Shown here: piece after piece, positions 1-64,000 of the stretch
How positions within the stretch are numbered: the stretch's first letter is position 1
How the letters are laid out: each line of letters begins with the position of its first letter
From: Thermoanaerobaculia bacterium
GTDB lineage: Bacteria > Acidobacteriota > Thermoanaerobaculia > UBA5066 > Gp7-AA6
Assembly (NCBI GenBank): GCA_035498835.1
Contig: DATJZU010000144.1
Span: forward strand, 654 to 64,653
DNA length: 64,000 nucleotides
Reading direction: 5' to 3'
Program-made: the position numbers and the translations under genes
The notes under the pieces: model-generated
The model's input: only the letters and a program-made list of their open reading frames with translations
Told to the model about the DNA's origin: nothing
Databases searched by the model: none

Positions 1-225
1 GCGCGCCACGAGATCGCCGGCGGCGATGGTCTCGCCCTCGTCCGGCACGCGCGTGATGACGCGGCCGGCGCGCGAGAACGCGAGGTCCAGTGTCTGATCT
101 TCGGCGATCGCGAGGAGCCGCACCCGCACGCCACTGTCGTTTTCCTGGCGCACGAGGGCGCCATAACCCCAAGCGCCCGCCACGGCGACAGCAATCGCCA
201 CCCCGACCCAGGCCACCCTTCTCAT
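1..225 (-). CDS. Partial 5' end of an HlyD-family membrane-fusion (efflux adaptor) protein; the gene runs off the window start
   Basis: Minus-strand ORF with ATG at 223..225 translating to MRRVAWVGVAIAVAVAGAWGYGALVRQENDSGVRVRLLAIAEDQTLDLAFSRAGRVITRVPDEGETIAAGDLVAR. This shows a signal anchor followed by a beta-strand/lipoyl-like 'GxV..V..G..IAAGDLVARL' pattern typical of MFP N-termini. GC3 is high. The ORF is not in the supplied track because it is cut by the window edge. Confidence 0.4.
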   Translation of the reverse strand, partial: MRRVAWVGVAIAVAVAGAWGYGALVRQENDSGVRVRLLAIAEDQTLDLAFSRAGRVITRVPDEGETIAAGDLVAR

Positions 226-314
226 TGAAACCTTTCGCCGACCCTAGATCTTATCGCCAATCGGGCGCAAGGGCCCCCCCGGGGGGCGGGGGGACGCCGG
301 GTTAGACTGCCTCG

Positions 315-800
315 GTGGAAGGCCCCCTCGTCGGCATCATCATGGGCAGTAAGTCGGACTGGGAAACCATGCGGCATGCCTCGGAAACGCTGGTGCAGTT
401 CGGGATTTCCCACGAGTGCCGGATCGTCTCGGCCCACCGGACCCCGGGCTGGATGGCCGAGTACGCCTCGGCCGCGGCGGGCCGGGGTTTGGAGGTCCTG
501 CTGGCAGGGGCGGGAGGCGCCGCCCACCTGCCCGGCATGACCGCCGCCCACACGACGCTGCCCGTCCTGGGGGTGCCGGTCGAGAGCGCCGCCCTGAAAG
601 GCCTCGATTCGCTCCTGTCGATCGTGCAGATGCCGGGCGGCGTGCCCGTCGCGACCTTCGCCATCGGGAAGGCCGGCGCGATCAACGCGGCGCTCTTTGC
701 CGTGTCGATCCTGGCCGCCAAGCGGCCGGAGCTCGCACGCCGACTCGAGCAGTTCCGCGCGGAGCAGACGCAGCGGGTGATGGGAGAGACGGTTCCTTGA
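315..800 (+). CDS. purE: N5-carboxyaminoimidazole ribonucleotide mutase
   Basis: 161 aa protein carrying the PurE/AIR carboxylase hallmark sequences (GSKSDWETM..., [10 protein letters not shown]..., VLGVPV). Preceded by GGAAGG. Confidence 0.9.
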
Positions 801-1939
801 CGCGGGCGGTGCTCCCGGGCGCCGTCGTGGGCGTGCTCGGGAGCGGACAGCTCGGGCGGATGTTCGCGATCGCCGCCCGGCGAATGGGCTATCGCGTCCA
901 CACCTACTCTCCCGACTACGACACGCCGACGGGACAGGTCGCCGACGTCGAGGTCGCCGCGCCGTACGAGGACCTCGCTCGCGTGCGTGAGTTCGCGCGC
1001 GCGGTGGACGTCGTCACCTTCGAGTTCGAGAACGTCCCGGCGGCTGCGGTCGAGGCCGCGGCGGAGTCCACGCCGGTGCGCCCCGGCGGCGCGATCCTCG
1101 CGACGACGCAACACCGGCTGCGCGAGAAGACGTTCCTCGCGCGCGCCGGATTCCCGGTCACGTCCTTCGCCGAGGTGCGCTCCCTGCCGGACCTTCAGAA
1201 AGCGCTCGCCGCGCTCGGATGTCCCGCGGTCCTCAAGGCCTCGACGATGAGTTATGACGGCAAAGGCCAGTCGCGCATCGACGACCCGTCGCAGGCGCCG
1301 GCCGCCTGGGCCGCGCTCGCGGGCCGCGAGGCGATCCTGGAAGGATTCGTGGATTTCGAGAAGGAGGCCTCCGTCGTCGTCGGGCGGTCGCTCGACGGAG
1401 CGCTCTCCGACTTCGGCCTCATCGAGAACACCCACGCACGGCACATCCTGGACTACTCGGTCGCCCCGGGCGACGCGGCGAGCCCTCTCGCGCGCGAGGC
1501 TGTCCGGCTCGCCGGCGCCGTGGCCGAGGCGCTCGATCTTGTGGGCGTGCTCTGCGTCGAGCTCTTCGTGACGGCGGACGGCAAGCTCCGGATCAACGAG
1601 CTCGCGCCGCGGCCCCACAACTCGGGCCACCTGACGGTGGACGCCTGCGTGACGAGCCAGTTCGAGCAGCAGCTGCGCGCCGTCTGCGGCCTGCCGCTCG
1701 GATCGACGCGGTATCTCTCGGCGGCCGCGATGGCGAATCTGCTCGGAGATCTCTGGGAGAAGGGCGAGCCGGACTGGCGGGCGGCCGCCGCGTTTCCGGA
1801 CGTCAAGATCCACCTCTACGGGAAGAGCGAGGCGCGCCCTCGGCGCAAGATGGGGCACCTGACGGCGCTGGCCGATTCGCCCGCCCGGGCGCTCGCGCGC
1901 GCGCTGGAGGCCCGCGAGGCGCTCACGCGGGCGCATTGA
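797..1939 (+). CDS. purK: N5-CAIR synthetase (ATP-grasp)
   Basis: A TTG at 797 overlaps the purE stop (TTGA). The translation [22 protein letters not shown]...PRPHNSGH... shows ATP-grasp PurK motifs throughout. The upstream part of the long ORF 416..1939 is out-of-frame overlap with purE and is rejected. Confidence 0.85.
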
Positions 1940-2005
1940 AGCCGGGCGGGTCGAGATCGAGGCTTCCGCAGTCGATCCCCTTCCTGACCCGCCCGGAAGA
2001 GAGTT

Positions 2006-2767
2006 TCAAAGGCCTCGCGGCGAGGCGCGTTGCAGAATCCGATCGAGTCTGTCGAGCGCGATCTCAGCGGTATCCGTAATCGCCAGGTCCACCCGTTCCG
2101 ACGCATCCGTCGTCTCGGGGTTGATCTCCGCGACGAAGGCGCCGCGGCGGCGCGCTTCGCCCGCGAAGCCCGCCGCCGGATAGACGACCGCCGACGTCCC
2201 GACCACCAGGCAGACGTCGCAGTCGAGCGCCGCGAGCGCTCGCTCGAAGACCTCGGGATCGATCGGCTCGCCGAACCAGACGACGCCCGGCCGCAGCAGT
2301 CCGTTGCAGTGCTCGCAGCGCGGCGGCATCTCGGGGAAGGGCACGCGTGCGTCGCTCCAGCGCCGCGGCGCGCCGTCGCAGGCCGAGGCGCAGCCGACCT
2401 CCCAGAGCGAGCCGTGGAAGCGCACGACGTTCTCCGTCCCCGCGCGCTCGTGGAGTCCGTCCACGTTCTGCGTCACGAGCGTGAACCGCGGGAACCTCCG
2501 GCTCCATTCCGCGAGCACCTCGTGTGCGCGGTTGGGCCGCGCGCGCGCCACGAGCTCGCGCCGCCACGCGTACCACTCCCACACCGTCGCCGGATCGCGT
2601 GCGAAGGCCTCGGGCGTCGCGAGCTCCTCGGGGCGGAAATCCCGCCAGAGCCCGCCCGGCCCGCGAAAGGTCGGGATGCCGCTCGCCGCCGAGACGCCGG
2701 CGCCCGTGAGCACCGTCACGCGGCACGCGGTCCGGAGCCGCGCGGCGAGGACCCCGACGGCCTTCAT
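2006..2767 (-). CDS. cobB: NAD-dependent protein deacylase (Sir2/CobB family)
   Basis: 253 aa with GAGVSAASGIPTFRG, the zinc ribbon C..C..C..C (CASACDGAP...CEHC) and GTS..VYPAAG motifs. Convergent with purK. Confidence 0.85.
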   Translation of the reverse strand: MKAVGVLAARLRTACRVTVLTGAGVSAASGIPTFRGPGGLWRDFRPEELATPEAFARDPATVWEWYAWRRELVARARPNRAHEVLAEWSRRFPRFTLVTQNVDGLHERAGTENVVRFHGSLWEVGCASACDGAPRRWSDARVPFPEMPPRCEHCNGLLRPGVVWFGEPIDPEVFERALAALDCDVCLVVGTSAVVYPAAGFAGEARRRGAFVAEINPETTDASERVDLAITDTAEIALDRLDRILQRASPRGL

Positions 2768-2912
2768 ACCGTCACGAGGGCTCCGGCTCGCAGACGACGA
2801 GCTCGTCGCCCATCGGGACAGAGTCGGGCAGGGCGGAGGCGAGGCGGTCGCGCACCGATCGATTCTCTTCGAATTGACCGTGCGGCGGGCCGCGGAATAG
2901 TCTGCGCGGGAC

Positions 2913-3662
2913 TTGTTCGAGTACCAGACCCTGTTCGACGCCCGGGGCGACCTCTACAGCCGCGCCAATCGCCGCTATCCGGAGGCGCGCGCGGAAGAGG
3001 CGGCCGCCCTCCTGTCCCATCTCGCGCTCACTCCATCCTCCCGCTGGCTCGACGTCTCGGCGGGCGGCGGCTACCTCTCCGAGCGCGCCGTGGCGCAGGG
3101 GCTGCCCCCCGCCCGGGTCTCCTGCGACGAGTCGCTCCCTTTCCTTCGCTCCGGCACCCATTCCGGCCGCGTGGGAGCGGCGCGCGCGGCGGACCTCCCC
3201 TTCGCCGACGGGCGGTTCGACGGCGTGGCGTGTCTTGCGGCGCTCCACCATGCCGAGGATCCGGAGGCGGTGTTCCGCGAGCTTCTGCGCGTGACGGCGC
3301 CCGGCGGGCGCGCGGCGCTCGGCGACGTGGCGGAGGACTCCGAGGCGGCGCGTTTCCTCAACGGTTTCGTGGACCGCCACACGGCGCCGGGGCATCACGG
3401 GCGTTTCTACACTCTCCGGACCCTCGTGGGCTTCCTGCGGCGCGCCGGGGGAATCTCGATCCACGCCGAAAGCGTCCGCCTCTCGTGGACCTTCGACTCC
3501 CCCGACGACGCGACGCTCTTCTGCCGCGATCTCTTCGGCCTCGAGCGGTCCACGACCGACGGCGAGATCCGCTACGCGCTCGACGATCTCGGCGCGACCG
3601 GCGGCGCCGGCCGCTTCCACATCCCCTGGACGATGCTGCAGGTCTCGGCCGCGCGCGCGTGA
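2913..3662 (+). CDS. Class I SAM-dependent methyltransferase
   Basis: 249 aa. Motif I LDVSAGGGYLS and motif post-I/II (FDGVACLAALHH, APGGRAALGDV) are typical of Methyltransf_11/25. First gene of a 4-gene coupled operon. Confidence 0.75.
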   Translation: MFEYQTLFDARGDLYSRANRRYPEARAEEAAALLSHLALTPSSRWLDVSAGGGYLSERAVAQGLPPARVSCDESLPFLRSGTHSGRVGAARAADLPFADGRFDGVACLAALHHAEDPEAVFRELLRVTAPGGRAALGDVAEDSEAARFLNGFVDRHTAPGHHGRFYTLRTLVGFLRRAGGISIHAESVRLSWTFDSPDDATLFCRDLFGLERSTTDGEIRYALDDLGATGGAGRFHIPWTMLQVSAARA

Positions 3663-4441
3663 GGCCCGCCGATCTCATCCCGCGATTCCTGCTGCCGCCC
3701 GTGTCGGCGCTGGTGGGCGAGTCGGGTGGTCCGCCGGACATCGAGGAGGAGACGGGAATCTCGCGTGCGGCGTGGGTCGAGCTCGGACGCGCCTTTCCGC
3801 GCCTCGGCGCCGACCCGGGACCCGAGGCCGCCCGCGCGCGGCGCCGGTTCGGCTTCCTCATCGGGCGCGCGCTCGACAGCGAGCGCCATGGGCCGGTCTT
3901 CCCGAGGGGCAGGCCCGATCCCGCGCCGCACGTCTACGCGACCGCGCACGTGGGCGACCTGCGGAGCCTGCGGTATCTGATGCGGCGGCACGTCCCGCTC
4001 GCCAACATCGTCAATGCCTCCGACGCGGACCGCGTCCACATCCTCGAACGGGACCGGCTCGTCGACGCCGAGTCGCCGCACGCTTTCCCGCACGCTTTTC
4101 ACTTCCGACAGCCGCACCGCCTGCGCGCGGCCCTGCGGCGCGGGAGTCTCCTCGCGGCGGTGGACATGCCCGAGGAAGAGGGGACGGAGTTCTCGTGCCT
4201 CGGCGGCCGCATCCGGCTCGATGCCCGCCCGTTCCGTCTCGCGCGGATCGCCGGGGTGCCGTGCCGCGCCATTTTCCTGACGGCGCCGCGCGGCCGCCTC
4301 ACGATCTCGATCGGCCCGGTGCTGCCGCGCGAGGAAGGCACCGCGCTCGCGAAGTTTGCACGCGCCCTCGAGCGCGCCGTGGACCGCTGTCCCTACGACA
4401 TCGACGCCGCGACCTGGTGGAGCCGGATCGGCCGCGCATGA
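3659..4441 (+). CDS. Hypothetical protein (no recognisable motifs), translationally coupled between the methyltransferase and the AMP-ligase
   Basis: A GTG at 3659 overlaps the methyltransferase stop (GTGA). GC3 is very high and the frame is maintained for 260 codons to a TGA that overlaps the next ATG (ATGA at 4438..4441). The upstream 1.6 kb of ORF 2030..4441 is an arginine-rich antisense artefact. Confidence 0.5.
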   Translation: MRPADLIPRFLLPPVSALVGESGGPPDIEEETGISRAAWVELGRAFPRLGADPGPEAARARRRFGFLIGRALDSERHGPVFPRGRPDPAPHVYATAHVGDLRSLRYLMRRHVPLANIVNASDADRVHILERDRLVDAESPHAFPHAFHFRQPHRLRAALRRGSLLAAVDMPEEEGTEFSCLGGRIRLDARPFRLARIAGVPCRAIFLTAPRGRLTISIGPVLPREEGTALAKFARALERAVDRCPYDIDAATWWSRIGRA

Positions 4442-5739
4442 GCCTCTTCGAGGCTTTCGCCGAGGCCGCGCGCCGGCAGCCGCGACGGGCCGCCCTGCGG
4501 CGGGGCGACGAAGCGCTCGATCTCGGGCAGCTCCTCGCGCGGGTCGAGGCCAGCGCCGATGCGCTCTCCGGCGGCGACGGCCCGGTCGGGCTCGACGCCG
4601 CCGATCCGTTCGCGCTCGCCGAAGGATTCTTCGCGGCGAGGCGTGCCGGCCGGACGGCCGTGGTCCACGCCGCGGGCGTCCCGCCTCGGCTCCGCCGCGA
4701 GCGCGAGGAGCGCCTGCGCGCTTTGCTCCCGGCGCGATCCGACGAGACGGTCTTCTTCTCCTCCGGCAGCGTGTCGCGCGGCAAGGCCATCCCGCTCTCC
4801 GGCGACCGGATCCTGTACTCGGCGCTGGCCTACCCCGAGCGCGTGGGCCTTCGCCCGGAAGACCGCGTCGCCGTGGCCGTTCCGCTCGGACAGATCTTCG
4901 GCTTCGTGCGCGGGATCGTGAACTCGCTCCTCGTGGGCGCCGAGGCGATCTTCTTTGCGCCGCGACGCGACGCGCTCGCCGAGGCCGACGCTCGGGGCGC
5001 CTCCTTCGCATTGTTGTCGCCCGCGCACCTCGCCCTCTCGGCGCACTCCCACGGCAGGCTCCGGTTGCGCGGGGCGCTCACGGCGGGCGGACCGCTGGCG
5101 GAGGCGGCCGCCGCGCGCATCGAGAACGAGCGCGGAGTCCCGGTCCGTTTCGGCTATGGACTGACGGAGACGACGGCCCTCGGCTCCCGGCAGCACTTCG
5201 ACCGGCCTCGCCGATCGGGCAGCTCCGGTCCTCCGGCGCCCGGCCTCGCGTTCACGATCGCCGACGCCGGGGGCGACCCCGTCGCGCCGGGAGAGAGCGG
5301 CGAGATCCGCATCGCGGGCCGGTCGGTCTTCCGCGGCTACGCCGACCCGGCCGACGCGTCGCCGCTCGACGCGGCCGGCCGGCTGCGCACCGGAGACCTC
5401 GGGTACCTCGACGAGGTGGGCGAAGTCCACGTGCGCGGGCGGATTTCCGAGAGCATCCGGGCGCACGGACGATTCCTGTGCGCGGAAGAAGTCGAGGAGG
5501 CGGTGCTCGAGAAGGCGGGCGTGCGGGAGGCGGCGGCCGTGCCGCTCGGCGATTCCTTCGGTCTCCTGCTCGCGACGGACGACGCCTCCGAACGATTCCT
5601 CGAAGAGGTGCGGACGCACGTGTCGGAACGGCTGCCGCTCTTTGCGCGTCCGCGGCGCCTGCGCCGCGCCGAGACGATCCCGCGAACGCCGGCCGGCAAG
5701 CTCGATCGCCGGGCCGCCGCGAAATGGTTCGAGAGCTAG
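4438..5739 (+). CDS. AMP-dependent synthetase/ligase (adenylate-forming acyl-CoA ligase-like)
   Basis: 433 aa MSLFEAF... with the AMP-binding core (FFSSGSVSRGKAIPLSGD = the (S/T)SG(S/T)TGxPK-like P-loop variant, GYGLTETT, GEIRIAGRSVFRGY, TGDLGYLD, and the C-terminal PRTPAGKLDR lysine motif). Confidence 0.8.
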   Translation: MSLFEAFAEAARRQPRRAALRRGDEALDLGQLLARVEASADALSGGDGPVGLDAADPFALAEGFFAARRAGRTAVVHAAGVPPRLRREREERLRALLPARSDETVFFSSGSVSRGKAIPLSGDRILYSALAYPERVGLRPEDRVAVAVPLGQIFGFVRGIVNSLLVGAEAIFFAPRRDALAEADARGASFALLSPAHLALSAHSHGRLRLRGALTAGGPLAEAAAARIENERGVPVRFGYGLTETTALGSRQHFDRPRRSGSSGPPAPGLAFTIADAGGDPVAPGESGEIRIAGRSVFRGYADPADASPLDAAGRLRTGDLGYLDEVGEVHVRGRISESIRAHGRFLCAEEVEEAVLEKAGVREAAAVPLGDSFGLLLATDDASERFLEEVRTHVSERLPLFARPRRLRRAETIPRTPAGKLDRRAAAKWFES

Positions 5740-6866
5740 ACGCGAGCGTCCGGGCGGCGGCCGCACGGGCGGCGCGGCGCCGCGAGACGCCCTTCTATCT
5801 CTTCGACGCCCGCGAGCTCGAGCGGCAGATCCGGGAGTGGCGGACGGCGGCGCCCGGCCGGGTCTTCTATCCGTACAAATGCAATCGGGAGCCGCGCATC
5901 GTCCGCGCCGCGGCGCGCGCGGGCCTCGGCGCCGAGGTCACGACGCTCGCGGACTTCCGCCTCGCGCGGCGGCTCGGCCTTTCGGGCGCGCGGATCCTCG
6001 TCCAGGGCCCGGCCAAGACCGCGGCGCTCCTCGACGCCGGCCTCGCCGCCGGCGCGCTCTTCGTCGTCGATGGGAGAGAGGACGGAGACGCGCTCCTCGA
6101 GCGGGCCCGCGCGCTCCGGCGCGCCCCCCGCTATCTGCTGCGCCTCGCGCCGCGGTCCGTTTCGCGCGAGCAGACGGCCTTCGGCTTGCCGGCGCCGGCC
6201 TTCGGAAGCCTCGCCCGCGAGCTCGCGCGGCGCGGCGAGCCCGCCGCCGAAGGTCTGGCGTTCCATCTCGGGACCGGCCTTTCGTCCCCGGCGCCCTACC
6301 TCGAGGCGCTCGGCGAGGCGGCGGCCGTCGCAAAGAGGCTGGCCGGCATCGGCCGGCCCGTCGCGACGATCGACGTCGGCGGAGGATTCGCGGCACGGCT
6401 CGAGTCGCGCGGAAAGGAGCCGCCGCCTCCGGGGCCGCGGGCGGCCGAGTTCGTCTCGGCGCTGTCGCGCGCCGCGCGGCGACTCGGACTCGAGAACATC
6501 CGGCTCCTGTTCGAGCCCGGCCGCGCGATCGCGTCCGGCGCGTACCATCTCGTCGCGCGCGTCGTGCGCATGCGGGAGGGCCGGAAGCCGGCGGTCTATC
6601 TCGACGCGTCGTGCCTCTCGCACGCGCCGTTTGTCCCGCTCGGCCGCCATCCGATCGCGGTTCTGCCGCGGCGGCGGCGGCCCGCCCGCCGGAGAACCGT
6701 GGTCCTCGCCGGCCCACTCGGCGTCACCTCGGACGTCTTCGCGCCGGCGGCGCGGCTGCCGCCCCTCGCACCGGGAGATCTCGTCGTCATCGGCTCGGTC
6801 GGCGCCTACAACGGAAATGCGGCGAACGCGTGGGCGGCGCCGGTTCCGGAGGTCGTCGGGGACTGA
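5724..6866 (+). CDS. PLP-dependent decarboxylase of the Orn/DAP/Arg decarboxylase (alanine-racemase-like TIM barrel) family
   Basis: ATG at 5724 overlaps the ligase end by 16 nt. The translation FYPYKCNREPRIVRAAARAGLGAEV (PLP-lysine region YxxKCN), HLGTG, EPGRAIASGA and the C-terminal beta-sandwich GAYNGNAANAW are DapDC/ODC-fold hallmarks. Confidence 0.75.
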   Translation: MVRELDASVRAAAARAARRRETPFYLFDARELERQIREWRTAAPGRVFYPYKCNREPRIVRAAARAGLGAEVTTLADFRLARRLGLSGARILVQGPAKTAALLDAGLAAGALFVVDGREDGDALLERARALRRAPRYLLRLAPRSVSREQTAFGLPAPAFGSLARELARRGEPAAEGLAFHLGTGLSSPAPYLEALGEAAAVAKRLAGIGRPVATIDVGGGFAARLESRGKEPPPPGPRAAEFVSALSRAARRLGLENIRLLFEPGRAIASGAYHLVARVVRMREGRKPAVYLDASCLSHAPFVPLGRHPIAVLPRRRRPARRRTVVLAGPLGVTSDVFAPAARLPPLAPGDLVVIGSVGAYNGNAANAWAAPVPEVVGD

Positions 6867-6881
6867 CCGGCGGGCCTCCCT

Positions 6882-8771
6882 TCACGGCCGCACGTCGAAC
6901 GTCACGGTGTTCGACACGCTTCCGTCGGGATTCTCGACCCGGAGCGCGAGCGCGCCGGGCTTCGCGTAGAGCGCGTCCGGCACGATCACGGTGAGCCAGC
7001 CGCGATTGCCGTAGGTCGCCGGAAGCCGCGTCGCGCCGAGGGAAACGACGGCGCCGGGCCGGAATCCCGCGCCGTGGATGGACAACGCGGATTCTCCCGA
7101 CGGCTGCGCCTGAAACGCGACGCCGGCGCGGGTTCCGGGCGGCGCGATCTCGTCGACGCGCAGGACGTCTTCGGCGCAGAGCTCGGCGGAGACGTCCAGG
7201 CCGTCGAGGACGACGCGGCTGGGCGCGAGGCCGGCTCCGGCGGCGTATGCCTCGATCTTCGCGCGGCGCCCCTCGGGCGGAAGCACGATGAAGCCGGGCT
7301 GCGCGGCCTCGCTCGTCTCCTGAAGAGATCCGAACACCGTCTCACAGGCGGCGTTCGGCCATGACCGGGCGAGGTCGCGGTAGACGTCGGGGTTGCTGAA
7401 CCAGAAGAACCACCAGTTGCGGTGGGCCACGACCTCGAAGCGCCTCCCGGCTTTCTCGACCGCGTACCGCTCGACGCGCGGATCTCCCGGGGCTCGCCCC
7501 TCGAAGCGCCAGTCCGCGTCGTGGAAGCCGGAGAAAACGCCGATCAGGTGAAAGACGTCCACGTGGACGACGCGTGCATTCGGAAACTGCCGGTCGAACG
7601 CCGCGAGCTTCGGAAGGAAGCTCTCGGGCTCCCGCGGATCTCGGGCCGGCACGCGGACCGCGAACGCGAACGCCACGGCGCCCGCGGCGGCCGCGAACGT
7701 CACGGCGCGCGCGGGACGGCTTCGGAGCCGTCCAAGGAGCCCGTCGAGCGCGACGAACGCGGCGAGAAGGGCGAAGACGTAGATCAGGAACTGATGCCGC
7801 ATCGCGCCGCCGAAGGGATAGAGGCGGAGCGTCCCGAGGACCGACCCGGCGAGGACGAGCACGAGGGAGAAGAGGGCCGGCAGCAGGCGGCGCGGATCCT
7901 TCGGCCCTCCGTCGGCGACGAGCGCGAAGGCGAGCGCGAGCGCGAAAAAGACCGCCAGGCCGGCCAGCGCCCATCGCGCGCGCGGCGCCGCGAGCGGCGA
8001 GAGCAGATCGAAGGTATTGCGGAAGTTCCGGACGAGGAAGTGCGCCACCGCCTCGTATCGCCCGTCGAAATAGAAAAAGGGGAGGCCCTTCGACGTGCCG
8101 ACCCAGTGCCGCGCCAGGAGCTCGTAGAGCAGGAGGGCGAGCCCGGCGAGCGGGACGAACGTCGCGGCGATCGCCCTCCACCGCGTCGACAGCGCGCGCC
8201 GAATGTCGCGGCGGTATGACGGAACGATCGCCGCCGCGAGCAGAGGCGCGGCGACGCACGCGCCGAGATAGAGGCCGGCGAAGTAGTGAGCGAGCAGCGC
8301 CAGCCCGGCGAGAACCGCGAACGCGATCCGGCTCCGGAGCGCCGGAGACGGCCCCGGGGCGACGAGGTCGAGAAAGAAGAAAAAGCTGCCGAGGAGGAGC
8401 GCGACGGCGAGCGCGTAGGACTCGACCGTGAGCGACAGGTCGATCGGGCTGCCCGCGAACGCCATCGCGGCCGCACCGAGGAGCGCCACCTCTTCCCGCG
8501 CGCCGAGCTTCTCGAGGATCCGGCCGACCAGATAGACGGACACCGCGCCCGCCACGATCGAGATCGACCGATAGACGAGCGGCGTGTGGCCGAGGATCTG
8601 GACCGCCTTCAGGAGAACCGAATAGAGCGGCGGATGCGCCAGGGTCCGCCATTCCCGCGAGAGATTCCGCGCGATGAAGACGTGCCAGAAGCCGTTGAAG
8701 TCGATCGGGCGGCGGGCGCCGTCGACGAGCCGCGGTACCAGCGAAAGAAGCGCGACGGCACCGAGCAAAGC
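6882..8771 (-). CDS. Polytopic GT-C-like (ArnT/PMT-type) membrane glycosyltransferase-like protein with C-terminal IPT/TIG domain
   Basis: It has about 10 predicted TM helices and a C-terminal 70-aa IPT/TIG-like beta-sandwich (SIHGAGFRPGAVVSLGATRLPATYGNRGWLTVIVPDALYAKPGALALRVENPDGSVSNTVTFDV). The supplied ORF extends to 9074 but would overlap the divergent gene at 8793. The start is therefore placed at TTG 8771 (LLGAVALLSLVP...) and remains uncertain. Confidence 0.55.
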   Translation of the reverse strand, partial: ALLGAVALLSLVPRLVDGARRPIDFNGFWHVFIARNLSREWRTLAHPPLYSVLLKAVQILGHTPLVYRSISIVAGAVSVYLVGRILEKLGAREEVALLGAAAMAFAGSPIDLSLTVESYALAVALLLGSFFFFLDLVAPGPSPALRSRIAFAVLAGLALLAHYFAGLYLGACVAAPLLAAAIVPSYRRDIRRALSTRWRAIAATFVPLAGLALLLYELLARHWVGTSKGLPFFYFDGRYEAVAHFLVRNFRNTFDLLSPLAAPRARWALAGLAVFFALALAFALVADGGPKDPRRLLPALFSLVLVLAGSVLGTLRLYPFGGAMRHQFLIYVFALLAAFVALDGLLGRLRSRPARAVTFAAAAGAVAFAFAVRVPARDPREPESFLPKLAAFDRQFPNARVVHVDVFHLIGVFSGFHDADWRFEGRAPGDPRVERYAVEKAGRRFEVVAHRNWWFFWFSNPDVYRDLARSWPNAACETVFGSLQETSEAAQPGFIVLPPEGRRAKIEAYAAGAGLAPSRVVLDGLDVSAELCAEDVLRVDEIAPPGTRAGVAFQAQPSGESALSIHGAGFRPGAVVSLGATRLPATYGNRGWLTVIVPDALYAKPGALALRVENPDGSVSNTVTFDVRP

Positions 8772-8792
8772 CCGGTAAGCTCTCCGGCCAGC

Positions 8793-10172
8793 ATGGCGTC
8801 GGAGCCGCGGAAGACGGGCCTCCTCGATTCGGCGTGGCTCTTCGCTCTGGCCGTCGCCGTCCACGTCCCCTACCTCCTCGGACGCCCGTTCTTTTTCGCC
8901 GACGATTTCGGGTTGCTCGCGGACGCGGATAATCTCACGTCGGGCGCGACCCGTTTCTTCGACGTGCCGGCCTGGGGCGTCTGGCGCCTCGGCCAGCGGG
9001 CGCTCTGGTGGGCCGGTTACCGCGCCTTCGGCCTCGACCCCCTCCCCTACGCGTGGCTGAGCGTCCTCCTCCACGGGGCGGTCGTCGTGGCGCTCGCGGC
9101 GCTGCTCCGGCGTCTCTCATGGAGCCGGACAGCCGTCCTCGCCGGAGCGGCGGTCTTCGCGACGCTCGCGGTGCCCGCGCTCGCGGTGCGGTACATGGTC
9201 CAGAGCGCGGTCCTCGTCGCCGCGCTCCTCGTGATCCTCGCCGCCATCGCGCACGACGCCGGCCGTGTCCGCGGGGCGACTCTCCTCTTTCTCGCCGCCG
9301 CCCTCTTCTACGAGCAGGCGCTCTGCGCGCCGCTCGTCTTCGCGGCGATCAACGTCTGGCGCGCGCGCAAGCCTTTCGCGGGCCTCGGCGCGCCGATCGC
9401 GGCCGCCGTCGCCTTCGTCGCCGTCAACCTCTGGACGCTCCGCCACGCGACGAAGATCTTCGCGTACAACAGCCTCGGCCTCGGAAAAGAGGCGCTGCGG
9501 CAGATCGTGTTCGCACCGTGGCTCGCGGCCGGCGTGCCGCCGGGCGCAACGATGCGGACCTCCAGCGCGGTTCTGCTCCTCGCGGCGACGGCCGCGATCG
9601 TCATCGTCGCGCTGCGCTGGCTCCCGGCGCGCGGCGTTCTCCTCGGCGCCGCCCTCGCGTGGATCGCGGCACTCCCTTACGCCGGACGAAACGTCGGCTG
9701 GTGGCCTCCCTACTACTTCTACCTGCCGGGCGCGGGGCTCGCCGCCGCCGTTTCGGCGCCGCGGGTCCGCCTCTGGCCGCTCGCCTGCCTCCCGCTCGTG
9801 GTCTGGAACGTCCGGAGCAATCTCGCGGGAGGCCGCGCGACGCTCGCCGAGATGCATCGGTACGAGCAGGTGACGCGCGAGACGTCTCCGCAGACCGGCG
9901 TGCCTTACGCGATTTTCGTCAACGTCAATTCGGGTCTCGCCTGGGCGGGCTGGCAATTCGGGGGGACGCTGCGGGCGTTCGAGCTGTGGGACGCCCCCGG
10001 GGGCGCCGCCCGCTGCTACACGGGAAGCGACCTCGGGGAGACGCGGCAGCGAATGCGGCGCGATTTCCCCGGCGCGGTCCGCCGCGGCCGCTGGCCCGAA
10101 GATCGGCCGCCGGCGCTCCGCGGCGCGCGACCGCCGGCCCGCCGGCGTCTCTTCGCCTGGCCCGCGGGCTGA
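8793..10172 (+). CDS. Polytopic membrane protein, GT-C-like / YfhO-ArnT-like putative glycosyltransferase
   Basis: ATG at 8793 gives MASEPRKTGLLDSAWLFALAVAVHVPYLL..FFADDFGLL, an acidic first-loop motif as in GT-C enzymes. It has more than 10 TM segments and a soluble C-terminal domain. The upstream part of ORF 8286..10172 is antisense to the previous gene. Confidence 0.5.
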   Translation: MASEPRKTGLLDSAWLFALAVAVHVPYLLGRPFFFADDFGLLADADNLTSGATRFFDVPAWGVWRLGQRALWWAGYRAFGLDPLPYAWLSVLLHGAVVVALAALLRRLSWSRTAVLAGAAVFATLAVPALAVRYMVQSAVLVAALLVILAAIAHDAGRVRGATLLFLAAALFYEQALCAPLVFAAINVWRARKPFAGLGAPIAAAVAFVAVNLWTLRHATKIFAYNSLGLGKEALRQIVFAPWLAAGVPPGATMRTSSAVLLLAATAAIVIVALRWLPARGVLLGAALAWIAALPYAGRNVGWWPPYYFYLPGAGLAAAVSAPRVRLWPLACLPLVVWNVRSNLAGGRATLAEMHRYEQVTRETSPQTGVPYAIFVNVNSGLAWAGWQFGGTLRAFELWDAPGGAARCYTGSDLGETRQRMRRDFPGAVRRGRWPEDRPPALRGARPPARRRLFAWPAG

Positions 10173-10177
10173 CCCGC

Positions 10178-11917
10178 CTACTGAAGGTAGCCGAGCGCCC
10201 GGAGGCGCCGCACCTGCTCCGAGACGTCCACCGGCTGGCCGGAACTCTTTCTCTCGTTGGCCACCCAGCTCGCCCATCCCGGGGCGAGCACGTCCGTCTG
10301 CGCGACGGGAAGGAGTTTCGCGCCCGCCGCCCGGAATTCCGCCGAGACGACGCCCAGGTCCGTCCGGTCCGGCACGAGCCACGCGCGCGCGGAACCGTCG
10401 TCGCGGATCGACACGCGCACCGCGTCGCCCGAGAACGCGAACGTCTCGTCGTCGCGCGGAAAGAACGGGACGAGGCGCGTCAGATCGCCCGCGTAGCGCA
10501 CGCTCCCCTCGATCCGGCCGCCCGATCCCCTCCCGCGCACCGCGACCCAGCGGCCCGGCAACGCCGGGGCGAAGCTCCGCAGCACGACGTCGCGCGCGGC
10601 GACGAGCGCCGACAGCGCCGCGGGTGTCGCCGCGAGGTTCGACTTCTCGCCGGGGTCCCGCGCGAGATCGAAAACCGCCTCCCGCGGCAGGAGGGCGCGC
10701 ACGCGCTCGTCGCCGAAGAGGTGATCCGTCACGGGAGGCGACGGCGCCGGTCCCTTGTTGAAGAAGATCGTCTGCGTCATTCCCGACATCACCGCGACGC
10801 GCAGCGGCCCGTACCGGTAGGTCTCCGCGAGGAACGTCCTCCCGGCGGGCGCCTCGCCGCCCGAAAGCGCCCGCGAGAGGTCCACGCCGCGCCAGGAAGC
10901 CGCGGCCGCGGGGTCCGCGATCTTCGCGCGCGCCGCGAGCGTCGGCAGCAGATCGATCAGCCCGACCGGCTGCGTGACGATGCGTCCCGCCGGAATGCCC
11001 GGCCCGGCCACGACCAGCGGCACGCGCAGCAGCTCCTCGTAGAGCGACCAGCCGTGACCGAGGAACCCGTGGTCCAGGAATTCCTCGCCGTGGTCTGCCA
11101 GGAAGACGACCGTCGTGCGCCGGCGAACCTCCGGTTCGAGGGCCGAGAGAACGCGCGTCAGGCCGCGGTCCACGAGCGCGACTTCCGCGGCGTAGAGCCG
11201 GCGCCACTCCGCGAGCGTCGCCGCGTCGGGGAGCGGGTTCTTGCCGTAGAAGGAGAGGCTCGCGTCGCCCGGAACCGGCGCCTTCGGATCTTTCGGGCGC
11301 TCCTCCGGCGGACAGTAGGGCGAGTGCGGATCGACGAAATGCACGTAGGCGAAGAACGGCCGGTGCTGCTCCCGACGCAGCCACAGAGCGGCGTGCTCGG
11401 CCGTCGTCAGAGCGTCCGTCCACATCGAGGCCTCGGTCGGCGGCGCCCAGAACGTGTCGAATCCCTGTGCAAACCCGTTGTCGCGGTTGACGAGCACGTT
11501 GGCGGAGAAGCCGCCGGTTGCGTATCCCTTTGCGCGGAAGAGCTCCGCCATCGTGACGGCGTCCTCCGGCAGACGCTGCGGGAGATCGGCCCAATCCGTG
11601 ACTTCGTGACACCAGCGTGACGTGAAGAGGGAGGCGACGGAGGGCAGCGTCCAGGACGACTGCGCCCGGGCCTGCGTGAACCGCACGCCCGAGGCGGCGA
11701 GCGCGTCGATTGCCGGCGTCTTCCCCGGCCCCGCGCCGAAGACGCCGACGGCGTCGAGCCGTACCGTGTCGCCCAGCACGATGAGGACGTTGCCGGGCAC
11801 CTCCGGCGCGCGGCGGCAGCCGCCGGCGAGGGCCGCCGTGAGGGCCGCGAGACCGAGCAGCGCCCCTCCAGGAAAGACCGCCCCGACGGTCCGGACGCTT
11901 CTCCTCGCGCGCGCCAT
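10178..11917 (-). CDS. Sulfatase (alkaline-phosphatase superfamily) lipoprotein
   Basis: 579 aa with a lipobox LAGGC. The sulfatase N-domain shows the metal/active-site region (VLGDTVRLDAVGVFG...SWTLPSVASLFTS) and conserved His/Lys blocks (ADHGEEFLDHGFLGHGWSLYEE). C-terminal RALGYLQ. Confidence 0.8.
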   Translation of the reverse strand: MARARRSVRTVGAVFPGGALLGLAALTAALAGGCRRAPEVPGNVLIVLGDTVRLDAVGVFGAGPGKTPAIDALAASGVRFTQARAQSSWTLPSVASLFTSRWCHEVTDWADLPQRLPEDAVTMAELFRAKGYATGGFSANVLVNRDNGFAQGFDTFWAPPTEASMWTDALTTAEHAALWLRREQHRPFFAYVHFVDPHSPYCPPEERPKDPKAPVPGDASLSFYGKNPLPDAATLAEWRRLYAAEVALVDRGLTRVLSALEPEVRRRTTVVFLADHGEEFLDHGFLGHGWSLYEELLRVPLVVAGPGIPAGRIVTQPVGLIDLLPTLAARAKIADPAAAASWRGVDLSRALSGGEAPAGRTFLAETYRYGPLRVAVMSGMTQTIFFNKGPAPSPPVTDHLFGDERVRALLPREAVFDLARDPGEKSNLAATPAALSALVAARDVVLRSFAPALPGRWVAVRGRGSGGRIEGSVRYAGDLTRLVPFFPRDDETFAFSGDAVRVSIRDDGSARAWLVPDRTDLGVVSAEFRAAGAKLLPVAQTDVLAPGWASWVANERKSSGQPVDVSEQVRRLRALGYLQ

Positions 11918-11972
11918 TTGCGCGCCGCAGAATAAACGATCGGGCGACGGCGGCCGGTCCGTCGCCCGCGAG

Positions 11973-12000
11973 CGAGCTATATCAGTTCTGATATAGCTCG
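11973..12000. promoter_or_regulatory. Perfect 13+13 bp inverted repeat cGAGCTATATCAG-tt-CTGATATAGCTCg (AT-rich core) in the divergent intergenic region
   Basis: Read directly from the sequence. It lies between the sulfatase start (11917, minus strand) and the ORF at 12122 (plus strand). The AT-rich dyad in a 70% GC genome suggests an operator for a dimeric regulator. It is preceded by a second GC hairpin at 11942..11966. Confidence 0.35.
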
Positions 12001-12121
12001 GCCATCGCGTGGCACCTTCGTGCCCGCGCCGATGGCACTGGAAGGCGATTGAACACTCATCAACCGTCGCCTACCCTGACATCAAAACGAGCATCGATTT
12101 CTGGGGAAGGAACGCAACCCG

Positions 12122-12481
12122 ATGATCTCCGGCAAGCCTCTGGCAGCGAGGACCGAGCCTTCGGCCCCTCCGATGAATCCCGGGCCGGCCACCCGGCCCG
12201 ACCAGCGTCCCATCGTGACCGAGCACGGCCTATCGGTCGCGTGGAGCGTCAAGCCGGAGCGCAACAAGACCCGGACGATCCTGTACGAGCGTCTCACCGG
12301 AGAGGCCGCGCGAGAACGCGCCCGGCAGCCCGAGCCGCGGGGCGCGGGGCTCCCGGCCGAGATCGTCGATCAGATCGAGTACATCGAGGTGTGGAGCACG
12401 CCGAACGAGCCCGTCGGCTACGACTTCCGCGGCTATTCCTTCGGCGGCGTCCTCATCGCGTCGCGCTCGACCCGCGCGTAG
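12122..12481 (+). CDS. Hypothetical protein
   Basis: 119-aa ORF with protein-like composition (…IEYIEVWSTPNEPVGYDFRGYSFGGVLIASR). Preferred over the overlapping arginine-rich 12049 frame. No recognisable motif. Confidence 0.35.
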   Translation: MISGKPLAARTEPSAPPMNPGPATRPDQRPIVTEHGLSVAWSVKPERNKTRTILYERLTGEAARERARQPEPRGAGLPAEIVDQIEYIEVWSTPNEPVGYDFRGYSFGGVLIASRSTRA

Positions 12482-12489
12482 CGCAATTC

Positions 12490-12524
12490 AGTTCTAAGTT
12501 CTAAGTTTTAAGTTCTAAGTTTCA
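12490..12524. repeat. Tandem heptamer microsatellite (AGTTCTA)x4-5
   Basis: The sequence AGTTCTA AGTTCTA AGTTTTA AGTTCTA AGTTTCA is seen directly. It lies between convergent 3' ends and overlaps the sodA stop codon. It is AT-rich (29% GC) in a 70% GC background. Confidence 0.6.
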
Positions 12525-13151
12525 TCGCGCGGCTCCCGCGAGGTCGAGCGTCGTCTCCCGCACGCTCTCGAACCGCTCGGCGATGTCCCGCCAGTTCCAG
12601 ACGTTCCAGATCGCCTCGAAAAACTCCTGCTTCCGGTTCTGGTACTGCAGATAGAAGGCGTGCTCCCACGCGTCGATCACCATGATCGGCAGGCCGCCCT
12701 GCGACAGGTTCGACTGGTGGTCGTAGATCTGTGTCGTCAGCAGACGCTTGCCGACGGGCTCCCAGACGAGCGCCGCCCAGCCCGATCCCATGATCGTCGC
12801 CGCCGTTTGCGTCATCTGCCGGCGGAACTTCTCGTAGCTGCCGAAATCGTGCGCGATGGCATCGGCGAGGCCGCCCTCCGGCCGTCCCGCGTTCTTCGGC
12901 GCGAGGTTCTTCCAGAAGAGCGAGTGGAGCACGTGTCCCGACAGATGGAAGGCGAGCGCCTTCTCGAGGCCGGGCAGGCGCGTGAAGTCTTCCTTGTCGC
13001 GCGCTTCGTCGAGCTTTTCGAGCGTCTCGTTGGCGCCCTTCACGTAGGCCGCGTGGTGCTTGTCGTGATGCAGCTCCATGATCTTTCCGGAGATGTTCGG
13101 CTCCAGGGCCGCGTAGTCGTAATCGAGATCGGGCAGCTGGTACGAGGACAT
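12522..13151 (-). CDS. sodA: Fe/Mn superoxide dismutase
   Basis: 209 aa [33 protein letters not shown]...[15 protein letters not shown]. Metal ligands His/His/Asp/His are present. RBS AGGAGA upstream. The long N-terminal extension of the supplied ORF (to 13589) is not protein-like and is rejected. Confidence 0.9.
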
Positions 13152-13236
13152 GGGTTTCGTTCTCCTTTCGCTCAGACGACTCGGGGATGCGTTTGGTCGA
13201 GGGTTCTTCGGATGATGCCGCCACGGCGTCGTTCCG

Positions 13237-13524
13237 GTGCAGAAAGTTCCGGAGCGCGATGCAAACCGCGTCGATCTCTCCGCTCTCCAGGCACGCGGCG
13301 TACTCCTCGTACGAGTCGGTCCTCTCGATGCGATAACGGCGCGACAGACGGCGCCGTTTCTCCGGATCGTCGGAAACGAGTGCCGCCAGACGCGACTTGC
13401 GGCGGGCGCGGGCGAATGCGGGAGGGATCGCCGATTGCGCGATGTCGCCGAGGCCGACGATGGCGTAGCGGACAAGCGCCGCCTTCCGAGAAAAGCCGCC
13501 CGCGCGAATCGACCCTTCCGGCAT
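13237..13524 (-). pseudogene. Truncated 5' fragment of a Gfo/Idh/MocA-family NAD(P) oxidoreductase (Rossmann N-domain only)
   Basis: The frame of ORF 12508..13635 reads [84 protein letters not shown]. This is a textbook Gfo/Idh/MocA N-terminus, but similarity stops at FLH (about residue 95) and the frame then runs into the sodA leader without the catalytic C-domain. Confidence 0.45.
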
Positions 13525-13624
13525 GCGCCCTCCGGCTTCCGTGCTCTGCAAGAACCAAACCCGGGCGCCCGCGCGGCCGCGGGTGGCACTCGAGTTGCAG
13601 TGGCCGGGCGTCGGGGACTTTTTC

Positions 13625-14119
13625 ATGAAGAGCAAGGCAGCCCTCGGAAACCATCCGATTCATCCCCTCCTCGTCCCGATCCCCATCGGCGCCTTCTTCC
13701 TGGTGCTGTGGGGAGACATCGCGCAACTCCTGAGCGACGACCCATTCTGGTACCGCTTCTCCGCCGTGGCGATCGGGGTCGGCGTCACGTTCGCCATCGC
13801 GGCGGCGGCCGCGGGCGCGGTCGACTACCTGACTCTGTCGATGCCGCCCAAGGCCGGCGGCATCGCGACATGGCACGCACTCGCGGCCGGCTCGGCCGTC
13901 CTCTTCTACGGAGCGAGCGCCGTGATTCGACAGAGCGGAGCGGGTTTTCGGACCGGTCGCTGGTGGGCCGGCGTCATTTCCTCGACGATCGGCTTCCTCC
14001 TTCTCGCCGTGGCCGGCTGGCTCGGCGGCAAGCTCGCGCATGAAGAGCGAATCGGCGTCGTCGAGCCGGAGGCCGAAGAGCCGGCGCCCGCGAAGTCCCG
14101 GGTGTCGCGCGCGAGCTGA
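13625..14119 (+). CDS. DUF2231-like small membrane protein
   Basis: MKSKAALGNHPIHPLLVPIPIGAFFLVLWGD... The HP(I/L)HP motif plus 4 TM helices, with a hydrophilic C-terminus. Confidence 0.5.
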   Translation: MKSKAALGNHPIHPLLVPIPIGAFFLVLWGDIAQLLSDDPFWYRFSAVAIGVGVTFAIAAAAAGAVDYLTLSMPPKAGGIATWHALAAGSAVLFYGASAVIRQSGAGFRTGRWWAGVISSTIGFLLLAVAGWLGGKLAHEERIGVVEPEAEEPAPAKSRVSRAS

Positions 14120-14319
14120 TGGCTTCCCCGCGCCGATTTCGGGCCCGCATTCCCGCCGAGCGGCTCCCTCGGCTCGCTCGCGCCGGAGCGTGCGCCGGGT
14201 TCCCTGCTCTCGATCGCCTCCGTCCGCCTCGGGGAGCGGCCTGTGAGTTCCCGCATCGAGTCCCGCGGGTGCCGGAGGCCGCTGCTTCCTGAGTCGCCGC
14301 GTCGCGAAAGGCCCGAGCT

Positions 14320-17274
14320 ATGCTCCGAAACAGTGGTGAGGAGTTGAGTCGCCGCGCCGGACTCCGCACGGCCCTCGGGATCGCGCTCGCGGCCGCATTG
14401 CTGTCCGTGCTGGTCTTCGTGACCGCGCGCAATGCGCGCGACCTGATCGAGGCCGGCCGGTGGGTGGAGCACGCGCGGAGCGTCCTCGACGACGTCGATG
14501 GGCTCGGCTCGGCTCTCGCGATGGCCGAGTCGAGCTCGCGCGGATACGCGCTCACCGGGCGAGCGGACCTCCTCGAACCGTTCGCCTCGAACGTCGGAGC
14601 GGCCGAGGGACACCTGCAGAGCCTCGAGAACCTGACGGCAGACAATCCCGACCAGCTGCGGCGCATCCGCGAGGTCGCCGCGCTGGCCAGCCAGAAGATC
14701 TCGGAAATGAAACGCGTCGTGGCGGAGCGGGACCGCGGCGGATTGGCGGCGGCCGCCGAGTCGGTCACGAGCGGCCCCGGGCTCGACGCCACGAACCGGA
14801 TCCGCCGGCTCAGCACAGACATCCGGGACGCCGAGAGCAAGCTCCTGAGCCGCCGGACCGGCACCTTCGAGCGGACGGCGCGCGCGACGCTCATCTCCCT
14901 CGCACTGGGAGCCGCGCTTCTCTTCTCCTTCCTCGCCCTCATCGGAGTGCTGCTGCGACTCGACCTGGCGCGGCGCGCCGAGGCCGAGCAGAAGCTCCGG
15001 CTCTCCGAGGAAGAGTTGCGCACGACGCTCCGGAGCATCGGCGACGGCGTCGTCGCGACCGACGACCGCGGATGCGTGACGCTCATGAATCCGCTCGCGG
15101 AGCGGCTGACGGGCTGGACGGAGACGGAGGCTCTGGGACGCGACGCCACGGAGATCTTTCACATCGTCAACGAGCGGACCCGGCAGCCCGTCGAGAGCCC
15201 GATCACGCGGGTCCTGCGCGAGGGCCTCGTCAGCGGACTCGCCAACCACACCGTGCTCATCGCGCGCGGCGGTGCCGAGGTCCCCATCGCCGACAGCGGC
15301 GCGCCGATCCGGGACGCGGCGGGGAGGCTCCGGGGAGCCGTCCTCGTTTTCCGGGACATCGGCGCGACGCGGCGTGCGGAGCTCCAGGCGAATCGCCTGG
15401 CGTCCATCGTCTCCTCGTCTGCGGACGCGATCGTCGGCGAGGCGCTCGACGGGACGATCACCGCCTGGAATGCAGCGGCCGAGCAGCTCTTCGGCTATTC
15501 GGCCTCGGAAGTGATGGGGCGGTCCGTCGCCCTCCTCGAGGCGCCGGGCTTCGAGGAAGCCACGGCCCAGCGCCTCGTCCGCGTACGCCGCGGGGAGCGC
15601 GTCCAACAGTACGACACGGTTCGGATGCATCGGGACGGCCGTCGCCTGGCGGTATCCGTCTCGATCTCCCCGATTTACGACGAGGCGGGCGAGGTCATCG
15701 GCGCGTCCAAGATCGTTCGGGACATCGCGGGGCGGAAGGACGCGGAGTCGGCGCTGCGCGCGAGCGAGGAACGCTTCCGGCTCCTCTCGGACTCCGTGTC
15801 TTCCCTCGTCTGGGTCTGCGACGAAAAGGGAATGGCAACGTATGTGAATCGACGGTGGCACGACTATTCGGGCCAGCTCAAGGACGACTGCCTCGAAGAG
15901 TTCTGGCAGAGAACCGTGCACCCCGATGACCTCCCGGCCTTCCTCGCGAAGTGGCAGGTCTCGGTGGCGACCGGGACGCCCTTCGAGGCCGAAGCGCGCT
16001 TTCGCCGACAGGACGGCTCCTATCGCTGGTTCGTGGCCCGTTCGGCGCGGATTCCGAGCCGCTCCGGCCCGATCTGGGTCGGCACCGCCGCGGACATCGA
16101 CGACCTCAAGAACACCGCCGAGGCGCTGCGGTCGGCCAAGGAGGCCGCGGAGGAGGCGGCGCACGCGAAGGACCGGTTCCTCGCGGTGCTTTCGCACGAG
16201 CTGCGGACCCCTCTGACGCCGGCGCTCGCGGTCTCGCAAGTCCTCGAGCGCCGCGGCGACCTGCCCGGCGACGTGAAAGATTCCGTGTCCCTCATTCGCC
16301 GCAACGTCGAGCTCGAGGTGCTGCTCGTGGACGACCTGCTCGATCTCACGAAGATCGCCCGCGGCATGGTCGAGCTGAAGCGCCAGACCGTGGACGTCCA
16401 TGAGCTCCTGCAGCAGGTCGTCGACATCTGCCGCAGCGACCTGAACGGACGGCGTCAGAACCTCGCGCTCGAGCTCGGCGCGGCGGAGCACCATGTCGAC
16501 GCCGATGCGGCGCGCCTTCAGCAAGTCTTCTGGAACCTGCTGAAGAACGCGATCAAGTTCACGCCCGTCGGAGGCTCGATCGCGGTCCGGTCGGAGACCG
16601 CCGAGCCCGGGCGGATGCGCATCGTCGTGACCGATTCGGGCATCGGCATTCCCGCGGGCATCCTCCCCCGGATCTTCGAGCCGTTCGAGCGCGGACCCAA
16701 GACCGTCAGCCCGCGCGCCTCCGGACTCGGGCTGGGCCTGTCGATCTCCCGAACGCTGGTCGAGCTTCATGGCGGAAGCATTCACGCCGACAGCGAAGGC
16801 GAGGGGCGGGGAGCCACCTTCACGGTGGAGCTGGCGTCGTTCGTCGAGAAGGGTGTCACCGTCAGCGCGAGACGTCAGGCCGCGCGTCGGGCGCGCAAGT
16901 TCTCGATCCTCCTCGTCGAGGACCATGCGGACACCGCCGGCGCCCTCGGCCAGCTCCTGCAGGAAGAAGGCCATCGCGTCACGGTGGCCGACTCGGTGGG
17001 CGCCGCCCTCGAGGCCTTTCGCGCGGTTCCGACGGACCTGCTCATCACGGACCTCGGACTGCCGGATGGCAGCGGTCACGACCTCCTTGCGCGGTTGCGC
17101 CAGATCCGCCCCGTCCAGGGAATCGTCCTCTCGGGGTACGGCATGGACGCGGACGTCGCCAAGAGCAAGGCCGCCGGGTTCGCCTTTCACCTGACGAAGC
17201 CCGTGCCCATCGGTCGACTTCTTCGGACTCTCGACGACCTCGGGTCGGAGGCCGAGGCCGAGGCGGCCGGCTGA
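14320..17274 (+). CDS. Hybrid sensor histidine kinase: CHASE3 periplasmic sensor, TM helix, 3 PAS domains, HisKA, HATPase_c and a C-terminal receiver domain
   Basis: 984 aa. It has a CHASE3-like N-terminus between two TM helices. PAS repeats follow (TLRSIGDGVVATDD..., IVSSSADAIVGEALDGTITAWNAAAEQLFGYS, LLSDSVSSLVWVCDEKG). The H-box is LAVLSHELRTPLTP. The N/G1/G2 boxes are present (NLLKNAIKFTP, DSGIGIP, GLGLGLSISR). The REC domain (ILLVEDH...DLGLPDGSG...HLTKP) is present. Confidence 0.85.
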   Translation: MLRNSGEELSRRAGLRTALGIALAAALLSVLVFVTARNARDLIEAGRWVEHARSVLDDVDGLGSALAMAESSSRGYALTGRADLLEPFASNVGAAEGHLQSLENLTADNPDQLRRIREVAALASQKISEMKRVVAERDRGGLAAAAESVTSGPGLDATNRIRRLSTDIRDAESKLLSRRTGTFERTARATLISLALGAALLFSFLALIGVLLRLDLARRAEAEQKLRLSEEELRTTLRSIGDGVVATDDRGCVTLMNPLAERLTGWTETEALGRDATEIFHIVNERTRQPVESPITRVLREGLVSGLANHTVLIARGGAEVPIADSGAPIRDAAGRLRGAVLVFRDIGATRRAELQANRLASIVSSSADAIVGEALDGTITAWNAAAEQLFGYSASEVMGRSVALLEAPGFEEATAQRLVRVRRGERVQQYDTVRMHRDGRRLAVSVSISPIYDEAGEVIGASKIVRDIAGRKDAESALRASEERFRLLSDSVSSLVWVCDEKGMATYVNRRWHDYSGQLKDDCLEEFWQRTVHPDDLPAFLAKWQVSVATGTPFEAEARFRRQDGSYRWFVARSARIPSRSGPIWVGTAADIDDLKNTAEALRSAKEAAEEAAHAKDRFLAVLSHELRTPLTPALAVSQVLERRGDLPGDVKDSVSLIRRNVELEVLLVDDLLDLTKIARGMVELKRQTVDVHELLQQVVDICRSDLNGRRQNLALELGAAEHHVDADAARLQQVFWNLLKNAIKFTPVGGSIAVRSETAEPGRMRIVVTDSGIGIPAGILPRIFEPFERGPKTVSPRASGLGLGLSISRTLVELHGGSIHADSEGEGRGATFTVELASFVEKGVTVSARRQAARRARKFSILLVEDHADTAGALGQLLQEEGHRVTVADSVGAALEAFRAVPTDLLITDLGLPDGSGHDLLARLRQIRPVQGIVLSGYGMDADVAKSKAAGFAFHLTKPVPIGRLLRTLDDLGSEAEAEAAG

Positions 17275-17298
17275 CCGCGCGATCCTGTAGAAAAGAAT

Positions 17299-17325
17299 AA
17301 GGGCGGGCCCGAAGGCCCGCCCTTG
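17299..17325. terminator. Bidirectional GC hairpin between convergent genes (AAGGGCGGGCC-cgaag-GGCCCGCCCTT)
   Basis: Perfect 11-bp stem seen in the sequence, 25 nt after the kinase stop and 20 nt after the stop of the minus-strand small gene. Confidence 0.5.
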
Positions 17326-17344
17326 GAAACATCGAACGGACGAC

Positions 17345-17551
17345 TTACTCGGAATCGTCCGAGCCGGTGCCCTTGTGCTGTGAGCGGGGCTGGCTGCCCG
17401 GATAATTCTCGGTACCCGAGCCTCCCTGGCCTTGACGCCCGGGCTCATTGCCCTGACGTCCCGGTTCTCCCGAGCGCTGACCGGACTTGTTGTCCGGATC
17501 GTCTTTGCGGAACTTGTCGTCGCGGCGCTTGAGATCTTCTCTCTCTGCCAT
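17345..17551 (-). CDS. Small hydrophilic Gly/Gln-rich protein, KGG/YciG-like stress-protein candidate
   Basis: 68 aa MAEREDLKRRDDKFRKDDPDNKSGQRSGEPGRQGNEPGRQGQGGSGTENYPGSQPRSQHKGTGSDDSE. A strong SD AGGAGGAGACG precedes the ATG. It is the C-terminal in-frame part of an otherwise artefactual 377-aa ORF. Confidence 0.5.
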   Translation of the reverse strand: MAEREDLKRRDDKFRKDDPDNKSGQRSGEPGRQGNEPGRQGQGGSGTENYPGSQPRSQHKGTGSDDSE

Positions 17552-17681
17552 CGTCTCCTCCTGGAAATGCGCGCGAGGCTCCATTGCCGAGCGCGCCGTG
17601 GGTTGTGCAAGAAATGTTCCGCCGAAGCGGTGGCAACCGAATTGCAAAAACGCTTTCCGCCCTGTCGGTTCTTTCCACCCC

Positions 17682-17715
17682 GGCCGCGAGCGACCCGCTC
17701 GCGGCCCTTTTTTCC
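17682..17715 (+). terminator. Orphan rho-independent terminator (GGCCGCGAGCG-accc-GCTCGCGGCC + CTTTTTTCC) with no annotated plus-strand gene upstream
   Basis: Hairpin plus T-tract read directly. The 440-bp stretch 17552..17995 has no convincing ORF on either strand. Confidence 0.45.
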
Positions 17716-17995
17716 GTGACCAGTTGTCTTTGAGCCGAGCGAAGGCAGGGCCCCGTCCGCGCCACCGGGCAGGCAGATCGCCTACGGGCAAAGGCGATGA
17801 GGTCCGGGACCTCCGCGGGCGGGCATGGGTGTGGGGCGGGCTCCCGACCGGAGTCGCTCGCGCGGCCCCGCGAGGGAGAGGGCGGGAAGGAGGTTCGAGT
17901 CTTTCATAGAACCTTGTCGAGAGATCGAAGCAAGGCGGGTGCCAGCGTGGCCGGCCCCCTGGAACGGGAGTTGCTCCTCGGAACGCGGGGTGCTC

Positions 17996-18457
17996 ATGAG
18001 AAGCCGAAGAAAGCGGCGGCGTCCCGGCGACTCGGCGCTCGCCCGTTTTTCGCTGTGGGCCACGAAATGGGCGGGCAGCTCGGGGGCCTTCGCCGCCGCG
18101 TGCGGCGTGATCCTCGTGTGGCTCGTGACCGGCCCGATCTTCCGCTACTCGGACACGTGGCAGCTCGTCATCAACACGGGCACGACGATCGTCACCTTCC
18201 TCATGGTTTTCCTCATCCAGCGCGCGCAGAACAAGGAGTCGCGGGCGATTCATCTCAAGCTGAACGAGCTCGTCGCGGCGCTCGGAGGGGCGAGCAATCG
18301 GCTCGTCAACGTCGAAGACCTGACCGAGACCGATCTCGAGACGCTGGCTCGCCACTACCGCGAGCTCGCGGTCCTCGCCGGCAAGGACGCCTCCCTCACT
18401 GAGTCGCACTCGGTCGAGGAAGCGAGCCGGCGTCACGAGAAGAAGCGCGAGTCCTAG
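17996..18457 (+). CDS. Low-affinity iron permease (Fet4-like, PF04120) family small membrane protein
   Basis: 153 aa from ATG 17996: ...FSLWATKWAGSSGAFAAACGVILVWLVTGPIFRYSDTWQLVINTGTTIVTFLMVFLIQRAQNKESRAIHLKLNELV... This matches the conserved SDTWQLVINTGTTIVTFLMVFLIQ(N/R)xQN block of that family. The N-terminal 57 codons of the supplied ORF are arginine-rich and rejected. Confidence 0.75.
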   Translation: MRSRRKRRRPGDSALARFSLWATKWAGSSGAFAAACGVILVWLVTGPIFRYSDTWQLVINTGTTIVTFLMVFLIQRAQNKESRAIHLKLNELVAALGGASNRLVNVEDLTETDLETLARHYRELAVLAGKDASLTESHSVEEASRRHEKKRES

Positions 18458-18561
18458 CCGCCTGCTGGCACGTCTCATGCTCTGCAGGGATCCGACGGCG
18501 CGAATGGACGCGCCGCCGACACGTCCGGCGGAACCTTCCGCCGGAGCGCAGGAGGGATTCC

Positions 18562-18882
18562 ATGAATCGACACGTCCCCCGGCTTCTGGCCGCGGTCGCG
18601 CTTGCGGGCCTCTTAATCGGCGCCGCGTGCACGACCACGCAGAGCCCCGGCACTCAGATCGACGACGCCAGCATCCACGCCGCCGTCAAGACGAAGCTGA
18701 CCGCCGATCGTTTCTCGAACATCGTCAACGTGGACATCAACGTCACCAACGGCGTCGTCACGCTGGCGGGCGAAGTGCCCAACGCGCAAGTGAAGGCGGA
18801 CGCGGCGGCGGAGGCGAGCAGCGTCAAGGGCGTCGTCCGCGTCGTCAACAACCTGCAGGTCAAGACACCGCCGGCATCCTGA
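18562..18882 (+). CDS. BON-domain (OsmY-like) lipoprotein
   Basis: 106 aa. It has a signal peptide with lipobox IGAAC. The BON domain runs from DASIHAAVKTKL through VNVDINVTNGVVTLAGEV to VKGVVRVVNNLQV. Confidence 0.75.
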   Translation: MNRHVPRLLAAVALAGLLIGAACTTTQSPGTQIDDASIHAAVKTKLTADRFSNIVNVDINVTNGVVTLAGEVPNAQVKADAAAEASSVKGVVRVVNNLQVKTPPAS

Positions 18883-18913
18883 GAAAGTGCGTCCCGAAGG
18901 GAGGTGAACGACC

Positions 18914-19093
18914 ATGCTTCGACTGGCCCTGATCTTTCTCGCCATCGGAATCGTCGCGGCGCTGCTCGGCTTCACGGGCGTCGCCGGCGCGTCCTTCGCG
19001 ATCGCCAAAGTGTTCGCGCTGATTTTCGGCGTCCTGTTTCTGGTCTTTCTGCTCCTGGGAATGACCGCCGCAAGCAGGATCGCTTCCCCGTAG
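18914..19093 (+). CDS. DUF1328 (UPF0391) family small membrane protein
   Basis: 59 aa MLRLALIFLAIGIVAALLGFTGVAGASFAIAKVFALIFGVLFLVFLLLGM... This is the family's signature sequence. SD GGGAGGTGA. It lies below the 60-aa cutoff of the supplied track. Confidence 0.6.
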   Translation: MLRLALIFLAIGIVAALLGFTGVAGASFAIAKVFALIFGVLFLVFLLLGMTAASRIASP

Positions 19094-19111
19094 AGTCGAT
19101 CTCCAATACGA

Positions 19112-19147
19112 AAAGAGCGGGAGGACCACAGGGACCTCCCGCTCTTT
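19112..19147. terminator. Bidirectional hairpin AAAGAGCGGGAGG-N11-CTCCCGCTCTTT between convergent small genes
   Basis: 13-bp perfect stem seen in the sequence. The flanking A/T runs make it usable on both strands. Confidence 0.5.
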
Positions 19148-19165
19148 CCGTCGACGCCGAAATCG

Positions 19166-19351
19166 TCAGGGCGTGGGCGTGGTCGCCGGGGGCGTCATCT
19201 CGGACATCGCCGGAGTCGCCACCGGCGTCGGCGCCGAGGAGCTCGTGGTCGTTTCGGTGGTGGTCTGGGTGGTCTCCTTCTTTTCGCAGGCCATCGCGAA
19301 AAGAGACCCGAGCGCCAGGGCCGCGATCAGGCCGGCCAGCTTCCTCTTCAT
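19166..19351 (-). CDS. Small Thr/Pro-rich lipoprotein
   Basis: MKRKLAGLIAALALGSLFAMAC(lipobox)EKKETTQTTTETTTSSSAPTPVATPAMSEMTPPATTPTP. Strong SD GAAGGAGGACTC precedes the ATG. Confidence 0.5.
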   Translation of the reverse strand: MKRKLAGLIAALALGSLFAMACEKKETTQTTTETTTSSSAPTPVATPAMSEMTPPATTPTP

Positions 19352-19513
19352 GAGTCCTCCTTCTATCGGGCGGGCGTCACGAGGCGCCGCCCCGCAGGGG
19401 ACATGCAGAACGCGTGCCCTCCGGAGAGGCGCGACGCCCGCGGCACGCAACTTGCTCCGACTGGTCCTTTTCCGGACGCACTGGCGCGCTCCGGGGTCGA
19501 AAGGAGTCTCCGC

Positions 19514-19810
19514 ATGAGAAAAGTCGTTGCGATCATGGCCATCGCGGTCGTCTGCCTCGCGGCCGTTGCCGTGGCGGCGCCCGAAACCCGGACGGTCGTC
19601 GGCACGATCACGCGAATCGACAATGCGTCAAAGTCGATGGTCGTGAAAGACGCCTCCGGGACCGAAACCACCATTTACTGGAACGACGGCTCGAAGGTGG
19701 ACGGGGGCGAGCTGCGGGAAGGGTCGACGGTCAAGGTCGAGACCAAGGATCAGGACGGGAAGTCCGTCGCGACCTCGATCCAGGTGCAGATGCCGAAGAA
19801 GCCGTACTGA
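19514..19810 (+). CDS. Secreted small beta-rich protein (CusF-like/OB-fold-like), paralogous to the repeats in 27452..28096
   Basis: 98 aa with signal peptide MRKVVAIMAIAVVCLAAVAVAAPE. Mature part TVVGTITRIDNASKSMVVKDASGTETTIYWNDGSKVDGGELREGSTVKVETKDQDGKSVATSIQV. SD GAAAGGAG. It is followed by a hairpin + T-tract at 19837..19868. Confidence 0.6.
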   Translation: MRKVVAIMAIAVVCLAAVAVAAPETRTVVGTITRIDNASKSMVVKDASGTETTIYWNDGSKVDGGELREGSTVKVETKDQDGKSVATSIQVQMPKKPY

Positions 19811-19820
19811 TTCATCCGCG

Positions 19821-21659
19821 TCACGCTTGCGGGGGAGGTCCGGAATGGACTCCCCCGCTTTTTCCATCCAGGGCACGGCTGATGTTCACGGCGGCGGAAA
19901 TCAACGCGAGGTGCGTGAAGGCCTGAGGGAAATTCCCGAGGGCCTCGCCCGTCAGGCCGATCTCTTCCGCGTACAGCCCGAGGTGATTCGCGTATCCGAG
20001 CATCTTCTCGAAGGTGAGTCGCGACTCCTCGAGCCTTCCGGCGCGTGCGAGCGCCTCCGCCAGCCAGAACGTGCACATCGAGAAAGTTCCCTCCTCGCCT
20101 CCGACCCCGTCGGGCGAGACGCGATGGTCGTACCGATAGACGAGGTGGTCGCTCACGAGATCGCGCTGGATGGCATTCAGCGTCCCGAGCATCCGGGGAT
20201 CCGAGGGGGACACGAACTTGACCATGGGAGCCAGGAGCATTGCCGCGTCCAGGAGCTCCGCGTCGAGACACTGCACGAAGGAACGCCGCGGCCGGGAATA
20301 GCCCCGCGCCATCACGGTCTCGTACACGGCGTCCCGCACGGCGATCCAGCGCGGAAGATCCGCGGGAAGGCTTCGCTTCACGGCGATGCGCTGGGCGCGA
20401 TCGAGCGCCACCCAGCACATGAGCTTCGAAAACGTGAACTGGTGCCGGCCGCCGCGGACCTCCCAGATCCCTTCGTCCGGGTCCTGCCATCGATCGCACA
20501 CCCAGTCCGTCAGCGCCCGCACGCCCTCCCAGAGCCCGTGCGAGATCGGCTCGCCGTACTTGTTGTAGAGATAGACGGCGTCCATCACGTCGCCGGCGAT
20601 GTCGAGCTGGAACTGCTTGGCGGCGTCATTGCCGATCCGCACGGGACGCGATCCGCGGTAGCCCGCGAGGTGATCGAGCGTCTGCTCGGGGATCTCCGTG
20701 CGCCCATCGATGCCGTAAAGAACCTGCAGGCCGCGCTCGGGATCGATCTGCCGGCAGCGCGCCTCGATGAACTCCATGAAGCGCAGCGCCTCCTCCGTGA
20801 AGCCGACGCGCAGGAATGCGTAGACCGTGAACGCCGTATCGCGCATCCAGCTGTAGCGATAGTCCCAGTTTCGGTTGCCGCCGATGCGCTCGGGCAGGCT
20901 GGTCGTCGCCGCCGCCACGATGGCGCCCGTGGGCTCGTAGGTGAGGAGCTTCAACGTCAGGCAGGAACGCTTGACCATCTCGCGCCAGTGGCCCTGATAG
21001 TGGCTCCGCGCGATCCAGCCCTGCCAGAAACGCAGCGTCGCTCGAAACTCCCCCTGGCACCGGGCCGCGAGACTCTCCAGCGATGGCGGCGGCTGCGAAT
21101 CCGCCTGACACAGGAGGACGGGAATCTCGTCGCCCTCCTTCAGCGCGAAGTCGCAGGCGACCCCCCCGTCGCGAATCTCGCAGGCGAGCGGCGTGGCCAG
21201 GTCCACCGCCCGCTCGCCCGCCGAGAACCGAAATCCCGAAGAGGTCCGCTCGACGCGGGCCGGCACCCGCGCGTAGTCGAACGCGGGGACGCACTCCATG
21301 CGGAACGGGATCGTGCCGCGCACCCCCCGCACGAGCCGCACGACCGCGTGATCTTCGGGCTTCTTGCGGCCTCCCGTCGTGTGCACGGGCATGAAGTCGA
21401 CGATCTCTCCCACGCCGTCCGGCGTCAGGAATCGGGTCAGCAGAACGTTTGAATCGGGCAGGTACATCTGCCGCCGGCGCGCCTCCGACGTCGCCGCGAT
21501 CCGAAAGTGGCCGCCTTTCTCGCCGTCCAGGATTGCGGCGAAGAGACTCGGCGAATCGAAGTGCGGCAGACAAAGCCAGTCGATCGTCCCGTCCATCGCG
21601 ACGAGCGCCGCGGTGTGCATGTCGCCGATGACGCCGTGGTGCTCGATCGGGACGCTCAT
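19821..21659 (-). CDS. Glycoside hydrolase family 15 (glucoamylase/trehalase-like)
   Basis: 612 aa [44 protein letters not shown]... This is the classic GH15 N-terminus, followed by the (alpha/alpha)6 catalytic region (NRNWDYRYSWMRD). Its ATG overlaps the otsA stop (ATGA). The 380 upstream codons of the supplied ORF are artefactual. Confidence 0.85.
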   Translation of the reverse strand: MSVPIEHHGVIGDMHTAALVAMDGTIDWLCLPHFDSPSLFAAILDGEKGGHFRIAATSEARRRQMYLPDSNVLLTRFLTPDGVGEIVDFMPVHTTGGRKKPEDHAVVRLVRGVRGTIPFRMECVPAFDYARVPARVERTSSGFRFSAGERAVDLATPLACEIRDGGVACDFALKEGDEIPVLLCQADSQPPPSLESLAARCQGEFRATLRFWQGWIARSHYQGHWREMVKRSCLTLKLLTYEPTGAIVAAATTSLPERIGGNRNWDYRYSWMRDTAFTVYAFLRVGFTEEALRFMEFIEARCRQIDPERGLQVLYGIDGRTEIPEQTLDHLAGYRGSRPVRIGNDAAKQFQLDIAGDVMDAVYLYNKYGEPISHGLWEGVRALTDWVCDRWQDPDEGIWEVRGGRHQFTFSKLMCWVALDRAQRIAVKRSLPADLPRWIAVRDAVYETVMARGYSRPRRSFVQCLDAELLDAAMLLAPMVKFVSPSDPRMLGTLNAIQRDLVSDHLVYRYDHRVSPDGVGGEEGTFSMCTFWLAEALARAGRLEESRLTFEKMLGYANHLGLYAEEIGLTGEALGNFPQAFTHLALISAAVNISRALDGKSGGVHSGPPPQA

Positions 21660-23122
21660 GACGCGATCGCGGTCGGCAGGTAGTCCGCGACGCGCGGAAA
21701 CTCTGCGAGATCGCGCGAGATCGCGGCGCGAAGGAACGCGTCGAGCCAGTGGTAAATGTCTCGCTCGCGGATCGTGCGCCGCAGGCGGCTCATGCGCGCG
21801 CGCTGCTCCGCACGCGGCATGTCGAGCGCCCGGCGGAGCGCATCGGCCACGCCCTCGACGTCGTACGGATTGACGAGAAGCGCCGCGCGCTGCAGCTCCG
21901 CCGCCGCCCCGGCGAACTCGGACAGCACGAGCACGCCATCCTTCGAGACCCGTGTCGCGCAATACTCCTTCGCGACGAGATTCATTCCGTCCTTGAGCGG
22001 TGTCACGAGCGCGACATCGGCGGCGAGGTAATAGGCCGAAAGGCGCGGGCCCTCGAGCGGCCGGTGAAGATAGTGGACGGGCACCCATCCGGATCTCGTG
22101 AAGGTTCCGTTGATCTCGCCGACGAGCCGCTCGATCGCGGTGCGATGCTCGCGGTAGCCCCGAATCTCCTCGCGGCTCGGCACGGCGATCTGAACGAGCG
22201 TGACGTTGCCGCGCAGTTCGGGCGACGTCTCGAGAAGCCGGCGGAACGCCTCGAGCTTCTGCGCGATGCCCTTCGTATAGTCGAGCCGGTCGACGCCGAG
22301 CACGATGCGCCGGCCGGTCTCGTCGGCGCGCAGGCTCGCCGCCTTGGCGACGACCTCGGGCTGCCGCGCCCGGCGTTCGAGGGCGCGGGCGTCGATGGAG
22401 ATCGGGAAAGTCCCGACGCGCACATCGCGGTCTTCCCAACGGACGCTCATCACGGCGCCCTTCCCGGAGAAGCGGGCGCCGGGAAGGAGCAGTCGCACGC
22501 ACTGCAGGAAGTTCCGCCGGTCGCGGATCGTCTGGAAGCCGACGAGGTCGTAAGAGAGGAGCGACTGGAGGACCGGGAAGCGCCAGGGAAGCTTCAGGAA
22601 GACGTCGAGGGGCGGGAAGGGGATATGGAGGAAGAAAGCGATTCGCGAGGAGACGCCGAGCCGCCGCAGCTCCCCCGCCATCGCAAGGAGGTGATAGTCG
22701 TGGACCCAGAAAAAATCTCCGGGACGCGCGTCCTTCGCGGCCTCGGCCGCGAACCTCCGGTTGACGGCCTCGTAAGCGCGCCAGTACTCGGGATCGAAGC
22801 GGCACATCGAAAGCAGATCGTGGAAGAGCGGCCAGATCACCTCGTTCGAGAAGCCGTGGTAGAAGCGGTCGCGCTCACTGGCCGTCAACGGGACCGGTAC
22901 GAGCTCGTAGCCGAACCGCTCGCCGGAGGCTCGAAGCGCCGCGCGCGCGTCCGGCAGATCCTCCGCGACGGCGCCGCTCCAGCCGATCCAGCGCCCGCCC
23001 CGGCCCTCGAGGACCGGCCGGAGCGCCGTGACGAGACCTCCGCTGCCAGGCTCGACGCGCCACGCACCGTCTTCACGCGTGAGCGCGAAGGGCAGGCGGT
23101 TCGAAACCACCACGAGATTCAT
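21656..23122 (-). CDS. otsA: Alpha,alpha-trehalose-phosphate synthase (GT20)
   Basis: 488 aa [12 protein letters not shown]...GGLVTAL...WVHDYHL...[11 protein letters not shown]...LVNPYDVEG, full GT20 signature. Its start overlaps the otsB stop. Confidence 0.9.
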
Positions 23123-23994
23123 CGGCGATCCTTCCCGGACCGAGCCGGAGCCGCGGGCTCGGCGCGCAGCCACCGCAGGAGGAAATCCCGCAGCTCCTCG
23201 GGCGGCCGGAGCCACGCGGCGGCCGCGCTCTCCCGGCGCCGCGAACGCACGAGGACCGCGAGCCCGCGGCCGCGAAGCGCCGCGAAGGCGTCCTCGTCGG
23301 TCGCATCGTCGCCGAGGTAGGCGACGGCGGCCTCGCGTTTCTCTTCCTCGAGGATCGTCCGGACGACGCGGCCCTTGTTCGCATCCTCCGGCCGGAACTC
23401 GATTCCGCCGTCGAAGGGCCCGAGAACGAGGCCCGCGCGGCAGGCCGGCGCGCTCCAACGGGCGAGGACCGCTTCGCGCAGTCGCCGATAGCGCACCGGA
23501 TCCGGCCGCTCGTGCAGCGCAAAGCCGTAGGGCTTCCTCTCGAACAATCGCTCCGCGCCGCGCGCCGACGTCCAACGCGCAACGTCTTCGAGGAGCTCGG
23601 CGATCGCCCGCGACACCGGCGGGGCGTCGAGACGTCCCTCGGGTGTCATCCGCTCGAGGCCGTGCGAGCCCCAGAGCTCGGGGCGCGGGCGGAGCCAGCG
23701 CACGCGCTGACCGAGGTCGGACACCGCGCGCCCGCTCACGAGCACGAGGCGCGTCCGCCGCGCGGCGGCGATCTCGCTCAAGAGCTCGGCCACGCCGGCG
23801 TACGGCGCCGCGATGTCGCGCCCGCTCCGGAAGGGAGCGAGGGTCCCATCGTAGTCGGCGAGCAGCACGCGCGAAGGCGCGGCGGAAAACACGGCGAAGA
23901 ATCGATCGAATGCGTCCCCGCTCGCGGGATCGCTCGGGCGTCCCCGCACCGCGCCTTTCGGGCGACGGCGCCCGGTCGCCGGTCGGATCGTCAC
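23119..23994 (-). CDS. otsB: Trehalose-6-phosphate phosphatase (HAD family)
   Basis: HAD motif I LLADYDGTLAPF is present, as is motif III/IV (YLGDDATDEDAF). The start is uncertain: there is no in-frame ATG near the HAD core. GTG 23994 is chosen, and the 100-codon arginine-rich extension to 24285 is rejected. Confidence 0.75.
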   Translation of the reverse strand: MTIRPATGRRRPKGAVRGRPSDPASGDAFDRFFAVFSAAPSRVLLADYDGTLAPFRSGRDIAAPYAGVAELLSEIAAARRTRLVLVSGRAVSDLGQRVRWLRPRPELWGSHGLERMTPEGRLDAPPVSRAIAELLEDVARWTSARGAERLFERKPYGFALHERPDPVRYRRLREAVLARWSAPACRAGLVLGPFDGGIEFRPEDANKGRVVRTILEEEKREAAVAYLGDDATDEDAFAALRGRGLAVLVRSRRRESAAAAWLRPPEELRDFLLRWLRAEPAAPARSGKDRR

Positions 23995-24084
23995 TCGAAC
24001 CGAAACTGCAGAAAGCGTGCCGGCCGGCGCGGCGCTCCGCTCCTGGCAAGCGATTTGCTCCGGCCTCGGACGAGGAGGTGCGTC

Positions 24085-24189
24085 ATGGCCTGTCAGCACG
24101 AAGGATGCCGGTGCAACGAAGCGCGCGTCGAACGCGAGGGGCGGAAGTTCTGCAGCGAGACCTGCGCCGACCGCGCGCACGAGGGGTAG
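24085..24189 (+). CDS. Bacterial metallothionein (SmtA/BmtA-like), terminated by an in-frame TAG; the Cys-rich C-terminus continues to TGA 24234
   Basis: A perfect SD GAGGAGG lies 6 nt before the ATG. The product is MACQHEGCRCNEARVEREGRKFCSETCADRAHEG*. After the TAG the same frame reads SAPCPCGHPDCAAV*. The combined pattern C-x-C...KFCSETCA...GH...CPCGHPDC mirrors the SmtA zinc-finger-like fold. Confidence 0.5.
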   Translation: MACQHEGCRCNEARVEREGRKFCSETCADRAHEG

Positions 24190-24304
24190 AGCGCGCCGTG
24201 CCCGTGCGGCCACCCCGACTGCGCCGCCGTCTGAAATCTCCCGGATCCAGCAACCGCCGGGCGAAGGTCGCCCGTTCGGGAACAACCAACCACAGGAGGA
24301 AGAG

Positions 24305-24670
24305 ATGAAGTCCGTTTACGCCCAGCCGCACGTGCTCTCCGCTTCGACGCTCAAGGGAGACAAAGTGCGCAATTCCGCCGGCGACGACCTCGGCAACATC
24401 GAGGAATTCATGATCGATCTCGAGACGGGGCGGATCGCCTACGCGGTCCTTTCGTTCGGCGGATTCCTCGGGGTCGGCAACAAGCTGTTCGCCGTCCCCT
24501 GGCCGGCGATGGCGCTCGACACCGACAAGCACGAGTTCGTGCTCAATGTGGACAAGGCACTTCTGAAGAACGCGCCGGGATTCGACAAGGGTCACTGGCC
24601 GGACATGGCGGATCGGAGCTGGGGATCGCAGGTCTACAAGTACTACGGCATCGATCCCTACTGGCAGTAA
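24305..24670 (+). CDS. PRC-barrel domain protein
   Basis: 121 aa. SD AGGAGGAAG. The core LKGDKVRNSAGDDLGNIEEFMIDLETGRIAYAVLSFGGFLGVGNKLFAVPW is a canonical PRC-barrel. Confidence 0.8.
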   Translation: MKSVYAQPHVLSASTLKGDKVRNSAGDDLGNIEEFMIDLETGRIAYAVLSFGGFLGVGNKLFAVPWPAMALDTDKHEFVLNVDKALLKNAPGFDKGHWPDMADRSWGSQVYKYYGIDPYWQ

Positions 24671-24684
24671 GCGAAAGGATTTCC

Positions 24685-25575
24685 ATGGCCCGGAGGCGAG
24701 CGGCGGCGGCCAAACGAGTCGCGCACTCATCGCGCGCCGCCGCCCCGCCTCGGCCGGTTTGGACCGGCCAGATCTCTTTCGGCCTGGTCACGATCCCGAT
24801 CGCGCTCTCGAGCGCCGTCGAAGCGTCGGAGCGAATCTCCTTCCACCTGCTCCACCGCAAGGATCTCGCGCCCATCCACTACAAGAAGTTCTGCAGTCTC
24901 GAGGACGTCGAGGTGAGCAACGACGAGGTCGTCCGCGGCCGACGGAGCGGCAAGACGAAGTGGACGGTCGTCGAAAAGGAAGATCTCGAGAAGGCGGCGG
25001 AGGAAGCGTCGCCGGCCGACAGCCGGAACACCATCGAGGTGCTCGAGTTCGTTTCGCCGAGTACGATCGACTTTCTCTCGCTCGACGAGCCCTACTACGT
25101 CGTGCCCCGAAAGGGAGGCGAGAAGGCCTACGTTCTCCTCCGGCGCGCGCTCACCGAGCGAAGCCGGACGGGAATCGTGCGCGTCACGCTGCGCACCCGG
25201 CCGCACCTGGCGGCGCTGTCACCCCGGGGCGAGGCCTTGACGCTCGTCACGCTACGGCCCTTCGAGGAGATGCGCGACGCCTCGCGCTGGGGCCTGCCGC
25301 CGCCGTCCGCGCGTCCCGCCGAGGTCGCGCTCGCCGAGCAGCTCGTGGACCGGCTCTCGGGCGGAGGCTGGGACCCGGCGCGGCATCCCGACACCTATCG
25401 GCGCGCGCTCCAGAAGCTGCTCGCCTCGAAGAGCGCCCGGGGCGCGCGGGGCGCGGCCCCCGAACCCTCCGGCGAAAACGTGGTCGACCTGATGGAAGCC
25501 CTCCGGCGGAGCGTGGCCGGCCGCGTGGGGCGACGCCCTCGAAACGCCGCTCCGCGCAAGGCCAGCACCGCCTGA
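24685..25575 (+). CDS. ku: Ku protein (NHEJ DNA-end binding)
   Basis: VWTGQISFGLVTIPIALSSA... Ku core with a basic C-terminal tail. It lies 14 nt after the PRC-barrel gene. No ligD is present in the window. Confidence 0.85.
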   Translation: MARRRAAAAKRVAHSSRAAAPPRPVWTGQISFGLVTIPIALSSAVEASERISFHLLHRKDLAPIHYKKFCSLEDVEVSNDEVVRGRRSGKTKWTVVEKEDLEKAAEEASPADSRNTIEVLEFVSPSTIDFLSLDEPYYVVPRKGGEKAYVLLRRALTERSRTGIVRVTLRTRPHLAALSPRGEALTLVTLRPFEEMRDASRWGLPPPSARPAEVALAEQLVDRLSGGGWDPARHPDTYRRALQKLLASKSARGARGAAPEPSGENVVDLMEALRRSVAGRVGRRPRNAAPRKASTA

Positions 25576-25632
25576 GACGGCCGGGGCCGGCGAACGCCGG
25601 CCCCGCCCTCCATTCGAAGGACCGAATCTTCC

Positions 25633-25782
25633 CTACGCGACCGGCCTGCCCTGAATCAGCCGGATGAGCAGGATCACCACGGCGGCGACGAGCAGGATGT
25701 GGATGAAGCCGGACAGCGTGTAGCCGGACACGAGACCGAGCACCCAGAGGACGAGCAAAATCACGAAGATCGTCCAGAGCAT
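25633..25782 (-). CDS. lmo0937-family small membrane protein
   Basis: 49 aa MLWTIFVILLVLWVLGLVSGYTLSGFIHILLVAAVVILLIRLIQGRPVA. SD AAGGAAGGAG. This is the C-terminal part of a longer artefactual ORF. Confidence 0.55.
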   Translation of the reverse strand: MLWTIFVILLVLWVLGLVSGYTLSGFIHILLVAAVVILLIRLIQGRPVA

Positions 25783-25870
25783 TGATTCACTCCTTCCTTG
25801 CGCCCGGACCGTCGAAGACCGTCCGGCGCCATCGGAAGAGAGCGAAAAACGTGCCAGGGAAAGGAATGAG

Positions 25871-27124
25871 CTAGCGCCGCGCCTGCGGCTTGGACGGCTT
25901 CCGAACCGCCGGCGGCGCCTTCTTCGCGGCCTTCTTCGGCTCGCGTTCCGCGTCCGCGGCGCCGGGAAGCAGGCCGCGCACGACGTCCTCACGCACGGTG
26001 TCGCCCTCCGTCAGGATGTAGGCGCGATGCACCATGTTGCGAAGCTCGCGCACGTTGCCGGGCCAGTCGCGCGCCTGGAGCAGCTGGATCGCGGCCGGCT
26101 CGAAGTGCTTGACGCCGGACTTCTCCTGCTGGTCGATCTCGCGCAGGAAGTGCTCGGCCAGAATCGGGATGTCCTCGCGCCGCTCCTTGAGCGCCGGAAG
26201 CCGCAGGGGAAAGACATTGAGCCGATAGTAGAGGTCCTCGCGAAGCTTTCCTTCGCGCATCGCCACTTCCGGATCGCGATTCGTCGCCGAGAGGAGCCGC
26301 ACGTCCACGCGAATCTCCTGCGCGCCGCCGACGCGCCGCAGGCTCTTCTCCTCGAGGACGCGCAGCAGACGCACCTGCAGCTCCGCGCTCATCTCGGTGA
26401 TCTCGTCGAGGAAGAGCGTCCCTTCGTTGGCCTCTTCGAAATAGCCGACGCGCCGCTTGTCCGCGCCGGTGAAGGAGCCGCGCTCGTGCCCGAAGAGCTC
26501 GCTTTCGATGAGCGTCGGCGAAACCGCTCCGCAGTTGAACGCCACGAAGGGTTTCCCGGCCCGCCGCGAGAGCCGATGGATGGTTCGAGCGGCCACTTCC
26601 TTCCCGCTGCCGGACGCGCCCGAGATCAGGACGGGCGCGGCGGTGCGCGCGACCTTCCGAAGCGACTCGAAGACCGTCTGCATCGCTTCCGACCGCCCGA
26701 CCATTTCTCCCAGTCGGCCCGTTTCCTGGAGCTCCGTCCGCAGCTCGTCGAGCTCGAGCTCCAGCCGGCGCCGCTCGGCGACCCGCTGGTACACGGCCTC
26801 AAGCTGCGGGGGACGCAAGGGTTTCAGGAGATAGTCGGCCGCGCCGGCACGCAGCGCCTCGATCGCGTGATCGATGGCGCTCGATCCGGTGATCACGATC
26901 GCGTCCATGTCGGGCGCCGCCTGTCGCGCCTCGCGCAGGATCTCGAGACCGTCGCCGTCCGGCAGCGAGATGTCCACGATGAGGAGATGCGGCGCCGACT
27001 CCCGAAGCGCGTCGGACGCCTGGCGCGCCGTGCCGACGCCACGCGGCTCTCCGCCAAGATCCCGGATCGCCGTTTCGAGACTCTTGCGGAGGGACGCGTC
27101 GTCCTCGACGATCAGCGTTCTCAA
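25871..27124 (-). CDS. Sigma-54-dependent response regulator (REC + AAA+ sigma-54 activator) lacking a C-terminal HTH
   Basis: The REC domain is present (LIVEDDASL...DISLPDGDG...LLKP). Walker A GASGSGKE, the GAFTGA-variant GSFTGA and the Arg finger are present. The C-terminus ends in a Lys/Pro-rich tail with no Fis-type HTH. Preferred start is TTG 27124 (MRTLIVEDD), which overlaps the upstream ORF stop (TTGA). The alternative ATG at 27184 adds 20 arginine-rich residues. Confidence 0.8.
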   Translation of the reverse strand: MRTLIVEDDASLRKSLETAIRDLGGEPRGVGTARQASDALRESAPHLLIVDISLPDGDGLEILREARQAAPDMDAIVITGSSAIDHAIEALRAGAADYLLKPLRPPQLEAVYQRVAERRRLELELDELRTELQETGRLGEMVGRSEAMQTVFESLRKVARTAAPVLISGASGSGKEVAARTIHRLSRRAGKPFVAFNCGAVSPTLIESELFGHERGSFTGADKRRVGYFEEANEGTLFLDEITEMSAELQVRLLRVLEEKSLRRVGGAQEIRVDVRLLSATNRDPEVAMREGKLREDLYYRLNVFPLRLPALKERREDIPILAEHFLREIDQQEKSGVKHFEPAAIQLLQARDWPGNVRELRNMVHRAYILTEGDTVREDVVRGLLPGAADAEREPKKAAKKAPPAVRKPSKPQARR

Positions 27125-27351
27125 CGCGGCTCGTCCGGTCCGCCGAGAAGCTCCGAGCGCCCGCGCTCGAAGATCTCGAAACATCGCGCCAGTTCGCGCC
27201 GCGCCACGTCGAGCAGCGTGGACGGATCCTCGCCTTTCGCCGCCCGCCGGCTGGCCGTCTCGAGATTCAGCGCGACGGCCGAAAGCGGCGCCGAAACGTC
27301 ATGGAGGAAGCGGCGTAGCCTCGCGGGCTCGATGGAGTTCTCAAGTTGCAT
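27121..27351 (-). CDS. 76-aa ORF consisting only of a HisKA/DHp-like helix pair (H-box RRFLHDVSAPLSAV), coupled to the sigma-54 activator
   Basis: [65 protein letters not shown]... It has no ATP-binding domain and its stop overlaps the regulator start. Confidence 0.4.
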   Translation of the reverse strand: MQLENSIEPARLRRFLHDVSAPLSAVALNLETASRRAAKGEDPSTLLDVARRELARCFEIFERGRSELLGGPDEPR

Positions 27352-27376
27352 GGAATTCGATCCTATCTCGCCTCCG

Positions 27377-27417
27377 GGGCCCGTCCGGCGGCGGTAAAAA
27401 AAGGGCCCCGCCGGAAC
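27377..27417 (-). terminator. Rho-independent terminator of the tandem-repeat protein gene (GGCCCCGTTCCGGCGGGGCC + CTTTTTTTACC on minus strand)
   Basis: Hairpin plus T7 tract read from the reverse complement of about 27380..27415. Confidence 0.5.
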
Positions 27418-27451
27418 GGGGCCTTTCGTCTCGAAACGTTCGGATGAGCGA

Positions 27452-28096
27452 TCAGGCCTTCCCGCTGTACCGCGCGATCGCCGTGATGCTCTCGCCCGAC
27501 TCTCCCTTTCGCCGCGTGACCTTCACCCGCTCGCCGACCGCAATCGTTCCGGAGACCGCCGCGTTCTCGTCGAGATCGAAGCTGTAGTCCTTGTTGTTGG
27601 GACCCGTCACGACGATCTTCTTGCCGGCCTCGTATTTCTTGACCACGCCGACGACCGACTCGGTCTTGGACTTCGTGTCGGGCGCGTTCACGTGCTCGTT
27701 CTTCGTCGTGCTCTCAGTATGCGACTTGGGCATCGTGGCGGCCATCGTCGCGCTCCTGGAAGCCTCCGAGACGACCGACACGCGCTCGTGTCCGTCCGTG
27801 CCCTTCCAGTATTCGACCTTGGCCTGTTGCCCGACGACGACCGCGCCCTCGACGCGCGCGTTCTCGTCGAGGTCGAAGGAGTAGGTCTTGTCCTTCGGTC
27901 CGGCGATCTTGATCTTCTTGCCGGCCTCGTATTCCTTGACCGTGCCGACGACCGTCTCCATCTTCGCCTTGGTATCCGGGCCAGGCCCCGAGTGCTTCAC
28001 CGTGGTTTCCGTGGACGTCGTGGTTTGCGTCTCCTGGGCCGCGACGAAGCTCGCGGCGGCCAGAAGCCCCGCAGCCAGCAGAAACGTGCGTTTCAT
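27452..28096 (-). CDS. Secreted protein with two tandem ~80-aa CusF-like/OB-like repeats (paralog of 19514..19810)
   Basis: A strong SD AAGGAGAGAGAG precedes ATG 28096. Signal peptide MKRTFLLAAGLLAAASFVAA. Repeat 1 is VVGTVKEYEAGKKIKIAGPKDKTYSFDLDENARVEG. Repeat 2 is VVGVVKKYEAGKKIVVTGPNNKDYSFDLDENAAVSG. Confidence 0.6.
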   Translation of the reverse strand: MKRTFLLAAGLLAAASFVAAQETQTTTSTETTVKHSGPGPDTKAKMETVVGTVKEYEAGKKIKIAGPKDKTYSFDLDENARVEGAVVVGQQAKVEYWKGTDGHERVSVVSEASRSATMAATMPKSHTESTTKNEHVNAPDTKSKTESVVGVVKKYEAGKKIVVTGPNNKDYSFDLDENAAVSGTIAVGERVKVTRRKGESGESITAIARYSGKA

Positions 28097-28304
28097 CTCT
28101 CTCTCCTTTACGTAGGGCTTCTGCGCGAAGCCACGAGAGGTTCTTTCAAGAGTCGTGCCGACTCGAGACGTGAAATAAGCGCCGAGGGTCCACCGGGATT
28201 CCCGGACCGAGACGCCCCCGAGGCGCACGCTTTCGCGACGCCTCCGCGTTTCAGCCGAGCGCGGCGCACCGCGCGGCCCCCGCGCCGCGAATCCGTCGCG
28301 GCCA

Positions 28305-28562
28305 TCACGCGGAGTGCACGTTCCCCGCCCTCTCCGTCGGGGACGGGAACGAATGCACCTTGCCGCCTCGGGATAAGTCCCGATCGCCGGCGGGCTTCTG
28401 GCGCACGAGAAGCAGGCTCAACAGCAGCGTGGCGAAGACGAGCGCTATGTACACCACTCCCGAGACTCGGAAGAAAAGGGAGATTCCCAGAATGACGGCG
28501 ATGAGAAATGCGAGCGAAGAGTCCCGAAGGATCGTGGACGCCCGTCCGACCGAGGGCCTCAT
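28305..28562 (-). CDS. Small 2-TM membrane protein (hypothetical)
   Basis: 85 aa with two clear hydrophobic helices. Its ATG overlaps the stop of the upstream small ORF (ATGA). Confidence 0.35.
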   Translation of the reverse strand: MRPSVGRASTILRDSSLAFLIAVILGISLFFRVSGVVYIALVFATLLLSLLLVRQKPAGDRDLSRGGKVHSFPSPTERAGNVHSA

Positions 28563-28768
28563 CCTTCCTCCCGCAGTTGAACGCGCGTGTCGAGCTCGCG
28601 GTAGCCTGGCAGCCGGATCGGAACATTTCCTGTCGGAACGGGACGAGACGGCCGATCCGCGCCGCCGTCATCTTCGTCCGCCGGATTCGGGTCCTGGATC
28701 TCGTCCCCGCGGACGAGGGCTCCGATTTCGGGGCCGGAAGATCCATTGACGATCTCGGAGCGGTTCAT
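28559..28768 (-). CDS. Small acidic hypothetical protein
   Basis: 69 aa MNRSEIVNGSSGPEIGALVRGDEIQDPNPADEDDGGADRPSRPVPTGNVPIRLPGYRELDTRVQLREEG. A strong SD CAGGAGG lies 7 nt upstream. Confidence 0.35.
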   Translation of the reverse strand: MNRSEIVNGSSGPEIGALVRGDEIQDPNPADEDDGGADRPSRPVPTGNVPIRLPGYRELDTRVQLREEG

Positions 28769-29004
28769 GACGAACCTCCTGAAGAGCGACCGCTGTTCTT
28801 CATCGAGATTCCTCGGTGCACTCCTCATGCCAGCCCGTCGTCGGGACTTCGACGGCCGCGCCGCCATGCCCAGAACGAGAATGCGGATCGCAGTCCGCAC
28901 GAAAACGCCTCCCCGCGGCTGGCAGGGTCCTTGCTCCCCGGAGAGAATGATTGGTGTCCGGCCGCGAGTCCCGAGGGGGGCGTTAGCGGCCTCGTTTGCC
29001 CGGA

Positions 29005-30189
29005 CTACCCCGTTCGTTCCTCCGGCGCGCGCTGATGCTCACCGTTCAGAACCTTCTGCACGACGCGTTCCGCGCGGCTCTCGGGGGCATTTTCCAGCGC
29101 CGAGTGATCGGCGATTACCTCGTCGCTCAGGTGCTCGGCGAGCCACACGCGCTCGATCGCCGGATAGGCAGCGACGATCGGAAGCAGGATGACGCCGGCC
29201 ACCCCGAAGAGACTGACGCCCAACACGAGCGTGACGAACACCGCGAGGCTCGACAGCCGCAGACGCCGGCCGTAGACCCGGGGAATGATCACGGAATTCT
29301 CGAGCAGGTGATAAAGCAGATACAGAGCGGCGACGGCGAACCCCGCGAAGGGCGACACCGTCATCGCGAGCAGCGCGGCCGGGGTCATCGAGACGAGGAC
29401 GCCGAGAACGGGAACGACGTCGCAGATCGCGGCGAGCAGGGCGAGCGGCAGCGCGGCCGGAACGCGAAGAACGGCCAGCACGCCGAGCGTGAAGACACCG
29501 TAGAGGGTGGAAATCAGGAATTGACCCTGAACGTACGCCATCACGACATCGGAGATCTCCGGCAGCGTCTGCGCCATCTTGCTCCGGTGCCGGCGGGGAA
29601 CGTAGGCGAGCAGCCAGGCGTACACCCGCTTCCCGTCGAGAAGGAGATACAGCACGAGGACGAACAGGACCGCGGCTCCGACCACACCGGTGACCGCGAC
29701 GCGACCCCACGCCAGCGGCCTCTTGAGCGACGCGGCGACTTCCGGCGAGGACGGCAGATCCATGATCTGCAGCGCCAGGCGCGCGAGGACGGGATAGTCT
29801 GCGGACACCCGGCGTTCCACCCGCGCGCGATAGAGCGGGTAGTTCTGCGCGAGCGTCGTGATTTGCGATCCGAGCGAGGGGACGACGAACACGAGGACGC
29901 CCCCGACGACGGCGAGGATCAGAAAGCCCACGAGCGCCACCGCGAGCTTTCGGGAAAGGCCGCGCCGCTCGAGGCGTCGGACGGCCGGAGCGAGCGCCAG
30001 AGCCAGCAGCAGAGCCAGCAGGAGCAGGAAGATTTCCGGAAGGATCCGGACGGCGGCCCAGGCCAGGCCGATCGCGGCGATCACCTTGAGGATCGTGGTC
30101 GCGGGGATTCGAAGCTCGGCCTTTTGCCGTTCGGGCTCCGGAGTGTCGATCGACGAGTTTCGCGGCTTCACGAACCCAGCGGCCAGCAA
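29005..30189 (-). CDS. AI-2E family transporter (PerM/YdiK-like, UPF0118)
   Basis: 394 aa with 8 TM helices. It has the characteristic long central loop and motifs (VPRRHRSKMAQTLPEISDVVMAYVQGQFLIS, LLENSVIIPRVYG). Confidence 0.8.
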   Translation of the reverse strand: MLAAGFVKPRNSSIDTPEPERQKAELRIPATTILKVIAAIGLAWAAVRILPEIFLLLLALLLALALAPAVRRLERRGLSRKLAVALVGFLILAVVGGVLVFVVPSLGSQITTLAQNYPLYRARVERRVSADYPVLARLALQIMDLPSSPEVAASLKRPLAWGRVAVTGVVGAAVLFVLVLYLLLDGKRVYAWLLAYVPRRHRSKMAQTLPEISDVVMAYVQGQFLISTLYGVFTLGVLAVLRVPAALPLALLAAICDVVPVLGVLVSMTPAALLAMTVSPFAGFAVAALYLLYHLLENSVIIPRVYGRRLRLSSLAVFVTLVLGVSLFGVAGVILLPIVAAYPAIERVWLAEHLSDEVIADHSALENAPESRAERVVQKVLNGEHQRAPEERTG

Positions 30190-30251
30190 GAGTCGCGCCC
30201 GGGTCTAGAATCTCTTCCGCGGCGACGCGGACGGGCCCCGCGGCACGCTTC

Positions 30252-32324
30252 ATGAAAGCCATGGACATTCCCGACCGAACCCCTCGAAATCTCGCGTCCG
30301 GAGCGGTTTGGGACCTGGTGCGCGGCGTCAGCCTTGCCGCCGCCTACCTGCTTCTTGCGCGGGCGGGGCTCGGATTTCACGCGGTCAGCCAGTTCGCGAC
30401 GCTCGTTTGGGCACCGAGCGGCATCGCCCTCGCGTCCATGCTCCTCTGGGGCTTCGGCATGTGGCCCGCCGTCGCGGTGGCGGCCTTCGCGGCGAATCTC
30501 TGGAACGGCGCTCCGGCCGCCGTGGCCCTCGCGATCGCCGCGGGAAACACGGGCGAGGCGGTCTTCGCGACCTGGGCGCTGCGGAAGATCCCGGGCTTCC
30601 GTGCCGAGCTCGACCGTCTGCCGGACGTCCTCGGACTCGCTCTCCTCGGAGGCGTCGCCGCGCCGACGATCAGCGCGACGGTGGGCGTCGTGAGCCTCGC
30701 CGCCGCCGGAATCGTCGGTCCGGCCACGATCGACCCGACGTGGCGCGCCTGGTGGCTGGGCGACGCGATCGCGATCCTCATCGTCACGCCCCTCCTTCTG
30801 ACGTGGCGTGCCCGGCCGCCGCGGGCCGGCCTCGCCGCGAGAATGGAGTTCGCGGCCCTCGTCGTCCTCCTGGCGCTGGCCGGCCTCCTGATCTTCGAGC
30901 TCCGGTTCCGCGCGACGACGATGGTGCTGACGCCGTTCCTGATCTGGGCGGCTCTCCGCTTCGAGGTGCGCGGCGCCGTGTGGGGGACGTTCCTCGCCGC
31001 GGCAATCGCCATCTGGGCCACCGCTCGCGGCCACGGCCCGTTCGCATCGGCCTCGGTCGAAGAGGGACTTCTTCATCTTCAGACATTCATGGGCCTGACG
31101 TCGGCGACCTTCCTCGTTCTCGGCGCGACGGCGTTGGAGCGCCGAAAAGCCGAGCAGGCTCTTCGCGCGGAAAAGGAACACGCCGAAGAAGCGAGCCACG
31201 CCAAGGACCGATTCCTCGCCACGCTCTCCCACGAGCTGCGGACGCCCCTCACCCCGGTGCTCGCCTACAGCTCGATGCTCGAGCAGGACGAGAGCCTGCC
31301 GCGCGGGGTTCGCGATCGTCTCGAGATCGTGAAACGCAACGCGCGGCTCGAGGCCCGACTCATCGACGACCTGCTCGATCTGACCCGCGTGTCGTCGGGG
31401 AAGCTCGTCATCCGTACGACGAGCGTCTCCGTCGCGAAAGCTCTCGATCACGCCGTGGAAGTCTGCCGGGACGAAGCCGCAACCGCCGGCGTCACCGTCG
31501 TTCGGGAGAACGCGCCGGAGACGGCCTTCGTCCGGGCCGACCCCGCGCGTCTGCGGCAGGTCTTCTGGAACATTCTCGAGAACGCGATCAAGTTCACGCC
31601 GCGCGGCGGCCGGGTCGTCGTCCACGACTCGCCGGCGCCGGGCGGCCGCGTGGCGGTCGAGATCTCGGACTCGGGCTGCGGAATCGAAGCATCCGAGGTC
31701 GCACGCATCTTCCGTCCCTTCGAACAGGCTTCCCACGGCAAAGGCGGCCTCGGTCTCGGGCTCGCCATCTCGCGGGCGCTCGTCGAGTCTCAGGGCGGAT
31801 CCCTGACTGCGGCGAGCCGGGGCCCCGGCGAGGGCGCGACCTTTCGAATCGAGCTTCCGGAGGGTTCGGCGTCCGACGCCGCCGCGCCACCTCCCGGTCC
31901 GCCGGGTACCGCCCCGGAGCCGCACGAGCGCCGGATCCTCCTTGTCGAGGACCACCCCGACTCGGCGCGCGCGGCGGCGGATCTCCTGCGGGAGCTCTCT
32001 TATCGCGTCGTCGTGGCGGCCAATGTCGCCGAGGCCCTCGAGGCGTCCGCTGTGGAGCCCTTCGATCTCGTGCTCTCGGACCTGGGCCTCCCGGACGGCA
32101 GCGGCCTCGATCTCATGCAGACGCTGCACCAGCGCCACGGGCTGCGCGGGATCGCGATCTCGGGATACGGCATGGAGGAGGATCGCCGGGCCTCCCAGGA
32201 GGCGGGCTTCGTGGACCACCTCGTCAAACCGATCTCCTTCGAGCGCCTCGCGGCCGCCCTCGAGCGCTTCTTCGCCGAGGAAGCGGCGCCGCAAGTCGAA
32301 GCGTCCGCGGCGCCGGCGTCCTAA
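30252..32324 (+). CDS. Hybrid sensor histidine kinase with N-terminal MASE1-type integral membrane sensor, HisKA, HATPase_c and receiver
   Basis: 690 aa. The N-terminal 300 aa form about 8 TM helices of MASE1 style. H-box LATLSHELRTPLTP. N/G boxes are present. The C-terminal REC domain shows ILLVEDHPDS...DLGLPDGSG...HLVKP. Confidence 0.85.
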   Translation: MKAMDIPDRTPRNLASGAVWDLVRGVSLAAAYLLLARAGLGFHAVSQFATLVWAPSGIALASMLLWGFGMWPAVAVAAFAANLWNGAPAAVALAIAAGNTGEAVFATWALRKIPGFRAELDRLPDVLGLALLGGVAAPTISATVGVVSLAAAGIVGPATIDPTWRAWWLGDAIAILIVTPLLLTWRARPPRAGLAARMEFAALVVLLALAGLLIFELRFRATTMVLTPFLIWAALRFEVRGAVWGTFLAAAIAIWATARGHGPFASASVEEGLLHLQTFMGLTSATFLVLGATALERRKAEQALRAEKEHAEEASHAKDRFLATLSHELRTPLTPVLAYSSMLEQDESLPRGVRDRLEIVKRNARLEARLIDDLLDLTRVSSGKLVIRTTSVSVAKALDHAVEVCRDEAATAGVTVVRENAPETAFVRADPARLRQVFWNILENAIKFTPRGGRVVVHDSPAPGGRVAVEISDSGCGIEASEVARIFRPFEQASHGKGGLGLGLAISRALVESQGGSLTAASRGPGEGATFRIELPEGSASDAAAPPPGPPGTAPEPHERRILLVEDHPDSARAAADLLRELSYRVVVAANVAEALEASAVEPFDLVLSDLGLPDGSGLDLMQTLHQRHGLRGIAISGYGMEEDRRASQEAGFVDHLVKPISFERLAAALERFFAEEAAPQVEASAAPAS

Positions 32325-33541
32325 GCCTTCGCCGCTTCGAGCGACTTCCGGGCGCGGGCTCGGTCCGCGACCGCCGCGACGACGTACTCCGCGTCGCGCG
32401 CCATCCCGTGAATCATCGTCGAGGAGAACGCGTAGAGAAAGTGGAGCCCGACGAAGTAGAGGCCGGGATGCTCCGCGACGATTCCGCGCGCGTGCCCGGG
32501 CTCGTCCTTGCCGCCCGGCAGCTCCAGGTCGATCCACGAGAAGCCCGGCGTGAAACCGGTCGACCAGATCACGTTCGCGACGTGGAGGACGCGGCCGTCG
32601 GAGAGCAGCGGCTTGCCGTCGCGGATTCCGGCGACACGCGGCGTACGGCGGACTCCGGCCGCCGCGAGCTGCTTCGGTTTGACGCGGATGAGGGGTCCGC
32701 CCTTCGTGATGACGCTCTCCCGCGCCTTGCGGCCGAGCGGATTGTCGCGCGTCAGGACCCGGTGAAACAGGCCCCGGAACACGAACGGCAGCAGAACGTG
32801 ACGCGCCGCGGGCCCGTCGATGCGGAAGGGAACGGCGCCCGTGCCGCGTCCCGCCAACCAGGTCTCGTGCGTCCGCGCCGACTCGATCGCGATCTCCGCG
32901 CCCGAGTTCCCCGCCCCGACGACGAGCACGCCGCCTTCGGCGAGCTGGCCCGGGCTGCGGTAGGCGCTCGAGTGGAGCTGCACGATGCGCGGGTCGAGCT
33001 CCCGGGAGAACTCCGGAATGCGCGGTCTCTGATACGTCGCCATGGCAACGACGACCTGCGCGGCTTCGAAGCGATGCCGTCCGGAGTCGGGATCTGCCGC
33101 CGTCGCGACGTAGTGGTCGCCTTCCCGCCAGAGCCGGTCGACCCGCACCCCGGTTCGGACGGGCAGCGCGAACCGCGCCGCGTAGCTCTCGAGATAGTCC
33201 GCCATCTCGTCCTTGGTCGGGAAGCTGTGGGGCGGCGCCGGGAACGGCATGCCGGCGAGGCCGTCGTATCGGGCGGGCGTGAAGAGGCGGAGCGAGTCCC
33301 AACGATTCCGCCATGCGTCGCCGATGCGCGCGTTGCCGTCCAGGATCAGGAACCGCAGGCCCGTGCGCGCGAGAAAGTGGCCGACCGAGAGCCCGGCCTG
33401 TCCCGCGCCGATCACGAGCACGTCCAAACGCTCGGTGCGGCTCTCCGCGGGCGAGGGACGCGGCGTCAGTCGCAGGAAGGCCGATCCCTCCTCGATCAGC
33501 GCCGCCCCGGCGTCCTTCGGCTCGGTCTTCGTGCGGTTCAT
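32321..33541 (-). CDS. Flavin-containing monooxygenase-like NAD(P)/FAD-binding oxidoreductase
   Basis: Two dinucleotide-binding motifs are present (VLVIGAGQAGLSVG and VLVVGAGNSGAEIA), plus an FMO-type linker. Its start overlaps the kinase stop. Confidence 0.75.
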   Translation of the reverse strand: MNRTKTEPKDAGAALIEEGSAFLRLTPRPSPAESRTERLDVLVIGAGQAGLSVGHFLARTGLRFLILDGNARIGDAWRNRWDSLRLFTPARYDGLAGMPFPAPPHSFPTKDEMADYLESYAARFALPVRTGVRVDRLWREGDHYVATAADPDSGRHRFEAAQVVVAMATYQRPRIPEFSRELDPRIVQLHSSAYRSPGQLAEGGVLVVGAGNSGAEIAIESARTHETWLAGRGTGAVPFRIDGPAARHVLLPFVFRGLFHRVLTRDNPLGRKARESVITKGGPLIRVKPKQLAAAGVRRTPRVAGIRDGKPLLSDGRVLHVANVIWSTGFTPGFSWIDLELPGGKDEPGHARGIVAEHPGLYFVGLHFLYAFSSTMIHGMARDAEYVVAAVADRARARKSLEAAKA

Positions 33542-33662
33542 GTTCGTCCTCCTTGCCGACGACGTGCACGGTACGCGGAGTGCGGGCCCCGCGCGTCGGA
33601 AGAACCTCCCAATTGTCGGCCACTTCCGGCATGGGGGATTCTCCCCACGACGGTGGCCGAGA

Positions 33663-35333
33663 TCAGATCAAGCCGTGCTCGTAGGCGAAAGCCGTCGCGG
33701 CCGCCCGGGACGAGACGCCGACCTTGTCGAAAATGTTGCTCAGGTGGCGGTCCACGGTCTTCTCGCTCAGGAAGAGCTCCGCGGCGATCGCCTTGTTCGT
33801 CTTGCCGCCGGCCACGAGGCGCAGCACCTGTAGTTCCCGGGCCGTCAGGCCGTGCGGCCGCGCGTCCGCCGGGGGCTTCGGCGGCGCCTCGAGGCGCGCG
33901 AGGTCGGGCGCGGCGCCCAGGTCCCGGTACACGGCGCGCGCGGCATCCGTTTCGAGGCGCCAGCCGTCCTCGTCTCCGAGCTCCCGGCAGGCCCGGCCGA
34001 CGAGCTCGCGCACGCGCGCCGCGAGATACGGCGCCCCGAGCGAGCGCCAGATCTCGAAAGAGCGGCGCAGCGGCTCGAGCGCCGCCGCCGCGTCGCCCTC
34101 CGCCAGCCGCACGGCGCCCCGCGCGCGCGCGGCCATCGCGGAGACGACGTCCGTGTCGAGCCTCGCCGCGGCGTCTTCGAGCTCGCCGGCGGCGCGGCGG
34201 GCCTCGTCGAGATCGCACGCGGCGATCATGATCTCGACGTGCGCCGGAAGCAGGCGCGTCCGCTCGGTCCAGTCCACGGCCGCCCTCACGACCCGCCGCA
34301 TCGCCGAGGCGGCGGCCTCGATTCTCCCCTGTGCGGCGCGCAGCAGCGCGAGGCCCGGCTGAGGCTCGGAGCCCCGGCGGCTCGCGCTCGCGTAGGCCTC
34401 CTCGGCCTCGGCGAACTCGCCGCGAAGGCGATGGAGCTCCGCCCGCTGGTAGAAGGCCGGCGCCGCCGCGCGCTCGGGTGTGCTCGCGAGGAGCCTCTCC
34501 GAAGCGCGCCGCGCTTCCGCGATCGCTTCCGACCACTGTCCGTTCCACTGCAGAATCTCGGAACGATGGACGAGACACTGTCCCGTGAAGGAGACGCCGC
34601 CCGGCTGCGAGTCACAAAAAGTCTTCAGAGCCTCGGTCCACTCGCGCGCCCGCCCGAGCGCGTACACGTTTTGGCAGCATCGGATCACGATGCAGTAGAT
34701 GAGCCCCGTCACGAGCGGCGTGACCTCGCCCGCGGAGACGGCGACCATCGCCTCGTCCAGGAGCTCGAGCCCTTCCGTGACGCGGCCCTCCCCGAGAAAC
34801 GCCTGACCTTCGAGGTTCCGCGCGAAGGCGAGCAGGTCCGTGTCGGAGAAGCGCCGCGCGATCGCGGCCGCCTCGGCTGCGGCGGCGCGCGCGGCGTCCC
34901 ACTCCCGGAACGCGAGATGCTGGCGGGCGGCGGACAGCAACAGGTAGCCGCGCTCGGCGCAGTCGAGGCCGGCCTCGTCGAGCACGCGCCGGGCGCGCGC
35001 GTGCCATCCCGTGCCGCGGCCCGTCTCGCCGAGGGACAGGAGTCGAAAACCGAGCCAGAAGGCGGAACGCGCCGCCGCCGCGGCGTTGCCCAACGCGAGA
35101 TGCGCCTGATGGGCGCGCTCGAGCGCCTGCAGGAACTCCGCATCGCGGCCGAGCAGCCCTGCGGACATCGCGAGCCGGTCGAGATCACCCGCGTCGAGCG
35201 GGTCGGCGACGTCGGCTGCGGAGAGCGCCTCGAACGCGGCGGCGAAGTCGCGACACGCATACGCCTTTCGTCCGCGCACGAGCGGCGGCTCCGGAGGACG
35301 GCGCGAAGATCTGGCGGCGCGACGGGCCTTCAT
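33663..35333 (-). CDS. LuxR-family transcriptional regulator with large N-terminal TPR/MalT-like helical domain
   Basis: The C-terminal 60 aa show the LuxR HTH (LTARELQVLRLVAGGKTNKAIAAELFLSEKTVDRHLSNIFDKVGVSSRAAA). The upstream 480 aa are Ala/Leu-rich helical repeats. Confidence 0.8.
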   Translation of the reverse strand: MKARRAARSSRRPPEPPLVRGRKAYACRDFAAAFEALSAADVADPLDAGDLDRLAMSAGLLGRDAEFLQALERAHQAHLALGNAAAAARSAFWLGFRLLSLGETGRGTGWHARARRVLDEAGLDCAERGYLLLSAARQHLAFREWDAARAAAAEAAAIARRFSDTDLLAFARNLEGQAFLGEGRVTEGLELLDEAMVAVSAGEVTPLVTGLIYCIVIRCCQNVYALGRAREWTEALKTFCDSQPGGVSFTGQCLVHRSEILQWNGQWSEAIAEARRASERLLASTPERAAAPAFYQRAELHRLRGEFAEAEEAYASASRRGSEPQPGLALLRAAQGRIEAAASAMRRVVRAAVDWTERTRLLPAHVEIMIAACDLDEARRAAGELEDAAARLDTDVVSAMAARARGAVRLAEGDAAAALEPLRRSFEIWRSLGAPYLAARVRELVGRACRELGDEDGWRLETDAARAVYRDLGAAPDLARLEAPPKPPADARPHGLTARELQVLRLVAGGKTNKAIAAELFLSEKTVDRHLSNIFDKVGVSSRAAATAFAYEHGLI

Positions 35334-35391
35334 CGCGGTGAGTCTATTGGGTCGAGCGAGTTTTCGGGCGCCGGCCGCCTGGGGACTCGCC

Positions 35392-36141
35392 TCAGTCCGC
35401 GAGCGCCGGCAACGTCGCCAGCACCTCCGCGGCCTTCGGCCGATTCCGGACGGGCTCGTCCTTCCGGATCGTGCCGTCTTTGAAGACCAGGACGCGTTTG
35501 GCGAACCGCGAGATGTCCGGCTCGTGGGTGACGAGAACGATCGTCAGGCCGTGGTCGTTGAGATCCTGAAAGATCTCGAGGATTTCGACGGAAGTGCGGC
35601 TGTCGAGATTCCCGGTCGGCTCGTCCGCGAGCAGGATCGCCGGCCGATTGACGAGAGCGCGCGCGATGGCGACGCGCTGTTGCTGGCCGCCGGACATCTG
35701 TGAAGGAAAGTGCCGCGCCCGGTCGCCGAGGCCGACCATCTCGAGCGCCTTCAACGCCCGCGCCTCCCGTTCGCCCCGGTCGACGCGCGTATACAGGGTC
35801 GGCAGCTCGACGTTCTCGAGCGCCGTCGTCCGGGCCAGGAGATTGAATCCTTGAAAGACGAAGCCGATCTTCTGATTTCGGATCGCCGCGAGCGCTCGCC
35901 GGTCGTGCCCCGCCACGTCGATGCCGTCGAGCAAATACCGCCCGGCGGACGGACGATCGAGGCAGCCGAGCAGATTCATGAAGGTCGACTTTCCGCTGCC
36001 GCTTGCCCCCATGATGGCGACGAATTCGCCCGGCCCGATCTCCACATCGACACCGCGGAGCGCGTGCACGCGGGTCTCGCCGAGCTCGTAGTACTTGTGG
36101 AGGTTCTCGACCCGGATGACCGGCGGCGGAGCGCTCGCCAC
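35392..36141 (-). CDS. ABC transporter ATP-binding protein (MacB/LolD-type)
   Basis: A GTG start overlaps the upstream stop. Walker [11 protein letters not shown]-loop, signature [15 protein letters not shown], Walker [13 protein letters not shown] and H-loop are present. Confidence 0.85.
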
Positions 36142-37469
36142 TAGCGTCGAAGACCGCCGGGGGTCTGCGGCTTCGCCGTGACGGATCGGATGATGAGGTC
36201 GTCTCCCTCTTTGAGGGACCCCTTGAGCACTTCCCTCACCTGCGTGTATGAATGATCCGTGATGCCGAGCGCGATTTGGATCGGCTCCAACGAGTCGCCG
36301 GAACCCCGTTTCCAGACGACCACGACGTCGCGCCGTGCGGGGCGCGGACCGCTCGACGCGCCCGGCCCGGCCGCATCGGACGCCGGCGGACGCGCGGTGG
36401 CCGCGGGCTCCGACTCGATTCCGCGCCGCGCGTAGAGACCCTCGATCTCTTCCAGCGGAATCGGCGGCTTGTAGCGGAGTGCCGTGTTCGGAACTTTCAG
36501 GATGTCGTCCACCGCGGCGACCGGGATCGTCACGTAGGCCGTCATTCCCGGAAAGAGCTTCATGTCGCGATTCTCGAACTCGATGATCGTGTCGTACGTC
36601 ACGACGTTCTGAATCGTCGTCGGGTTCATCCGTACCTGGCGAACCGTTCCGCCGAAGGACTCCTTCGGAAACGCGTCGACTTTGAAGGTGACGGGGCTGC
36701 CGACCGTGATGTTTCCCACGTCCGACTCGTCGGTCTTCGTGTAGACGAGCATCTTGGTGAGATCCTGGGCGATCGTGAAGATCGTCGGCGCCTGCAGTGA
36801 GGCGGCGACCGTCTGGCCGAGCTCGACGTTGCGGGCGACGACGGTGCCGTCGATGGGAGAGCGAATCACCGTGTAGTTGAGATTGGTCTGGGCGACTTCG
36901 AGCGCCGCGGTCTTCTGCTTGACCTGCGCGTCGGCCTGCGTGACGTTGGCGACGGCCGCACCCACGCTCGCCTTGGCGGAATCGTCCGCGGCCCTCGCGA
37001 GGTCGAGCTGCTGCTGGCTGAGCAGGTTGTCCTTGTTCAAGGCGGCGCTGCGCTCGTCGTCCGCCTTCGCCTGTGCGGCGACGGCCCGCGCCCGGTCCAG
37101 GTTTGCCCGCGCCGCGATCGCGTTGGCCTTCGCGTCGTCGAGGTCCGCAGACGCCTGGAGCACCGCGCCCTGAAACAGGGCGGGATCGATGAGCGCGATG
37201 ACGTCGCCCTTGTGGACCCGGGAGTTGAAGTCGGCGTTGAGCTTCGCGATGCTGCCCGAGACCTGCGATCCGACCTGGACAGTCACGACGGCGTTGATGG
37301 TACCGGTGGCCTCCACGACGTCCCGAATGGGGCCACGCTCGACCTTCGCGGTGAAGTGCTGCATCGAAGCCCGGCGGGTCGCGCTCAGCAGTCCCAGGAG
37401 CCCGACGACGAGGACGAGTCCCGCCAGCGCCAGCCACTTGCGCCTGGTCATGTCGCGCGCACCGGCCAT
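36141..37469 (-). CDS. Efflux periplasmic adaptor (membrane fusion protein, MacA/HlyD family)
   Basis: A signal anchor is followed by beta-barrel/lipoyl segments and a long Ala/Gln-rich coiled coil (AKANAIAARANLDRARAVAAQAKADDERSAALNKDNLLSQQQLDLARAADDSAKASVGAAVANV). The start could instead be the internal ATG at about 37451. Confidence 0.8.
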   Translation of the reverse strand: MAGARDMTRRKWLALAGLVLVVGLLGLLSATRRASMQHFTAKVERGPIRDVVEATGTINAVVTVQVGSQVSGSIAKLNADFNSRVHKGDVIALIDPALFQGAVLQASADLDDAKANAIAARANLDRARAVAAQAKADDERSAALNKDNLLSQQQLDLARAADDSAKASVGAAVANVTQADAQVKQKTAALEVAQTNLNYTVIRSPIDGTVVARNVELGQTVAASLQAPTIFTIAQDLTKMLVYTKTDESDVGNITVGSPVTFKVDAFPKESFGGTVRQVRMNPTTIQNVVTYDTIIEFENRDMKLFPGMTAYVTIPVAAVDDILKVPNTALRYKPPIPLEEIEGLYARRGIESEPAATARPPASDAAGPGASSGPRPARRDVVVVWKRGSGDSLEPIQIALGITDHSYTQVREVLKGSLKEGDDLIIRSVTAKPQTPGGLRR

Positions 37470-37479
37470 CCGCGGGGCG

Positions 37480-38697
37480 TCACTCGTATCGCAGCGCTTC
37501 GATCGGGTCGAGGCCGGACGCTCGCCGCGCCGGGTAGTAGCCGAACGAGACCCCGACGGCGGCGGAGAAGAGGGCCGCGACCAGCACCGCCTCGAAGGAA
37601 ATCTCGAGTGGCCAGTGGAGCGTCTCGCCTACCAGATAGGAGCATCCGATCCCGAGAAGAACGCCCGCGGCCCCGCCGACGAGGCTCAACAGGACGGCCT
37701 CGCTCAGGAACTGGAGCTGGATGGCTTCGTCGGTCGCGCCCACGGCGACGCGCACGCCGATCTCCCGCGTGCGCTCGGTGACGGAGACGAGCATGACGTT
37801 CATGATGCCGATTCCGCCGACGAGAAGGGAGATCGACGCGACGACGATCAGGAGAACCTTCAGCGTCTTGCTGGCGTCGAGCTGGGCCTGAATGATGTCC
37901 TCGGGATTGCGGATGTTGAAATCGTCCTCCTCCTCCGGCCGCAGGTGATGGCGGTCCCGGAGGATCGCCGCCGCTTCCTGACCGGCGGCCTTGACCGCGT
38001 CCGACGAAACGGCCGAGCAGAGGATGTCGTCGAGCCAGCTCACTCCCTTGAGCTTCTTCTGCGCGGTCGTGTAAGGCAGGATGACCGTGTCGTCCTGATC
38101 CTGGCCGGAAAGGGAGAGCCCCTTCGGCTGGAGCGTCGCGACGACCTTGCACGGCAGGTTCGTCACGCGGATCACCTTGCCGATCGGATCCTCCGTTCCG
38201 AAGAGCTGCGCCCGCACCGACCGGCCGATGACGCAGACGTCCGCGGCCCGCTCGACGTCGTCCGCGGAAAAGACGGCCCCCTGATCGATCACCCAGCGCT
38301 TGATGTCGAAGTACTCGGGCGACACGCCCCGGTAAGAAGTGTGCCAGTTCTGGTTGCCGTAGATCACCTGGACCGGATCGTCGACGTTCGGCGACATTGC
38401 CTTGATGAGCGAGATCTGGTTCTTGATGGCGACGCCGTCGGAAACGGTGAGTGTGGTCGTGTCGTGGGTGCCCGTGCGCACGCCGTTGATCGCGCGGCCG
38501 CCGGCTTCGATCCAGACGAAGTTGTCGCCGAGGTTCTGCAGTTGTTGCTCGACGCGGGCCTGCCCGGCCTGGCCGATGGCGACGACGCAGATCACGGCCG
38601 CGATGCCGATCATGATGCCCAGAACCGTCAGCGCGCTTCGCATCTTGTTCCGGAGCAGCGCAACCAGCGCCGACCGAAGCATCGACGAATAGCTCAC
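37480..38697 (-). CDS. ABC transporter permease, MacB/FtsX family
   Basis: The N-terminal TM helix is followed by a large periplasmic domain and then 3 C-terminal TM helices (FtsX fold). It ends with ...YYPARRASGLDPIEALRYE. Confidence 0.85.
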   Translation of the reverse strand: MSYSSMLRSALVALLRNKMRSALTVLGIMIGIAAVICVVAIGQAGQARVEQQLQNLGDNFVWIEAGGRAINGVRTGTHDTTTLTVSDGVAIKNQISLIKAMSPNVDDPVQVIYGNQNWHTSYRGVSPEYFDIKRWVIDQGAVFSADDVERAADVCVIGRSVRAQLFGTEDPIGKVIRVTNLPCKVVATLQPKGLSLSGQDQDDTVILPYTTAQKKLKGVSWLDDILCSAVSSDAVKAAGQEAAAILRDRHHLRPEEEDDFNIRNPEDIIQAQLDASKTLKVLLIVVASISLLVGGIGIMNVMLVSVTERTREIGVRVAVGATDEAIQLQFLSEAVLLSLVGGAAGVLLGIGCSYLVGETLHWPLEISFEAVLVAALFSAAVGVSFGYYPARRASGLDPIEALRYE

Positions 38698-38824
38698 GGC
38701 TTTCGTAGCTTAGCGCCGATGCGCGAAATCGTACCGGGCATGGGCTGTCCGGCCACGCTCGAGCGGCGACGTCCGGGTCGCGCGGTGCGCGGAGGAAACG
38801 TCTCGGCGTTTCAAGAGGCCGAGT

Positions 38825-41800
38825 CTATTGCTCGAGCGGCTCGCCCAGCACGACGGCGATCCGGTGCTCGCGCCCGTCGTCGACAAGCGGGATCTCGCGC
38901 CCATCGACCGGCCCGCCGTCGAGCGAAATATGCGTGACGCCTCGCATGACTCCGCGAGGGTTCTCGACGGAGAGGCGGTATCGGGCCGAGTGGTAGCGGA
39001 AGAGGATCTCGTACCGCGGCCAGGCGCGGGGAATGCACGGATCCACGTGGAGCACCGCGCCGCGCAGGCGGAAGCCCAGGATCCACTCGACGCCCGCGCG
39101 ATACATCCAGCCGGCCGCGCCCGTGTACCAGGTCCAGCCGCCGCGCCCCGCATGCGGCCGCTCGGAATAGACGTCCCCGGCCATCACGTACGGCTCGACC
39201 TTGTAGCGATAGAGGCCGGATCGGGTGCTCGCGTGGTTGATGGGATTCAGGAGCGCGAAGAGCTCTCCGGCCTTGTCCCCATCCCCGAGCGCCGCGAACG
39301 CGATCATGGCCCACACGGCGGCGTGCGTGTACTGGCCGCCGTTCTCGCGCACCCCGGGGACGTATCCCTTGACGTAGCCCGGCTCGAGCTTCGTGCGGTC
39401 GAACGGAGGCGTGAGGAGCAGAACGAGCCCGTCGCCCCTCCGGATGAGATGCTCGTCCACGGCGGCCATGGCGCGGCGGCGCCGCTCGGGATCCGCCGCT
39501 CCGGAGATCACTCCCCACGATTGAGCGATCGAGTCGATGCGGCACTCGTCATTGGACGCCGACCCGAGAGGGGTCCCGTCGTCGAAGTAGGCGCGGCGAT
39601 ACCAGTCGCCGTCCCAGCCCTCGCGATCGAGCGTGTCCTTCAATGAGGCGGCGTGGGCGCGCCAGGTCCGGGCCCGCTCGTTTTCCCCGCGGCGCTCTGC
39701 AAGAGCGGCGAACTCGACCAGGTTGGTGTGCAGGAACCAGCCGAGCCACACGCTCTCGCCCCGGCCCTCGACGCCGACGCGATTCATCCCGTCGTTCCAG
39801 TCGCCGGTGCCCATCAACGGCAGGCCGTGGGAACCGACCGCGAGGCTGCGGTCCAGGGCGCGGGCGCAATGCTCGTAGAGCGACGCCACCTGTGGGGAGA
39901 TCTTGGGCTCGAAGTAGCGGTCGGTCTCCGCGGGCTCGAGCGGCGGGGCCTCGAGAAACGGCGCCGGTTCGTCGAGGACGCCGTAGTCGCCCGTGACCTC
40001 GACGTAGTGGTGCGCGGCGTAGGGAAGCCAGAGGAGGTCGTCCGAGATTCGGGTCCGCACGCCCTTCCCCTCGGGGTCATGCCACCAGTGCTGCACGTCT
40101 CCCTCTTGGAACTGCCGCGATGCGGCGCGCAGCAGATGCTCGCGCGCCAGCTCCCGCCGGGCGACCGTGAACGACATGGCGTCCTGAAGCTGGTCGCGGA
40201 AGCCCCAGGCGCCTCCCGCCTGATAGAACGCCGCGCGGGCCCGGTAACGGCACGCCACCACCTGGTACAGGAGCCAGCGATTCAGCATCAAGTCCATCGA
40301 GCGGTCCGGAGTGCGGACCTGGAGAGCGGAGAGGGTGTCCTCCCATTCACGACGAACCTGTGACAGCGCGGCGTCGAGGTCCTCCGTGCGGTAGCGCGTC
40401 ACGAGTCGCCTTGCCTCCGCCGTGTCGGAGCCCTGGCCGAGCAGGAAACGGATTTGCGCGCGCTGTCCGGCCTCCAGCCGCAACCGCACCTGGAGAACGG
40501 CGCAGGGATCCAGACGGGCCCCGGCGCTCCCGGACAACACGCGTTCGGGGGCGAGCCCCGCCGGAGCGTCGAGCCCCCCGTTGCGCCCCAGGAACTCCGT
40601 TCGGTCGGCCGTCCACGCCGTCTGCCGTCCTTCCGCGTCGGCGAACGCGACTCGGCCCGCGTACGGCTCATTCCAGAAGTTGCGCGCGAAAAGAGCCCCG
40701 GTCTCGTCGAGCTCGGTCACGAGGAACGGGGCCGCGGCACCGCGCTGCGCCCCGAGGACCCATTCCGTGTAGGCGGTCACCGTCAGTGTCCGCGCCTGAC
40801 CCGACCGGTTCTCGAGATCGAGGCGGGAGACCTTGACCGGATCCTCGCGCGGAACGAAGAAGAGCAGGTCCGTACCGATTCCGTGATGTTCGTGCTCGAA
40901 ACGGCTGTACCCCTGGCCGTGACGAACGAGGTACGAGCCTTCGTCCCGTATCGGCAGCGGCGTCGGGCACCAGATCTCTCCGGTCTCTTCGTCTCGAACG
41001 AAGAGGGCTTCCCCGCATGGATCGCCGACGGGGTCGTTGGACCAGGGTGTGAGCTGGTTCTGACGGCTGTTGCCCGACCACGTGTAGCCCGCTCCGGATT
41101 CCGACACGAGACAGCCGAAGGTCGAGTTGGCCAGGACATTGATCCAGGGAGCCGGAGTCCACTGCCGCTCTCCCAGGATCGTGACGTACTCGGAGCCGTC
41201 GCCGGAGAAGCCGCCCAGACCGTTGAAGAACTCCAGAGGAAGGCGGGGCGGCGGGACGTCCGCTGGCGGCGGCGGCGCGAGGATCGCCGCCGCGGCCGGC
41301 GGCGCCGGGGCGCTTCGCAGGAGACGCAGGACCTGCTCCGACAGGGTCCCATGGCGGGAGAGCAGGATGACCCGCGCGGCCACGGCGAGCGCGTCGCGCT
41401 CCTCGCCAGAGAGAAGCTCCCCGCGCAGGACGAACACGTCTCCCACCGGGCTCTCCGCCCCGGCGCCGGCCAGGCGGGCCCCCGCGCGGACCAGAGACTC
41501 CAAAGCGGAGCCGAGCTCGGGCGAGTAGGAGGTGGGCTGCTCGTTGATGATGACGAGATCCACGGCGAGGCCCTTCAGTTTCCAATACTCGTGGGCGCGC
41601 AGGAGCTGACGCACGATGCCCTGGTCCTCGACCTGATCGATCCGGACGAGCACGATCGGCCGTTCGCCCGAGATCCCATGTCTCCAGAGAACCGAAGGCC
41701 CCTTCCGGTTGCGCAGGATCGTCTCGGCGGAGGCGCGCAAAGTCGGGTCGGAGTACAGAACGCGGGTCGCGAGGCGCTGAAACAGATGCGCCTCGTCGCT

Positions 41801-44800
41801 GGTGACGCCGAGATGCCGCAACTGGACCTGGGCCTGGGTCCAGGAGAGGTTCGAGACGCGATCGAACGTGGCCGGATCCCGGTACTTGTCGGCCAGCTCG
41901 AGCGCACGCTCACGCGAATCGGCGACCATCAACGCGAGCTGAACGCGCGCCGTCGCCCCGGGGGCCAGGCGCACCCGCCGGCGAATGCTGAAGACCGGAT
42001 CCAGGACGGTTCCGACGGTATTCGAGAGCGGCCGTCGGTCCTCGATGGCGCTGGGATTTCGGATCGACCGCCCCCGGCCCAGAAATCGCCCGCGATCCGT
42101 CTCGTACTGCAGCACCTCCGACAACTCGCCCTGCGCCGTCATCACCTGCGCCGCCCAGATCGGCGCCTCGCGATCGCGAGGGCGGCGCCGGGCGAGCAAC
42201 GCCTCCGTCGCGGGGGAGAACTCGGTCTGGACGAAGAGGTTCGAGAACGCGGGATGGACGGCGTCGGCGTCGGGCGGCGCGAGCACGATCTCCGTGTACG
42301 ACGTGATCTCGATCTCTCGGGCGCGCGCCCCGAGATTGGTCAGGGAGATCCGCCGCATTTCGGCGTCGTCTTCCGTCGAGACGAGGACCTGAAGATTGGT
42401 CGCGATCGGCCCGTCGCGGCGATGAATCTCCACGCGATCTTCCGAATAGACGGCCTCGTAGGAGTCCGGTTCGACTCCCGCCGGCTGATACCCGGCCGAC
42501 CAGGTCTTTCCCGACTCCGCGTCGGTCAGGAAGACGTAGGTACCCCAGGGGTCACGCGTCGAGTCCTCGCGCCAGCGCGTGACGGCGAGCCCTCCCCAGC
42601 GGCTGTAGCCGGATCCGGCGGCCGTCATCATCACGCAGTAACGTCCGTTGGACAGCAGGTGAGTTCGCGGCGTCGGATCGTGGGGCGAACGAAAACGACG
42701 CAGGACCGGCGGGACGTCCTCCCGAACGTGAAGCTGCGCGGCCCCGTCTTCGGGCACCGGACGCGCCACCGCCACGGTGCGCGGCGTGCGCTCCTGAAGG
42801 AGAAGGTCGGTGGCCTGGACGCTCGGGTCGGCGCCGAAACGGCGGCGCATCGTCGATTCGAGCAGCAGGTTCGCGAGCGCCACGATCGTCATGCCCTGGT
42901 GGTGGGCCATGTAGGCCTTCACCACCGCGAAGGTCTCGCCCTCGGGCAGCCGCGAGGCGGTGTAATCGATCGATTCGTAGAAGCCGTATCGGCCGAGCGC
43001 GCCGATCGATGCGAGCCGCTCGAAGTTCGCGAGCGCGGCGACGGGCTCGACCATGGCGGCCAGCGCCGTCGCATACGGCGCCACGACCAGATCCTCCGAC
43101 AGGCCGCGCTTCAATCCCAGACCGCTGACGCCAAAGTTGGAGTACTGGTACGTGAAGTTCAAGTCCCACGCGTTGTAGGCGGCCTCGGAGATCCCCCACG
43201 GCACCCGTCGCTCCTCTCCGTACCGGATCTGCCGCCGCACCGCGAGCCGAACGGTCTGATCGAGCAGACTGCCCGACGGCGCCTCGAGCACGAGATCGGG
43301 CATCAGATACTCGAACATGGATCCGGACCAGGACATCAACGCGGACCCGCGGCCGACCGGAGTCAGCGGGCGACTCAGGTGGAACCAGTGATCGACCGGC
43401 GCGTCCCCGCGCGCGATCGCGACGAAGCTCGCCAGCCGCGCCTCCGACGCCAGGAGGTCATAGTGGCCCGGGTCGGCGGCGCGATCCGAGGCTCGGTACC
43501 CGATCGAAAAGAGCTCGCGGCGGCGATCCAGCAGAAACGAGAAGTCCATCTCCTCCGCAATTCGGCCGGCAGCGGCGGCGGCGGCGGCGAGACGCCGGGC
43601 GAAGGCGTCCGCCGGATCGTCCCGCCCCCGGATCGCTTCGTCGTCGCGCGCGTGGCTCGCCACGCTGTCCCGCAGAGCTTGCGCCCATTCGAGCGCGAGC
43701 GCGGTTTGCGGGCTTTCGTCTTCCTGTTGCAGCGCGAGGACGACGTCCACGAGCGTTTCGGTATGCCGGGACAGAGAGGCCAGCCGTTCCTCCCATTCGG
43801 AGAACGAGCCGGGCGCCCGCGCGAGCAACGCACGGGTCTCCTCGAGAGCGCTCTCGAGCTGGCGGGTCGTGACGACGCGGCCCGGGCTGCGCCGCGCGGC
43901 GACGATCGCGGCTTCGCGCAGGAGCTCCAGCGTGTCGCCGATCCCGTCGAGCGCGCTCTCCATGGGGATCGGCTCGTTCACGCGCTCGAGGCATGCCTGC
44001 CGAAGAGCGATCAGGTGCGCCGCGAGGTTGCCGCTGTCAACCGTCGAGACGTATCGGGGCTCGAGCGGCGCGAGATTCGCCGTGTCGTACCAGTTGTAGA
44101 AGTGTCCCCGGAAGCGATCCAGGCGTCCCAGAGTGGCGAGGGTCGCCTCGAGGCGCTGCAGCATCTCACCGGTTCCGATCCACCCCAGGTCGTTGGCCGC
44201 GACGGTCGAGAGAAGAGCGAGCCCGATGTTGGTCGGCGACGTCCGGCCGGCGATCTGCGGCTGCGGCAGTTCCTGAAAGTTGTCCGCCGGAAGACCGTGC
44301 GTCTCGGGTCCGACGAACCGCTCGAAAAAGTGCCAGGTGCGGCGTGCGATCCGGCGGAACTCGCCCGCTTGAGCGGCAGAGATCCGCGCGCTCGGCGACT
44401 CGCGCGGCGGCACACTGACCCAGCGGGCGACCAGAGGCGACAGAAGCCAGAACGCCACGAAGGGCGCGGCCCACCACCTCCCGGCGTCGGCTCCAAAGCC
44501 CGCCACCAGGAGGCCCGCGGCGGCCCCCAGCCCGACCGCCGAGCGCATGCGGCGATAGAAACCGGAGATCTCCAGATCCAGAGAGCGATGCGCCTGTGCC
44601 GCCGGCACCCACTCCAGCCGATGCCGCCGCGACACGGCCATACGCCAGAGAGTGCGCGCGATCGCATCGGATCGGAGCCAGGCCGTGTGCGCCAGAAAAA
44701 CCAGACGCGCAGCCGCTTGCGCCAGCCCGATGGCGAGGTCCGAGACGACGCCCCGCACGAAGCTGCGCTTGGCGACGCCCGGGTGTTCGGGGAGAAGACC

Positions 44801-47356
44801 CGTGAAGAACGACAGCAGCGTGGGGAAAACGAACACGAAGAGGATGAAGAGCGTCCCGAGGCGAGCGCCGGCTCCCGGCAGGCACCACGCGGTGAGCAGC
44901 GTCGCAAAGGTCGCCGGCGGCGCGAGGCTCCGCCGGAGGTTGTCGAGCATCTTCCAGCGACCCATGAGAGGAATCGCGCTTCGCGTACGGCTGGCGCGGG
45001 GGCCGTTCCCGACGATCCAGGGCAACAACTGCCAGTCACCTCGCACCCAGCGGTGCTGGCGCGAGGCGGCCACCTCGTAATGGCCCGGGAAGCCTTCGAA
45101 GAGCTCGATGTCCGAAACAAATCCGGCTCGGGCGAACAGCCCTTCGAAGAGATCGTGGGAGAGTTGCGTATTGTCCGGCACCCGGTCGCCGAGCGCGCGC
45201 TCGAACGCGTCCACGTCGTAGATGCCCTTGCCGGTGTAGATCGCCTCGCCGAAGAGGTCCTGGTACACATCCGAGACAGCGAAGGCGTAGGGATCGATGC
45301 CGCGAGGGCCCGAGAAGATGAGCTGGAAGAGCGTGCCGAAGCCGGTTTCGGGCAACGTGGGAGCGACGCGCGGCTGGAGAATCGCATGCCCCTCGACGAC
45401 TCGTTCCGCCGCCGCGTCGAAGATGGGCACGTTCAGCGGGTGGGCGATCGTTCCAATCAGCCCGCGTGCGGCCTCCCGCGGCAGCCGCGTGTCCGCGTCC
45501 AGCGTGATGACGTACCGGATGCCGGCGGGCGGCGGCGCGCCGCCTTCCACCGACAGAAAGGACGTGTCCGTCGCGCCGCGCAGGAGACGGTTGAGCTCGC
45601 GAAGCTTCCCGCGCTTCCTTTCCCATCCCATCCAGACCCCTTCGCCCTCGTTCCAGAGGCGGCGCCGATGGAAGACCCAGAAGCGGTCGCCTCCCCCGGC
45701 CGCAGGCCCGTGCCGGTCGTTGAGCTCCCTTACCGCGGCGCGCGCCGCCGCGACGAGTGCGTCGTCCTCGGGCAGGCTCTCCGAAGGCGCGTCGGACCAG
45801 TCCGACAGGAGCGCGAACCGGAGCTCGGGATCCGGATTGGCGAGGTAGTGCACCTCCAACCGCTGCACCACCTCGCGAATCTCGGTGTCATCGGTCAGGA
45901 GCATGGGAATCACGATCAGTGCGCGCGCCTGTTCCGGCACGCCGGCGGCGAGCTCGAGCTTGGGCAGTCGCCGCGGCCCGATGAGCGCCGTCACGAACCG
46001 CTGCACGAGACCGGTCGCCAGGTCCGAGGCCGGTACCAACGCGAGGACGGCGAGCAGGCCCAGAGAGGCGCGGGAAGCGCCGGCCACATCGGCGAGCGCC
46101 AGAGGAACGGCGAGGATCGCGGCGGTTCCGAGGGCGATCGTGCCCAGGTAGCCGGGAGTCGCGGCAGCGAACCACGCGCGCCGCAGCCATTGCCGGACCG
46201 GGACGTGGAACTCGAGCTCGACCTCGAGCCGCGCGCGCCCCCGGGAGATCAGGTAGTAGCCGGGGTCGGCAAGACGCGGATCGGGAGCGGCCTCCGAATC
46301 CCCCGGCGAGGTCTCGGCGCTCCGAGCCATGGCGACGGCACGGCGCGCCACCTCGAGCTCGTCATGGACGCTCCCGCGTGACAGATCCTCGACCGCGTGC
46401 CGATAGCGATCGCGTGTCGCGAAGTCCATCTCGGCGACGCGCGTGCCCGCGGAGAGCGCTTCGTGAACGAGGCTCACGCTCTCGAAGAACTCCGCCCAGT
46501 CGGCCGAAGAAAGGAGCCGCATGCTCGTGATGACGTTGCGTACCGTCGCGTGGCTGGCGACCTGTGCCTGGTGCTCGAGATGGACGGCCTCTTCGGCCGT
46601 GGTCCCATCGCGGGCGAATCGGCGATCGAGCCAGGCGAGCGCCGGAGTGACCGCGGGATCCTGTTCGCGGAGTCTCCGGGCGAGCTGGACCGCGAAGGCC
46701 GAGGTGAACGGCAGTTGCTCCAGCATCTGAATCACGGCCGCCGGACCCGGGCTCGGGATGCCGCCGGTCGAGAGCTGCGTGTCGGCGATCGCGTCGGCCT
46801 GTTCCCGCGCGATGCCCCGCGCGGCGACGCGCTCGGCCAGGCGACGAAGATTCTCGACCAGAACCACGCGCAGCGAGATCGCCAACGCCCACAGCTCGCC
46901 GATCGTGAGAGGCTGCACGGCCTGGTAGGCGCGGACGAAGCGGCGCAGCGTGTCGAGATCGATTCGACTGTCCGTGTGCGAGACGAACGACCAGGCCAGC
47001 CCGTAGACGCGCGGGTAGCCTTCGAGCGGTCCGGAAGCGAGCTTGGGCAGCTCCCGGTAGAACCCGGGTGGCAGGTCCTGCTGGATCTCCCGGATCTGCT
47101 CCTCGACGATGTGGGAGTTGTTGAGCAGCCACTCCGCCGCCGGAGAGATGGCACGGGTCCTTCGGCTGGCCTCCGCGATCGCCCGCTGAGCCTGCAGAAG
47201 CACCCGCGAGTTCTCGCGCAGCCGCGGCAGCAACGGACGGCCGCGCCTTTGTCGGAGGTGGACGGGCTGTTCGGCGGCGAGCTTCGCGGCGAACTGCTCC
47301 AGATGATCCGCCGAAAAGAGCTCGGCGCGAATGGGGTCGCCGTCCGCGCGCATCAT
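38825..47356 (-). CDS. Cyclic beta-1,2-glucan synthase (NdvB/ChvB/Cgs-like; GT84 glycosyltransferase + GH94 phosphorylase-like domains)
   Basis: 2843-aa single ORF with uniformly high GC3. The N-terminal membrane/GT domain carries the D,D,D...QxxRW-like motifs ([26 protein letters not shown]). C-terminal GH94/GT36 domains are present (…[12 protein letters not shown]…, …[10 protein letters not shown]…). The size and architecture are those of NdvB. The 1975-aa plus-strand ORF antisense to it is an artefact. Confidence 0.85.
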
Positions 47357-47562
47357 CCTCTTCTTACCACGCGGAAAGAAACGCCGAGCCGCGGGTCGGC
47401 TCGGCCGGGGGAAAGATACGAAGGGCTCAGGCCGCCGCGGGCGTCTCCTCCCGCAGGTTCTTGAGCGCGCGCATCACTCCGGAGACAGAAAGCCTCCGGT
47501 GCACCTTTGTGCGTTCTCGATCCATTGCGACCCGCATGGATTTCGTGTTCCCCTCGTACGCC

Positions 47563-48107
47563 TCACCCACCGGAGACCGCCTGAACTGCCGCGAGCAGGG
47601 TCGCCAGCCCGAAGGAGCTCTCGTGCCGGACGTTGTTGATGAAGAAGGCCGGCGCCACGGCGACACCGCTTCGGACGCCTCCCCGTCGGATGCCCCGGAT
47701 CTTCTCGGAGTGGACGTGGGCGAGCATCTCGCGGCGGAACCGAATCAGGTCCAGGCCGACCTGCGCCGCATGCCGTTGGAGCCGGACCCGGTCCCTCGGA
47801 GTCTCGCCTTCGAACAGGGATCGTGCATCTCCCAGAACCTGCCCTGCGAGGACGCGCACTCCGCGGCCTGGGCTGCCTCCTCGGAATGCCGGAATTGCTC
47901 GGGCTGCGGAAAGCTGCGGTAGACGTAGCGCAGACGCGTGCCCATCTTCTTCTGGATCTTCTTGACGGTGCCGTACGCCTGCGCGCACGCCGGCGAAGCG
48001 AAGTCGCCGTAAGCAACCAGCGTCGTGCTTGCGAGGGGCGAGCCGCGAACGTGGTCCTTCGCCGAAACTTTCCGCGCGAGTCTTTGTCCCGGTCGCTTCG
48101 CGTTCAC
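47563..48107 (-). pseudogene. DsbA-like thioredoxin-fold protein with SPAC (SxxC) motif, disrupted by a single-base frameshift in a C-run
   Basis: Frame A (GTG 48107, SD GGAAGGTGA) gives ...GSPLASTTLVAYGDFASPACAQAY...ECASSQGRFWEMHD. A different frame continues the same family C-terminus ...LFEGETPRDRVRLQRHAAQVGLDLIRFRREML...GVAVAPAFFINN... The switch occurs at plus-strand GGG 47817..47819. Total length is 545 nt (3n-1). Confidence 0.5.
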
Positions 48108-48342
48108 CGTTTCACCTTCCGGCCCGGCATGCGATCTCGAAATGATGTTCCGACATTCCGAGCGATCGATCGTGCACCGCCGGGCCCTCATCATGGCCGT
48201 CGGGTCGGCGCCGGGTCCAATCGTTTGTTTCGATCGAGTTCAGACTCGCGAGCGCTGGAGTCAGAACGCGTGTCGAGCCGTTCGCGGTGCATGCGACCAC
48301 TCCGGGCCGCCCCGTCGCCCGCGGTGGCTCGGACGCAAGCGC

Positions 48343-49428
48343 TCACGGGGCCGCATACGTTCCTCCGCCGGTCGCGCCGGCGATGGGAGTCCGCCTGGGT
48401 GCCGCGCCCTCGCCGCGCGGCCCCGCCGCCGCGAGTATCCGGAGACGTGTCTTTTCGATCACGGATTCGGGTGTCTGCACGAGATCACGGGCGAGTCCGA
48501 CGAGACTAAGGAGAGCGATGAGCCACTTTGTGGGATCCCACTGATACCAGCGCACGCCGTTGCGAAAGTCCGACGGGAACTTGTGATGAAAATTGTGGTA
48601 CCCCTCGCCGTTCGTCACGAAAGAGAGAAGCGCGTTGTCGCGCCCGGAGTTCCCCCGCGTGTAGGGCTGACTTCCGTACAGATGCGCCACGGAGTTGACC
48701 AGGAAGGTCGTGTGGTGAATGAGCGCGATCCGGAGAAAACCGCCCCAGAGCAGCCCGCCGAGCGGACGGCCGAAGAAAGCGCCGATCAGGGTCGGAATCC
48801 CGAGACCTCCGAGAACGCCGATGAGACCGTTGAAACGGAATTGCCAGCGGACCAGGCGGTTCGCCTGGAGATCCGGGACATTGTCGTAGGTGCGCTCGGG
48901 CGGCTCCGTATAGAAGAGCCAGAGGATGTGCGCCCAGAGCCCGCCCCGCTGGATGCTGTACGGGTCCCAGTGCCGATCCACGTAGCGGTGATGGTCCCGG
49001 TGGTCCGAGGACCACTTCAGGGCCGAATTCTGAAGCGCCATCGACCCGAAGAAGAGATAGAAGGCCTGGACGGCCGGGTGACAGACGTAAGCCTTGTGCG
49101 AGAAGCAGCGATGGTAGCCCGCAGTCACGGAAAAGCTCACGAGGCCGAAGAGCAGGACGAAGAGAGCGGGCTCCCACCAGCGGATACCGAAGGCGACCGC
49201 ATAGGCCGCAGTCCCCGCGACGCCGATCACTGGCGTCAGCGAGAGAAACAGGATGTTGAGCCAGCTCTTCTGCCTTTGCTGGACGGATCCAGAGGCGTCC
49301 GGAGGCTTCGCGACGACGGCCCTCCGAATCACGAGCCGCCCCCGGCCGTCTCGCGACGGCGCCTCGGAGACTGCTCCGAGTCGATTCTTTGGCCGATCTG
49401 CTCCATCGTCACATTGCGCCCCATCCAC
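48343..49428 (-). CDS. Membrane fatty-acid (acyl-CoA/acyl-lipid Delta9-type) desaturase
   Basis: Three histidine boxes are present (HRCFSH, HRDHHRY, HNFHH) with the appropriate TM topology. The start is uncertain (ATG 49428 or an internal start about 30 codons later). Confidence 0.85.
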   Translation of the reverse strand: MDGAQCDDGADRPKNRLGAVSEAPSRDGRGRLVIRRAVVAKPPDASGSVQQRQKSWLNILFLSLTPVIGVAGTAAYAVAFGIRWWEPALFVLLFGLVSFSVTAGYHRCFSHKAYVCHPAVQAFYLFFGSMALQNSALKWSSDHRDHHRYVDRHWDPYSIQRGGLWAHILWLFYTEPPERTYDNVPDLQANRLVRWQFRFNGLIGVLGGLGIPTLIGAFFGRPLGGLLWGGFLRIALIHHTTFLVNSVAHLYGSQPYTRGNSGRDNALLSFVTNGEGYHNFHHKFPSDFRNGVRWYQWDPTKWLIALLSLVGLARDLVQTPESVIEKTRLRILAAAGPRGEGAAPRRTPIAGATGGGTYAAP

Positions 49429-49656
49429 ATCTGTCGATGATGCGGCCCCAGCGCGGGCAAATCCAATCGTTTGTTGCGTCGGCGTTGAGAGCCTCTTGTT
49501 CCTCTGCTGGCCGCTGGCGCTGCTCGCGCTCGTGCTCTACCCGTTCGTCTGGCTCTTCCTGCTGCCTTTTCGCCTGCTGGGAATCGCGGTCGAGGGCGTT
49601 TTCGGGCTGCTCCGGGCCCTGATCCTGTTGCCCGCCAGGGCGCTCGGGTCGAGACC

Positions 49657-49860
49657 CTAGCGTTCGCGCCCCGCCCCTGAGCCGCCTTCCTGCCGGCCCA
49701 CGCCAGAGCCGCCGTGCTTGTCCGGAGTGGATCCCTTCGGTCCACTGGCGCCGTCGCGGGATCCCGATTTCCCGGGGCCCTCGTGCCTGATGCGATCGTG
49801 CGGACCTTTTCCATCCCGGTTCCGGCTCTTCGAGCCTCCGCTGCTTGGACTTCTGGTCAT
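49657..49860 (-). CDS. Small hydrophilic Gly-rich protein, second KGG/YciG-like stress-protein candidate
   Basis: MTRSPSSGGSKSRNRDGKGPHDRIRHEGPGKSGSRDGASGPKGSTPDKHGGSGVGRQEGGSGAGRER. SD GAAGGGAG 5 nt upstream. It lies 30 nt downstream of the gene at 49891..50280. Confidence 0.4.
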   Translation of the reverse strand: MTRSPSSGGSKSRNRDGKGPHDRIRHEGPGKSGSRDGASGPKGSTPDKHGGSGVGRQEGGSGAGRER

Positions 49861-49890
49861 CACGCTCCCTTCAATGGATGATCCTTCATG

Positions 49891-50280
49891 TCACTGGGGC
49901 TCTTCCCGCAGAAACTGCTGTCGAGCTCTCGCCGCAATCTGGGGATCGGTCATCTTGTCGGCCGTCACGACCGCAACGATGCGGCCGGCGAGCCCTTCTT
50001 CGCCAAGCCGCTTTTCGAGCTGGTGCTTTGCTTCGCCCGGTCCGAGGATGAGGATCGCTTCGGCATCGCGGAGGCGGGAGATGACGGCGTCGAAGTACTT
50101 GCGCAGGTGCTCTGCATATCGTCTCTCGTATTGATCCTCCGCGCCATGCTCCTTCCTTATCGAGAACCGCGTGTGCTTCTCGACGTTCGACTCGAGCCGG
50201 CTCGTCACCTCGCCTTCACCGGTGAGCGTCGCGAACACGGCCTCTCGATGGTCGATCCATACCGTCACGTCCCGTCTCAT
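49891..50280 (-). CDS. Hypothetical cytoplasmic protein
   Basis: 129 aa from the ATG with SD CCAGGAGG: MRRDVTVWIDHREAVFATLTGEGEVTSRLES...ILGPGEAKHQLEKRL...VTADKMTDPQI... No confident family assignment. Confidence 0.5.
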   Translation of the reverse strand: MRRDVTVWIDHREAVFATLTGEGEVTSRLESNVEKHTRFSIRKEHGAEDQYERRYAEHLRKYFDAVISRLRDAEAILILGPGEAKHQLEKRLGEEGLAGRIVAVVTADKMTDPQIAARARQQFLREEPQ

Positions 50281-50596
50281 CGAATCCTCCTGGCCCGGCA
50301 CCGGCCCCGCACGAAAGCAGCGTGCGCGCCCGAACGGCGATCTGCGAATCTCACGAAACCCGTTTCTCGGGCGGCCGTGCCGCCTTGTTCTCGTGGTCTC
50401 TGCGCATCGTCCCAGAGCCTAGCACCCGGTTCACACAGAGCGGACGGGGCATCGGCCGCGTGAGCATCGTGAATGACCGGCGCAGTCTCAGGCGCGATGC
50501 CGGCGCTTCGGCTCTGAGCCGCGGCGATCGGGAGTCGATCGTCCCGGCCGAAAGAAGCGAATGCGCGGGAGTATTCTGACGACAAATGGAGGTCGC

Positions 50597-50959
50597 ATGA
50601 CGACTCGACGCGCGTTGATCCTCGCCGTCCTGGCTTCGCTCTCGACCGCGCTCGCCCCGGCAGCCGCCGAGAAGACCGGCGTGCTCGAGGTGACCTACTA
50701 CTACCTGCCCGGCTGACCGATCTGCGCAAAGATCAAGCCCGCCGTGAGCGGGCTCGGGGAGGAGTACAAGGGGAAAGCCCGGGGCGAGAACCTCGACGCC
50801 ACGACGCCCGAGAACCGGAAGGTCGTGAAGTCGCTCGGCTTCGACAATCACGGTCTCGTCATCCGATCGGCGGATGGCAAGGTCCTCTGGAAGGAGCCCG
50901 ACCACGAGGTGAAGATGGAGGACGTGCGCCGGGAGCTCGACAAGCTGCTCGGTAAGTAG
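50597..50959 (+). CDS. Exported thioredoxin-fold protein with in-frame TGA (candidate selenocysteine) in a UxxC redox motif
   Basis: SD GGAGG 5 nt before ATG 50597. Signal peptide MTTRRALILAVLASLSTALAPAAA. The translation then reads EKTGVLEVTYYYLPG-[TGA 50714..50716]-PICAKIKPAVSGLGEEYKGKARGENLDATTPENRKVVKSLGFDNHGLVIRSADGKVLWKEPDHEVKMEDVRRELDKLLGK. High GC3 is maintained on both sides of the TGA in the same frame. The TGA sits exactly where thioredoxins have the first Cys of CGPC (…U-P-I-C-A-K-I-x-P). Confidence 0.55.
50736..50754 (+). promoter_or_regulatory. Stem-loop AGCCCGC-CGUGA-GCGGGCU 20 nt downstream of the in-frame UGA; candidate bacterial SECIS element
   Basis: 7-bp GC stem with a 5-nt apical loop containing GU, spanning +20 to +38 from the UGA. 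This matches the expected position of a bacterial SECIS. Seen directly; function inferred. Confidence 0.4.
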
Positions 50960-50994
50960 CGCCGGGGCGCGGCCGCGGCGGGCTCGCGGCGAAC

Positions 50995-52656
50995 TCAGGT
51001 CAGAGCCAGATACTCGTGCGCGAGGCGCACGACCATGGAGCCTTCTCCGACGGCGGAGGCCACGCGGTTCATCGCTCCCGCGCGCACGTCGCCCGCAGCG
51101 AACACCCCCGCCACGCTCGTCTCGAGGGGAAACGGCTCCCGCTGTTCTTTCCAGGTTTTCGGATAGGCCTCGGCCGCCATCAGATCGCGGCCCGTGAGAA
51201 CGAAGCCTTTCGCGTCGCGCAGGACGCCGGCCGGCAGCCAGTCGCTTCGCGGCCGCGTCCCGATGAAAACGAAAACGGCGTCGGCTTCTTCGGTTCGACA
51301 CGAGCCGTCGTCGAGCGAACGCAGAGTCACCCGTTCCACGTGACCGGCGCCTTCGACGCCGGCGATCTCCGTCCGGGCGCGCAGATGGATGTTCCAGGTC
51401 TTCTCGATCTGCTCGATCAGGTACTGCGACATCGTCTCCTGCAGGCCTTCGCGGCGCACGACGATCTGCACATCCTCCGCATACCGCGCCAGGTGCATGG
51501 CTCCCTGGCCGGCGGAGTTGCCGCCGCCCACGACGAAGACTCGCCGGCCGCGGAACGCCGGCGCTTCTGTGGTCGCGGCGCCGTAATAGACGCCGGCGCC
51601 CGCGTGCTCCGCGACTCCGGGAGCCGGATGCTCCCGGTAGAACATGCCCGTGGCGGCCAGCATGGCTCGCGTGACGAGCTCGCGGCCGTCCGACAGCGCG
51701 AGACGCTTGTATCCGCCGCCGATCGAGACGCCCGTCACCTCGAGCGGCGCGAGGAACTCGGCGCCGAGGCGCTGCGCCTGCATGATGGCGCGGCGCGTCA
51801 GCTCGCTGCCGCTGACACCGGCGGGGAACCCGAGGTAGTTTTCGATGCGGGAGCTCGTCCCCGCCTGTCCGCCCGGGGAGTGGCGGTCGAGCAGGATCGT
51901 CCGCAGGCCTTCGGAGGCGCCGTACACCGCCGCCGCGAGCCCGGCGGGACCCGCCCCGACGACCACGAGGTCATAGACCTCGAAGGCGGCCGACAGCGGC
52001 CGGCCGAGACGTTCGGCCACCTGGCGCGGCTCCGGGTTCGTCAGGACGCTCCCGTCCTCGAAGAAGAGGGCCGGGAGCGCGTCGGTGCCGATGCCCGCGG
52101 CCTCGAGAAGCGTCCGCGCGTCCGCCTCGCGCTCGACGTCCAGCCAGCGGTACGGAACGAGGTTGCTCGCGAGAAAGTCCTTGATCTCGTGGGATCGCGT
52201 GGCCCACTGATGCCCGATCAGCCGCAGGCCGCACGCTTCCGGCAGCGACTCCGCCTGCCAGGCGTCGAGCAGGTCGTCGACGACCGGATAGAGCCGTTCC
52301 TCGGGCGGATCCCAGGGCTTCGAGAGGTAATGATCGAGGTGCGCTTCGTTGATCGCGCGGATCGCCGCTTCGATGTCCGAATATGCCGTCAGCAGGACAC
52401 GCCGCGCGAGAGGGTACAGCTCGCGGGAGCGGGCGAGCACTTCCCCGCCGAGCATCCCGGGCATGCGCTGGTCGCTGATCACCATCGCCAGCGAATCGCC
52501 GCGGCTCTTCAGATCGCGCGCCGTCTCGAGCGCCTCCGATCCCGAGCCGGCGCTCACGACCATGTACTGGTCCCTGTACCGGGAGCGGAGGTCTCGCCGC
52601 ACCGCCGCGAGGACCTGCGGATCGTCATCCACGACGAGGAGAACGGGTTTGCTCAC
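50995..52656 (-). CDS. Response-regulator receiver domain fused to a thioredoxin-disulfide reductase-like FAD/NAD(P) oxidoreductase
   Basis: GTG 52656 overlaps the upstream kinase stop (GTGA). REC domain: VLLVVDDDPQV...ISDQRMPGM...YLSKP. The C-terminal 320 aa are TrxB-like (DLVVVGAGPAGLAAAVY, FVVGGGNSAGQ, GVFAAGDV). The redox-active CxxC of TrxB is not obvious at the usual place. Confidence 0.75.
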   Translation of the reverse strand: MSKPVLLVVDDDPQVLAAVRRDLRSRYRDQYMVVSAGSGSEALETARDLKSRGDSLAMVISDQRMPGMLGGEVLARSRELYPLARRVLLTAYSDIEAAIRAINEAHLDHYLSKPWDPPEERLYPVVDDLLDAWQAESLPEACGLRLIGHQWATRSHEIKDFLASNLVPYRWLDVEREADARTLLEAAGIGTDALPALFFEDGSVLTNPEPRQVAERLGRPLSAAFEVYDLVVVGAGPAGLAAAVYGASEGLRTILLDRHSPGGQAGTSSRIENYLGFPAGVSGSELTRRAIMQAQRLGAEFLAPLEVTGVSIGGGYKRLALSDGRELVTRAMLAATGMFYREHPAPGVAEHAGAGVYYGAATTEAPAFRGRRVFVVGGGNSAGQGAMHLARYAEDVQIVVRREGLQETMSQYLIEQIEKTWNIHLRARTEIAGVEGAGHVERVTLRSLDDGSCRTEEADAVFVFIGTRPRSDWLPAGVLRDAKGFVLTGRDLMAAEAYPKTWKEQREPFPLETSVAGVFAAGDVRAGAMNRVASAVGEGSMVVRLAHEYLALT

Positions 52657-54068
52657 GCCCGGCCTTCGGCGCCCTCGATCTCGGCAAGCGGCAGCGTGAC
52701 CTGAAACTCCGTCCGGCCCGGCCGCGACTCGACCGCGATCTCCCCCTCGTTGTGCTGGACGAGCCGGCGGACGATGTCGAGGCCCAGGCCCGTCCCCTGC
52801 CCGGCGGCCTTCGTCGTGAAAAAGGGATCGAAGATCCGGTCGCGGATCTCGGCCGGGATGCCGGGGCCGTTGTCGGCGATCCGCACGACGACGCGCCGGG
52901 ACTCCCGACCGGCCTCGACCTCGACGCGACCCGATTCGGGGACGGCGTCGAGCGCGTTGTCGATCAGGTTGCCCCAGATCTGGTTCAGCTCGCCCACGAA
53001 CCCGCGGACGCGAGGCAAGCCAGGGTCGACTTTCACGGACACGGCGACCGACTTCCCGCGCGCCTTCGACTTGAGAACCGCGACCGTGTTCGCGAGGCTC
53101 TTGGCGAGATCCACCGGCTCGGCGACGGTTGCCTGGTCCATGTGCGTGAAACCCTTGACCGCCAGGACCAGCCCCGCGATCCGGGTCGCGGCCTCCTGGA
53201 TCTCCGAGGCGAGCCGGCGGAGAGAACAGCCCGCGGCGGCCCAGCGCAACGCGGCATTGAGCGCGGGCCCCTGGACGGCGCCGGAGAGCCGATCGAGCGC
53301 TTCGGTCGTCACGGCGGTTTCGGCCAGGGCTTCGGCGGCGGCCGTATCGAGGCCGCGGCCGGCGAGCCAGCCGGTGATGGCCTCTTCGCGTTCGGCGTGC
53401 TCGATCGGCGACCGGACCCCCTGCTCGGGCGCGGCGGCGCACGCGTTGCGCACGCCGTCGATGGCGTCGAACTGCGAGACGGTGAGACCCGCCGTGGCGA
53501 GAGCGCGCGCCGCCTGCTCGGCGTCCTCGAGCCGGTTCGCGAAAAGCGCCGCGCTTCGTTCGATCGCGGACGCGGGGTTGTTCAGCTCGTGGGCGAGCCC
53601 CGCCGAGAGACGCCCGAGCGAGATCATCTTCTCGTCGTGCAGCTCGTTCGACGTGAATTCCCGCGCTCGATCGATCATCCGATGGACGAGGATCGACGTG
53701 AGCTCGTGGCACTCTCTGGCGAGGGCGTTCATGTGCTCGCGGGGCACGACGAGGACCTCCGAGGGCTCCTGGACGAGCGACCGGCCCGGCGCCGCGACGA
53801 GGCGGGAGTACGGAAGCAAGCCCGTCACGTCGCCATCCCGCCACTCCGCCAGCTTGTGAGGGCCCGAGCCGCGATCGATGAAGATGGCGATCCGGCCCGA
53901 GAGAACGACGAACAGACCTTCCACCGGCGCGCCCCGCGTCGAGAGCGTGTCGCCCACCTCCAGGCGCCGGAGGGTCCCGTGCGCCGCCAGCCACTCGAGC
54001 TCCTGGCGAGGCGCGGCTCCGATCGTCTTGTGGTTCGCGAGCCGATCGACGAGCTCGGTCGACGTCAT
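52653..54068 (-). CDS. Histidine kinase with N-terminal cyclic-nucleotide-binding (cNMP/CAP-effector) domain
   Basis: cNMP-binding beta-roll (LEVGDTLSTRGAPVEGLFVVLSGRIAIF...GDVTGLL), then H-box LSAGLAHELNNPASAI, N box WGNLIDNALDA and G boxes (DNGPGIP, GTGLGLDIV). Cytoplasmic, with no TM segment. Confidence 0.8.
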   Translation of the reverse strand: MTSTELVDRLANHKTIGAAPRQELEWLAAHGTLRRLEVGDTLSTRGAPVEGLFVVLSGRIAIFIDRGSGPHKLAEWRDGDVTGLLPYSRLVAAPGRSLVQEPSEVLVVPREHMNALARECHELTSILVHRMIDRAREFTSNELHDEKMISLGRLSAGLAHELNNPASAIERSAALFANRLEDAEQAARALATAGLTVSQFDAIDGVRNACAAAPEQGVRSPIEHAEREEAITGWLAGRGLDTAAAEALAETAVTTEALDRLSGAVQGPALNAALRWAAAGCSLRRLASEIQEAATRIAGLVLAVKGFTHMDQATVAEPVDLAKSLANTVAVLKSKARGKSVAVSVKVDPGLPRVRGFVGELNQIWGNLIDNALDAVPESGRVEVEAGRESRRVVVRIADNGPGIPAEIRDRIFDPFFTTKAAGQGTGLGLDIVRRLVQHNEGEIAVESRPGRTEFQVTLPLAEIEGAEGRA

Positions 54069-54386
54069 GGGACTGACACCAGGGGCCGAATCCTACATCC
54101 GGCGTTCCAAGGAAGAAGCGCCGCACGGTACGGCTCGCGGCCGGGCCGTGTCGGGTGCGCCCGAACGGCCGCTCGCCTGGTCTCGTATCTGACGAACCCG
54201 GATGCGACTCACGCTCTCCCTTGCGCCCTCGAGGTCAAATCATCGGCCAGTCGAGTCTCGATGGCGCGCCTGCTTTCTGGTCGAGGCCGGCGATAAAGCG
54301 CCCGTCCGTTCGACGACAGCCTCGAACCCCGGTTGCGGGGCGAGGGATTGGCGGCGGCGCGGACGGCGGCCGTGCCCGCTCGGGTA

Positions 54387-54438
54387 TTGACAAGAGGCGA
54401 ATGTTGCATAAATATGCCTCCCTGTGAATGATAATTCT
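54387..54438 (+). promoter_or_regulatory. argR/arg-operon promoter: -35 TTGACA (54387..54392), -10-like TAAATA (~54409..54414), and tandem ARG boxes tTGCATAAATATGCc and TGAATGATAATTCt
   Basis: Read from the sequence. The TGAAT-N4-ATTC box (54425..54437) matches the ArgR/AhrC operator consensus. A second related box overlaps the -10, 21 bp upstream. The argR ATG follows at 54448. Confidence 0.45.
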
Positions 54439-54447
54439 GGAAGCGCA

Positions 54448-54972
54448 ATGCGGCGCCGCGAGGCCATTCGGCGTCTCGTCGTGGAGCGGACGGTGCGCTC
54501 TCAGAAGGAGCTCGCCCGGCTGCTGAGGGCCCGCGGCGTGGCGGCGGCGCAGCCGACGCTGTCCCGCGACATCCGGGAGCTCGGCCTCGTCAAGGGGCCC
54601 GCAGGCTACTCGGCTCCGGAGGCCGGCTTGCCGACGACGCTCCTGGCCGCCTCGGCCTCCATCGCGCATCGCCGACTTCAGACCTTCGAGCGCCTCGTCA
54701 ACGACTTCGTGCTCTCCGTCGAAGCGGCGGGCACGCTCGTCGTGCTCCGGACGCCCCCCGCCGACGCCCAGCCCGTAGCCCTGGCGATCGACGCGGCCGC
54801 CCTCGACGGCGTCATCGGAACCATCGCCGGCGACGACACGATCTTCCTCGCCGCCCGCTCCGCGGAACAGGCCGAGGACCTCGCCCTCCGGTTTCGCAAG
54901 GCGATCGGAGCGCGGCCGGCCGAGGGGCCCACGCGCTTCCCCCGCCGCCGCAAGCCGGGCCGGCGCGCCTAG
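54448..54972 (+). CDS. argR: Arginine repressor
   Basis: MRRREAIRRLVVERTVRSQKELARLLRARGVAAAQPTLSRDIRELGLVK (winged-helix) plus a C-terminal oligomerisation/arginine-binding domain (GTIAGDDTIFL). Confidence 0.8.
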   Translation: MRRREAIRRLVVERTVRSQKELARLLRARGVAAAQPTLSRDIRELGLVKGPAGYSAPEAGLPTTLLAASASIAHRRLQTFERLVNDFVLSVEAAGTLVVLRTPPADAQPVALAIDAAALDGVIGTIAGDDTIFLAARSAEQAEDLALRFRKAIGARPAEGPTRFPRRRKPGRRA

Positions 54973-55013
54973 CGCCGGCACCCTTCCTCGCGCTGCGGGA
55001 AAGCCATCGAGCC

Positions 55014-56060
55014 ATGTCGTCGAATTCGTGTCCAGCCGTTTCCGTGGTGGGCGCCACCGGCTACGCCGGATCGGAGCTCGTGGCCCTTCTCGCGCGGCAT
55101 CCCCACGCCGCCTTCGCCGAGCTCTATTCCGGGCCCGGAGGAACGACCGTGCCCTTCGCCGCGCTCCACCGAAGCCTCGCGAGGCGCGAGGGCCCCGCCG
55201 CCCGGCCCCTCGACGTGGACGCGCTGCTCGAAGCGGCGCCCGACGTCGTCTTCCTGGCGACACCCAACGAGGTCTCCGCCGAGCTCGTGCCCGAGCTGCT
55301 CGACCGGGAACCGGGCCTGCGTATCGTCGATCTCTCGGGGGCGTTCCGCCTTTCGAGCGCCGACGACTACCCGGCGTGGTACGGGTTTCGCCATCCCCGT
55401 CCGGCACTGCTCGACGAGGCGGTCTACGGCCTGACCGAATGGTGCGACGGCGAGGGCGATCTCTCGAGGGCGCGGCTCGTCGCCAACCCCGGCTGCTATC
55501 CGACCTCGGTCCTCCTCGGCCTGAAGCCGATCGTTCCGCTGCTCGACGCGGAGGCCCCGGTCGTGTGCGACTGCAAGAGCGGCGTCTCGGGCGCCGGCAA
55601 GAAGACCGAGCTCGCGTATTCCTTCGCGGAGCTCTCCGGCAATCTCCGGGCCTACGGCGCGGGCACGCATCGCCACGAGCCCGAGATGCGCCAGCAACTC
55701 GGCCTGGCCTCCGAGTCCCCGTTCGTGTTCGTGCCGCACCTGCTGCCGGCGGTGCGGGGCATTCTCTCGACCCTCCACGTCCGCCTTGCGCGGGCCGTCG
55801 CCGCGGAAGAGGTGGCGTCGGCCTATGCGGCCGCCTATGCGACGCACCCGCTCGTCGATGTCTACCCGGCCGGGGCGCTTCCCGACTTGAACGCCGTCGT
55901 CGGCACGCCCCGCGCGGCCATCGGCTTCTGCCTGCTGCCCGCTGGCCGCGGGGCGGTCGTGGTGTCGGTCCTCGACAACCTGCTCAAGGGCGCGGCCTCG
56001 CAGGCGATCCAGAACTACAACGTCATGCTCGGCCTCGACGAGGCCGCGGGGCTGATGTGA
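55014..56060 (+). CDS. argC: N-acetyl-gamma-glutamyl-phosphate reductase
   Basis: VSVVGATGYAGSEL... and the active-site NPGCYPTS are present. 348 aa. Confidence 0.9.
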   Translation: MSSNSCPAVSVVGATGYAGSELVALLARHPHAAFAELYSGPGGTTVPFAALHRSLARREGPAARPLDVDALLEAAPDVVFLATPNEVSAELVPELLDREPGLRIVDLSGAFRLSSADDYPAWYGFRHPRPALLDEAVYGLTEWCDGEGDLSRARLVANPGCYPTSVLLGLKPIVPLLDAEAPVVCDCKSGVSGAGKKTELAYSFAELSGNLRAYGAGTHRHEPEMRQQLGLASESPFVFVPHLLPAVRGILSTLHVRLARAVAAEEVASAYAAAYATHPLVDVYPAGALPDLNAVVGTPRAAIGFCLLPAGRGAVVVSVLDNLLKGAASQAIQNYNVMLGLDEAAGLM

Positions 56061-56842
56061 GCGCGGCGGTGCCTCTGGTCATCAAGCTCGGCGGCAGCCT
56101 GCTCGAGGACGAGGCGGCGCGGGCCGGGGTCGTCTCCGCGATCGCGGGGCGTTGGCTCGCCGGCGAACGCCCCGTCCTCGTGCACGGCGGCGGCAAACGG
56201 ATCGACGCCGCGCTTGCGGCGCGCGGGATCGCCCGGCGCGTTCACGAGGGCCTGCGCGTGACGGACCGGGAAACGCTCGAGGTCGTCGTCGCGGTGCTCG
56301 CCGACGTCAACGCGGGGCTCGTGCGCGAGCTGCGCGCGGGCGGCGCGGAGGCCTTCGGACTCTCCGAGGCCGAAGGCGGGCTGATCGAGGCCGATGATCA
56401 TCCTCCCGTCGGCGGCGTCGAGGTCGGCTTCGTCGGAAGAGTGACCGGCGTCGCGTCGGATCGACTCGTCGGGCTGCTCGAGCGAGACAGCCTGCCCGTC
56501 CTCGCGCCGCTCGCCCGGGGGCCGAACGGCGGCCCGCTCAACGTCAACGCCGACGCGGCGGCCGCCGCGATCGCGGCCGCTCTCGGCGCACGGCGCCTCC
56601 TCTTCCTGACCGACGTCGAAGGCGTCGCCGATGAGGCCGGGCGTTTTCTGGAGCTCCTCGATCCCGCCTCGGCGCAGCGGCTTCTCGAAAGCCCCGCCGT
56701 CTCCGGCGGGATGCGGCCGAAGCTCGCCGCCTGTCTCGCCGCTTCCGGCGCCGGCGTGCGCGAAGTCGTCATCGCGGGGCCGGCCCGGCGCGACGACGCG
56801 CTGGCCGGCGGCCGCGGAGGAACCTGCCTTGTCGCCGCTTGA
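56057..56842 (+). CDS. argB: Acetylglutamate kinase
   Basis: GTG overlaps the argC stop. The translation shows LVIKLGGSLLEDE...VLVHGGG... (amino-acid kinase family). Confidence 0.85.
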   Translation: MSAAVPLVIKLGGSLLEDEAARAGVVSAIAGRWLAGERPVLVHGGGKRIDAALAARGIARRVHEGLRVTDRETLEVVVAVLADVNAGLVRELRAGGAEAFGLSEAEGGLIEADDHPPVGGVEVGFVGRVTGVASDRLVGLLERDSLPVLAPLARGPNGGPLNVNADAAAAAIAAALGARRLLFLTDVEGVADEAGRFLELLDPASAQRLLESPAVSGGMRPKLAACLAASGAGVREVVIAGPARRDDALAGGRGGTCLVAA

Positions 56843-58022
56843 GGCGCCGGCCGCCGTCGAAGCGCGCGAGCGCGCCCACGTGGCGGCGACCTACGCGCGG
56901 TCGCCCTTCCACCCGCGGACGGGGCGCGGCGCCCGGCTGATCGACGCGGACGGCCGGCGCTACTGGGACCTGCTCGCCGGAATCGCCGTCAACGCCCTCG
57001 GATACCGCCACCCGCGCCTCGTCCGGACCCTGCGCGGCGAAGCCGCCAACGTCTGGCACGTCTCGAACCTCTACTACCACCCGGCCCCGGGACGCCTCGC
57101 GGAGCGTCTGACGGCGGCCTCCGGGCTGTCGCGGGCCTTCTTTTGCAACAGCGGCACGGAGGCCAACGAGGCGGCGCTGAAGTTCGCGCGCCTTCGGAAT
57201 CCGGGCCGCGCCGAGGTCGTGGCGCTCGAAGAGAGTTTCCACGGCCGAACTTTCGGCGCGCTCTCGGTCACGGGACACGCCGCCTACCGGGCGCCGTTTG
57301 TCCCCTTGCTGCCCGGGGCGCGCTTCGTGCCGCCGAACGACGAGGCCGCGCTCTCCGACGCCATCTCCGATCGGACGTCGGCAATCGTCCTCGAGCCGGT
57401 GCTCGGCGAAGGCGGCGTCATCCCCCTGACCGCGGCGTACCTGAAGACGGCGCGCGCGCTCGCGGACCGCTTCGGCGCAACGCTCGTCTTCGACGAGATC
57501 CAGTGCGGCCTCGGCCGCACGGGGACGCTCTTCGCCTTCGAGGCGGCCGCCGTCCGGCCGGACGTTCTCACACTGGCCAAGCCGCTCGGCGGCGGCCTTC
57601 CGCTCGGCGCCACGCTGCTCGGTCCCGCCTTCGACGCCCTGATCGGCCCGGGCCAGCACGGCTCGACCTTCGGCGGAAACCCGGTGGCCTGCCGCCTGGG
57701 GCTGGCCGTCCTCGACGAGATCGAGGAGGCCGGCCTGCTCGATCGCGTCGCCCGCCTCGGAGAGTGGCTCTCCGCGAAGCTCGAGAGGTTGCGCCGCCGC
57801 GTCCCCGCGATCGTCGACGTGCGCGGCCGCGGGCTCATGTGGGGCATCGAGCTCGACCGGGAAGCGGGGCCCGTCGCCCGCCGGCTGCTCGACGCCGGCT
57901 TCGTCGTCGGAACGGCGCGCCAGACGGTGCTGCGCCTCCTGCCTCCTTACGTCGTTCCCCAATCGGCGCTCGCCGCGTTCGTCCGGACCCTCGAAACCGT
58001 GTTGAAGGAGTCGCCTCGATGA
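56829..58022 (+). CDS. argD: Acetylornithine aminotransferase (class III PLP)
   Basis: The TTG start overlaps the argB end. Motifs FFCNSGTEANEAALK and the PLP-lysine region DVLTLAKPLGGGLPLGA are present. Confidence 0.85.
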   Translation: MSPLEAPAAVEARERAHVAATYARSPFHPRTGRGARLIDADGRRYWDLLAGIAVNALGYRHPRLVRTLRGEAANVWHVSNLYYHPAPGRLAERLTAASGLSRAFFCNSGTEANEAALKFARLRNPGRAEVVALEESFHGRTFGALSVTGHAAYRAPFVPLLPGARFVPPNDEAALSDAISDRTSAIVLEPVLGEGGVIPLTAAYLKTARALADRFGATLVFDEIQCGLGRTGTLFAFEAAAVRPDVLTLAKPLGGGLPLGATLLGPAFDALIGPGQHGSTFGGNPVACRLGLAVLDEIEEAGLLDRVARLGEWLSAKLERLRRRVPAIVDVRGRGLMWGIELDREAGPVARRLLDAGFVVGTARQTVLRLLPPYVVPQSALAAFVRTLETVLKESPR

Positions 58023-59257
58023 AAAGAGTCCGCCGCGTCGCGCTCGCCTACTCGGGCGGTCTCGACACCTCGATCATCATTCCCTGGCTGCTCGAGAACT
58101 ACGACTGCGAGGTCGTCGCCGTCGCCGCCGACGTCGGACAGGAGGAAGAGACCTCGGGACTCGCCGAGAAGGCCCGCCGCACCGGCGCCTCGGACTTCCA
58201 CCTCCTGGACCTGCGCGAGGAGTTCGCCGGCGACTACCTGTTTCCGGTGCTGCGGTCCGGCGCCATCTACGAGCGCGAGTACCTCCTCGGCACCGCGGCG
58301 GCGCGGCCTCTGATCGCGCGGAAACAGGTCGAGGTCGCGCTTCAGACCGGCTGCGACGCGCTGGCCCACGGATGCACAGGCAAGGGAAACGACCAGGTCC
58401 GGTTCGAGCTCGCCTACCAGGCGCTCGCCCCCGAGCTCGCCGTCATCGCCCCCTGGCGCGAGTGGAACATCACCTCGCGCGAGGACGCGATCGACTACGC
58501 CCGGGCGCGCGGAATCCCGGTCGCGGCGACGAAGCGCGATCCCTACTCGCGCGACCGCAACCTCTGGCACCTTTCGCACGAGGGAGGCCGCCTCGAGGAC
58601 CCGGCGTGGGAGCCCGAGCCGTCGCTCTTCCGCCTGACGGTCGCCCCCGAGGACGCGCCGAACGAGCCCGAGCGCGTCTCGATCGAGTTCGAGTCGGGCC
58701 GGCCGGTGGCGGTCGATGGCGAGCGTCTCTCGCCGGCGCAGCTGATCGCCCGGCTGAATGCGATCGGCGGACGCCACGGCGTCGGGCGCTGCGACATCGT
58801 CGAGAACCGGCTCGTCGGGATCAAGTCGCGCGGCGTCTACGAGACGCCCGGCGGGACGCTCCTCGTGACGGCACTGCGCGCCCTCGAGTCCCTCACGCTC
58901 GACCGCGACACGGCGCACGAGAAGGAGCGCCTGGCGCTGCGCTACGCCGAGCTCGTGTACTTCGGCCAGTGGTTCACGACGCTGCGCGAGGGGTTGGACG
59001 CCTTCTTCGAGAGCGTCTGCGAGCCGGTCACCGGCCGCGTCACGCTCAAGCTTTACCGCGGCGCGGCGACGGTCTGCGGCCGCACCTCGCCCTGCGCGCT
59101 CTACGACGCCGGCCTCGCCTCCTTCGACATGACGGGGTATACGGCCGCCGACTCGGCCGGCTTCATCCGGCTCTTCGGTTTGCCGCACCGCGGCCGCAAG
59201 CGTCTCGAGCCTCAGCGGCTCGAAACGCGCAGCCGCACCGCGGCGGGCCGCCGTTGA
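58019..59257 (+). CDS. argG: Argininosuccinate synthase
   Basis: MKRVRRVALAYSGGLDTS (PP-loop) ...GCTGKGNDQVRFE... The ATG overlaps the argD stop. Confidence 0.9.
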   Translation: MKRVRRVALAYSGGLDTSIIIPWLLENYDCEVVAVAADVGQEEETSGLAEKARRTGASDFHLLDLREEFAGDYLFPVLRSGAIYEREYLLGTAAARPLIARKQVEVALQTGCDALAHGCTGKGNDQVRFELAYQALAPELAVIAPWREWNITSREDAIDYARARGIPVAATKRDPYSRDRNLWHLSHEGGRLEDPAWEPEPSLFRLTVAPEDAPNEPERVSIEFESGRPVAVDGERLSPAQLIARLNAIGGRHGVGRCDIVENRLVGIKSRGVYETPGGTLLVTALRALESLTLDRDTAHEKERLALRYAELVYFGQWFTTLREGLDAFFESVCEPVTGRVTLKLYRGAATVCGRTSPCALYDAGLASFDMTGYTAADSAGFIRLFGLPHRGRKRLEPQRLETRSRTAAGRR

Positions 59258-60627
59258 CCGCCCGCGCCAACCTCTGGGGCGGCGGCTTCGAAGAGAAGAC
59301 GTCGGCGCGGCTGTCGCGTCTCAACGACTCGCTCGCGTTCGACCGGGCCCTGCTCGCCGAGGACGTGGAGGGCTCGATCGCCTGGGCACAGGCCCTCGGG
59401 CGCGCGCGCATGCTCTCCCCCCGCGAGGCGCGGCGCCTCGTCGCCGGCCTCGAGAAGGTCGCCCGGCGCGCCGCGCCGCGCCGCGGCCACGAGGACGTCC
59501 ACTCCTACGTCGAGGCCGCGCTCGCGCGGCACATCGGCCCTCTCGCCGGCAAGCTCCACACCGGCCGCTCGCGCAACGACCAGGTCGCGGTGGACCTGCG
59601 CCTCTGGCTCAAGCGCGCGCTGGCGCAAGGCCGGCGGGGCCTGCTCGAGGTGGCCGCGGCCCTCGCGCGGCGCGCACGACGCGAAGCGGCGACGGCGATG
59701 CCCGGGTACACGCACGGCCGCCGCGCCGAGCCCGTGACCTTCGGCCACTGGTGCCTCGCGTACGTGGAAATGCTCCGCCGCGACGTCTCCCGTTTCGACG
59801 ACGCGCTCTCCCGCGCGGACGAGTGCCCGCTCGGATCCGCGGCGCTCGCCGGCACCCCCCTGCCGGTCGACCGTCGCGCGCTCGCGCGGCGTCTCGGATT
59901 TGCCCGGCCGACAGCCAATTCCCTCGACGCCGTCTCGGACCGGGACGCGGTCCTCGACTACCTCCACTCCGGCGCGATGGCGCTCTCGCATCTGTCGCGT
60001 TTCGCCGAAGACGTGATCGCGTTCTCCTCCGACGAGCACGCGTTCCTCGCCCTTCCGGACCGGCTGGCGACCGGGTCTTCGCGCATGCCGCAGAAGAAAA
60101 ACCCGGATCTGCTCGAGCTCGTGCGCGGCCACGCGGCGCGGGCCGCGGGCGATCTCGCCGGTCTGCTGGCGCTCGTCAAGGGACTGCCGCTCGCGTACGA
60201 CAAGGACTTGCAGCTCGACAAGGAGCCGGCTTTCCGGATGCGCGAGACGCTCTCCGCCGTACTTCCGGCCGTGGCGGAGCTCGCCGCCTCGCTCCGGCTC
60301 GACCGCGCGAAGATGCGGGCCGCCGCCGGCGACGAAAGGCTCCTCGCGGCGGACCTCGCCGACGCGATCGCGCGGCGCGGCGTCCCCTTCCGCGAGGCCC
60401 ACGCCGCCGTCGGGCGCCGCCTCGCCCGCGCCCGGCGCGCCGGAGCGAGCCTCGGCGATCTTCCGCCGGGCGACGGCGTCGAAGCGCGCGATCTCGAGGC
60501 CCTCGACCTGGACCGGGCGCTCGCGCGCCGCGGCGCTTTCGGCGGCACGGCGCCCGCGCGCGTCCGCCAGGCCGCACGGGAGGCGGCGCGCTCCATCGCG
60601 GCGGCCCGGTTACGGAGGGTGCGGTGA
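59254..60627 (+). CDS. argH: Argininosuccinate lyase
   Basis: The TTG start overlaps the argG stop. Fumarate-lyase signature GSSRMPQKKNPD. Confidence 0.9.
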   Translation: MTARANLWGGGFEEKTSARLSRLNDSLAFDRALLAEDVEGSIAWAQALGRARMLSPREARRLVAGLEKVARRAAPRRGHEDVHSYVEAALARHIGPLAGKLHTGRSRNDQVAVDLRLWLKRALAQGRRGLLEVAAALARRARREAATAMPGYTHGRRAEPVTFGHWCLAYVEMLRRDVSRFDDALSRADECPLGSAALAGTPLPVDRRALARRLGFARPTANSLDAVSDRDAVLDYLHSGAMALSHLSRFAEDVIAFSSDEHAFLALPDRLATGSSRMPQKKNPDLLELVRGHAARAAGDLAGLLALVKGLPLAYDKDLQLDKEPAFRMRETLSAVLPAVAELAASLRLDRAKMRAAAGDERLLAADLADAIARRGVPFREAHAAVGRRLARARRAGASLGDLPPGDGVEARDLEALDLDRALARRGAFGGTAPARVRQAAREAARSIAAARLRRVR

Positions 60628-61817
60628 GGCTGCCGGCCGGATTCGTGGCATCGGGCGTGCGCTCCGGCGTGCGCAAGAGCCGGCCCGATCTCGCGCTCAT
60701 CGTCTGCGAGAAGGGCGCGACGGCGGCGGCCCTCTTCACCCGAAACCGCTTTCCGGCGGCGCCGGTCGTCCTCTCGCGCGCGGCGCTGCGCGAGAGCGGC
60801 GGCCGCGTCCAGGCCGCGGTGATCAACGCCGGATGCGCCAACGCCATCACGGGGCGGGCCGGCGCCGCCGCCGCGCGCCGCGTGCAACGCCGCGCCGCCG
60901 AGCTGCTGCACTGCCCGCCCGAGCGGGTTTTCCTCGCCTCCACCGGAGTGATCGGCGTCGTGCTCCCGGACGCGCGGATCCGCATGGCCCTTCCGGCTGC
61001 CGTGGCGCGCCTGTCGGCCGGCGGCCTCGACGCCGCGTCGCACGCGATCCTGACGACCGACGTGGGGCCCAAGGTCGCCGCGGCGAGCTTCCAGGCGGGC
61101 GGGCGCCGGCGCCGCGTCGTGGGCTTCGCCAAGGGCGCCGGCATGATTCATCCGGACATGGCCACGATGCTCGCGTTCGTGCTCACCGATGCGGCCGCCG
61201 CGCCGGGGTACCTCAAGGCGGCGCTCCGCCGCGCGGCCGACGAGACCTTCCACGCGATCTCGGTGGACGGCGACACGTCGACCAACGACACGGTTCTGCT
61301 CCTCGCGTCCGGCGCGGCGGACGCAGCAGATGCCGCTGCGCTCGAGGAGGGCGGCCCCGGGAGCGCCGAGTTCGAGGGCGCGCTGACCCGCGTGTGCAGC
61401 GAGCTCGCCTGGAGAATCGTCCGCGACGGCGAGGGCGCGACCCGCGTCATGGAGGTGACGATCGAAGGCGCCGCCAGCCGGCGCGACGCGAAGCTCGCCG
61501 CGCATGCCGTCGCCACCTCGCCCCTGGTGAAGACGGCCCTGCACGGCGGCGACCCCAACTGGGGGCGGATCCTGGCCGCGGTCGGGCGCAGCGGCGCCCG
61601 CGTCGCGCCCGCGCGCGCGCGCCTCGCCGTCAACGGGCTGTGTCTCGTCGAGGGCGGCGCGCCGGCCGCCTATCGCGAGCGCGACGCCGCGCGGCTCTTC
61701 GCCCGGGAGCGCGTCCCGATCACCGTCCACCTCGGCGCCGGCACGGCATCCGCCCGCGTCCTCTCGAGCGACCTCGGGCACGACTACGTCTCGCTGAACG
61801 CGGATTACCGCAGCTGA
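60624..61817 (+). CDS. argJ: Bifunctional ornithine acetyltransferase / N-acetylglutamate synthase
   Basis: The GTG start overlaps the argH stop. The autoproteolysis site ...GFAKGAGMIHPDMATML (ATML threonine) is typical of ArgJ. Confidence 0.85.
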   Translation: MRLPAGFVASGVRSGVRKSRPDLALIVCEKGATAAALFTRNRFPAAPVVLSRAALRESGGRVQAAVINAGCANAITGRAGAAAARRVQRRAAELLHCPPERVFLASTGVIGVVLPDARIRMALPAAVARLSAGGLDAASHAILTTDVGPKVAAASFQAGGRRRRVVGFAKGAGMIHPDMATMLAFVLTDAAAAPGYLKAALRRAADETFHAISVDGDTSTNDTVLLLASGAADAADAAALEEGGPGSAEFEGALTRVCSELAWRIVRDGEGATRVMEVTIEGAASRRDAKLAAHAVATSPLVKTALHGGDPNWGRILAAVGRSGARVAPARARLAVNGLCLVEGGAPAAYRERDAARLFARERVPITVHLGAGTASARVLSSDLGHDYVSLNADYRS

Positions 61818-61844
61818 CGCCGGCGGGTTCCCCGCCGCCCCGGA

Positions 61845-62891
61845 TCAGTACCCTTCGGCCTCGCTCGCCGCCGCGGCCACCTTGCCCCGATGGAGCCGGT
61901 GGACGACGACGGAGTACAGGACCGCCAGCGGGAAGCCGATCGCGAACCAGACGAGCGCGGTCTTCAGACCGGCCGGGTCTCCCCCCGCGTTCCGGGCGGT
62001 CAGCGAGAGCGCGGGATCGGTCGCGCGCAGCATCATCGGAAAGACGCACACGGCCGTCGCCGTCGAGAGGCCGGCAACGAAGGCGCACGAGCCCAGGAAC
62101 GCGGGGAGATCCTTTCCGCGCGAGAGCCCGCGCAGGGCCGTCACGAGGCCGGCCGCGCCAGCGGCGCCCAGAAGCCAGGCGAGCGGCCGCGAGGCGAGCC
62201 CGCCGAAGAACGTCGGATCCACCTTCACCGTGGCGATCGTGAGCACCGGCCAGAGCGCGGCCACCGCCACGTAGACCCGTCGGCCGACGCGGCGGCTTCG
62301 GTCCTGGACGAGACCGTCGGTCTTCCAGCAGAGGAACGCCGCCCCGTGAGCGACGAGGACCGCCAGGGCGAAGACCCCGACGAGCACCGTGTACCAGTCC
62401 AGGATGCCGACCGGCTCGCGCGCGGAAAAGTCGGTGAAGAGGGCGAGATCGAACCACCCCTCGCGGTTCAGCGGCAGCCCGCGCAGCAGGTTGCCGAGCG
62501 CGGCCCCGAGAAAGACCGGCAGAAGCGCGCTCGCCACGCCGAAGAAGAAATCCCAGGACTGCCGCCAGACGCCGTCCGCGACGTGGCTGCGGAACTCGAT
62601 CGAGATTCCCCGGAGGATGAGGCACCACAGGACGAGGAAGATCGCGAAATAGAAGCCGGAAGCCCCGGAGGCCAGAACGCGGGGAAACCCGACGAAAAGG
62701 AGGCCGGCCCCGGCCAGCAGCCACACCTCGTTGCCGTCCCAGAAGGGACCGATGGCCCCGAGCACCTGGCGCCTCTCCGCGTCCGTCCGCGCGACCCAGA
62801 GGTGCAGGGCGCCCGCGCCGAAGTCGTAGCCGTCGAGGACGACGTAGATCGTCAGGAACACGACGACGATCGCGTACCAGATCTCAACCAT
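61845..62891 (-). CDS. cydB: Cytochrome bd ubiquinol oxidase subunit II
   Basis: 348 aa. It starts MVEIWYAIVVVFLTIYVVLDGYDFGAGALHL. It has 8 TM helices. Its start overlaps the cydA stop. Confidence 0.85.
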   Translation of the reverse strand: MVEIWYAIVVVFLTIYVVLDGYDFGAGALHLWVARTDAERRQVLGAIGPFWDGNEVWLLAGAGLLFVGFPRVLASGASGFYFAIFLVLWCLILRGISIEFRSHVADGVWRQSWDFFFGVASALLPVFLGAALGNLLRGLPLNREGWFDLALFTDFSAREPVGILDWYTVLVGVFALAVLVAHGAAFLCWKTDGLVQDRSRRVGRRVYVAVAALWPVLTIATVKVDPTFFGGLASRPLAWLLGAAGAAGLVTALRGLSRGKDLPAFLGSCAFVAGLSTATAVCVFPMMLRATDPALSLTARNAGGDPAGLKTALVWFAIGFPLAVLYSVVVHRLHRGKVAAAASEAEGY

Positions 62892-64000
62892 GGGACGCCT
62901 CGCCCGCGAGGTGGCCCGCCGCGGGGCCCCGGTCGATCTCGCGGCCGATCAGGAAGAGAAAGAGAACGCCCATGACGAGATAGAGGCCGCAGAATCCGAG
63001 GAGCGTGAACAGCGTCGTTCCCGCGTGAACGTTCGCGCTCGATCCCTCGGACGTCCGGAAGAGCCCGTACACGAGCCACGGCTGCCGCCCGAGCTCCGCC
63101 GTCGTCCATCCGGCGGTGACGGCGATGTAAGGAATCGGGAACGAGAGCATCAGCACCCAGAGGAGCGGCCGGGTGCGCTCGAGCCGGCGCGTCGCGGCGA
63201 GGAGGGCCGCGACGAGCATGATCGCGATCATGATCGTTCCCAGTCCCGCCATGATGTGGAAGGCGTAGTAGAGCAGCGCGACGTTGTCCGGCCAGTCTCT
63301 CTCGGAAAAGTCTTCGAGACCGCGCACGTCCGAGTAGAAGTGGCCGTAGGCGAGAAACGACAGCGCCTGCGGGATCTCGATCGGATTGTCCAGGCGGCGC
63401 GCGGCGACGTCCGGCTGGCCGATCAGATGGAGGCCTGCGCCGGGACCCCCGCGGAAGCGGCCCTCCATGGCGGCGAGCGTCACCGGCTGATGCCGCGCGA
63501 CGAGCTTCGCCTGACGATCCCCCGTCGGGAAGGCGACCAGGACCGACGAGACGAGGCCGGCGGCGACGCCCAGCCGGAGGAAGCGCCGCGCCTGTTCCCG
63601 ATGCCGGCCCTGGAGCGTGTAGAAGGCGCCGGCCGCCGCCACGACGAACGACGCCGTGACGACCGAGGAGACCATGTTGTGCGCGTACTCCGCGAGGGCC
63701 CACGGGCTCAGGACGAAGTCCCGGAAGCTCGCGAGCCGCAGGTTGCCGTCGGGCCCGACCGCGTGCCCGGCCGGGAGCTGCATGAATGCGTTCGTCGCGA
63801 TGATGAAGTAGCCGGAAAGCCAGCTGCCCAGAAAAAGCGCGACGGCCGCCAGGAAGTGCCCCCGCCGGGACAGCCGCCTCTCTCCCCAGACGAGGAGCGA
63901 AAGGAAGCTCGACTCGAGGACGAAGGCGAAGAGCCCCTCCATCGCCAGGGTCTGGCCGATCACGTTTCCGGCGTATTGCGAAAACCGAGCCCAGTTCGTG
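62884..64000 (-). CDS. cydA: Cytochrome bd ubiquinol oxidase subunit I (C-terminal part; gene continues beyond window end)
   Basis: The Q-loop and C-terminal TM helices of CydA are present. The ORF is open at the window edge. Confidence 0.85.
   Translation of the reverse strand, partial: TNWARFSQYAGNVIGQTLAMEGLFAFVLESSFLSLLVWGERRLSRRGHFLAAVALFLGSWLSGYFIIATNAFMQLPAGHAVGPDGNLRLASFRDFVLSPWALAEYAHNMVSSVVTASFVVAAAGAFYTLQGRHREQARRFLRLGVAAGLVSSVLVAFPTGDRQAKLVARHQPVTLAAMEGRFRGGPGAGLHLIGQPDVAARRLDNPIEIPQALSFLAYGHFYSDVRGLEDFSERDWPDNVALLYYAFHIMAGLGTIMIAIMLVAALLAATRRLERTRPLLWVLMLSFPIPYIAVTAGWTTAELGRQPWLVYGLFRTSEGSSANVHAGTTLFTLLGFCGLYLVMGVLFLFLIGREIDRGPAAGHLAGEASHG

What the first reader, a model, noticed from the sequence alone, without database searches (positions are those of the whole stretch)
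2913..11917. Uncharacterised envelope-modification locus: methyltransferase / unknown / AMP-ligase / DAP-decarboxylase-fold PLP enzyme operon with two GT-C membrane proteins and a sulfatase
Four tightly overlapping genes are immediately followed by a GT-C-like polytopic protein with an IPT/TIG domain, a second GT-C-like membrane protein and a lipoprotein sulfatase. The four genes are a SAM methyltransferase, a 260-aa protein without motifs, an adenylate-forming ligase and an Orn/DAP-fold PLP decarboxylase. The ligase + PLP-decarboxylase pairing resembles the conserved but functionally unassigned pair that accompanies exosortase/PEP-CTERM loci. Here it occurs with no ACP, NRPS or exosortase in view. 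That suggests synthesis of an activated amino-acid-derived amine that is transferred to a surface glycan or lipid by the GT-C enzymes.
Basis: inference. Interest (0 to 1): 0.65.

Follow-up and report, generated by a model that had tools for sequence, protein, structure and literature searches.

The report
Four-gene lipid acylation cassette, Thermoanaerobaculia
A soil acidobacterium carries a conserved, uncharacterised four-gene operon (methyltransferase, hidden lipid-A-type acyltransferase, compact acyl-activating ligase, PLP decarboxylase) that probably attaches an amine-bearing acyl group to a membrane lipid. The neighbouring membrane glycosyltransferases and "sulfatase" are not part of it.

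Summary
The genes are real and sit at the stated coordinates. The functional unit, however, is the four overlapping plus-strand genes (2913-6866), not the 9-kb block.

- **The "260-aa protein without motifs".** It is a divergent PatA/LpxM-type (LABLAT) acyltransferase. Support: AF2 pLDDT 88.6; Foldseek E 1e-8; hhalign probability 99.7 % to PF03279 members.
- **The ligase.** It belongs to a small family of short (~435 aa) acyl-CoA-synthetase-like ANL enzymes.
- **The decarboxylase.** It keeps the PLP machinery but has lost the DAP-recognition residues.
- **Exosortase models.** Neither protein matches them: 85 bits against cut-offs of 592 and 478. FadD7 and LysA models score higher.
- **Synteny.** MT-AT-ligase-decarboxylase recurs in 11 Thermoanaerobaculia genomes other than the window's own, in two unrelated neighbourhoods. 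One genome keeps only AT+ligase. The GT-C genes and the "sulfatase" come and go, lie on other strands, and are absent from the second neighbourhood.

**Best reading:** the ligase makes an acyl thioester, and the LABLAT enzyme transfers the acyl group to a membrane (glyco)lipid. The decarboxylase and methyltransferase turn an amino-acid moiety into a (methylated) amine. This is inferred, not shown.

The cassette is a new variant of known lipid-decoration logic (AlmEFG, OlsH/G/I). Interest is moderate.

The parts
2874..2901 (+). sigma-70-like promoter candidate (TTGACC-16-AATAGT), 12 nt upstream of the g1 start
   Evidence: It is the only such site in 2600-12300; shuffles give a mean of 0.2. This is a consensus match only, not proof of function.
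2913..3662 (+). g1: class I SAM-dependent methyltransferase (249 aa, TTG start)
   Evidence: Pfam Methyltransf_11 52 bits and Methyltransf_23 47 bits. PDB relatives are generic small-molecule or lipid methyltransferases; MccD is not among them. The SAM motif 'LDVxAGGGYL' and the 'FLNGFVDxHTxxGHxGRF' motif are conserved in 10 genomes. g1 is lost together with g4 in one genome.
3659..4441 (+). g2: divergent PatA/LpxM-type (LABLAT, PF03279-related) acyltransferase, 260 aa, soluble, pI 10.7
   Evidence: No Pfam, NCBIfam or PDB sequence hit. AF2 pLDDT 88.6, pTM 0.87. Foldseek hits: PatA E 1e-8, LpxM 4e-7, PlsC 4e-3. The profile search reaches PF03279 members. hhalign gives 99.7 %, E 3e-26, and aligns invariant H97 and D169 with the family's conserved His and Asp. 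A related domain is fused to an adenylation domain and a carrier domain in P0236.
4438..5739 (+). g3: compact (433 aa) adenylate-forming ANL ligase of acyl-CoA-synthetase type
   Evidence: AMP-binding matches only from model position 166, plus AMP-binding_C. Best NCBIfam models are FadD7 (130 bits) and long-chain FACL (123 bits). Best PDB hits are oxalyl- and malonyl-CoA synthetases. It forms a discrete family of about 60 clusters at 46-94 % identity and 430-454 aa, followed by a gap to 35 % identity. The SSGS..K, GYGxTE, TGD, GR and GK(L/I/V)DR motifs are conserved.
5724..6866 (+). g4: fold-type III (Orn/DAP/Arg decarboxylase family) PLP-dependent decarboxylase, 380 aa, not a LysA
   Evidence: Pfam PF02784 91 bits and PF00278 36 bits. 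LysA model 131 bits against a cut-off of 298; TIGR03099 85 against 478. 'YPYKCN' (PLP Lys), 'FHLGTG', 'GGGF', 'EPGR' and 'GAYN' are invariant in 12 genomes. Where DAP decarboxylase has 'RPxLY' and 'GPxCExxD', g4 has 'APFVP' and 'GPLGVTSD'.
6882..8768 (-). g5 (neighbour, not part of the cassette): polytopic membrane protein, putative GT-C, with a C-terminal Ig-like (IPT / choice-of-anchor Z) domain
   Evidence: About 8 hydrophobic stretches (9 overlapping 19-mer runs). PMT E 9e-4 and TIG E 0.014 are sub-threshold; NCBIfam CoaZ_rpt_PGGG scores 48.5 against a cut-off of 30. Present only in the window and in L012.
8793..10172 (+). g6 (neighbour, not part of the cassette): GT-C-fold membrane protein of a tiny unannotated family
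   Evidence: No family hit. Only 13 clusters in 5.8 billion proteins. AF2 pLDDT 82. Foldseek top hits are ArnT, AftB, EmbA/B, STT3 and Pmt4. 'FFFADDFG' after TM1 is invariant. Present in only 4 genomes, once on the other strand next to sulfatase-family genes.
10178..11917 (-). g7 (neighbour, not part of the cassette): secreted, possibly lipoprotein, sulfatase-family (alkaline-phosphatase superfamily) enzyme without the formylglycine motif
   Evidence: PF00884 146 bits. All equivalog models score far below their cut-offs. T-L-P-S-V is conserved in place of C/S-x-P-x-R. Absent from L014, L017 and L022-L024.

Best explanation
The functional unit is a four-gene, translationally coupled operon (2913-6866, plus strand). 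It is restricted to Thermoanaerobaculia.

**Proposed mechanism**
1. g3 is a compact acyl-CoA-synthetase-type adenylate-forming enzyme. It activates a carboxylic acid with ATP and passes it on as a phosphopantetheine thioester. The carrier is CoA or the cell's own ACP, because the cassette has no dedicated carrier.
2. g2 is a divergent PatA/LpxM-type acyltransferase. It transfers that acyl group to a hydroxyl or amine of a membrane lipid or glycolipid at the cytoplasmic face of the inner membrane.
3. g4 is a DAP-decarboxylase-fold PLP enzyme whose DAP-recognition residues have been replaced by small or hydrophobic ones. It removes the alpha-carboxylate of an amino-acid moiety in the donor or in the conjugate, leaving a primary amine.
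4. g1 methylates that amine.

The net product would be an amine-bearing, possibly N-methylated, acylated lipid. That is either a cationic decoration or an aminolipid.

**Shown:** the fold and family of each protein, conservation of the catalytic motifs, the operon structure, and the cassette's conservation independent of its neighbours.

**Inferred:** the order of steps, the substrates, the acceptor and the thioester intermediate.
For: **The cassette is the conserved unit.**
- MT-AT-ligase-decarboxylase is present in the window and in L012-L015, L017-L019 and L020 (on a cut contig).
- It is also present in a second clade, L022-L024, where the ligase is 46-51 % identical. There it sits between nuo-like genes and PCYCGC/POR genes, a completely different neighbourhood.
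- Start and stop codons overlap.

**g2 is a LABLAT-type acyltransferase.** His97 and Asp169 are invariant.

**Ligase and acyltransferase are coupled.**
- The pair survives alone in L007/L016.
- A g2-like domain is fused to AMP-binding and PP-binding domains in P0236. P0236 lies in a context of PPTase, Wzm/Wzt-type ABC transporter and GT2.
- The nearest bona fide PF03279 relative, P0188, sits in a LolA-KS-FkbO cluster, which looks to me (from memory) like an aryl-polyene/flexirubin-type cluster.

**The ligase is of acyl-CoA-synthetase type.**
- FadD7 family 130 bits, against 92 bits for the amino-acid adenylation model.
- Oxalyl- and malonyl-CoA synthetases are the best PDB hits. 'PLGQIFGF' aligns with their 'PLFHVHGL'.

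**The decarboxylase.** The PLP residues are conserved and the DAP-specific residues are lost.

**MT and decarboxylase are lost together** in L007/L016. This suggests a tailoring sub-module.

**Precedents.**
- AlmE/F/G lipid A glycylation (PMC4278540).
- OlsH (adenylate-forming), OlsG (N-methyltransferase) and OlsI (O-acyltransferase) for the trimethylornithine lipid (PMC12493201).
Against: - No substrate, acceptor or product is known, and there are no experimental data.
- All four proteins are predicted to be soluble. Membrane association of g2 is assumed by analogy with PatA and LpxM.
- g2 lacks the canonical acid of the HX4(D/E) motif: an invariant Arg102 occupies that position. Its chemistry may therefore differ from classical acyl transfer.
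- No lipid A, phospholipid or polysaccharide genes are consistently adjacent. 'Lipid' rests only on what the fold family is known to do.
- A distant g2 homologue occurs alone, without a ligase (L009).
- No carrier protein is present. In both the AlmEFG system and the P0236 fusion the donor is carrier-bound.
- Within the first clade, synteny could partly reflect general collinearity of closely related genomes.
Confidence: 0.5

Rival explanations
1. Aminolipid pathway analogous to OlsH/OlsG/OlsI.
1. The ANL ligase directly amidates a diamino acid (Orn, Lys or DAP) with a fatty acid through the acyl-adenylate. No carrier is needed.
2. The LABLAT enzyme adds the second ('piggy-back') acyl chain.
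3. The decarboxylase removes the remaining free alpha-carboxylate, for example N-acyl-DAP to N-acyl-lysine, or N(omega)-acyl-Lys/Orn to N-acyl-cadaverine/putrescine.
4. The methyltransferase N-methylates the head-group amine, as OlsG does.
For: - The gene-content logic matches the OlsH-OlsG-OlsI operon: adenylate-forming enzyme, N-methyltransferase and O-acyltransferase (PMC12493201).
- Fold-type III decarboxylases act on diamino acids, which are the usual aminolipid head groups.
- g4 has lost the residues that bind the distal charged end of DAP, as expected if that end is acylated.
- No carrier is needed, which matches the cassette.
- The genome with only AT+ligase would make the untailored lipid.
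Against: - g3 is PF00501, not a GH3-family enzyme. g2 is not an alpha/beta-hydrolase like OlsI. This is analogy only.
- Amide-forming activity of g3 is untested.
- Classical ornithine and lysine lipids are acylated on the alpha-amine, which would block PLP-dependent alpha-decarboxylation. An unusual regiochemistry must therefore be assumed.
Confidence: 0.2
2. AlmEFG-like aminoacyl esterification of lipid A or another glycolipid. The ligase adenylates an amino acid. The LABLAT-type enzyme esterifies it onto a lipid A acyl-chain hydroxyl. The decarboxylase and methyltransferase tailor the aminoacyl group to raise surface positive charge and give resistance to antimicrobial peptides.
For: - By the title of Henderson et al. 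[quoted passage not shown] It works with an ANL-type ligase, AlmE (PMC4278540).
- g2 is equally divergent from canonical LABLATs and lacks the HX4D/E acid.
- The P0236 fusion shows the adenylation-carrier-LABLAT architecture.
Against: - No AlmF-like carrier is present in any of the 12 cassettes.
- g3 scores higher on fatty/acyl-CoA ligase models than on amino-acid adenylation models.
- g3 has no FD-type A4 motif for an alpha-amino group (motif knowledge from memory).
- No lipid A genes are adjacent.
Confidence: 0.12
3. A cytoplasmic small-molecule (secondary-metabolite or osmolyte-like) pathway unrelated to the envelope. An amino acid would be decarboxylated, methylated, activated and N- or O-acylated to give a soluble product.
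For: - All four proteins are soluble.
- The neighbours in either clade are not envelope-specific: purEK/SIR2/SOD in one, nuo-like/POR in the other.
- DAP-decarboxylase-fold enzymes act on conjugates in siderophore and antibiotic pathways. FslC and BtrK appear among the hits.
Against: - To my knowledge (from memory), every characterised member of the LABLAT/PatA/LpxM fold acylates a lipid or glycolipid; the top fold matches here (PatA, LpxM, PlsC) all do.
- The related fusion protein lies with a Wzm/Wzt-type transporter and a GT2.
- No exporter, NRPS/PKS or regulator travels with the cassette.
Confidence: 0.13
4. The whole 9-kb block is one envelope-modification locus. An exosortase-type ligase/decarboxylase pair makes an amine, and the two GT-C proteins, with the sulfatase, transfer it to a surface glycan or lipid.
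For: - g6 has a GT-C fold and g5 is weakly PMT-like.
- In L013, g6 follows the decarboxylase on the same strand, 228 nt downstream.
- A g7 homologue lies near the cassette in 7 genomes.
Against: - TIGR03098 and TIGR03099 scores (85 bits) are far below their cut-offs and below those of generic models.
- g5 is in only two genomes.
- g6 and g7 are absent from L014, L017 and all second-clade loci. Elsewhere they are on other strands or kilobases away.
- From textbook knowledge, GT-C enzymes use polyprenyl-phosphate-linked sugar donors on the periplasmic side, not cytoplasmic acyl or amine donors.
Confidence: 0.05

Closest known systems
AlmE/AlmF/AlmG lipid A glycylation system of Vibrio cholerae
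   Same: An ANL-type ligase is paired with a highly divergent lipid-A-late-acyltransferase-family (LABLAT) transferase. The pair installs a non-fatty, amine-bearing acyl group on a membrane glycolipid (PMC4278540).
   Different: - There is no carrier protein here.
- The ligase looks like an acyl-CoA synthetase rather than a DltA-like amino-acid ligase.
- This cassette has an extra PLP decarboxylase and methyltransferase.
- There is no detectable sequence relationship beyond superfamily level.
OlsH-OlsG-OlsI trimethylornithine-lipid operon of Singulisphaera acidiphila
   Same: The operon logic is the same: an adenylate-forming enzyme, a SAM methyltransferase and an O-acyltransferase make a methylated aminolipid without a dedicated carrier (PMC12493201).
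   Different: - OlsH is a GH3-family enzyme and OlsI is an alpha/beta-hydrolase. Here the roles are filled by a PF00501 ligase and a LABLAT-fold protein.
- The Ols operon has no decarboxylase.
PatA (mycobacterial PIM acyltransferase) and LpxM/LpxL (lipid A secondary acyltransferases), Pfam PF03279
   Same: These are the best structural matches of g2. The conserved His and Asp align. From memory, PatA uses acyl-CoA, which shows that a carrier protein is not obligatory in this fold.
   Different: - g2 is shorter (260 aa against about 300).
- It is not detected by the Pfam model.
- It has Arg in place of the D/E of HX4(D/E).
- It is encoded next to a dedicated ligase.
Exosortase A-associated acyl-CoA ligase / PLP decarboxylase pair (TIGR03098 / TIGR03099)
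   Same: It has the same two superfamilies encoded side by side, and its function is likewise unassigned.
   Different: - Scores are 85 bits against cut-offs of 592 and 478.
- Generic FadD7 and LysA models score higher.
- No exosortase, PEP-CTERM or ACP genes were seen in the window.
BtrJ/BtrI/BtrK (butirosin) and the NIS-siderophore decarboxylases (FslC, SbnH-type)
   Same: These are DAP-decarboxylase-fold PLP enzymes that decarboxylate an amino acid only after it has been conjugated. BtrK and FslC are among the hits for g4.
   Different: - Their partner ligases are ATP-grasp or NIS synthetases (from memory), not ANL enzymes.
- Their products are soluble metabolites.
- g4 is no closer to them than to LysA.

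Membership tests
TIGR03098 (acyl-CoA ligase, exosortase A system-associated) | Score at or above the curated cut-off of 592.35 bits | tested here: not met
   85.0 bits. It ranks 17th, behind FadD7 (130.5), PRK06187 (123), MenE and others.
TIGR03099 (PLP decarboxylase, exosortase A system-associated) | Score at or above the curated cut-off of 478.45 bits | tested here: not met
   85.1 bits. LysA TIGR01048 scores higher at 131.3.
Exosortase/PEP-CTERM-associated ligase-decarboxylase system | Exosortase (EpsH) and ACP genes in the genomic context | tested here: not met
   No exosortase, PP-binding or PEP-CTERM-related family was found among the genes of the 64-kb window. None was found around the cassette in 12 other loci.
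Diaminopimelate decarboxylase LysA (TIGR01048) | Score at or above 297.9 bits, and the DAP-binding residues (RPxLY, CExxD) | tested here: not met
   131.3 bits. The alignment to Brucella DAPDC 3vab shows 'APFVP' for 'RPTLY' and 'GPLGVTSD' for 'GPVCETGD'. The role of those residues is taken from memory.
Fold-type III PLP decarboxylases (PF02784 + PF00278) | Both Pfam domains above their gathering scores, and the PLP-binding lysine and cofactor motifs | tested here: met
   91.4 and 35.9 bits. K in 'YPYKCN', 'FHLGTG', 'GGGF', 'EPGR' and 'GAYN' are invariant in 12 homologues.
LABLAT / Lip_A_acyltrans (PF03279; LpxL, LpxM, PatA) | Match to the Pfam model above its gathering score | tested here: not met
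   g2 and 33 homologues give no hit, even at E <= 1.
LABLAT / Lip_A_acyltrans (PF03279; LpxL, LpxM, PatA) | The fold, and profile-level homology | tested here: met
   - Foldseek: PatA E 1.3e-8, LpxM 4e-7, probability 1.0, TM about 0.5.
- hhalign: 99.7 %, E 3e-26, to a set in which 18 of 20 proteins hit PF03279.
LABLAT / Lip_A_acyltrans (PF03279; LpxL, LpxM, PatA) | Catalytic HX4(D/E) dyad | tested here: inconclusive
   His97 is invariant and aligns with the family His. Position i+5 is an invariant Arg102, not D/E. Invariant Asp169 aligns with the family's conserved Asp and could serve as the partner, as (from memory) Glu200 does in PatA.
ANL adenylate-forming superfamily (PF00501 + PF13193) | Both domains above their gathering scores, and core motifs A3, A5, A7, A8 and the A10 Lys | tested here: met
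   113.9 and 30.1 bits. The motifs are conserved in 13 homologues. The N-terminal subdomain is about 60 aa shorter than usual: the Pfam match starts at model position 166.
AlmEFG-type lipid A aminoacylation | A dedicated phosphopantetheinyl carrier protein (AlmF) between ligase and transferase | tested here: not met
   The four genes overlap, so there is no room for one. No PP-binding gene lies within +/-8-10 kb in any locus.
OlsH/OlsG/OlsI aminolipid pathway | A GH3-family amido synthetase and an alpha/beta-hydrolase O-acyltransferase | tested here: not met
   g3 hits PF00501 and no GH3 model. g2 has a LABLAT fold. Only the operon logic is shared.
GT-C glycosyltransferases (g6) | GT-C transmembrane fold with an acidic motif in the first periplasmic loop | tested here: met
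   Of the top 13 Foldseek hits, 12 are GT-C enzymes (ArnT 5f15 E 3.6e-3, TM 0.46); the other, rank 4, is a translocon-complex chain I could not identify from its description. 'ADD' in 'FFFADDFG' is invariant. No sequence-family hit.
GT-C glycosyltransferases (g5) | Match to a GT-C family model, or the fold | tested here: inconclusive
   PMT 19.3 bits, below the gathering score of 22.7. LA_3751/2 family E 0.005. No structure was predicted.
Formylglycine-dependent sulfatases (g7) | The C/S-x-P-x-R formylglycine motif | tested here: not met
   PF00884 scores 146 bits, but the motif position reads T-L-P-S-V. It is conserved in 5 homologues.

The most novel reading that the evidence does not exclude
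The cassette makes a previously undescribed class of bacterial membrane lipid: a carboxylate-free, N-methylated 'amine lipid'. A fatty acid would be adenylated and joined to a diamino acid. The free alpha-amino-acid end would then be decarboxylated in situ by a DAP-decarboxylase-fold enzyme re-tooled for an acylated substrate. The resulting amine would be methylated, and a second chain would be added by the LABLAT enzyme. This would be a fourth, carrier-independent route to aminolipids, and the first in which a PLP decarboxylase acts on a lipid head group.
Probability: 0.12. Interest if true: 0.75.

Novelty: new variant of a known kind. Interest (0 to 1): 0.45.

Why it matters
Thermoanaerobaculia are abundant in soil, almost all uncultured, and their envelope chemistry is unknown.

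The cassette combines four well-known enzyme superfamilies in an arrangement I could not find described. Three of its members have features of their own.
- The acyltransferase family is invisible to Pfam and NCBIfam.
- The ligase is an unusually compact ANL enzyme.
- The DAP-decarboxylase-fold enzyme has a re-modelled substrate pocket.

If it does build or decorate a cationic lipid, it would add to the small set of charge-modifying lipid systems (AlmEFG, MprF, Dlt, Ols). It would also give a genetic marker for such lipids in soil metagenomes.

Practically, the work re-annotates a 'hypothetical protein' family as LABLAT-type acyltransferases. It also shows that the neighbouring 'sulfatase' cannot be a formylglycine sulfatase.

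Tried and rejected
- **g2 sequence-family searches.** Pfam and NCBIfam scans of g2 gave nothing. A Pfam scan of 34 family members and a profile search of PDB sequences also gave nothing. Only structure prediction and an exhaustive profile search linked g2 to PF03279.
- **The search for related loci.** The full alignment A1 failed for lack of conserved stretches. A 12-sequence subset worked.
- **P0182 (1106 aa).** It looked like a Rosetta-stone fusion of all four genes. Its sequence is in-frame fragments of MT, AT, ligase and decarboxylase joined by Arg-rich out-of-frame stretches. It is therefore a mis-called ORF over a frameshifted assembly. I rejected it as evidence of fusion and kept it only as another instance of the gene order.
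- **MccD/MccE idea.** The idea was that an MT-fold enzyme transfers aminocarboxypropyl from SAM and a fold-III decarboxylase then gives aminopropylation (PMC10491745). g1 shows no similarity to MccD (PDB 5FCD) at E <= 1, and resembles ordinary methyltransferases. The idea is not excluded, but it is unsupported.
- **g4 as a housekeeping LysA.** Rejected on the score and on loss of the DAP-binding motifs.
- **Papers not held.** The AlmG (Henderson 2017) and OlsG (2015) papers are not in the library.
- **RNA scan.** Rfam found no RNA family in the window.

Full report
**1. Gene structure**

The window is 70-75 % G+C here, so raw ORF lists are dominated by spurious frames.

A third-position GC frame plot resolves seven genes in 2913-11917. 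They coincide exactly with the gene calls on the source metagenome contig (ENA k141_4181930).

| Gene | Coordinates | Strand | Length |
|---|---|---|---|
| g1 | 2913-3662 | + | 249 aa |
| g2 | 3659-4441 | + | 260 aa |
| g3 | 4438-5739 | + | 433 aa |
| g4 | 5724-6866 | + | 380 aa |
| g5 | 6882-8768 | - | 628 aa |
| g6 | 8793-10172 | + | 459 aa |
| g7 | 10178-11917 | - | 579 aa |

- g1-g4 overlap by GTGA, ATGA and 16 nt.
- The only sigma-70-like promoter match in 9.7 kb lies at 2874-2901, just before g1.
- g5, g6 and g7 alternate in strand, so they cannot be a continuation of that operon.
- Naming of homologues places the organism in Thermoanaerobaculia (Acidobacteriota), from soil and wetland metagenomes.

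**2. Family assignments**

- **g1** is an ordinary class I SAM methyltransferase (Methyltransf_11/23).
- **g3** is an ANL adenylate-forming enzyme.
  - Pfam matches only from model position 166, so the N-terminal subdomain is about 60 residues short.
  - The best curated models are FadD7-family and long-chain fatty-acid-CoA ligases, at 130 and 123 bits.
  - The best solved relatives are oxalyl- and malonyl-CoA synthetases.
- **g4** is a fold-type III PLP decarboxylase.
  - Its closest relatives are DAP decarboxylases: LysA model 131 bits against a cut-off of 298, and PDB 3vab.
They score below the generic models.
- **g7** hits Sulfatase PF00884 strongly.
- **g5** has only sub-threshold PMT and TIG hits, plus an above-threshold NCBIfam 'choice-of-anchor Z' repeat domain at the C-terminus.
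- **g2 and g6** hit nothing.

**3. The 'protein without motifs' (g2)**

- A database search found only 53 relatives, all unnamed or from Thermoanaerobaculia/Acidobacteriota.
- An alignment of 34 of them shows invariant His97 ('TAHxGDLRxLRY'), Asp169 and several Arg residues.
- AlphaFold2 on this alignment gave a confident model: pLDDT 88.6, pTM 0.87.
- Foldseek against the PDB returned the following:
  - the mycobacterial PIM acyltransferase PatA (E 1e-8, probability 1.0);
  - the lipid A secondary acyltransferase LpxM (4e-7);
  - PlsC (4e-3).
- An exhaustive profile search of 1.84 billion representatives found 26 close members. Below them is a tail of roughly 300-aa proteins, and 18 of the 20 sampled match Pfam PF03279 Lip_A_acyltrans.
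- Profile-profile comparison gives 99.7 % probability, E 3e-26. It aligns His97 and Asp169 with the conserved His and Asp of that set.

g2 is therefore a divergent LABLAT-type acyltransferase.

One canonical feature is missing. The acid at i+5 of HX4(D/E) is an invariant Arg. The catalytic arrangement may thus resemble PatA, which uses a remote acid (from memory), or may differ.

**4. Functional coupling of ligase and acyltransferase**

- One distant hit, P0236 (914 aa), has three domains: AMP-binding, PP-binding and a g2-like domain carrying the same 'HFGxxxLLRYLL' motif. This is an adenylation-carrier-acyltransferase fusion.
- P0236 lies beside a PPTase, a Wzm/Wzt-type ABC-2 transporter, a GT2 and a P450. 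That is a surface-glycoconjugate context.
- The nearest clear PF03279 member, P0188, sits between LolA and ketosynthase/FkbO genes, which I take (from memory) to be an aryl-polyene/flexirubin-type lipid cluster.
- A second apparent fusion, P0182 (1106 aa), is an artefact. It is a mis-called ORF running through a frameshifted copy of the four-gene operon.

**5. Synteny**

- tblastn of the window proteins on all fetched loci shows MT-AT-ligase-decarboxylase in the window's species and in eight further species-level genomes: L012-L015, L017-L019 and L020. All of these share the purEK-SIR2 ... SOD backbone.
- One complete genome (L007 = L016) has only AT-ligase. MT and decarboxylase are cleanly absent together.
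- A 44 %-identical g2 homologue stands alone in another genome.
- The ligase family is discrete. About 60 clusters lie at 46-94 % identity and 430-454 aa. Identity then drops to 35 % with 74 % coverage.
- The lower-identity tier (L022-L024) carries the same four genes in the same order and overlapping. There the cassette lies between nuoB/CD/I-like genes and PCYCGC/pyruvate:ferredoxin oxidoreductase genes. This independent context shows that the cassette is the conserved unit.
- By contrast:
  - g5 is present only in the window and in its 93 %-identical relative;
  - g6 is in four genomes, once on the other strand between two sulfatase-family genes;
  - g7 is missing from L014 and L017.
- None of g5-g7 accompanies the second-clade cassettes.

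**6. Residue-level observations**

- **g4.**
  - It keeps the Schiff-base Lys ('YPYKCN'), 'FHLGTG', 'GGGF', 'EPGR' and 'GAYN' in all 12 homologues.
  - In the alignment to DAP decarboxylase, 'RPTLY' becomes 'APFVP' and 'GPVCETGD' becomes 'GPLGVTSD'. From memory, these segments bind the distal charged end of DAP or ornithine.
  - g4 is therefore an active decarboxylase with a different, less polar substrate pocket. That would fit a conjugated amino acid. Relatives such as BtrK and FslC also act on conjugates, and both are among the hits.
- **g3.**
  - It conserves the P-loop 'SSGS..K', 'GYGxTE', 'TGD', the hinge 'GR' and the A10 'GK(L/I/V)DR'.
  - 'PLGQIFGF' aligns with 'PLFHVHGL' of CoA ligases.
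  - It does not show an NRPS-type 'FD' motif, which argues for a carboxylic-acid substrate rather than an alpha-amino-acid substrate.

**7. Mechanism**

The best-supported model has four steps.
1. g3 activates an acid and forms a phosphopantetheine thioester, with CoA or the housekeeping ACP.
2. g2 transfers the acyl group to a membrane lipid or glycolipid.
3. g4 decarboxylates an amino-acid moiety.
4. g1 methylates the resulting amine.

The fold, family, motif and synteny statements are shown. The substrates, acceptor and order of steps are inferred.

Two more specific variants are treated as rivals.
- **Ols-like aminolipid route.** The precedent is the OlsH adenylate-forming enzyme, the OlsG N-methyltransferase and the OlsI O-acyltransferase (PMC12493201).
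- **Alm-like aminoacylation of lipid A.** The precedent is AlmE/F/G (PMC4278540).

A soluble-metabolite pathway cannot be excluded.

An MccD/MccE-style aminopropylation (PMC10491745) has no sequence support.

**8. The neighbours**

- **g6.**
  - It belongs to a tiny family of 13 clusters.
  - 'FFFADDFG' after TM1 is invariant.
  - Its AF2 model (pLDDT 82) matches ArnT, AftB, EmbA/B, STT3, Pmt4 and ALG6. The GT-C call is right at the fold level.
- **g5.** It is plausibly GT-C, but this was not established.
- **g7.**
  - T-L-P-S-V replaces the formylglycine motif in the window and in five homologues.
  - It is more likely a Thr-nucleophile phospho-ester hydrolase or transferase of the alkaline-phosphatase superfamily than a sulfatase.

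**9. Wider window**

Pfam scans of the remaining genes show the following, with no ACP, NRPS, exosortase or lipid A genes:
- trehalose genes and Ku;
- regulators;
- a MacB-type efflux system;
- a 2843-aa GH94 cyclic-glucan-synthase-like protein;
- an arg operon;
- cytochrome bd.

**10. Verdict**

- The specific exosortase analogy and the GT-C transfer step are not supported.
- The general idea of an amine-bearing envelope decoration survives, with g2 as the transferase.
- The cassette is an undescribed combination of known enzyme kinds, confined to one class of Acidobacteriota.
- Novelty: new variant of a known kind.
- Interest: 0.45.

Noticed in passing
window 10178-11917 (-): The 'sulfatase' g7 has T-L-P-S-V where formylglycine sulfatases have C/S-x-P-x-R. 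This is conserved in five homologues. It probably uses a Thr nucleophile, as LtaS, EptA and NPP do, and is not a sulfatase. Its lipobox (A-G-G-C) is atypical.
   Followed up: partly
window 8793-10172 (+): g6 belongs to a very small, unannotated GT-C-fold family. It has 13 clusters in 5.8 billion proteins and an invariant 'FFFADDFG' motif. In L016 it lies between two sulfatase-family genes, so its real partner may be g7 rather than the cassette.
   Followed up: partly
L026 8001-10745 (protein P0236): A 914-aa protein with three domains: adenylation, carrier and a LABLAT-like acyltransferase. It lies next to a PPTase, a Wzm/Wzt-type ABC transporter, a GT2 and a P450. This looks like an AlmE-AlmF-AlmG-type system fused into one polypeptide, in an unidentified organism.
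   Followed up: partly
protein P0182 (database entry, 1106 aa): A public gene call that looks like an MT-AT-ligase-decarboxylase fusion. It is actually one long ORF read through a frameshifted, high-GC assembly of the same operon. Such artefacts could mislead fusion-based function prediction.
   Followed up: yes
L009 10001-10810: A 44 %-identical g2 paralogue has a 'RIHRPPPGAKDH'-type insertion. It stands alone, without ligase, MT or decarboxylase, directly after a TonB-dependent receptor gene and before STAS/GAF genes.
   Followed up: no
window 38825-47356 (-): A giant 2843-aa protein with glucoamylase-like, GH94 supersandwich and GH94 catalytic domains. This is a cyclic beta-1,2-glucan synthase (NdvB/Cgs)-like enzyme. 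It lies downstream of a MacB-type ABC efflux system (35392-38697).
   Followed up: no
window 47400-50700: G+C drops to 0.60-0.66 in this 3.3-kb stretch. No ORF there shows the strong third-position GC signature seen in every other gene of the window. It may be foreign or recently acquired DNA, or non-standard genes.
   Followed up: no
window 24802-24888 (-): ARAGORN calls an 87-nt tRNA-Arg(GCG) here. It lies inside the plus-strand Ku gene (24685-25575), and Rfam finds no tRNA anywhere in the window. It is probably a false positive.
   Followed up: partly
window 11941-11968 (-): A strong hairpin (10 bp, 9 G-C) is followed by a T-rich tail on the minus strand, just upstream of the g7 start codon. 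It could be a terminator for upstream minus-strand transcription or a regulatory structure.
   Followed up: no
window 2006-2912; L007 9091-9810; L011 8450-9046: Relatives carry a GNAT acetyltransferase gene between the SIR2 deacetylase gene and the cassette, an acetylase/deacetylase pair. The window lacks it. Only a short ORF with coding-like GC3 (2676-2900) remains.
   Followed up: no

What the first reader, a model, noticed from the sequence alone, without database searches (positions are those of the whole stretch)
25871..27351. DHp-only mini-ORF translationally coupled to a sigma-54 activator that lacks a DNA-binding domain
The 76-aa ORF carries a recognisable H-box (RRFLHDVSAPLSAV) and second DHp helix but no ATP-binding domain. 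Its TGA overlaps the TTG start of the regulator (MRTLIVEDD...). The regulator itself has REC + AAA+ with GSFTGA but ends without a Fis-type HTH, like FlgR/CtcC-type enhancer-independent activators. A free-standing DHp domain could act as a phosphatase or phosphotransfer partner, or be the remnant of a degraded kinase.
Basis: partly seen in the sequence, partly recalled or inferred. Interest (0 to 1): 0.55.

Follow-up and report, generated by a model that had tools for sequence, protein, structure and literature searches.

The report
Kinase stub paired with sigma-54 activator
A conserved 76-residue protein that keeps only the histidine-bearing helical hairpin of a small histidine kinase is co-translated with a sigma-54 activator lacking a DNA-binding domain; it is a selected, working gene rather than a dead fragment, and most likely passes phosphate to that activator.

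Summary
On the minus strand, a 76-aa ORF (27121-27351) carries an H-box and ends in a TTGA overlap with a 417-aa REC + AAA+ sigma-54 activator (25871-27124). The activator has GSFTGA and no HTH, only a basic Pro/Lys/Arg tail.

The mini-ORF is a real gene family, found in about 27 Thermoanaerobaculia species. H17 is invariant, close pairs give dN/dS of 0.1-0.2, and the 4-nt overlap is almost always kept.

About 20 sister species carry a collinear ~213-aa DHp+CA minimal kinase in the same slot. The regulator tree needs at least two changes of CA state (99.5% bootstrap). So the mini-ORF is a kinase that lost its catalytic domain and was then kept.

All 42 partner regulators keep the phospho-acceptor residues. 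A conserved sigma-54 promoter (TGGCACG-N4-TTCGC) follows the regulator's stop codon and drives an lmo0937/DUF5670 membrane protein. The locus lies in an island of back-to-back sigma-54 promoters for trehalose, Ku, PRC and BON genes.

The best mechanism, inferred rather than shown, is a minimal Spo0B/ChpT-like histidine phosphotransfer or docking module. A phosphatase role is less likely here because the required Thr at H+4 is Ala. This is a new variant of a known kind.

The parts
27121..27351 (-). Mini-DHp gene, 76 aa. It forms a helical hairpin with the H-box LRRFLHDVSAPLS (His17) and has no CA/ATP-binding domain.
   Evidence: ORF and sequence. Sub-threshold HisKA hit. Hairpin model with pLDDT 88.7. 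41 homologous clusters with invariant H17. dN/dS 0.1-0.33. Collinear DHp+CA relatives.
27121..27124 (-). TTGA overlap: the TGA stop of the mini-DHp overlaps the TTG start of the regulator, giving translational coupling.
   Evidence: Sequence. An NTGA 4-nt overlap is present in nearly all of 55 related loci, in both mini and long forms.
25871..27124 (-). Sigma-54 activator, 417 aa: REC (26792-27115), AAA+ sigma-54 interaction domain with GSFTGA (26204-26704), AAA lid (25973-26188). It has no DNA-binding domain.
   Evidence: Pfam and NCBIfam. E7, D8, D9, D51, T79, K101 and Walker A/B are conserved in 42 of 42 orthologues.
25874..25972 (-). C-terminal 33-residue basic, Pro/Ala/Lys/Arg-rich tail that takes the place of the usual Fis-type HTH.
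   Evidence: No HTH model at E<=1. Every orthologue ends in a similar 25-45-aa low-complexity basic tail (...RKK, RKR or ARR).
25842..25856 (-). Sigma-54 -24/-12 promoter TGGCACGTTTTTCGC. It lies 15 nt after the regulator's stop codon and 60 nt before the next start codon.
   Evidence: The same element is found upstream of DUF5670 in all 27 distinct loci that carry the gene, including L015 and the window, and is absent from the 16 listed long-form loci that lack DUF5670.
25633..25782 (-). Target gene: 49-aa lmo0937/DUF5670 family membrane protein.
   Evidence: Pfam DUF5670 E=5.3e-13. NCBIfam lmo0937_fam_TM E=1.3e-15. Conserved synteny.
27360..27365 (-). TAGGAT, a -10-like hexamer 8 nt upstream of the mini-ORF ATG. 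It suggests a leaderless or very short-leader mRNA. There is no SD at normal distance.
   Evidence: Sequence. TAGGAT lies 7-11 nt before an in-frame start codon in 9 of the 11 loci of the window's clade examined, window included. The promoter reading is inference only.
27396..27423 (-). Intrinsic terminator of the upstream 214-aa gene. It shows that the mini-DHp starts its own transcription unit.
   Evidence: Terminator scan; sequence.
30252..32324 (+). MASE1-HisKA-HATPase_c-REC hybrid kinase with no HPt domain. It is a candidate phosphodonor.
   Evidence: Pfam. Present in the close relatives L011 and L016 but not in L064 within +/-10 kb.
14320..17274 (+). CHASE3-PAS-HisKA-HATPase_c-REC hybrid kinase with no HPt domain, at the other edge of the sigma-54 island. 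It is a candidate phosphodonor.
   Evidence: Pfam, ORF. A CHASE3-PAS hybrid kinase also abuts the cassette in L002-L004.

Best explanation
What it is (well supported). The 76-aa ORF is the DHp (dimerisation/histidine-phosphotransfer) hairpin of a small soluble DHp+CA histidine kinase whose ATP-binding CA domain was lost, apparently by internal deletion. The stub has since been kept as a functional gene. It is translationally coupled to its cognate REC-AAA+ sigma-54 activator.

How it most likely works (inferred).
1. Two hairpins form a four-helix bundle that still docks the regulator's receiver domain.
2. The bundle carries phosphate on His17. Because it cannot autophosphorylate, it takes the phosphoryl group from the receiver domain of a hybrid kinase, or in trans from another kinase's CA domain.
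3. It hands the phosphate to Asp51 of the activator. This makes it a minimal Spo0B/ChpT-type phosphotransferase reduced to the DHp alone.
4. The phosphorylated activator has no DNA-binding domain. It acts without an enhancer, from solution or from non-specific DNA contacts of its basic tail.
5. Its targets would be the sigma-54 promoter right after its own gene (lmo0937/DUF5670) and probably the other sigma-54 promoters of the surrounding trehalose/Ku/PRC/BON stress island.
For: Real, selected gene:
- 41 small-protein clusters.
- 44 species-level loci, all Acidobacteriota/Thermoanaerobaculia.
- H17 invariant, plus 19 other invariant columns.
- dN/dS of 0.10-0.19 for the closest pairs, with a median of 0.33 against 0.245 for the regulator.

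Derived from a kinase:
- A ~213-aa DHp+CA protein sits in the same slot with the same 4-nt overlap in about 20 species.
- Its profile matches solved kinases: ThkA 3a0r at E=2.6e-13, also FixL, ZraS and DivL. It matches Pfam HATPase_c in 22 of 24 members and HisKA in 23 of 24.
- The long family has at least 320 clusters.

CA is dispensable: on the regulator tree the split {long + mini group B} | {window clade + L015} has 99.5% bootstrap support. The split that would allow a single loss has 0%.

Phospho-chemistry is retained:
- All 42 regulators keep E7, D8, D9, D51, T79 and K101.
- The mini proteins keep His and the H+1 acidic residue.
- DHp helix 1 and REC helix 1 are equally conserved in mini and long systems.

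Against a phosphatase role here: H+4 is Ala in 9 of 10 species of the window's clade. Thr/Asn at that site is required for HisKA phosphatase activity but not kinase activity (PMC3510030).

Relay context:
- Two HPt-less hybrid kinases flank the island in the window.
- In the long-form loci, and in at least six of the sixteen mini group B loci (partly in five more), two hybrid kinases (GAF-HK-REC-REC and REC-HK-REC) sit divergently next to the DHp gene.
- A distant 71-aa relative is coupled to a REC-PilZ protein and surrounded by single-domain REC genes.

Output:
- The sigma-54 promoter is conserved upstream of DUF5670 in all 27 distinct loci that carry the gene.
- 13 of the window's 25 sigma-54-like sites fall within 11 kb around the locus.
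- 14 of 16 sites are intergenic in a diverged relative.
Against: - No phosphotransfer was measured, and dimerisation was not modelled because no multimer prediction was available.
- The HisKA hit of the mini-ORF itself is below Pfam's threshold.
- Foldseek and a PDB sequence profile of the mini form found nothing specific. A helical hairpin is a generic fold.
- In the window's own clade no hybrid kinase is consistently adjacent. L064 has none within +/-10 kb, so the phosphodonor is unknown.
- I could not check whether these genomes also encode ordinary HPt proteins.
- Mini group B keeps Thr at H+4 in 16 of 16 species, so a phosphatase role is not excluded for the family.
- A few distant small relatives lack the His (P0054, P0055, P0065, P0072). 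Two of these (P0065, P0072) were checked and are not next to a regulator.
Confidence: 0.5

Rival explanations
1. Dedicated phosphatase or 'reset' factor. The DHp-only dimer docks the phosphorylated activator and catalyses its dephosphorylation. Phosphorylation itself would come from another kinase or from acetyl phosphate.
For: - HisKA-type DHp domains carry the phosphatase determinant, and the phosphatase idea has been raised for 'HisKA, no HATPase' proteins (PMC5847659).
- From my own knowledge, isolated EnvZ domain A dephosphorylates OmpR-P in vitro.
- Mini group B keeps H-D-x-x-T in 15 of 16 species.
- Translational coupling gives a fixed stoichiometry with the regulator.
Against: - In the window's clade the Thr/Asn needed for phosphatase activity (PMC3510030) is Ala in 9 of 10 species.
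- The phospho-accepting His, which is not required for HisKA phosphatase activity, is still invariant.
Confidence: 0.2
2. Non-catalytic partner. The hairpin binds the receiver domain, or heterodimerises with the DHp of another kinase. It would act as an anti-activator, a scaffold or a connector, with no phosphate on His17.
For: - The docking surfaces (DHp helix 1 and REC helix 1) are conserved.
- Some distant small relatives have lost the His.
- CA was lost without loss of the gene.
Against: - His17 and the adjacent acidic residue are invariant or nearly so across about 27 species. A pure binding protein would not need them.
- The two His-less relatives whose context was checked (P0065, P0072) are not next to a regulator.
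Confidence: 0.15
3. Split kinase. The mini-DHp is still the phosphorylation substrate of a CA domain encoded elsewhere, either a free-standing CA protein or a paralogous kinase forming a heterodimer. The pair would then work as an ordinary kinase in two pieces.
For: - From my own knowledge, separate EnvZ domains A and B reconstitute kinase activity in vitro.
- The H+1 acidic residue needed for autophosphorylation (PMC3510030) is kept.
- One MAG carries both a mini locus and a divergent long locus: L019 and L015, both from assembly DATBIJ.
Against: - No CA-only gene lies in the conserved neighbourhood.
- The other 43 species show only one form with the search used.
Confidence: 0.1
4. Decaying pseudogene remnant, or an untranslated chance ORF left after deletion of the kinase's catalytic domain.
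For: - Collinear full DHp+CA genes exist in relatives.
- The mini-ORF has no Shine-Dalgarno at the usual distance.
Against: - The frame is intact in about 27 species, with identity down to 47%.
- dN/dS is 0.1-0.33.
- There are 20 invariant residues.
- The 4-nt overlap is kept.
- A conserved TAGGAT at a fixed distance suggests a leaderless mRNA.
- The CA-less state is found in two separate lineages.
Confidence: 0.03

Closest known systems
Spo0B (Bacillus sporulation phosphorelay) and ChpT (Caulobacter CckA-ChpT-CtrA relay) histidine phosphotransferases
   Same: Both are descendants of kinase DHp domains that carry a His on a helical hairpin or four-helix bundle. They cannot autophosphorylate and shuttle phosphate between receiver domains (ChpT is described in PMC9981736).
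   Different: Spo0B and ChpT keep a degenerate CA-like C-terminal domain, which in ChpT also touches the receiver. Here that domain is absent altogether and the protein is 70-85 aa. The partner is a sigma-54 activator. No sequence or fold match to either was obtained. Function here is inferred, not shown.
'HisKA, no HATPase' proteins in genome censuses (P2CS 'phosphotransfer proteins'; archaeal non-enzymatic HK-like proteins)
   Same: Both have a HisKA-like domain with a conserved His and no ATPase domain. Their function is untested, and the proposals are phosphotransfer or phosphatase (PMC2716373; PMC5847659).
   Different: The catalogued archaeal cases have N-terminal PAS/GAF sensor domains. 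This one is the bare hairpin. It is bacterial, overlaps its regulator gene by 4 nt, and its DHp+CA ancestor is still present in sister species.
Isolated EnvZ domain A (laboratory DHp fragment)
   Same: It is a DHp fragment of about 67 residues that dimerises, accepts phosphate in trans, transfers it to the regulator and has phosphatase activity in vitro. This comes from my own knowledge and was not checked in the library.
   Different: That is an engineered fragment. The protein here is a naturally evolved, conserved gene.
FlgS/FlgR (Helicobacter, Campylobacter) and CtcB/CtcC (Chlamydia): sigma-54 activators without a DNA-binding domain
   Same: They share the REC + AAA+ architecture with no DNA-binding domain (group 5 in PMC7175178). 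NCBIfam aligns FlgR over residues 1-379.
   Different: FlgR and CtcC are paired with complete kinases. Here the partner has no CA domain. The activator here ends in a conserved basic low-complexity tail, and its gene is followed directly by a sigma-54 promoter. Scores are far below the FlgR equivalog cut-off (303 vs 750 bits), so it is not an FlgR orthologue.
Minimal soluble DHp+CA kinases of Thermoanaerobaculia (long form; nearest solved structure Thermotoga ThkA, 3a0r)
   Same: The DHp is homologous, with the same H-box core PLSAV.L.LE.A.RR. The gene occupies the same slot, has the same 4-nt overlap and partners the same regulator family.
   Different: The long form has a ~130-aa HATPase_c domain and Thr at H+4. 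In most species it has no DUF5670 gene or sigma-54 promoter downstream.

Membership tests
HisKA-type DHp domain (Pfam PF00512) | Match to the HisKA profile at or above the gathering score | tested here: not met
   The mini-ORF scores 17.3 bits against a 26.9-bit cut-off, E=0.0049. 37 of 42 members give sub-threshold hits, best E=6e-4.
HisKA-type DHp domain (Pfam PF00512) | Homology to bona fide DHp domains of kinases | tested here: met
   The profile of the mini family retrieves 205-238-aa DHp+CA proteins. These align through the whole hairpin. They hit HisKA in 23 of 24 members and HATPase_c in 22 of 24, and match solved kinases at E down to 2.6e-13.
HisKA-type DHp domain (Pfam PF00512) | Two-helix hairpin with a conserved phospho-acceptor His followed by an acidic residue on helix 1 | tested here: met
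   AlphaFold2 gives H9-38 and H44-69 at pLDDT 88.7. H17 is invariant, and D/E at H+1 is found in 26 of 27 species.
HisKA-type DHp domain (Pfam PF00512) | Homodimeric four-helix bundle | not testable with these tools
   Only single-chain prediction was available.
Histidine kinase (functional enzyme) | HATPase_c (CA) domain with N, G1, F and G2 boxes | tested here: not met
   The ORF stops 7 residues after helix 2, inside the regulator's start codon, so there is no room for CA. No HATPase_c hit.
Spo0B/ChpT-type histidine phosphotransferase | DHp-derived His carrier that lacks autokinase activity | tested here: met
   The His hairpin is present and CA is absent.
Spo0B/ChpT-type histidine phosphotransferase | Degenerate CA-like C-terminal domain | tested here: not met
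   There is no C-terminal domain at all.
Spo0B/ChpT-type histidine phosphotransferase | Receives phosphate from one receiver domain and passes it to another | not testable with these tools
   Context only. HPt-less hybrid kinases lie nearby, and single-domain REC genes surround a distant relative.
HPt domain (Pfam PF01627) | Match to the Hpt profile (monomeric four-helix bundle) | tested here: not met
   No Hpt hit at E<=1.
Sigma-54 activators without a DNA-binding domain (FlgR/CtcC group) | REC domain with an intact phospho-acceptor pocket | tested here: met
   Response_reg E=2.6e-22. E7, D8, D9, D51, T79 and K101 are conserved in 42 of 42.
Sigma-54 activators without a DNA-binding domain (FlgR/CtcC group) | AAA+ sigma-54 interaction domain with a GAFTGA-type loop | tested here: met
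   Sigma54_activat E=1.8e-69. GSFTGA is found in 39 of 42 and GAFTGA in 3 of 42.
Sigma-54 activators without a DNA-binding domain (FlgR/CtcC group) | No C-terminal HTH | tested here: met
   No HTH_8 at E<=1. A 33-aa Pro/Lys/Arg tail takes its place in all orthologues.
Sigma-54 activators without a DNA-binding domain (FlgR/CtcC group) | Enhancer-independent activation | not testable with these tools
   One indirect hint: back-to-back sigma-54 promoters only 9-21 bp apart leave no intergenic room for an upstream site.
FlgR orthologue (NCBIfam NF049963) | Score at or above the curated cut-off | tested here: not met
   303.6 bits against a cut-off of 750.
Pseudogene | Relaxed selection or a disrupted frame | tested here: not met
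   Frames are intact and dN/dS is 0.10-0.33.

The most novel reading that the evidence does not exclude
A naturally evolved, bare DHp hairpin of 70-85 aa is a new minimal class of histidine phosphotransferase. It would have arisen at least twice by deletion of the catalytic domain from a small kinase. It would link HPt-less hybrid kinases to an enhancer-independent sigma-54 activator that switches on a desiccation/osmotic-stress island built from back-to-back sigma-54 promoters in Thermoanaerobaculia.
Probability: 0.4. Interest if true: 0.7.

Novelty: new variant of a known kind. Interest (0 to 1): 0.58.

Why it matters
Two-component signalling theory treats the DHp as the part of a kinase that holds specificity, phosphotransfer and phosphatase activity. 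Laboratory fragments show that it can work alone. Here nature appears to have made that experiment at least twice and kept the result. The ancestral DHp+CA form is still present in sister species, which offers a clean comparative system for asking what a kinase can do without its ATPase domain.

The finding also gives a concrete candidate for the missing phosphotransfer step of HPt-less hybrid kinases in Acidobacteriota. It adds a free-living soil lineage to the short list of sigma-54 activators that lack a DNA-binding domain, otherwise known from Helicobacter, Campylobacter and Chlamydia. In this lineage the activator is tied to a recognisable regulon that includes trehalose synthesis, Ku, PRC, a BON/OsmY-like protein and small membrane proteins.

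Tried and rejected
- **Structure search of the mini-DHp model against the PDB.** Only generic helical hairpins came back (E>1), so it was uninformative.
- **PDB sequence search with the mini-family profile.** Nothing significant. Only the long-form profile (A4) linked the family to solved kinases.
- **Is the long-form CA domain dead, as in ChpT?** I considered this because its G1 box reads E-N-P-G instead of D-x-G-x-G. I rejected it as evidence because the best solved match, the ThkA kinase, also has N at that position (W-N-S-G).
- **Thr-to-Ala at H+4 as a family-wide signature of the CA-less form.** Rejected. It holds only for the window's clade (9 of 10). Mini group B keeps Thr.
- **His-less distant hits (P0065, P0072) as evidence that the His is dispensable.** They are not next to any regulator, so they say little about this system.
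- **Hybrid-kinase adjacency as a universal feature.** It holds for the long-form loci and for many of the mini group B loci. It does not hold for the window's clade.
- **Whole-window count of sigma-54-like sites.** The count is not above chance (14 vs 9.9; 25 vs 19.7). Only the clustering, the intergenic placement and the conservation are meaningful.
- **Rfam.** No hit anywhere in the window.
- **Related-locus search with the broad alignment A3.** It failed because no conserved stretch was available, so A1 was used instead.
- **Literature.** No paper in the library mentions DUF5670.
Full report
**1. Observation**

Everything in the finding lies on the minus strand. The 76-aa ORF is 27121-27351 (MQLENSIEPARLRRFLHDVSAPLSAVALNLETASRR...), and it is the longest possible reading of that frame. 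It ends ...CCG CGT TGA. The TTG of TTGA opens the regulator ORF (MRTLIVEDD..., 25871-27124, 417 aa).

Pfam finds three domains in the regulator:
- Response_reg at residues 4-111
- Sigma54_activat at 141-307 (E=1.8e-69)
- AAA_lid_14 at 313-384

No HTH_8 or any other DNA-binding model appears even at E<=1. The last 33 residues are Pro/Ala/Lys/Arg-rich (...EPKKAAKKAPPAVRKPSKPQARR). NCBIfam aligns NtrC, AtoC, ZraR and FlgR only up to about residue 380-395, and always below the equivalog cut-offs.

The mini-ORF gives a sub-threshold HisKA hit (E=0.0049, 17.3 vs 26.9 bits).

**2. The mini-ORF is a conserved gene**

- A word-seeded search found 41 clusters of 76-107-aa proteins at 53-95% identity, none longer. 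In their alignment H17 and 19 other columns are invariant.
- An exhaustive profile search of 1.8 billion representatives found only 51 relatives, mostly 56-136 aa.
- In GTDB species representatives there are 44 loci, all MAGs of Acidobacteriota/Thermoanaerobaculia.
- AlphaFold2 with the family alignment gives a confident two-helix hairpin (H9-38, H44-69, pLDDT 88.7).
- 37 of 42 members give the same sub-threshold HisKA hit, and 22 also hit HisKA_3.
- Pairwise Nei-Gojobori dN/dS is 0.10-0.19 for the closest pairs (dS 0.2-0.25). The median over 291 pairs is 0.33, against 0.245 for the regulator next door.

This is purifying selection on a protein, not a decaying fragment.

**3. The conserved cassette**

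In every locus of the window's clade the order is:
- mini-DHp
- a 4-nt NTGA overlap
- a REC-AAA+ activator of 402-446 aa
- a 70-150-nt spacer
- a 49-aa DUF5670/lmo0937 membrane protein

This holds even where the flanks differ. All activators end in a 25-45-aa basic low-complexity tail and none has an HTH. All 42 distinct activators keep E7, D8, D9, D51, T79, K101 and the Walker A and B motifs. The loop reads GSFTGA in 39 and GAFTGA in 3. The regulator is therefore still built to be phosphorylated.

**4. Relatives with a full kinase in the same slot**

The profile search also returned 205-238-aa proteins with the same hairpin followed by about 130 residues carrying N, F and G2 boxes. In about 20 of the 44 species the gene in this slot is this ~213-aa DHp+CA form. 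It has the same 4-nt overlap with an orthologous activator.

Evidence that the long form is a kinase:
- Its profile hits solved histidine kinases: ThkA 3a0r at E=2.6e-13, also FixL chimeras, ZraS and DivL.
- It hits Pfam HATPase_c in 22 of 24 members and HisKA in 23 of 24.
- The long family is large, with at least 320 clusters, usually annotated as histidine kinase.

Its G1 box has Asn instead of Asp, but so does ThkA. I therefore do not treat the CA as dead.

Apart from one MAG, each species shows one form only. The exception is assembly DATBIJ, which has L019 (mini) and L015 (a divergent long form).

The mini-ORF is by descent a kinase that lost its CA domain.

**5. Not a pseudogene, and probably not a single accident**

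A neighbour-joining tree of the activators separates four groups:
- the window's clade (mini + DUF5670)
- L015 (long + DUF5670)
- a long clade without DUF5670
- a second mini clade, group B (mini + DUF5670)

The split {long + group B} | {window clade + L015} has 99.5% bootstrap support. The split {all mini} | {all long}, which a single loss would need, has 0%. Whatever the root, CA presence changed at least twice.

Synteny agrees. At least six of the sixteen group B loci (and five more in part), nearly all long-form loci, and (for the GAF kinase only) L015 share upstream hybrid kinases; the two-kinase pair is GAF-HisKA-HATPase-REC-REC and REC-HisKA-HATPase-REC. The window's clade does not share them.

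The stop points also differ between the two mini clades (...LLKP* versus ...LLGGPDEPR*). The caveats are that this is NJ on one protein with no outgroup.

**6. Output side**

A sigma-54 -24/-12 element, TGGCACG-N4-TTCGC (GG-N10-GC spacing), lies 4-150 nt after the activator's stop and about 60 nt before the DUF5670 start. It is present in every one of the 27 distinct loci that have DUF5670, L015 and the window included. It is absent from the 16 listed long-form loci that lack DUF5670. In the window it is at 25842-25856.

More sigma-54-type sites cluster around the locus:
- 13 of the window's 25 sites fall between 17.6 and 28.9 kb, where about 3.5 would be expected.
- Most lie 50-60 nt upstream of start codons.
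- The downstream genes are otsB-otsA-GH15, a Cys-rich mini-ORF followed by PRC and Ku, a BON/OsmY-like gene, a PF04120 gene and several small ORFs.
- Four pairs are back-to-back, with only 9-21 bp between the two -24 elements.
- The same sites and pairs recur in loci whose mini-DHp is only 65-88% identical. In L064, 14 of 16 sites are intergenic.

An activator with no DNA-binding domain sits inside an island of sigma-54 promoters that leave no intergenic room for enhancers. That is a coherent picture, but regulation of these promoters by this activator is inferred, not shown.

**7. Mechanism**

Shown:
- The DHp hairpin with His is conserved.
- CA is absent.
- The regulator's phospho-pocket is conserved.
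- DHp helix 1 (PLSAV.L.LE.A.RR) and REC helix 1 (DD..TRKGLE..I.DLGG) are equally conserved in mini and long systems.

Inferred: the stub still docks the receiver and still uses His17.

Because it cannot autophosphorylate, the phosphate must come from elsewhere. Candidates in the window are two hybrid kinases that have a C-terminal REC and no HPt domain:
- MASE1-type, 30252-32324
- CHASE3-PAS-type, 14320-17274

Together they flank the island. A distant 71-aa relative (P0085) overlaps a REC-PilZ(weak) gene by 4 nt and is surrounded by a PAS kinase and three further REC genes. That is a relay-like cluster.

The phosphatase alternative is weakened in this clade. H+4 is Ala in 9 of 10 species, but Thr in all 16 group B and all 20 long forms. 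Thr/Asn there is required for HisKA phosphatase activity, while the H+1 acidic residue, retained here, is required for kinase chemistry (PMC3510030).

Against the relay model, no hybrid kinase is consistently adjacent in the window's clade, and I could not survey whole genomes for HPt proteins.

My probabilities:
- relay or phosphotransfer: about 0.5
- phosphatase: 0.2
- non-catalytic binding partner: 0.15
- split kinase: 0.1
- pseudogene: 0.03

**8. Comparison with what is known**

- It works most like Spo0B and ChpT, which are DHp-derived phosphotransferases (PMC9981736). It fails the membership feature of a retained CA-like domain and shows no detectable similarity to either.
- As an architecture it belongs to the 'HisKA, no HATPase' class that censuses have listed without experiments (PMC2716373; PMC5847659, which proposes the same two functions).
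- The activator belongs architecturally to the FlgR/CtcC group of bEBPs without a DNA-binding domain (PMC7175178). It is not an orthologue of FlgR (303 vs 750 bits).

**9. Verdict**

The finding is real and correctly described.

It is a new variant of a known kind: a bare, conserved DHp stub whose DHp+CA ancestor survives in sister species, coupled to an enhancer-less sigma-54 activator in a stress island. Interest is moderate to good (0.58). The biology is testable and the comparative system is unusually clean, but the mechanism is unproven and the general architecture has been catalogued before.

Noticed in passing
window 17600-28840 (sites at 17607-, 17631+, 17930-, 17960+, 18466+, 19405-, 19441+, 24008-, 24044+, 25842-, 28818-, 28920+): An island of sigma-54-type -24/-12 promoters. 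Most lie 50-60 nt upstream of start codons of otsB-otsA-GH15, a Cys-rich 34-aa ORF followed by PRC and Ku, a BON/OsmY-like gene, a PF04120 gene, DUF5670 and several 60-100-aa ORFs. Four pairs are back-to-back with only 9-21 bp between the -24 elements. The sites and pairs are conserved in diverged relatives (L001, L005, L020, L021, L026, L064).
   Followed up: partly
window 17631-17714 (+): Candidate sigma-54-dependent small RNA of about 58 nt. A promoter-like site TGGCAACCGAATTGC is followed 37 nt later by the strongest intrinsic terminator of the region (17682-17706 plus a T-run). The fold has z=-4.5. It is conserved in L021 and L011, with compensatory changes in the terminator stem and an invariant UUCUUUCCA(C)CCC stretch that looks anti-Shine-Dalgarno-like. 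There is no ORF and no Rfam match.
   Followed up: partly
window 27360-27365 (-): A TAGGAT hexamer lies exactly 8 nt upstream of the mini-ORF ATG, and 7-11 nt upstream of an in-frame start in 9 of the 11 loci of the clade examined. This suggests a leaderless or near-leaderless mRNA and would explain the missing ribosome-binding site.
   Followed up: partly
window 25874-25972 (-): The activator's HTH is replaced in every orthologue by a 25-45-aa basic Pro/Ala/Lys/Arg tail ending in RKK, RKR or ARR. It resembles histone-H1-like tails and could give non-specific DNA affinity.
   Followed up: no
L060 2154-3494 (assembly GCA_036559405.1) and L061: A distant 71-aa mini-DHp (FLHDISSPLT) in a lower-GC organism overlaps a REC-PilZ(weak) gene by 4 nt. 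A single-domain REC follows it, a divergent PAS kinase precedes it, and another REC lies nearby. DHp-only proteins coupled to receivers therefore also occur outside the sigma-54 context.
   Followed up: partly
L023-L057 long-form loci, about 20-5000 (-): Two hybrid kinases (GAF-HisKA-HATPase-REC-REC of about 950 aa, and REC-HisKA-HATPase-REC of about 670 aa) are divergently transcribed right next to the DHp(+CA) gene. This holds in nearly all long-form loci and in at least six of the sixteen loci of the second mini clade (partly in five more), pointing to a conserved multi-kinase cluster.
   Followed up: partly
long-form CA domain, e.g. L023 4989-5627: The G1 box reads E-N-P/R/A-G instead of D-x-G-x-G in all long forms. 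The same Asn occurs in Thermotoga ThkA (3a0r), their best solved match. ATP binding is therefore uncertain but not excluded.
   Followed up: no
P0054, P0055, P0056, P0065, P0066, P0072, P0077, P0082: Distant small relatives have Arg, Lys, Ser or Glu in place of the phospho-acceptor His. Two that were checked (P0065, P0072) are not next to a response regulator and follow a conserved 158-aa protein of unknown function.
   Followed up: partly
window 27452-28096 (-): A 214-aa protein with a signal peptide and two internal repeats (...VGTVKEYEAGKKIKIAGPKDKTYSFDLDENA...) has no Pfam or NCBIfam match. It sits immediately upstream of the mini-DHp, ahead of a terminator, in the clade members whose upstream gene could be read (L001, L005, L008, L011, L064), but not in L002.
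   Followed up: no
window 24085-24189 (+): A 34-aa Cys-rich ORF (MACQHEGCRCNEARVEREGRKFCSETCADRAHEG) lies directly downstream of a conserved sigma-54 site and ahead of PRC and Ku. It may be a small metal-binding protein.
   Followed up: no
window 13584-13598 (+): A perfect sigma-54 consensus, TGGCACTCGAGTTGC, lies about 720 nt upstream of the CHASE3-PAS hybrid kinase gene. Its target is not identified.
   Followed up: no

What the first reader, a model, noticed from the sequence alone, without database searches (positions are those of the whole stretch)
50597..50959. Candidate selenoprotein: exported thioredoxin-fold protein with UGA at the first position of a UxxC redox motif, plus a SECIS-like hairpin
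A 121-codon frame has a strong SD and a canonical signal peptide. Very high GC3 is maintained on both sides of a single in-frame TGA (50714..50716). That TGA falls precisely where thioredoxin-family proteins carry the nucleophilic Cys (…YYYLPG-U-PIC-AKIKP… compared with …WCGPCK…P…). A 7-bp GC stem with a GU-containing loop begins 20 nt downstream, at the position expected for a bacterial SECIS. A simple pseudogene would not be expected to place its only stop exactly on the catalytic residue. If real, this is an exported Sec-containing thiol oxidoreductase, an uncommon class in bacteria.
Basis: partly seen in the sequence, partly recalled or inferred. Interest (0 to 1): 0.8.

Follow-up and report, generated by a model that had tools for sequence, protein, structure and literature searches.

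The report
Exported thioredoxin-fold selenoprotein gene, misannotated
The in-frame TGA is very probably a real selenocysteine codon in a small exported thioredoxin-like protein; this protein family is widespread in soil Acidobacteriota, and public databases record it only as a truncated 71-residue "hypothetical protein".

Summary

The hairpin at 50736-50754 has a 7-bp stem and a CGUGA loop that starts 26 nt after the UGA. It meets every criterion of the published bacterial SECIS model. Its codons are frozen at synonymous sites. When Sec-containing relatives from other lineages are added, 5 of its 7 pairs show compensatory changes. TGA is the usual stop codon in neighbouring genes, so this is local recoding and not a changed genetic code.

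Not shown: selA/selB/selC/selD in this genome (only about 74 kb could be read), actual selenium incorporation, and the substrate.

The protein matches no curated Pfam or NCBIfam family, including the listed selenoprotein families. I file it as a new member of a known kind: UxxC thioredoxin-fold selenoproteins.

The parts
50588..50592 (+). Shine-Dalgarno sequence GGAGG, 4 nt upstream of the ATG
   Evidence: Read directly from the sequence.
50597..50959 (+). Complete selenoprotein CDS: 120 residues including U40, then TAG stop. Product: MTTRRALILAVLASLSTALAPAAAEKTGVLEVTYYYLPGUPICAKIKPAVSGLGEEYKGKARGENLDATTPENRKVVKSLGFDNHGLVIRSADGKVLWKEPDHEVKMEDVRRELDKLLGK
   Evidence: The frame is conserved on both sides of the TGA in 53 species. 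Full-length Cys homologs exist.
50597..50668 (+). Predicted signal peptide (residues 1-24, cleavage after A-A-A) with a T-R-R-x-L-I twin-arginine-like n-region
   Evidence: Inferred from the sequence. [STN]-R-R-x-hydrophobic-hydrophobic is present in 35 of 53 Sec forms. Some homologs have lipoprotein boxes instead. The Tat-signal HMMs gave no hit.
50714..50716 (+). Sec-encoding UGA (residue 40)
   Evidence: Invariant TGA in 53 of 53 GTDB loci and 23 metagenome loci. It aligns with the first Cys of CxxC in distant homologs and with Cys32 of WCGPC in thioredoxins.
50714..50725 (+). U-P-I-C redox motif (selenenylsulfide/selenol-thiol centre) at the N-terminus of helix 1
   Evidence: AlphaFold model of homolog P0003: the equivalent residue 45 immediately precedes helix 46-56. 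C43 is invariant.
50736..50754 (+). SECIS hairpin: 5' arm 50736-50742, loop CGUGA 50743-50747, 3' arm 50748-50754. 26 nt lie between the UGA and the loop.
   Evidence: It meets the bSECIS model of PMC13188914.
50849..50854 (+). His85-Gly86, where thioredoxins have Ile-cisPro before strand 3. Gly86 is the only invariant residue across the whole family.
   Evidence: Alignment A4. Register taken from the profile-to-thioredoxin alignment. The cis-Pro equivalence itself is my inference.
50744..50959 (+). The 71-aa GTG-start fragment that databases annotate in place of the real gene
   Evidence: Most listed database hits are this fragment: 101 of the 120 listed are 71 aa.

Best explanation
50597-50959 encodes a 120-residue pre-protein. 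UGA-40 is decoded as selenocysteine by the standard bacterial route. SelB·GTP·Sec-tRNA(Sec) binds the hairpin at 50736-50754, whose CGUGA loop presents G-U, while the ribosome holds the UGA 26 nt upstream in its A site.

The product is exported. It has a signal peptide, possibly of the Tat type, with cleavage predicted after residue 24. The mature protein is about 96 residues with a minimal thioredoxin fold (beta-alpha-beta-alpha-beta-beta-alpha) and sits in the cell envelope. Its U40-P-I-C43 centre cycles between the selenol/thiol state and the selenenylsulfide state to exchange redox equivalents with envelope substrates. Sec is the attacking nucleophile and Cys43 the resolving residue.

Shown here: conservation of the UGA, Sec/Cys homology, the fold, and SECIS geometry with synonymous-site constraint and covariation.

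Inferred: SelB dependence, export and cleavage site, redox chemistry. The direction is unknown. I lean towards a reductive or protective role, because Sec is typically kept in nucleophilic, over-oxidation-resistant sites.
For: 1. The UGA is conserved with a coding frame on both sides in 53 of 53 species-level loci. It is also conserved in 23 loci from other lineages with GC 39-60%.
2. Distant full-length homologs have Cys at that column: GCAVC, GCAYC, GCSDC and others. Some gene callers wrote W there (P0232, P0152, P0176, P0213). For P0213 this is shown to be an in-frame TGA: L073 encodes the same protein with TGA at that codon.
3. The family profile hits thioredoxins in the PDB at E 1e-7 to 1e-5, with CxxC aligned to WCGPC.
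5. Codons +8 to +12 (P-A-V-S-G), which form the hairpin, have codon entropy of 0-0.24 bits. Every other conserved 4- or 6-fold degenerate site in the gene has 0.55-1.77 bits. Rare GGG (Gly) and AGC (Ser) are fixed there.
6. The hairpin pairs in 98% of cells within the Acidobacteriota set.
7. With the wider set, 5 of 7 pairs show changes on both sides. The covariation score is 0.533, against 0.258±0.023 in shuffles (0 of 500 reach it) and at most 0.11 in slid controls. The loop CGUG(A/C) is nearly invariant.
8. All four bSECIS model criteria are met: 5-nt loop, 7-bp stem, G at loop position 2 followed by U, 26-nt spacing, -12.8 kcal/mol.
9. A Cys-form gene from the same class (L059) has no such hairpin. 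Cys forms vary in that peptide segment.
10. TGA ends 10 of 13 neighbouring genes, so it is not reassigned genome-wide.
Against: - No tRNA-Sec, selA, selB or selD was found in the window, in 10 kb beyond its start, or in the homologous flanks. The sample is about 1.6% of a genome for this organism, so the absence says little, but the machinery remains unshown.
- No Rfam family matched at gathering threshold.
- The z-score of the single-sequence 71-nt fold is unremarkable, -0.95.
- No conserved operon partner points to a substrate.
- The metagenome loci used for covariation were retrieved with a peptide pattern that overlaps the 3' arm. This constrains some hairpin columns. It does not constrain the Gly third position or the upstream codon that covary with each other, nor the AAT/CAT choice.
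Confidence: 0.88

Rival explanations
1. The UGA is recoded, but to cysteine or another residue and not to selenocysteine. One route would be a SelB-dependent non-canonical tRNA-Cys(UCA), as described by Vargas-Rodriguez et al. 2018, a paper cited in PMC13582414. Another would be near-cognate read-through stimulated by the hairpin.
For: The Sec machinery was not found in the sequence available. Recoding of Sec-UGA in the presence of a SECIS by other means is mentioned in the literature. The data here prove recoding and a SECIS-like signal. They do not prove the identity of the inserted residue.
Against: The hairpin fits the SelB-type SECIS consensus closely. If Cys were inserted, a plain UGC codon would do the job without a constrained hairpin, as it does in the Cys-form homologs. 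Acidobacteriota are documented Sec users.
Confidence: 0.06
2. Pseudogene or assembly error: the TGA is a nonsense mutation or a miscalled base in a former Cys codon.
For: Taken alone, one in-frame stop in one assembly is what a pseudogene looks like. One short metagenome contig (L063) has TCA (Ser) at this codon, and L003 has a 1-nt indel downstream. So damaged or erroneous copies do exist.
Against: The identical TGA is present in 53 of 53 species plus 23 loci of other lineages, from short-read and long-read assemblies. There is purifying selection on both sides of it, and RNA-level selection just downstream.
Confidence: 0.01
3. Two independent small genes: a 39-residue peptide ending at the TGA, and a separate 71-residue protein starting at GTG 50744, as the databases annotate.
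For: Gene callers produce exactly this split.
Against: The 27 nt between the two 'genes' encode the invariant P-I-C-A-K-I-K-P-A in frame. Cys homologs are single continuous proteins. The 71-residue piece would lack strand 1, the redox motif and most of helix 1 of the fold. It would also lack a signal peptide. No SD sequence precedes GTG 50744.
Confidence: 0.01

Closest known systems
Thioredoxin-type UxxC selenoproteins (selenoprotein Trx, PF00085; Grx, PF00462), as listed in PMC13188914
   Same: Thioredoxin fold. Sec is the first residue of a UxxC motif at the N-cap of helix 1. The SECIS lies inside the coding region just downstream. Cys-containing homologs exist.
   Different: It scores below the Pfam thresholds (Thioredoxin 14.5 bits against 23.5; Glutaredoxin 15.1 against 22.9). 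It is exported and not cytoplasmic. The dipeptide is P-I and not G-P. An invariant His-Gly replaces the Ile-cisPro loop.
Exported thiol:disulfide oxidoreductase selenoproteins (thiol:disulfide interchange protein PF13098, DsbA-like PF01323, DsbG-like NF041057; PMC13188914)
   Same: Envelope location inferred from a signal peptide. UxxC centre on a thioredoxin fold. Presumed thiol-disulfide or selenenylsulfide exchange.
   Different: No match to those models. It is a minimal domain of about 96 residues, without the helical insert of DsbA or the extensions of TlpA/DsbE/ResA. Its taxonomic home is Acidobacteriota and not Desulfobacterota.
Curated small thioredoxin-like selenoprotein families in NCBIfam: SaoT (NF040730), HUIPC-motif (NF047660), VPGUxxT (NF041383), GOS_C (NF045500), DF family (NF049942)
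   Same: Small Trx-like (seleno)proteins with Sec in or next to a CxxC-type motif.
   Different: The window protein hits none of them at E<=1. Its low-GC relatives reach only 16-22 bits, against cut-offs of 65-70 bits, for SaoT and the DF family.
Bacterial SECIS consensus (bSECISearch model; E. coli fdhF and Moorella SelB-SECIS paradigm)
   Same: Coding-region hairpin with a small apical loop, G then U at loop positions 2-3, and 16-37 nt spacing from the UGA.
   Different: The loop sequence is a specific, nearly invariant CGUG(A/C). It is shared, together with its encoded peptide P-(A/I)-V-(S/N/H)-G-L, by several otherwise divergent exported Trx-like selenoprotein groups. No Rfam model matched it at gathering threshold.

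Membership tests
Bacterial selenoprotein (UGA recoded through SECIS and SelB) | In-frame UGA conserved among orthologs, with coding conservation on both sides | tested here: met
   53 of 53 GTDB loci and 23 metagenome loci.
Bacterial selenoprotein (UGA recoded through SECIS and SelB) | Homologs with Cys aligned to the UGA | tested here: met
   CxxC forms P0122, P0123, P0124, P0126, P0230 and others.
Bacterial selenoprotein (UGA recoded through SECIS and SelB) | bSECIS: loop of 3-9 nt, upper stem of 4-16 bp, G in the first two loop positions, 16-37 nt from the UGA, MFE <= -7.5 kcal/mol (PMC13188914) | tested here: met
   Loop CGUGA, 7 bp, 26 nt, -12.8 kcal/mol. Synonymous-site constraint. Covariation.
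Bacterial selenoprotein (UGA recoded through SECIS and SelB) | selA, selB, selC (tRNA-Sec) and selD in the same genome | not testable with these tools
   None found in the 64-kb window, in 10 kb upstream (L064) or in 0.9 Mb of homologous flanks. The rest of the genome cannot be reached.
Bacterial selenoprotein (UGA recoded through SECIS and SelB) | Selenium actually incorporated at the UGA position | not testable with these tools
   Needs 75Se labelling or mass spectrometry.
Thioredoxin superfamily (fold level) | beta-alpha-beta-alpha-beta-beta-alpha fold with the redox motif at the N-terminus of helix 1 | tested here: met
Thioredoxin family proper (Pfam PF00085 / TIGR01068) | Score above the curated threshold | tested here: not met
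   14.5 bits against a cut-off of 23.5. NCBIfam TrxA 18.3 against 140.
Thioredoxin family proper (Pfam PF00085 / TIGR01068) | Conserved cis-proline loop before strand 3 | tested here: not met
   The position is occupied by His85-Gly86. Gly is invariant in the family. The register is inferred from the profile alignment.
Curated selenoprotein families of NCBIfam release 20 (SaoT, HUIPC, VPGUxxT, GOS_C, DF and others) | Match to the family HMM at its cut-off | tested here: not met
   No such hit at E<=1. Relatives are far below the cut-offs.
Tat-exported proteins | Twin-arginine signal peptide (S/T-R-R-x-F-L-K type) | tested here: inconclusive
   T-R-R-A-L-I in the window. A similar motif is present in 35 of 53 Sec forms. 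There is no hit to the Tat-signal HMMs, and several homologs are lipoproteins.

The most novel reading that the evidence does not exclude
The gene defines an uncatalogued family of small envelope selenoproteins that appears Sec-only in every Thermoanaerobaculia/Polarisedimenticolia locus retrieved. Its active-site neighbour is an invariant His-Gly and not the thioredoxin cis-Pro, and export may go through Tat. Its SECIS (NNCCNN-CGUGA-NNGGNN, with the encoded peptide P-x-V-x-G-L at a fixed +8 to +13 codon register) is shared by at least four otherwise divergent exported Trx-like selenoprotein groups, including UxxU forms. That would make it an ancient or mobile 'helix-1 plus SECIS' module. The His next to U-x-x-C could also mean metal or metalloid handling and not plain disulfide exchange.
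Probability: 0.25. Interest if true: 0.6.

Novelty: new member of a known kind. Interest (0 to 1): 0.5.

Why it matters
- It implies that an abundant, almost uncultured soil and sediment class, Thermoanaerobaculia, decodes selenocysteine and places selenium chemistry in its cell envelope.
- It corrects a systematic annotation error. The two protein searches returned 528 and 643 database clusters, and nearly all listed hits are truncated 71-82-residue "hypothetical proteins" or a spurious Trp read for the TGA.
- It provides a sharply defined SECIS signature (UGA, 26 nt, then a CGUGA loop on a 6-7-bp stem) that can be used to find more selenoproteins in these lineages.
- It does not overturn anything known about Sec decoding or thioredoxin chemistry.

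Tried and rejected
- Rfam at gathering threshold found nothing in the window.
- ARAGORN found no tRNA-Sec in the window or in 55 loci. Its 87-nt 'tRNA-Arg' at 24802-24888 has no Rfam tRNA match, so I treat it as a false positive.
- A conserved operon partner was sought and not found. The convergent response-regulator/TrxR-like gene and the cNMP-binding histidine kinase are linked in only 12 close relatives. Other members sit next to unrelated genes. Naive ORF clustering was swamped by shadow frames in this 70%-GC DNA.
- Scans for other in-frame TGAs flanked by coding signal, in the window and in the flanks, found no second selenoprotein candidate.
- Tat-signal HMMs gave no hit.
- The afdb50 structure library was unavailable.
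- No DNA is held for P0232. The Sir2-like ORF was not on record.
- Literature searches found nothing on selenocysteine in Thermoanaerobaculia. No supplements were held for the two most relevant papers.

Full report
**1. What is in the sequence**

The + strand ORF 50597-50959 begins at an ATG that lies 4 nt after GGAGG. It has 120 sense positions and ends at TAG. It holds exactly one in-frame TGA, at 50714-50716. The translation is MTTRRALILAVLASLSTALAPAAAEKTGVLEVTYYYLPG*PICAKIKPAVSGL...LLGK.

The mechanical ORF list splits it into a 51-aa piece that ends at the TGA and a 71-aa GTG-start piece at 50744-50959. GC3 is 0.80 before the TGA and 0.90 after it.

On its own it folds at -12.8 kcal/mol. 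Within a 71-nt context the fold is not unusual (z = -0.95), so one sequence alone proves nothing.

**2. Comparative evidence for recoding**

- A protein search with U replaced by C returned 528 clusters. Among the 120 listed, 101 are the 71-aa fragment. The named ones are 'hypothetical protein [Thermoanaerobaculia bacterium]'. Gene callers therefore restart after a stop in all of these genomes.
- A scan of one genome per GTDB species gave 55 loci, all from Acidobacteriota MAGs: Thermoanaerobaculia, Polarisedimenticolia or unclassified.
- I translated upstream of each match in the same frame. A TGA sits at the identical codon in every one of the 53 loci that reach that far. A signal peptide and L-x-V-T-Y-Y-Y-L-P-G precede it, and P-I-C-A-K-I-K-P-A-V-S-G-L follows it.
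- L003 carries the same TGA and hairpin, plus one extra G downstream.
- The C-terminal domains are 49-96% identical to the window's, so these are not near-clonal copies.
- TGA terminates 10 of 13 neighbouring genes in a contig that is 99.93% identical to window 40744-60959. The genetic code is therefore standard, and the read-through must be local.

**3. Sec/Cys pair and fold**

- An exhaustive HMMER search against 1.84 billion representatives found 109 relatives. Among them are full-length proteins of about 120-135 aa at 24-45% identity.
- In their alignment the UGA column holds Cys in a CxxC motif in most of them: GCAVC, GCAYC, GCSEC, ECSIC, HCMAC and others.
- It holds W in a few. P0213 is the product of L073, where that codon is TGA. 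Relatives of P0152 and P0176 (L065-L072) also have TGA there.
- A subset has lost both cysteines.
- A profile of this alignment matches thioredoxins in the PDB at E 1e-7 to 1e-5, with CxxC on WCGPC. Individual members reach Pfam Thioredoxin or Glutaredoxin only weakly.
- An AlphaFold2 model of the 60%-identical full-length homolog P0003 has pLDDT 82 and pTM 0.69. Its topology is beta-alpha-beta-alpha-beta-beta-alpha, and the residue equivalent to U40 immediately precedes helix 1.
- A His-Gly pair (H85-G86) occupies the place of thioredoxin's Ile-cisPro. G86 is the only invariant residue of the family. The register is my inference from the profile alignment.

**4. The hairpin is a SECIS**

The published bacterial model has four requirements (PMC13188914): a loop of 3-9 nt, a stem of 4-16 bp, G in the first two loop positions (usually G then G or U), and 16-37 nt between the UGA and the loop, with MFE <= -7.5 kcal/mol. 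This hairpin has a 5-nt loop C-G-U-G-A, 7 bp, 26 nt of spacing and -12.8 kcal/mol, so it meets all four.

Within the 53 Acidobacteriota sequences the stem is 98% paired, but it varies too little for compensatory changes. The informative signal there is at synonymous sites. Codons +8 to +12 (Pro-Ala-Val-Ser-Gly) have codon entropies of 0.14, 0, 0, 0.24 and 0 bits. Every other conserved 4- or 6-fold degenerate position in the gene has 0.55-1.77 bits. The fixed codons include GGG and AGC, whereas other invariant Gly positions use all four codons with GGC most common.

I then retrieved Sec-form relatives from metagenomes of other lineages (GC 39-60%), using the low-GC 'W' clade as the query. All have TGA at the same column. 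All have a hairpin in exactly the same register, with the loop CGUG(A/C) but different stems: GACCAU/AUGGUC, GGCCAU/AUGGCC, ACCCAU/AUGGGU, GGUCAU/AUGACC, against GCCCGC/GCGGGC here.

On the combined 36-sequence alignment:
- 5 of 7 pairs change on both sides, in 41 cells;
- 92% of cells pair;
- the covariation score is 0.533, against 0.258±0.023 for shuffles (0 of 500 reach it) and at most 0.11 for slid partners.

One caveat applies. The retrieval pattern [IM]V[NHR][GD][LM].. fixes part of the 3' arm. It does not fix the third base of the Gly codon, the first base of the codon two positions upstream that pairs with it, or the universal AAT/CAT choice.

A Cys-form gene from Thermoanaerobaculia (L059) has no hairpin there, and Cys forms vary in that peptide segment.

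**5. What could not be shown**

- No tRNA-Sec was found.
- The window maps to a 1.23-Mb contig. The 10 kb beyond its start hold no sel genes either.
- The sequence read is too small a fraction of these genomes for the absence to count.
- Acidobacteriota do include documented Sec users. I found no paper dealing with Thermoanaerobaculia.
- The identity of the inserted residue, export, the cleavage site and the substrate are all inferences.
- The N-terminus carries T-R-R-x-L-L in 35 of 53 Sec forms, which looks Tat-like. The Tat HMMs do not match, and some homologs are lipoproteins.

**6. Context**

The gene appears to stand alone.
- Upstream and divergent (49891-50280, -) is a 129-aa protein with only a weak eRF1-domain-2 similarity.
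- Downstream and convergent are a response-regulator/TrxR-like fusion (50995-52563) and a cNMP-binding histidine kinase (52653-54068).
- That pairing holds in only 12 close relatives. Other members have unrelated neighbours.
- Some genomes carry two copies: L008 and L024 are on one contig, and L040 and L041 are in one MAG.

**7. Comparison with known families, and novelty**

UxxC thioredoxin-fold selenoproteins are established, including exported ones such as the thiol:disulfide interchange, DsbA-like and DsbG-like selenoproteins. This protein works like them.

It is not a member of any curated family that I could test. It gave no Pfam hit above threshold and no NCBIfam hit, including the selenoprotein models SaoT, HUIPC, VPGUxxT, GOS_C and DF. 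Every database name for it is 'hypothetical protein'.

I therefore class it as a new member of a known kind. Two features set it apart from canonical thioredoxins: the His-Gly in place of cis-Pro, and the SECIS/peptide module shared with several other exported Trx-like selenoprotein groups, including UxxU forms.

**8. Verdict**

- Interest is moderate.

Noticed in passing
window 47563-48194 (-): A DsbA-like (Pfam Thioredoxin_4) gene is split by a frameshift near 47820 (...RFWEMHD | SLFEGE...). The same break is present in two independent assemblies of the same species (L056, L058). Relatives L001 and L006 are intact. The usual CxxC is S-P-A-C here (S-P-E-C and N-P-D-C in the relatives), so only one Cys is left.
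   Followed up: partly
window 49891-50280 (-): A 129-aa protein with no Pfam family is transcribed divergently from the selenoprotein gene. Its only weak hit is eRF1 domain 2 (E 0.02, 15.6 bits against a cut-off of 27.1). A release-factor-like fold next to a UGA-recoding gene is curious, but the pairing recurs only in L001.
   Followed up: partly
window 50995-52563 (-) and 52653-54068 (-): A response-regulator receiver domain fused to a thioredoxin-reductase-like flavoprotein (Pyr_redox_2), followed by a cNMP-binding histidine kinase. Both are convergent with the selenoprotein gene. The linkage is conserved in 12 close relatives only.
   Followed up: partly
window 24802-24888 (-): ARAGORN calls an 87-nt 'tRNA-Arg(GCG)' with the anticodon at position 31. 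Rfam finds no tRNA there even at E<=1. This is probably a false positive.
   Followed up: yes
L079:210-269, L082:582-641, L083:268-327: Related exported Trx-like genes carry two in-frame TGAs three codons apart (U-Q-P-U or U-P-P-U), followed by the same CGUGA hairpin in the same register. One SECIS apparently serves two Sec codons.
   Followed up: partly
L080, L081, L084-L092 (metagenome loci): At least three further, more canonical thioredoxin-like groups (W-U-P-T-C, Y-U-A-A-C membrane-anchored, I-U-S-T-C) are only 27-35% identical to the query family. They share the identical SECIS loop, register and encoded peptide P-I-V-(N/H)-G-L.
   Followed up: partly
L063:317-694 (protein P0003): The only full-length near homolog in the protein database has TCA (Ser) where all the others have TGA, yet it keeps the SECIS hairpin intact. 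This is either a recent Sec-to-Ser change or an assembly error on a 792-nt contig.
   Followed up: partly
L008 and L024 (same contig CAWERV010000018.1, about 23 kb apart); L040 and L041 (same MAG): Some genomes carry two Sec-containing paralogs of this gene.
   Followed up: no
proteins P0232, P0152, P0176, P0213: Public gene calls write Trp at the Sec column. L073 encodes P0213 with an in-frame TGA at that codon, and relatives of P0152 and P0176 (L065-L072) have TGA there too. The callers therefore appear to have used a TGA=Trp code on these contigs. That hides the selenoprotein and may misassign the genetic code of those contigs.
   Followed up: partly
window 38825-47356 (-): A very large ORF (2,843 aa in the ORF list) with Glycoamylase and GH94 domains, of the cyclic beta-1,2-glucan synthase/phosphorylase type, occupies 8.5 kb just upstream of the region.
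   Followed up: no
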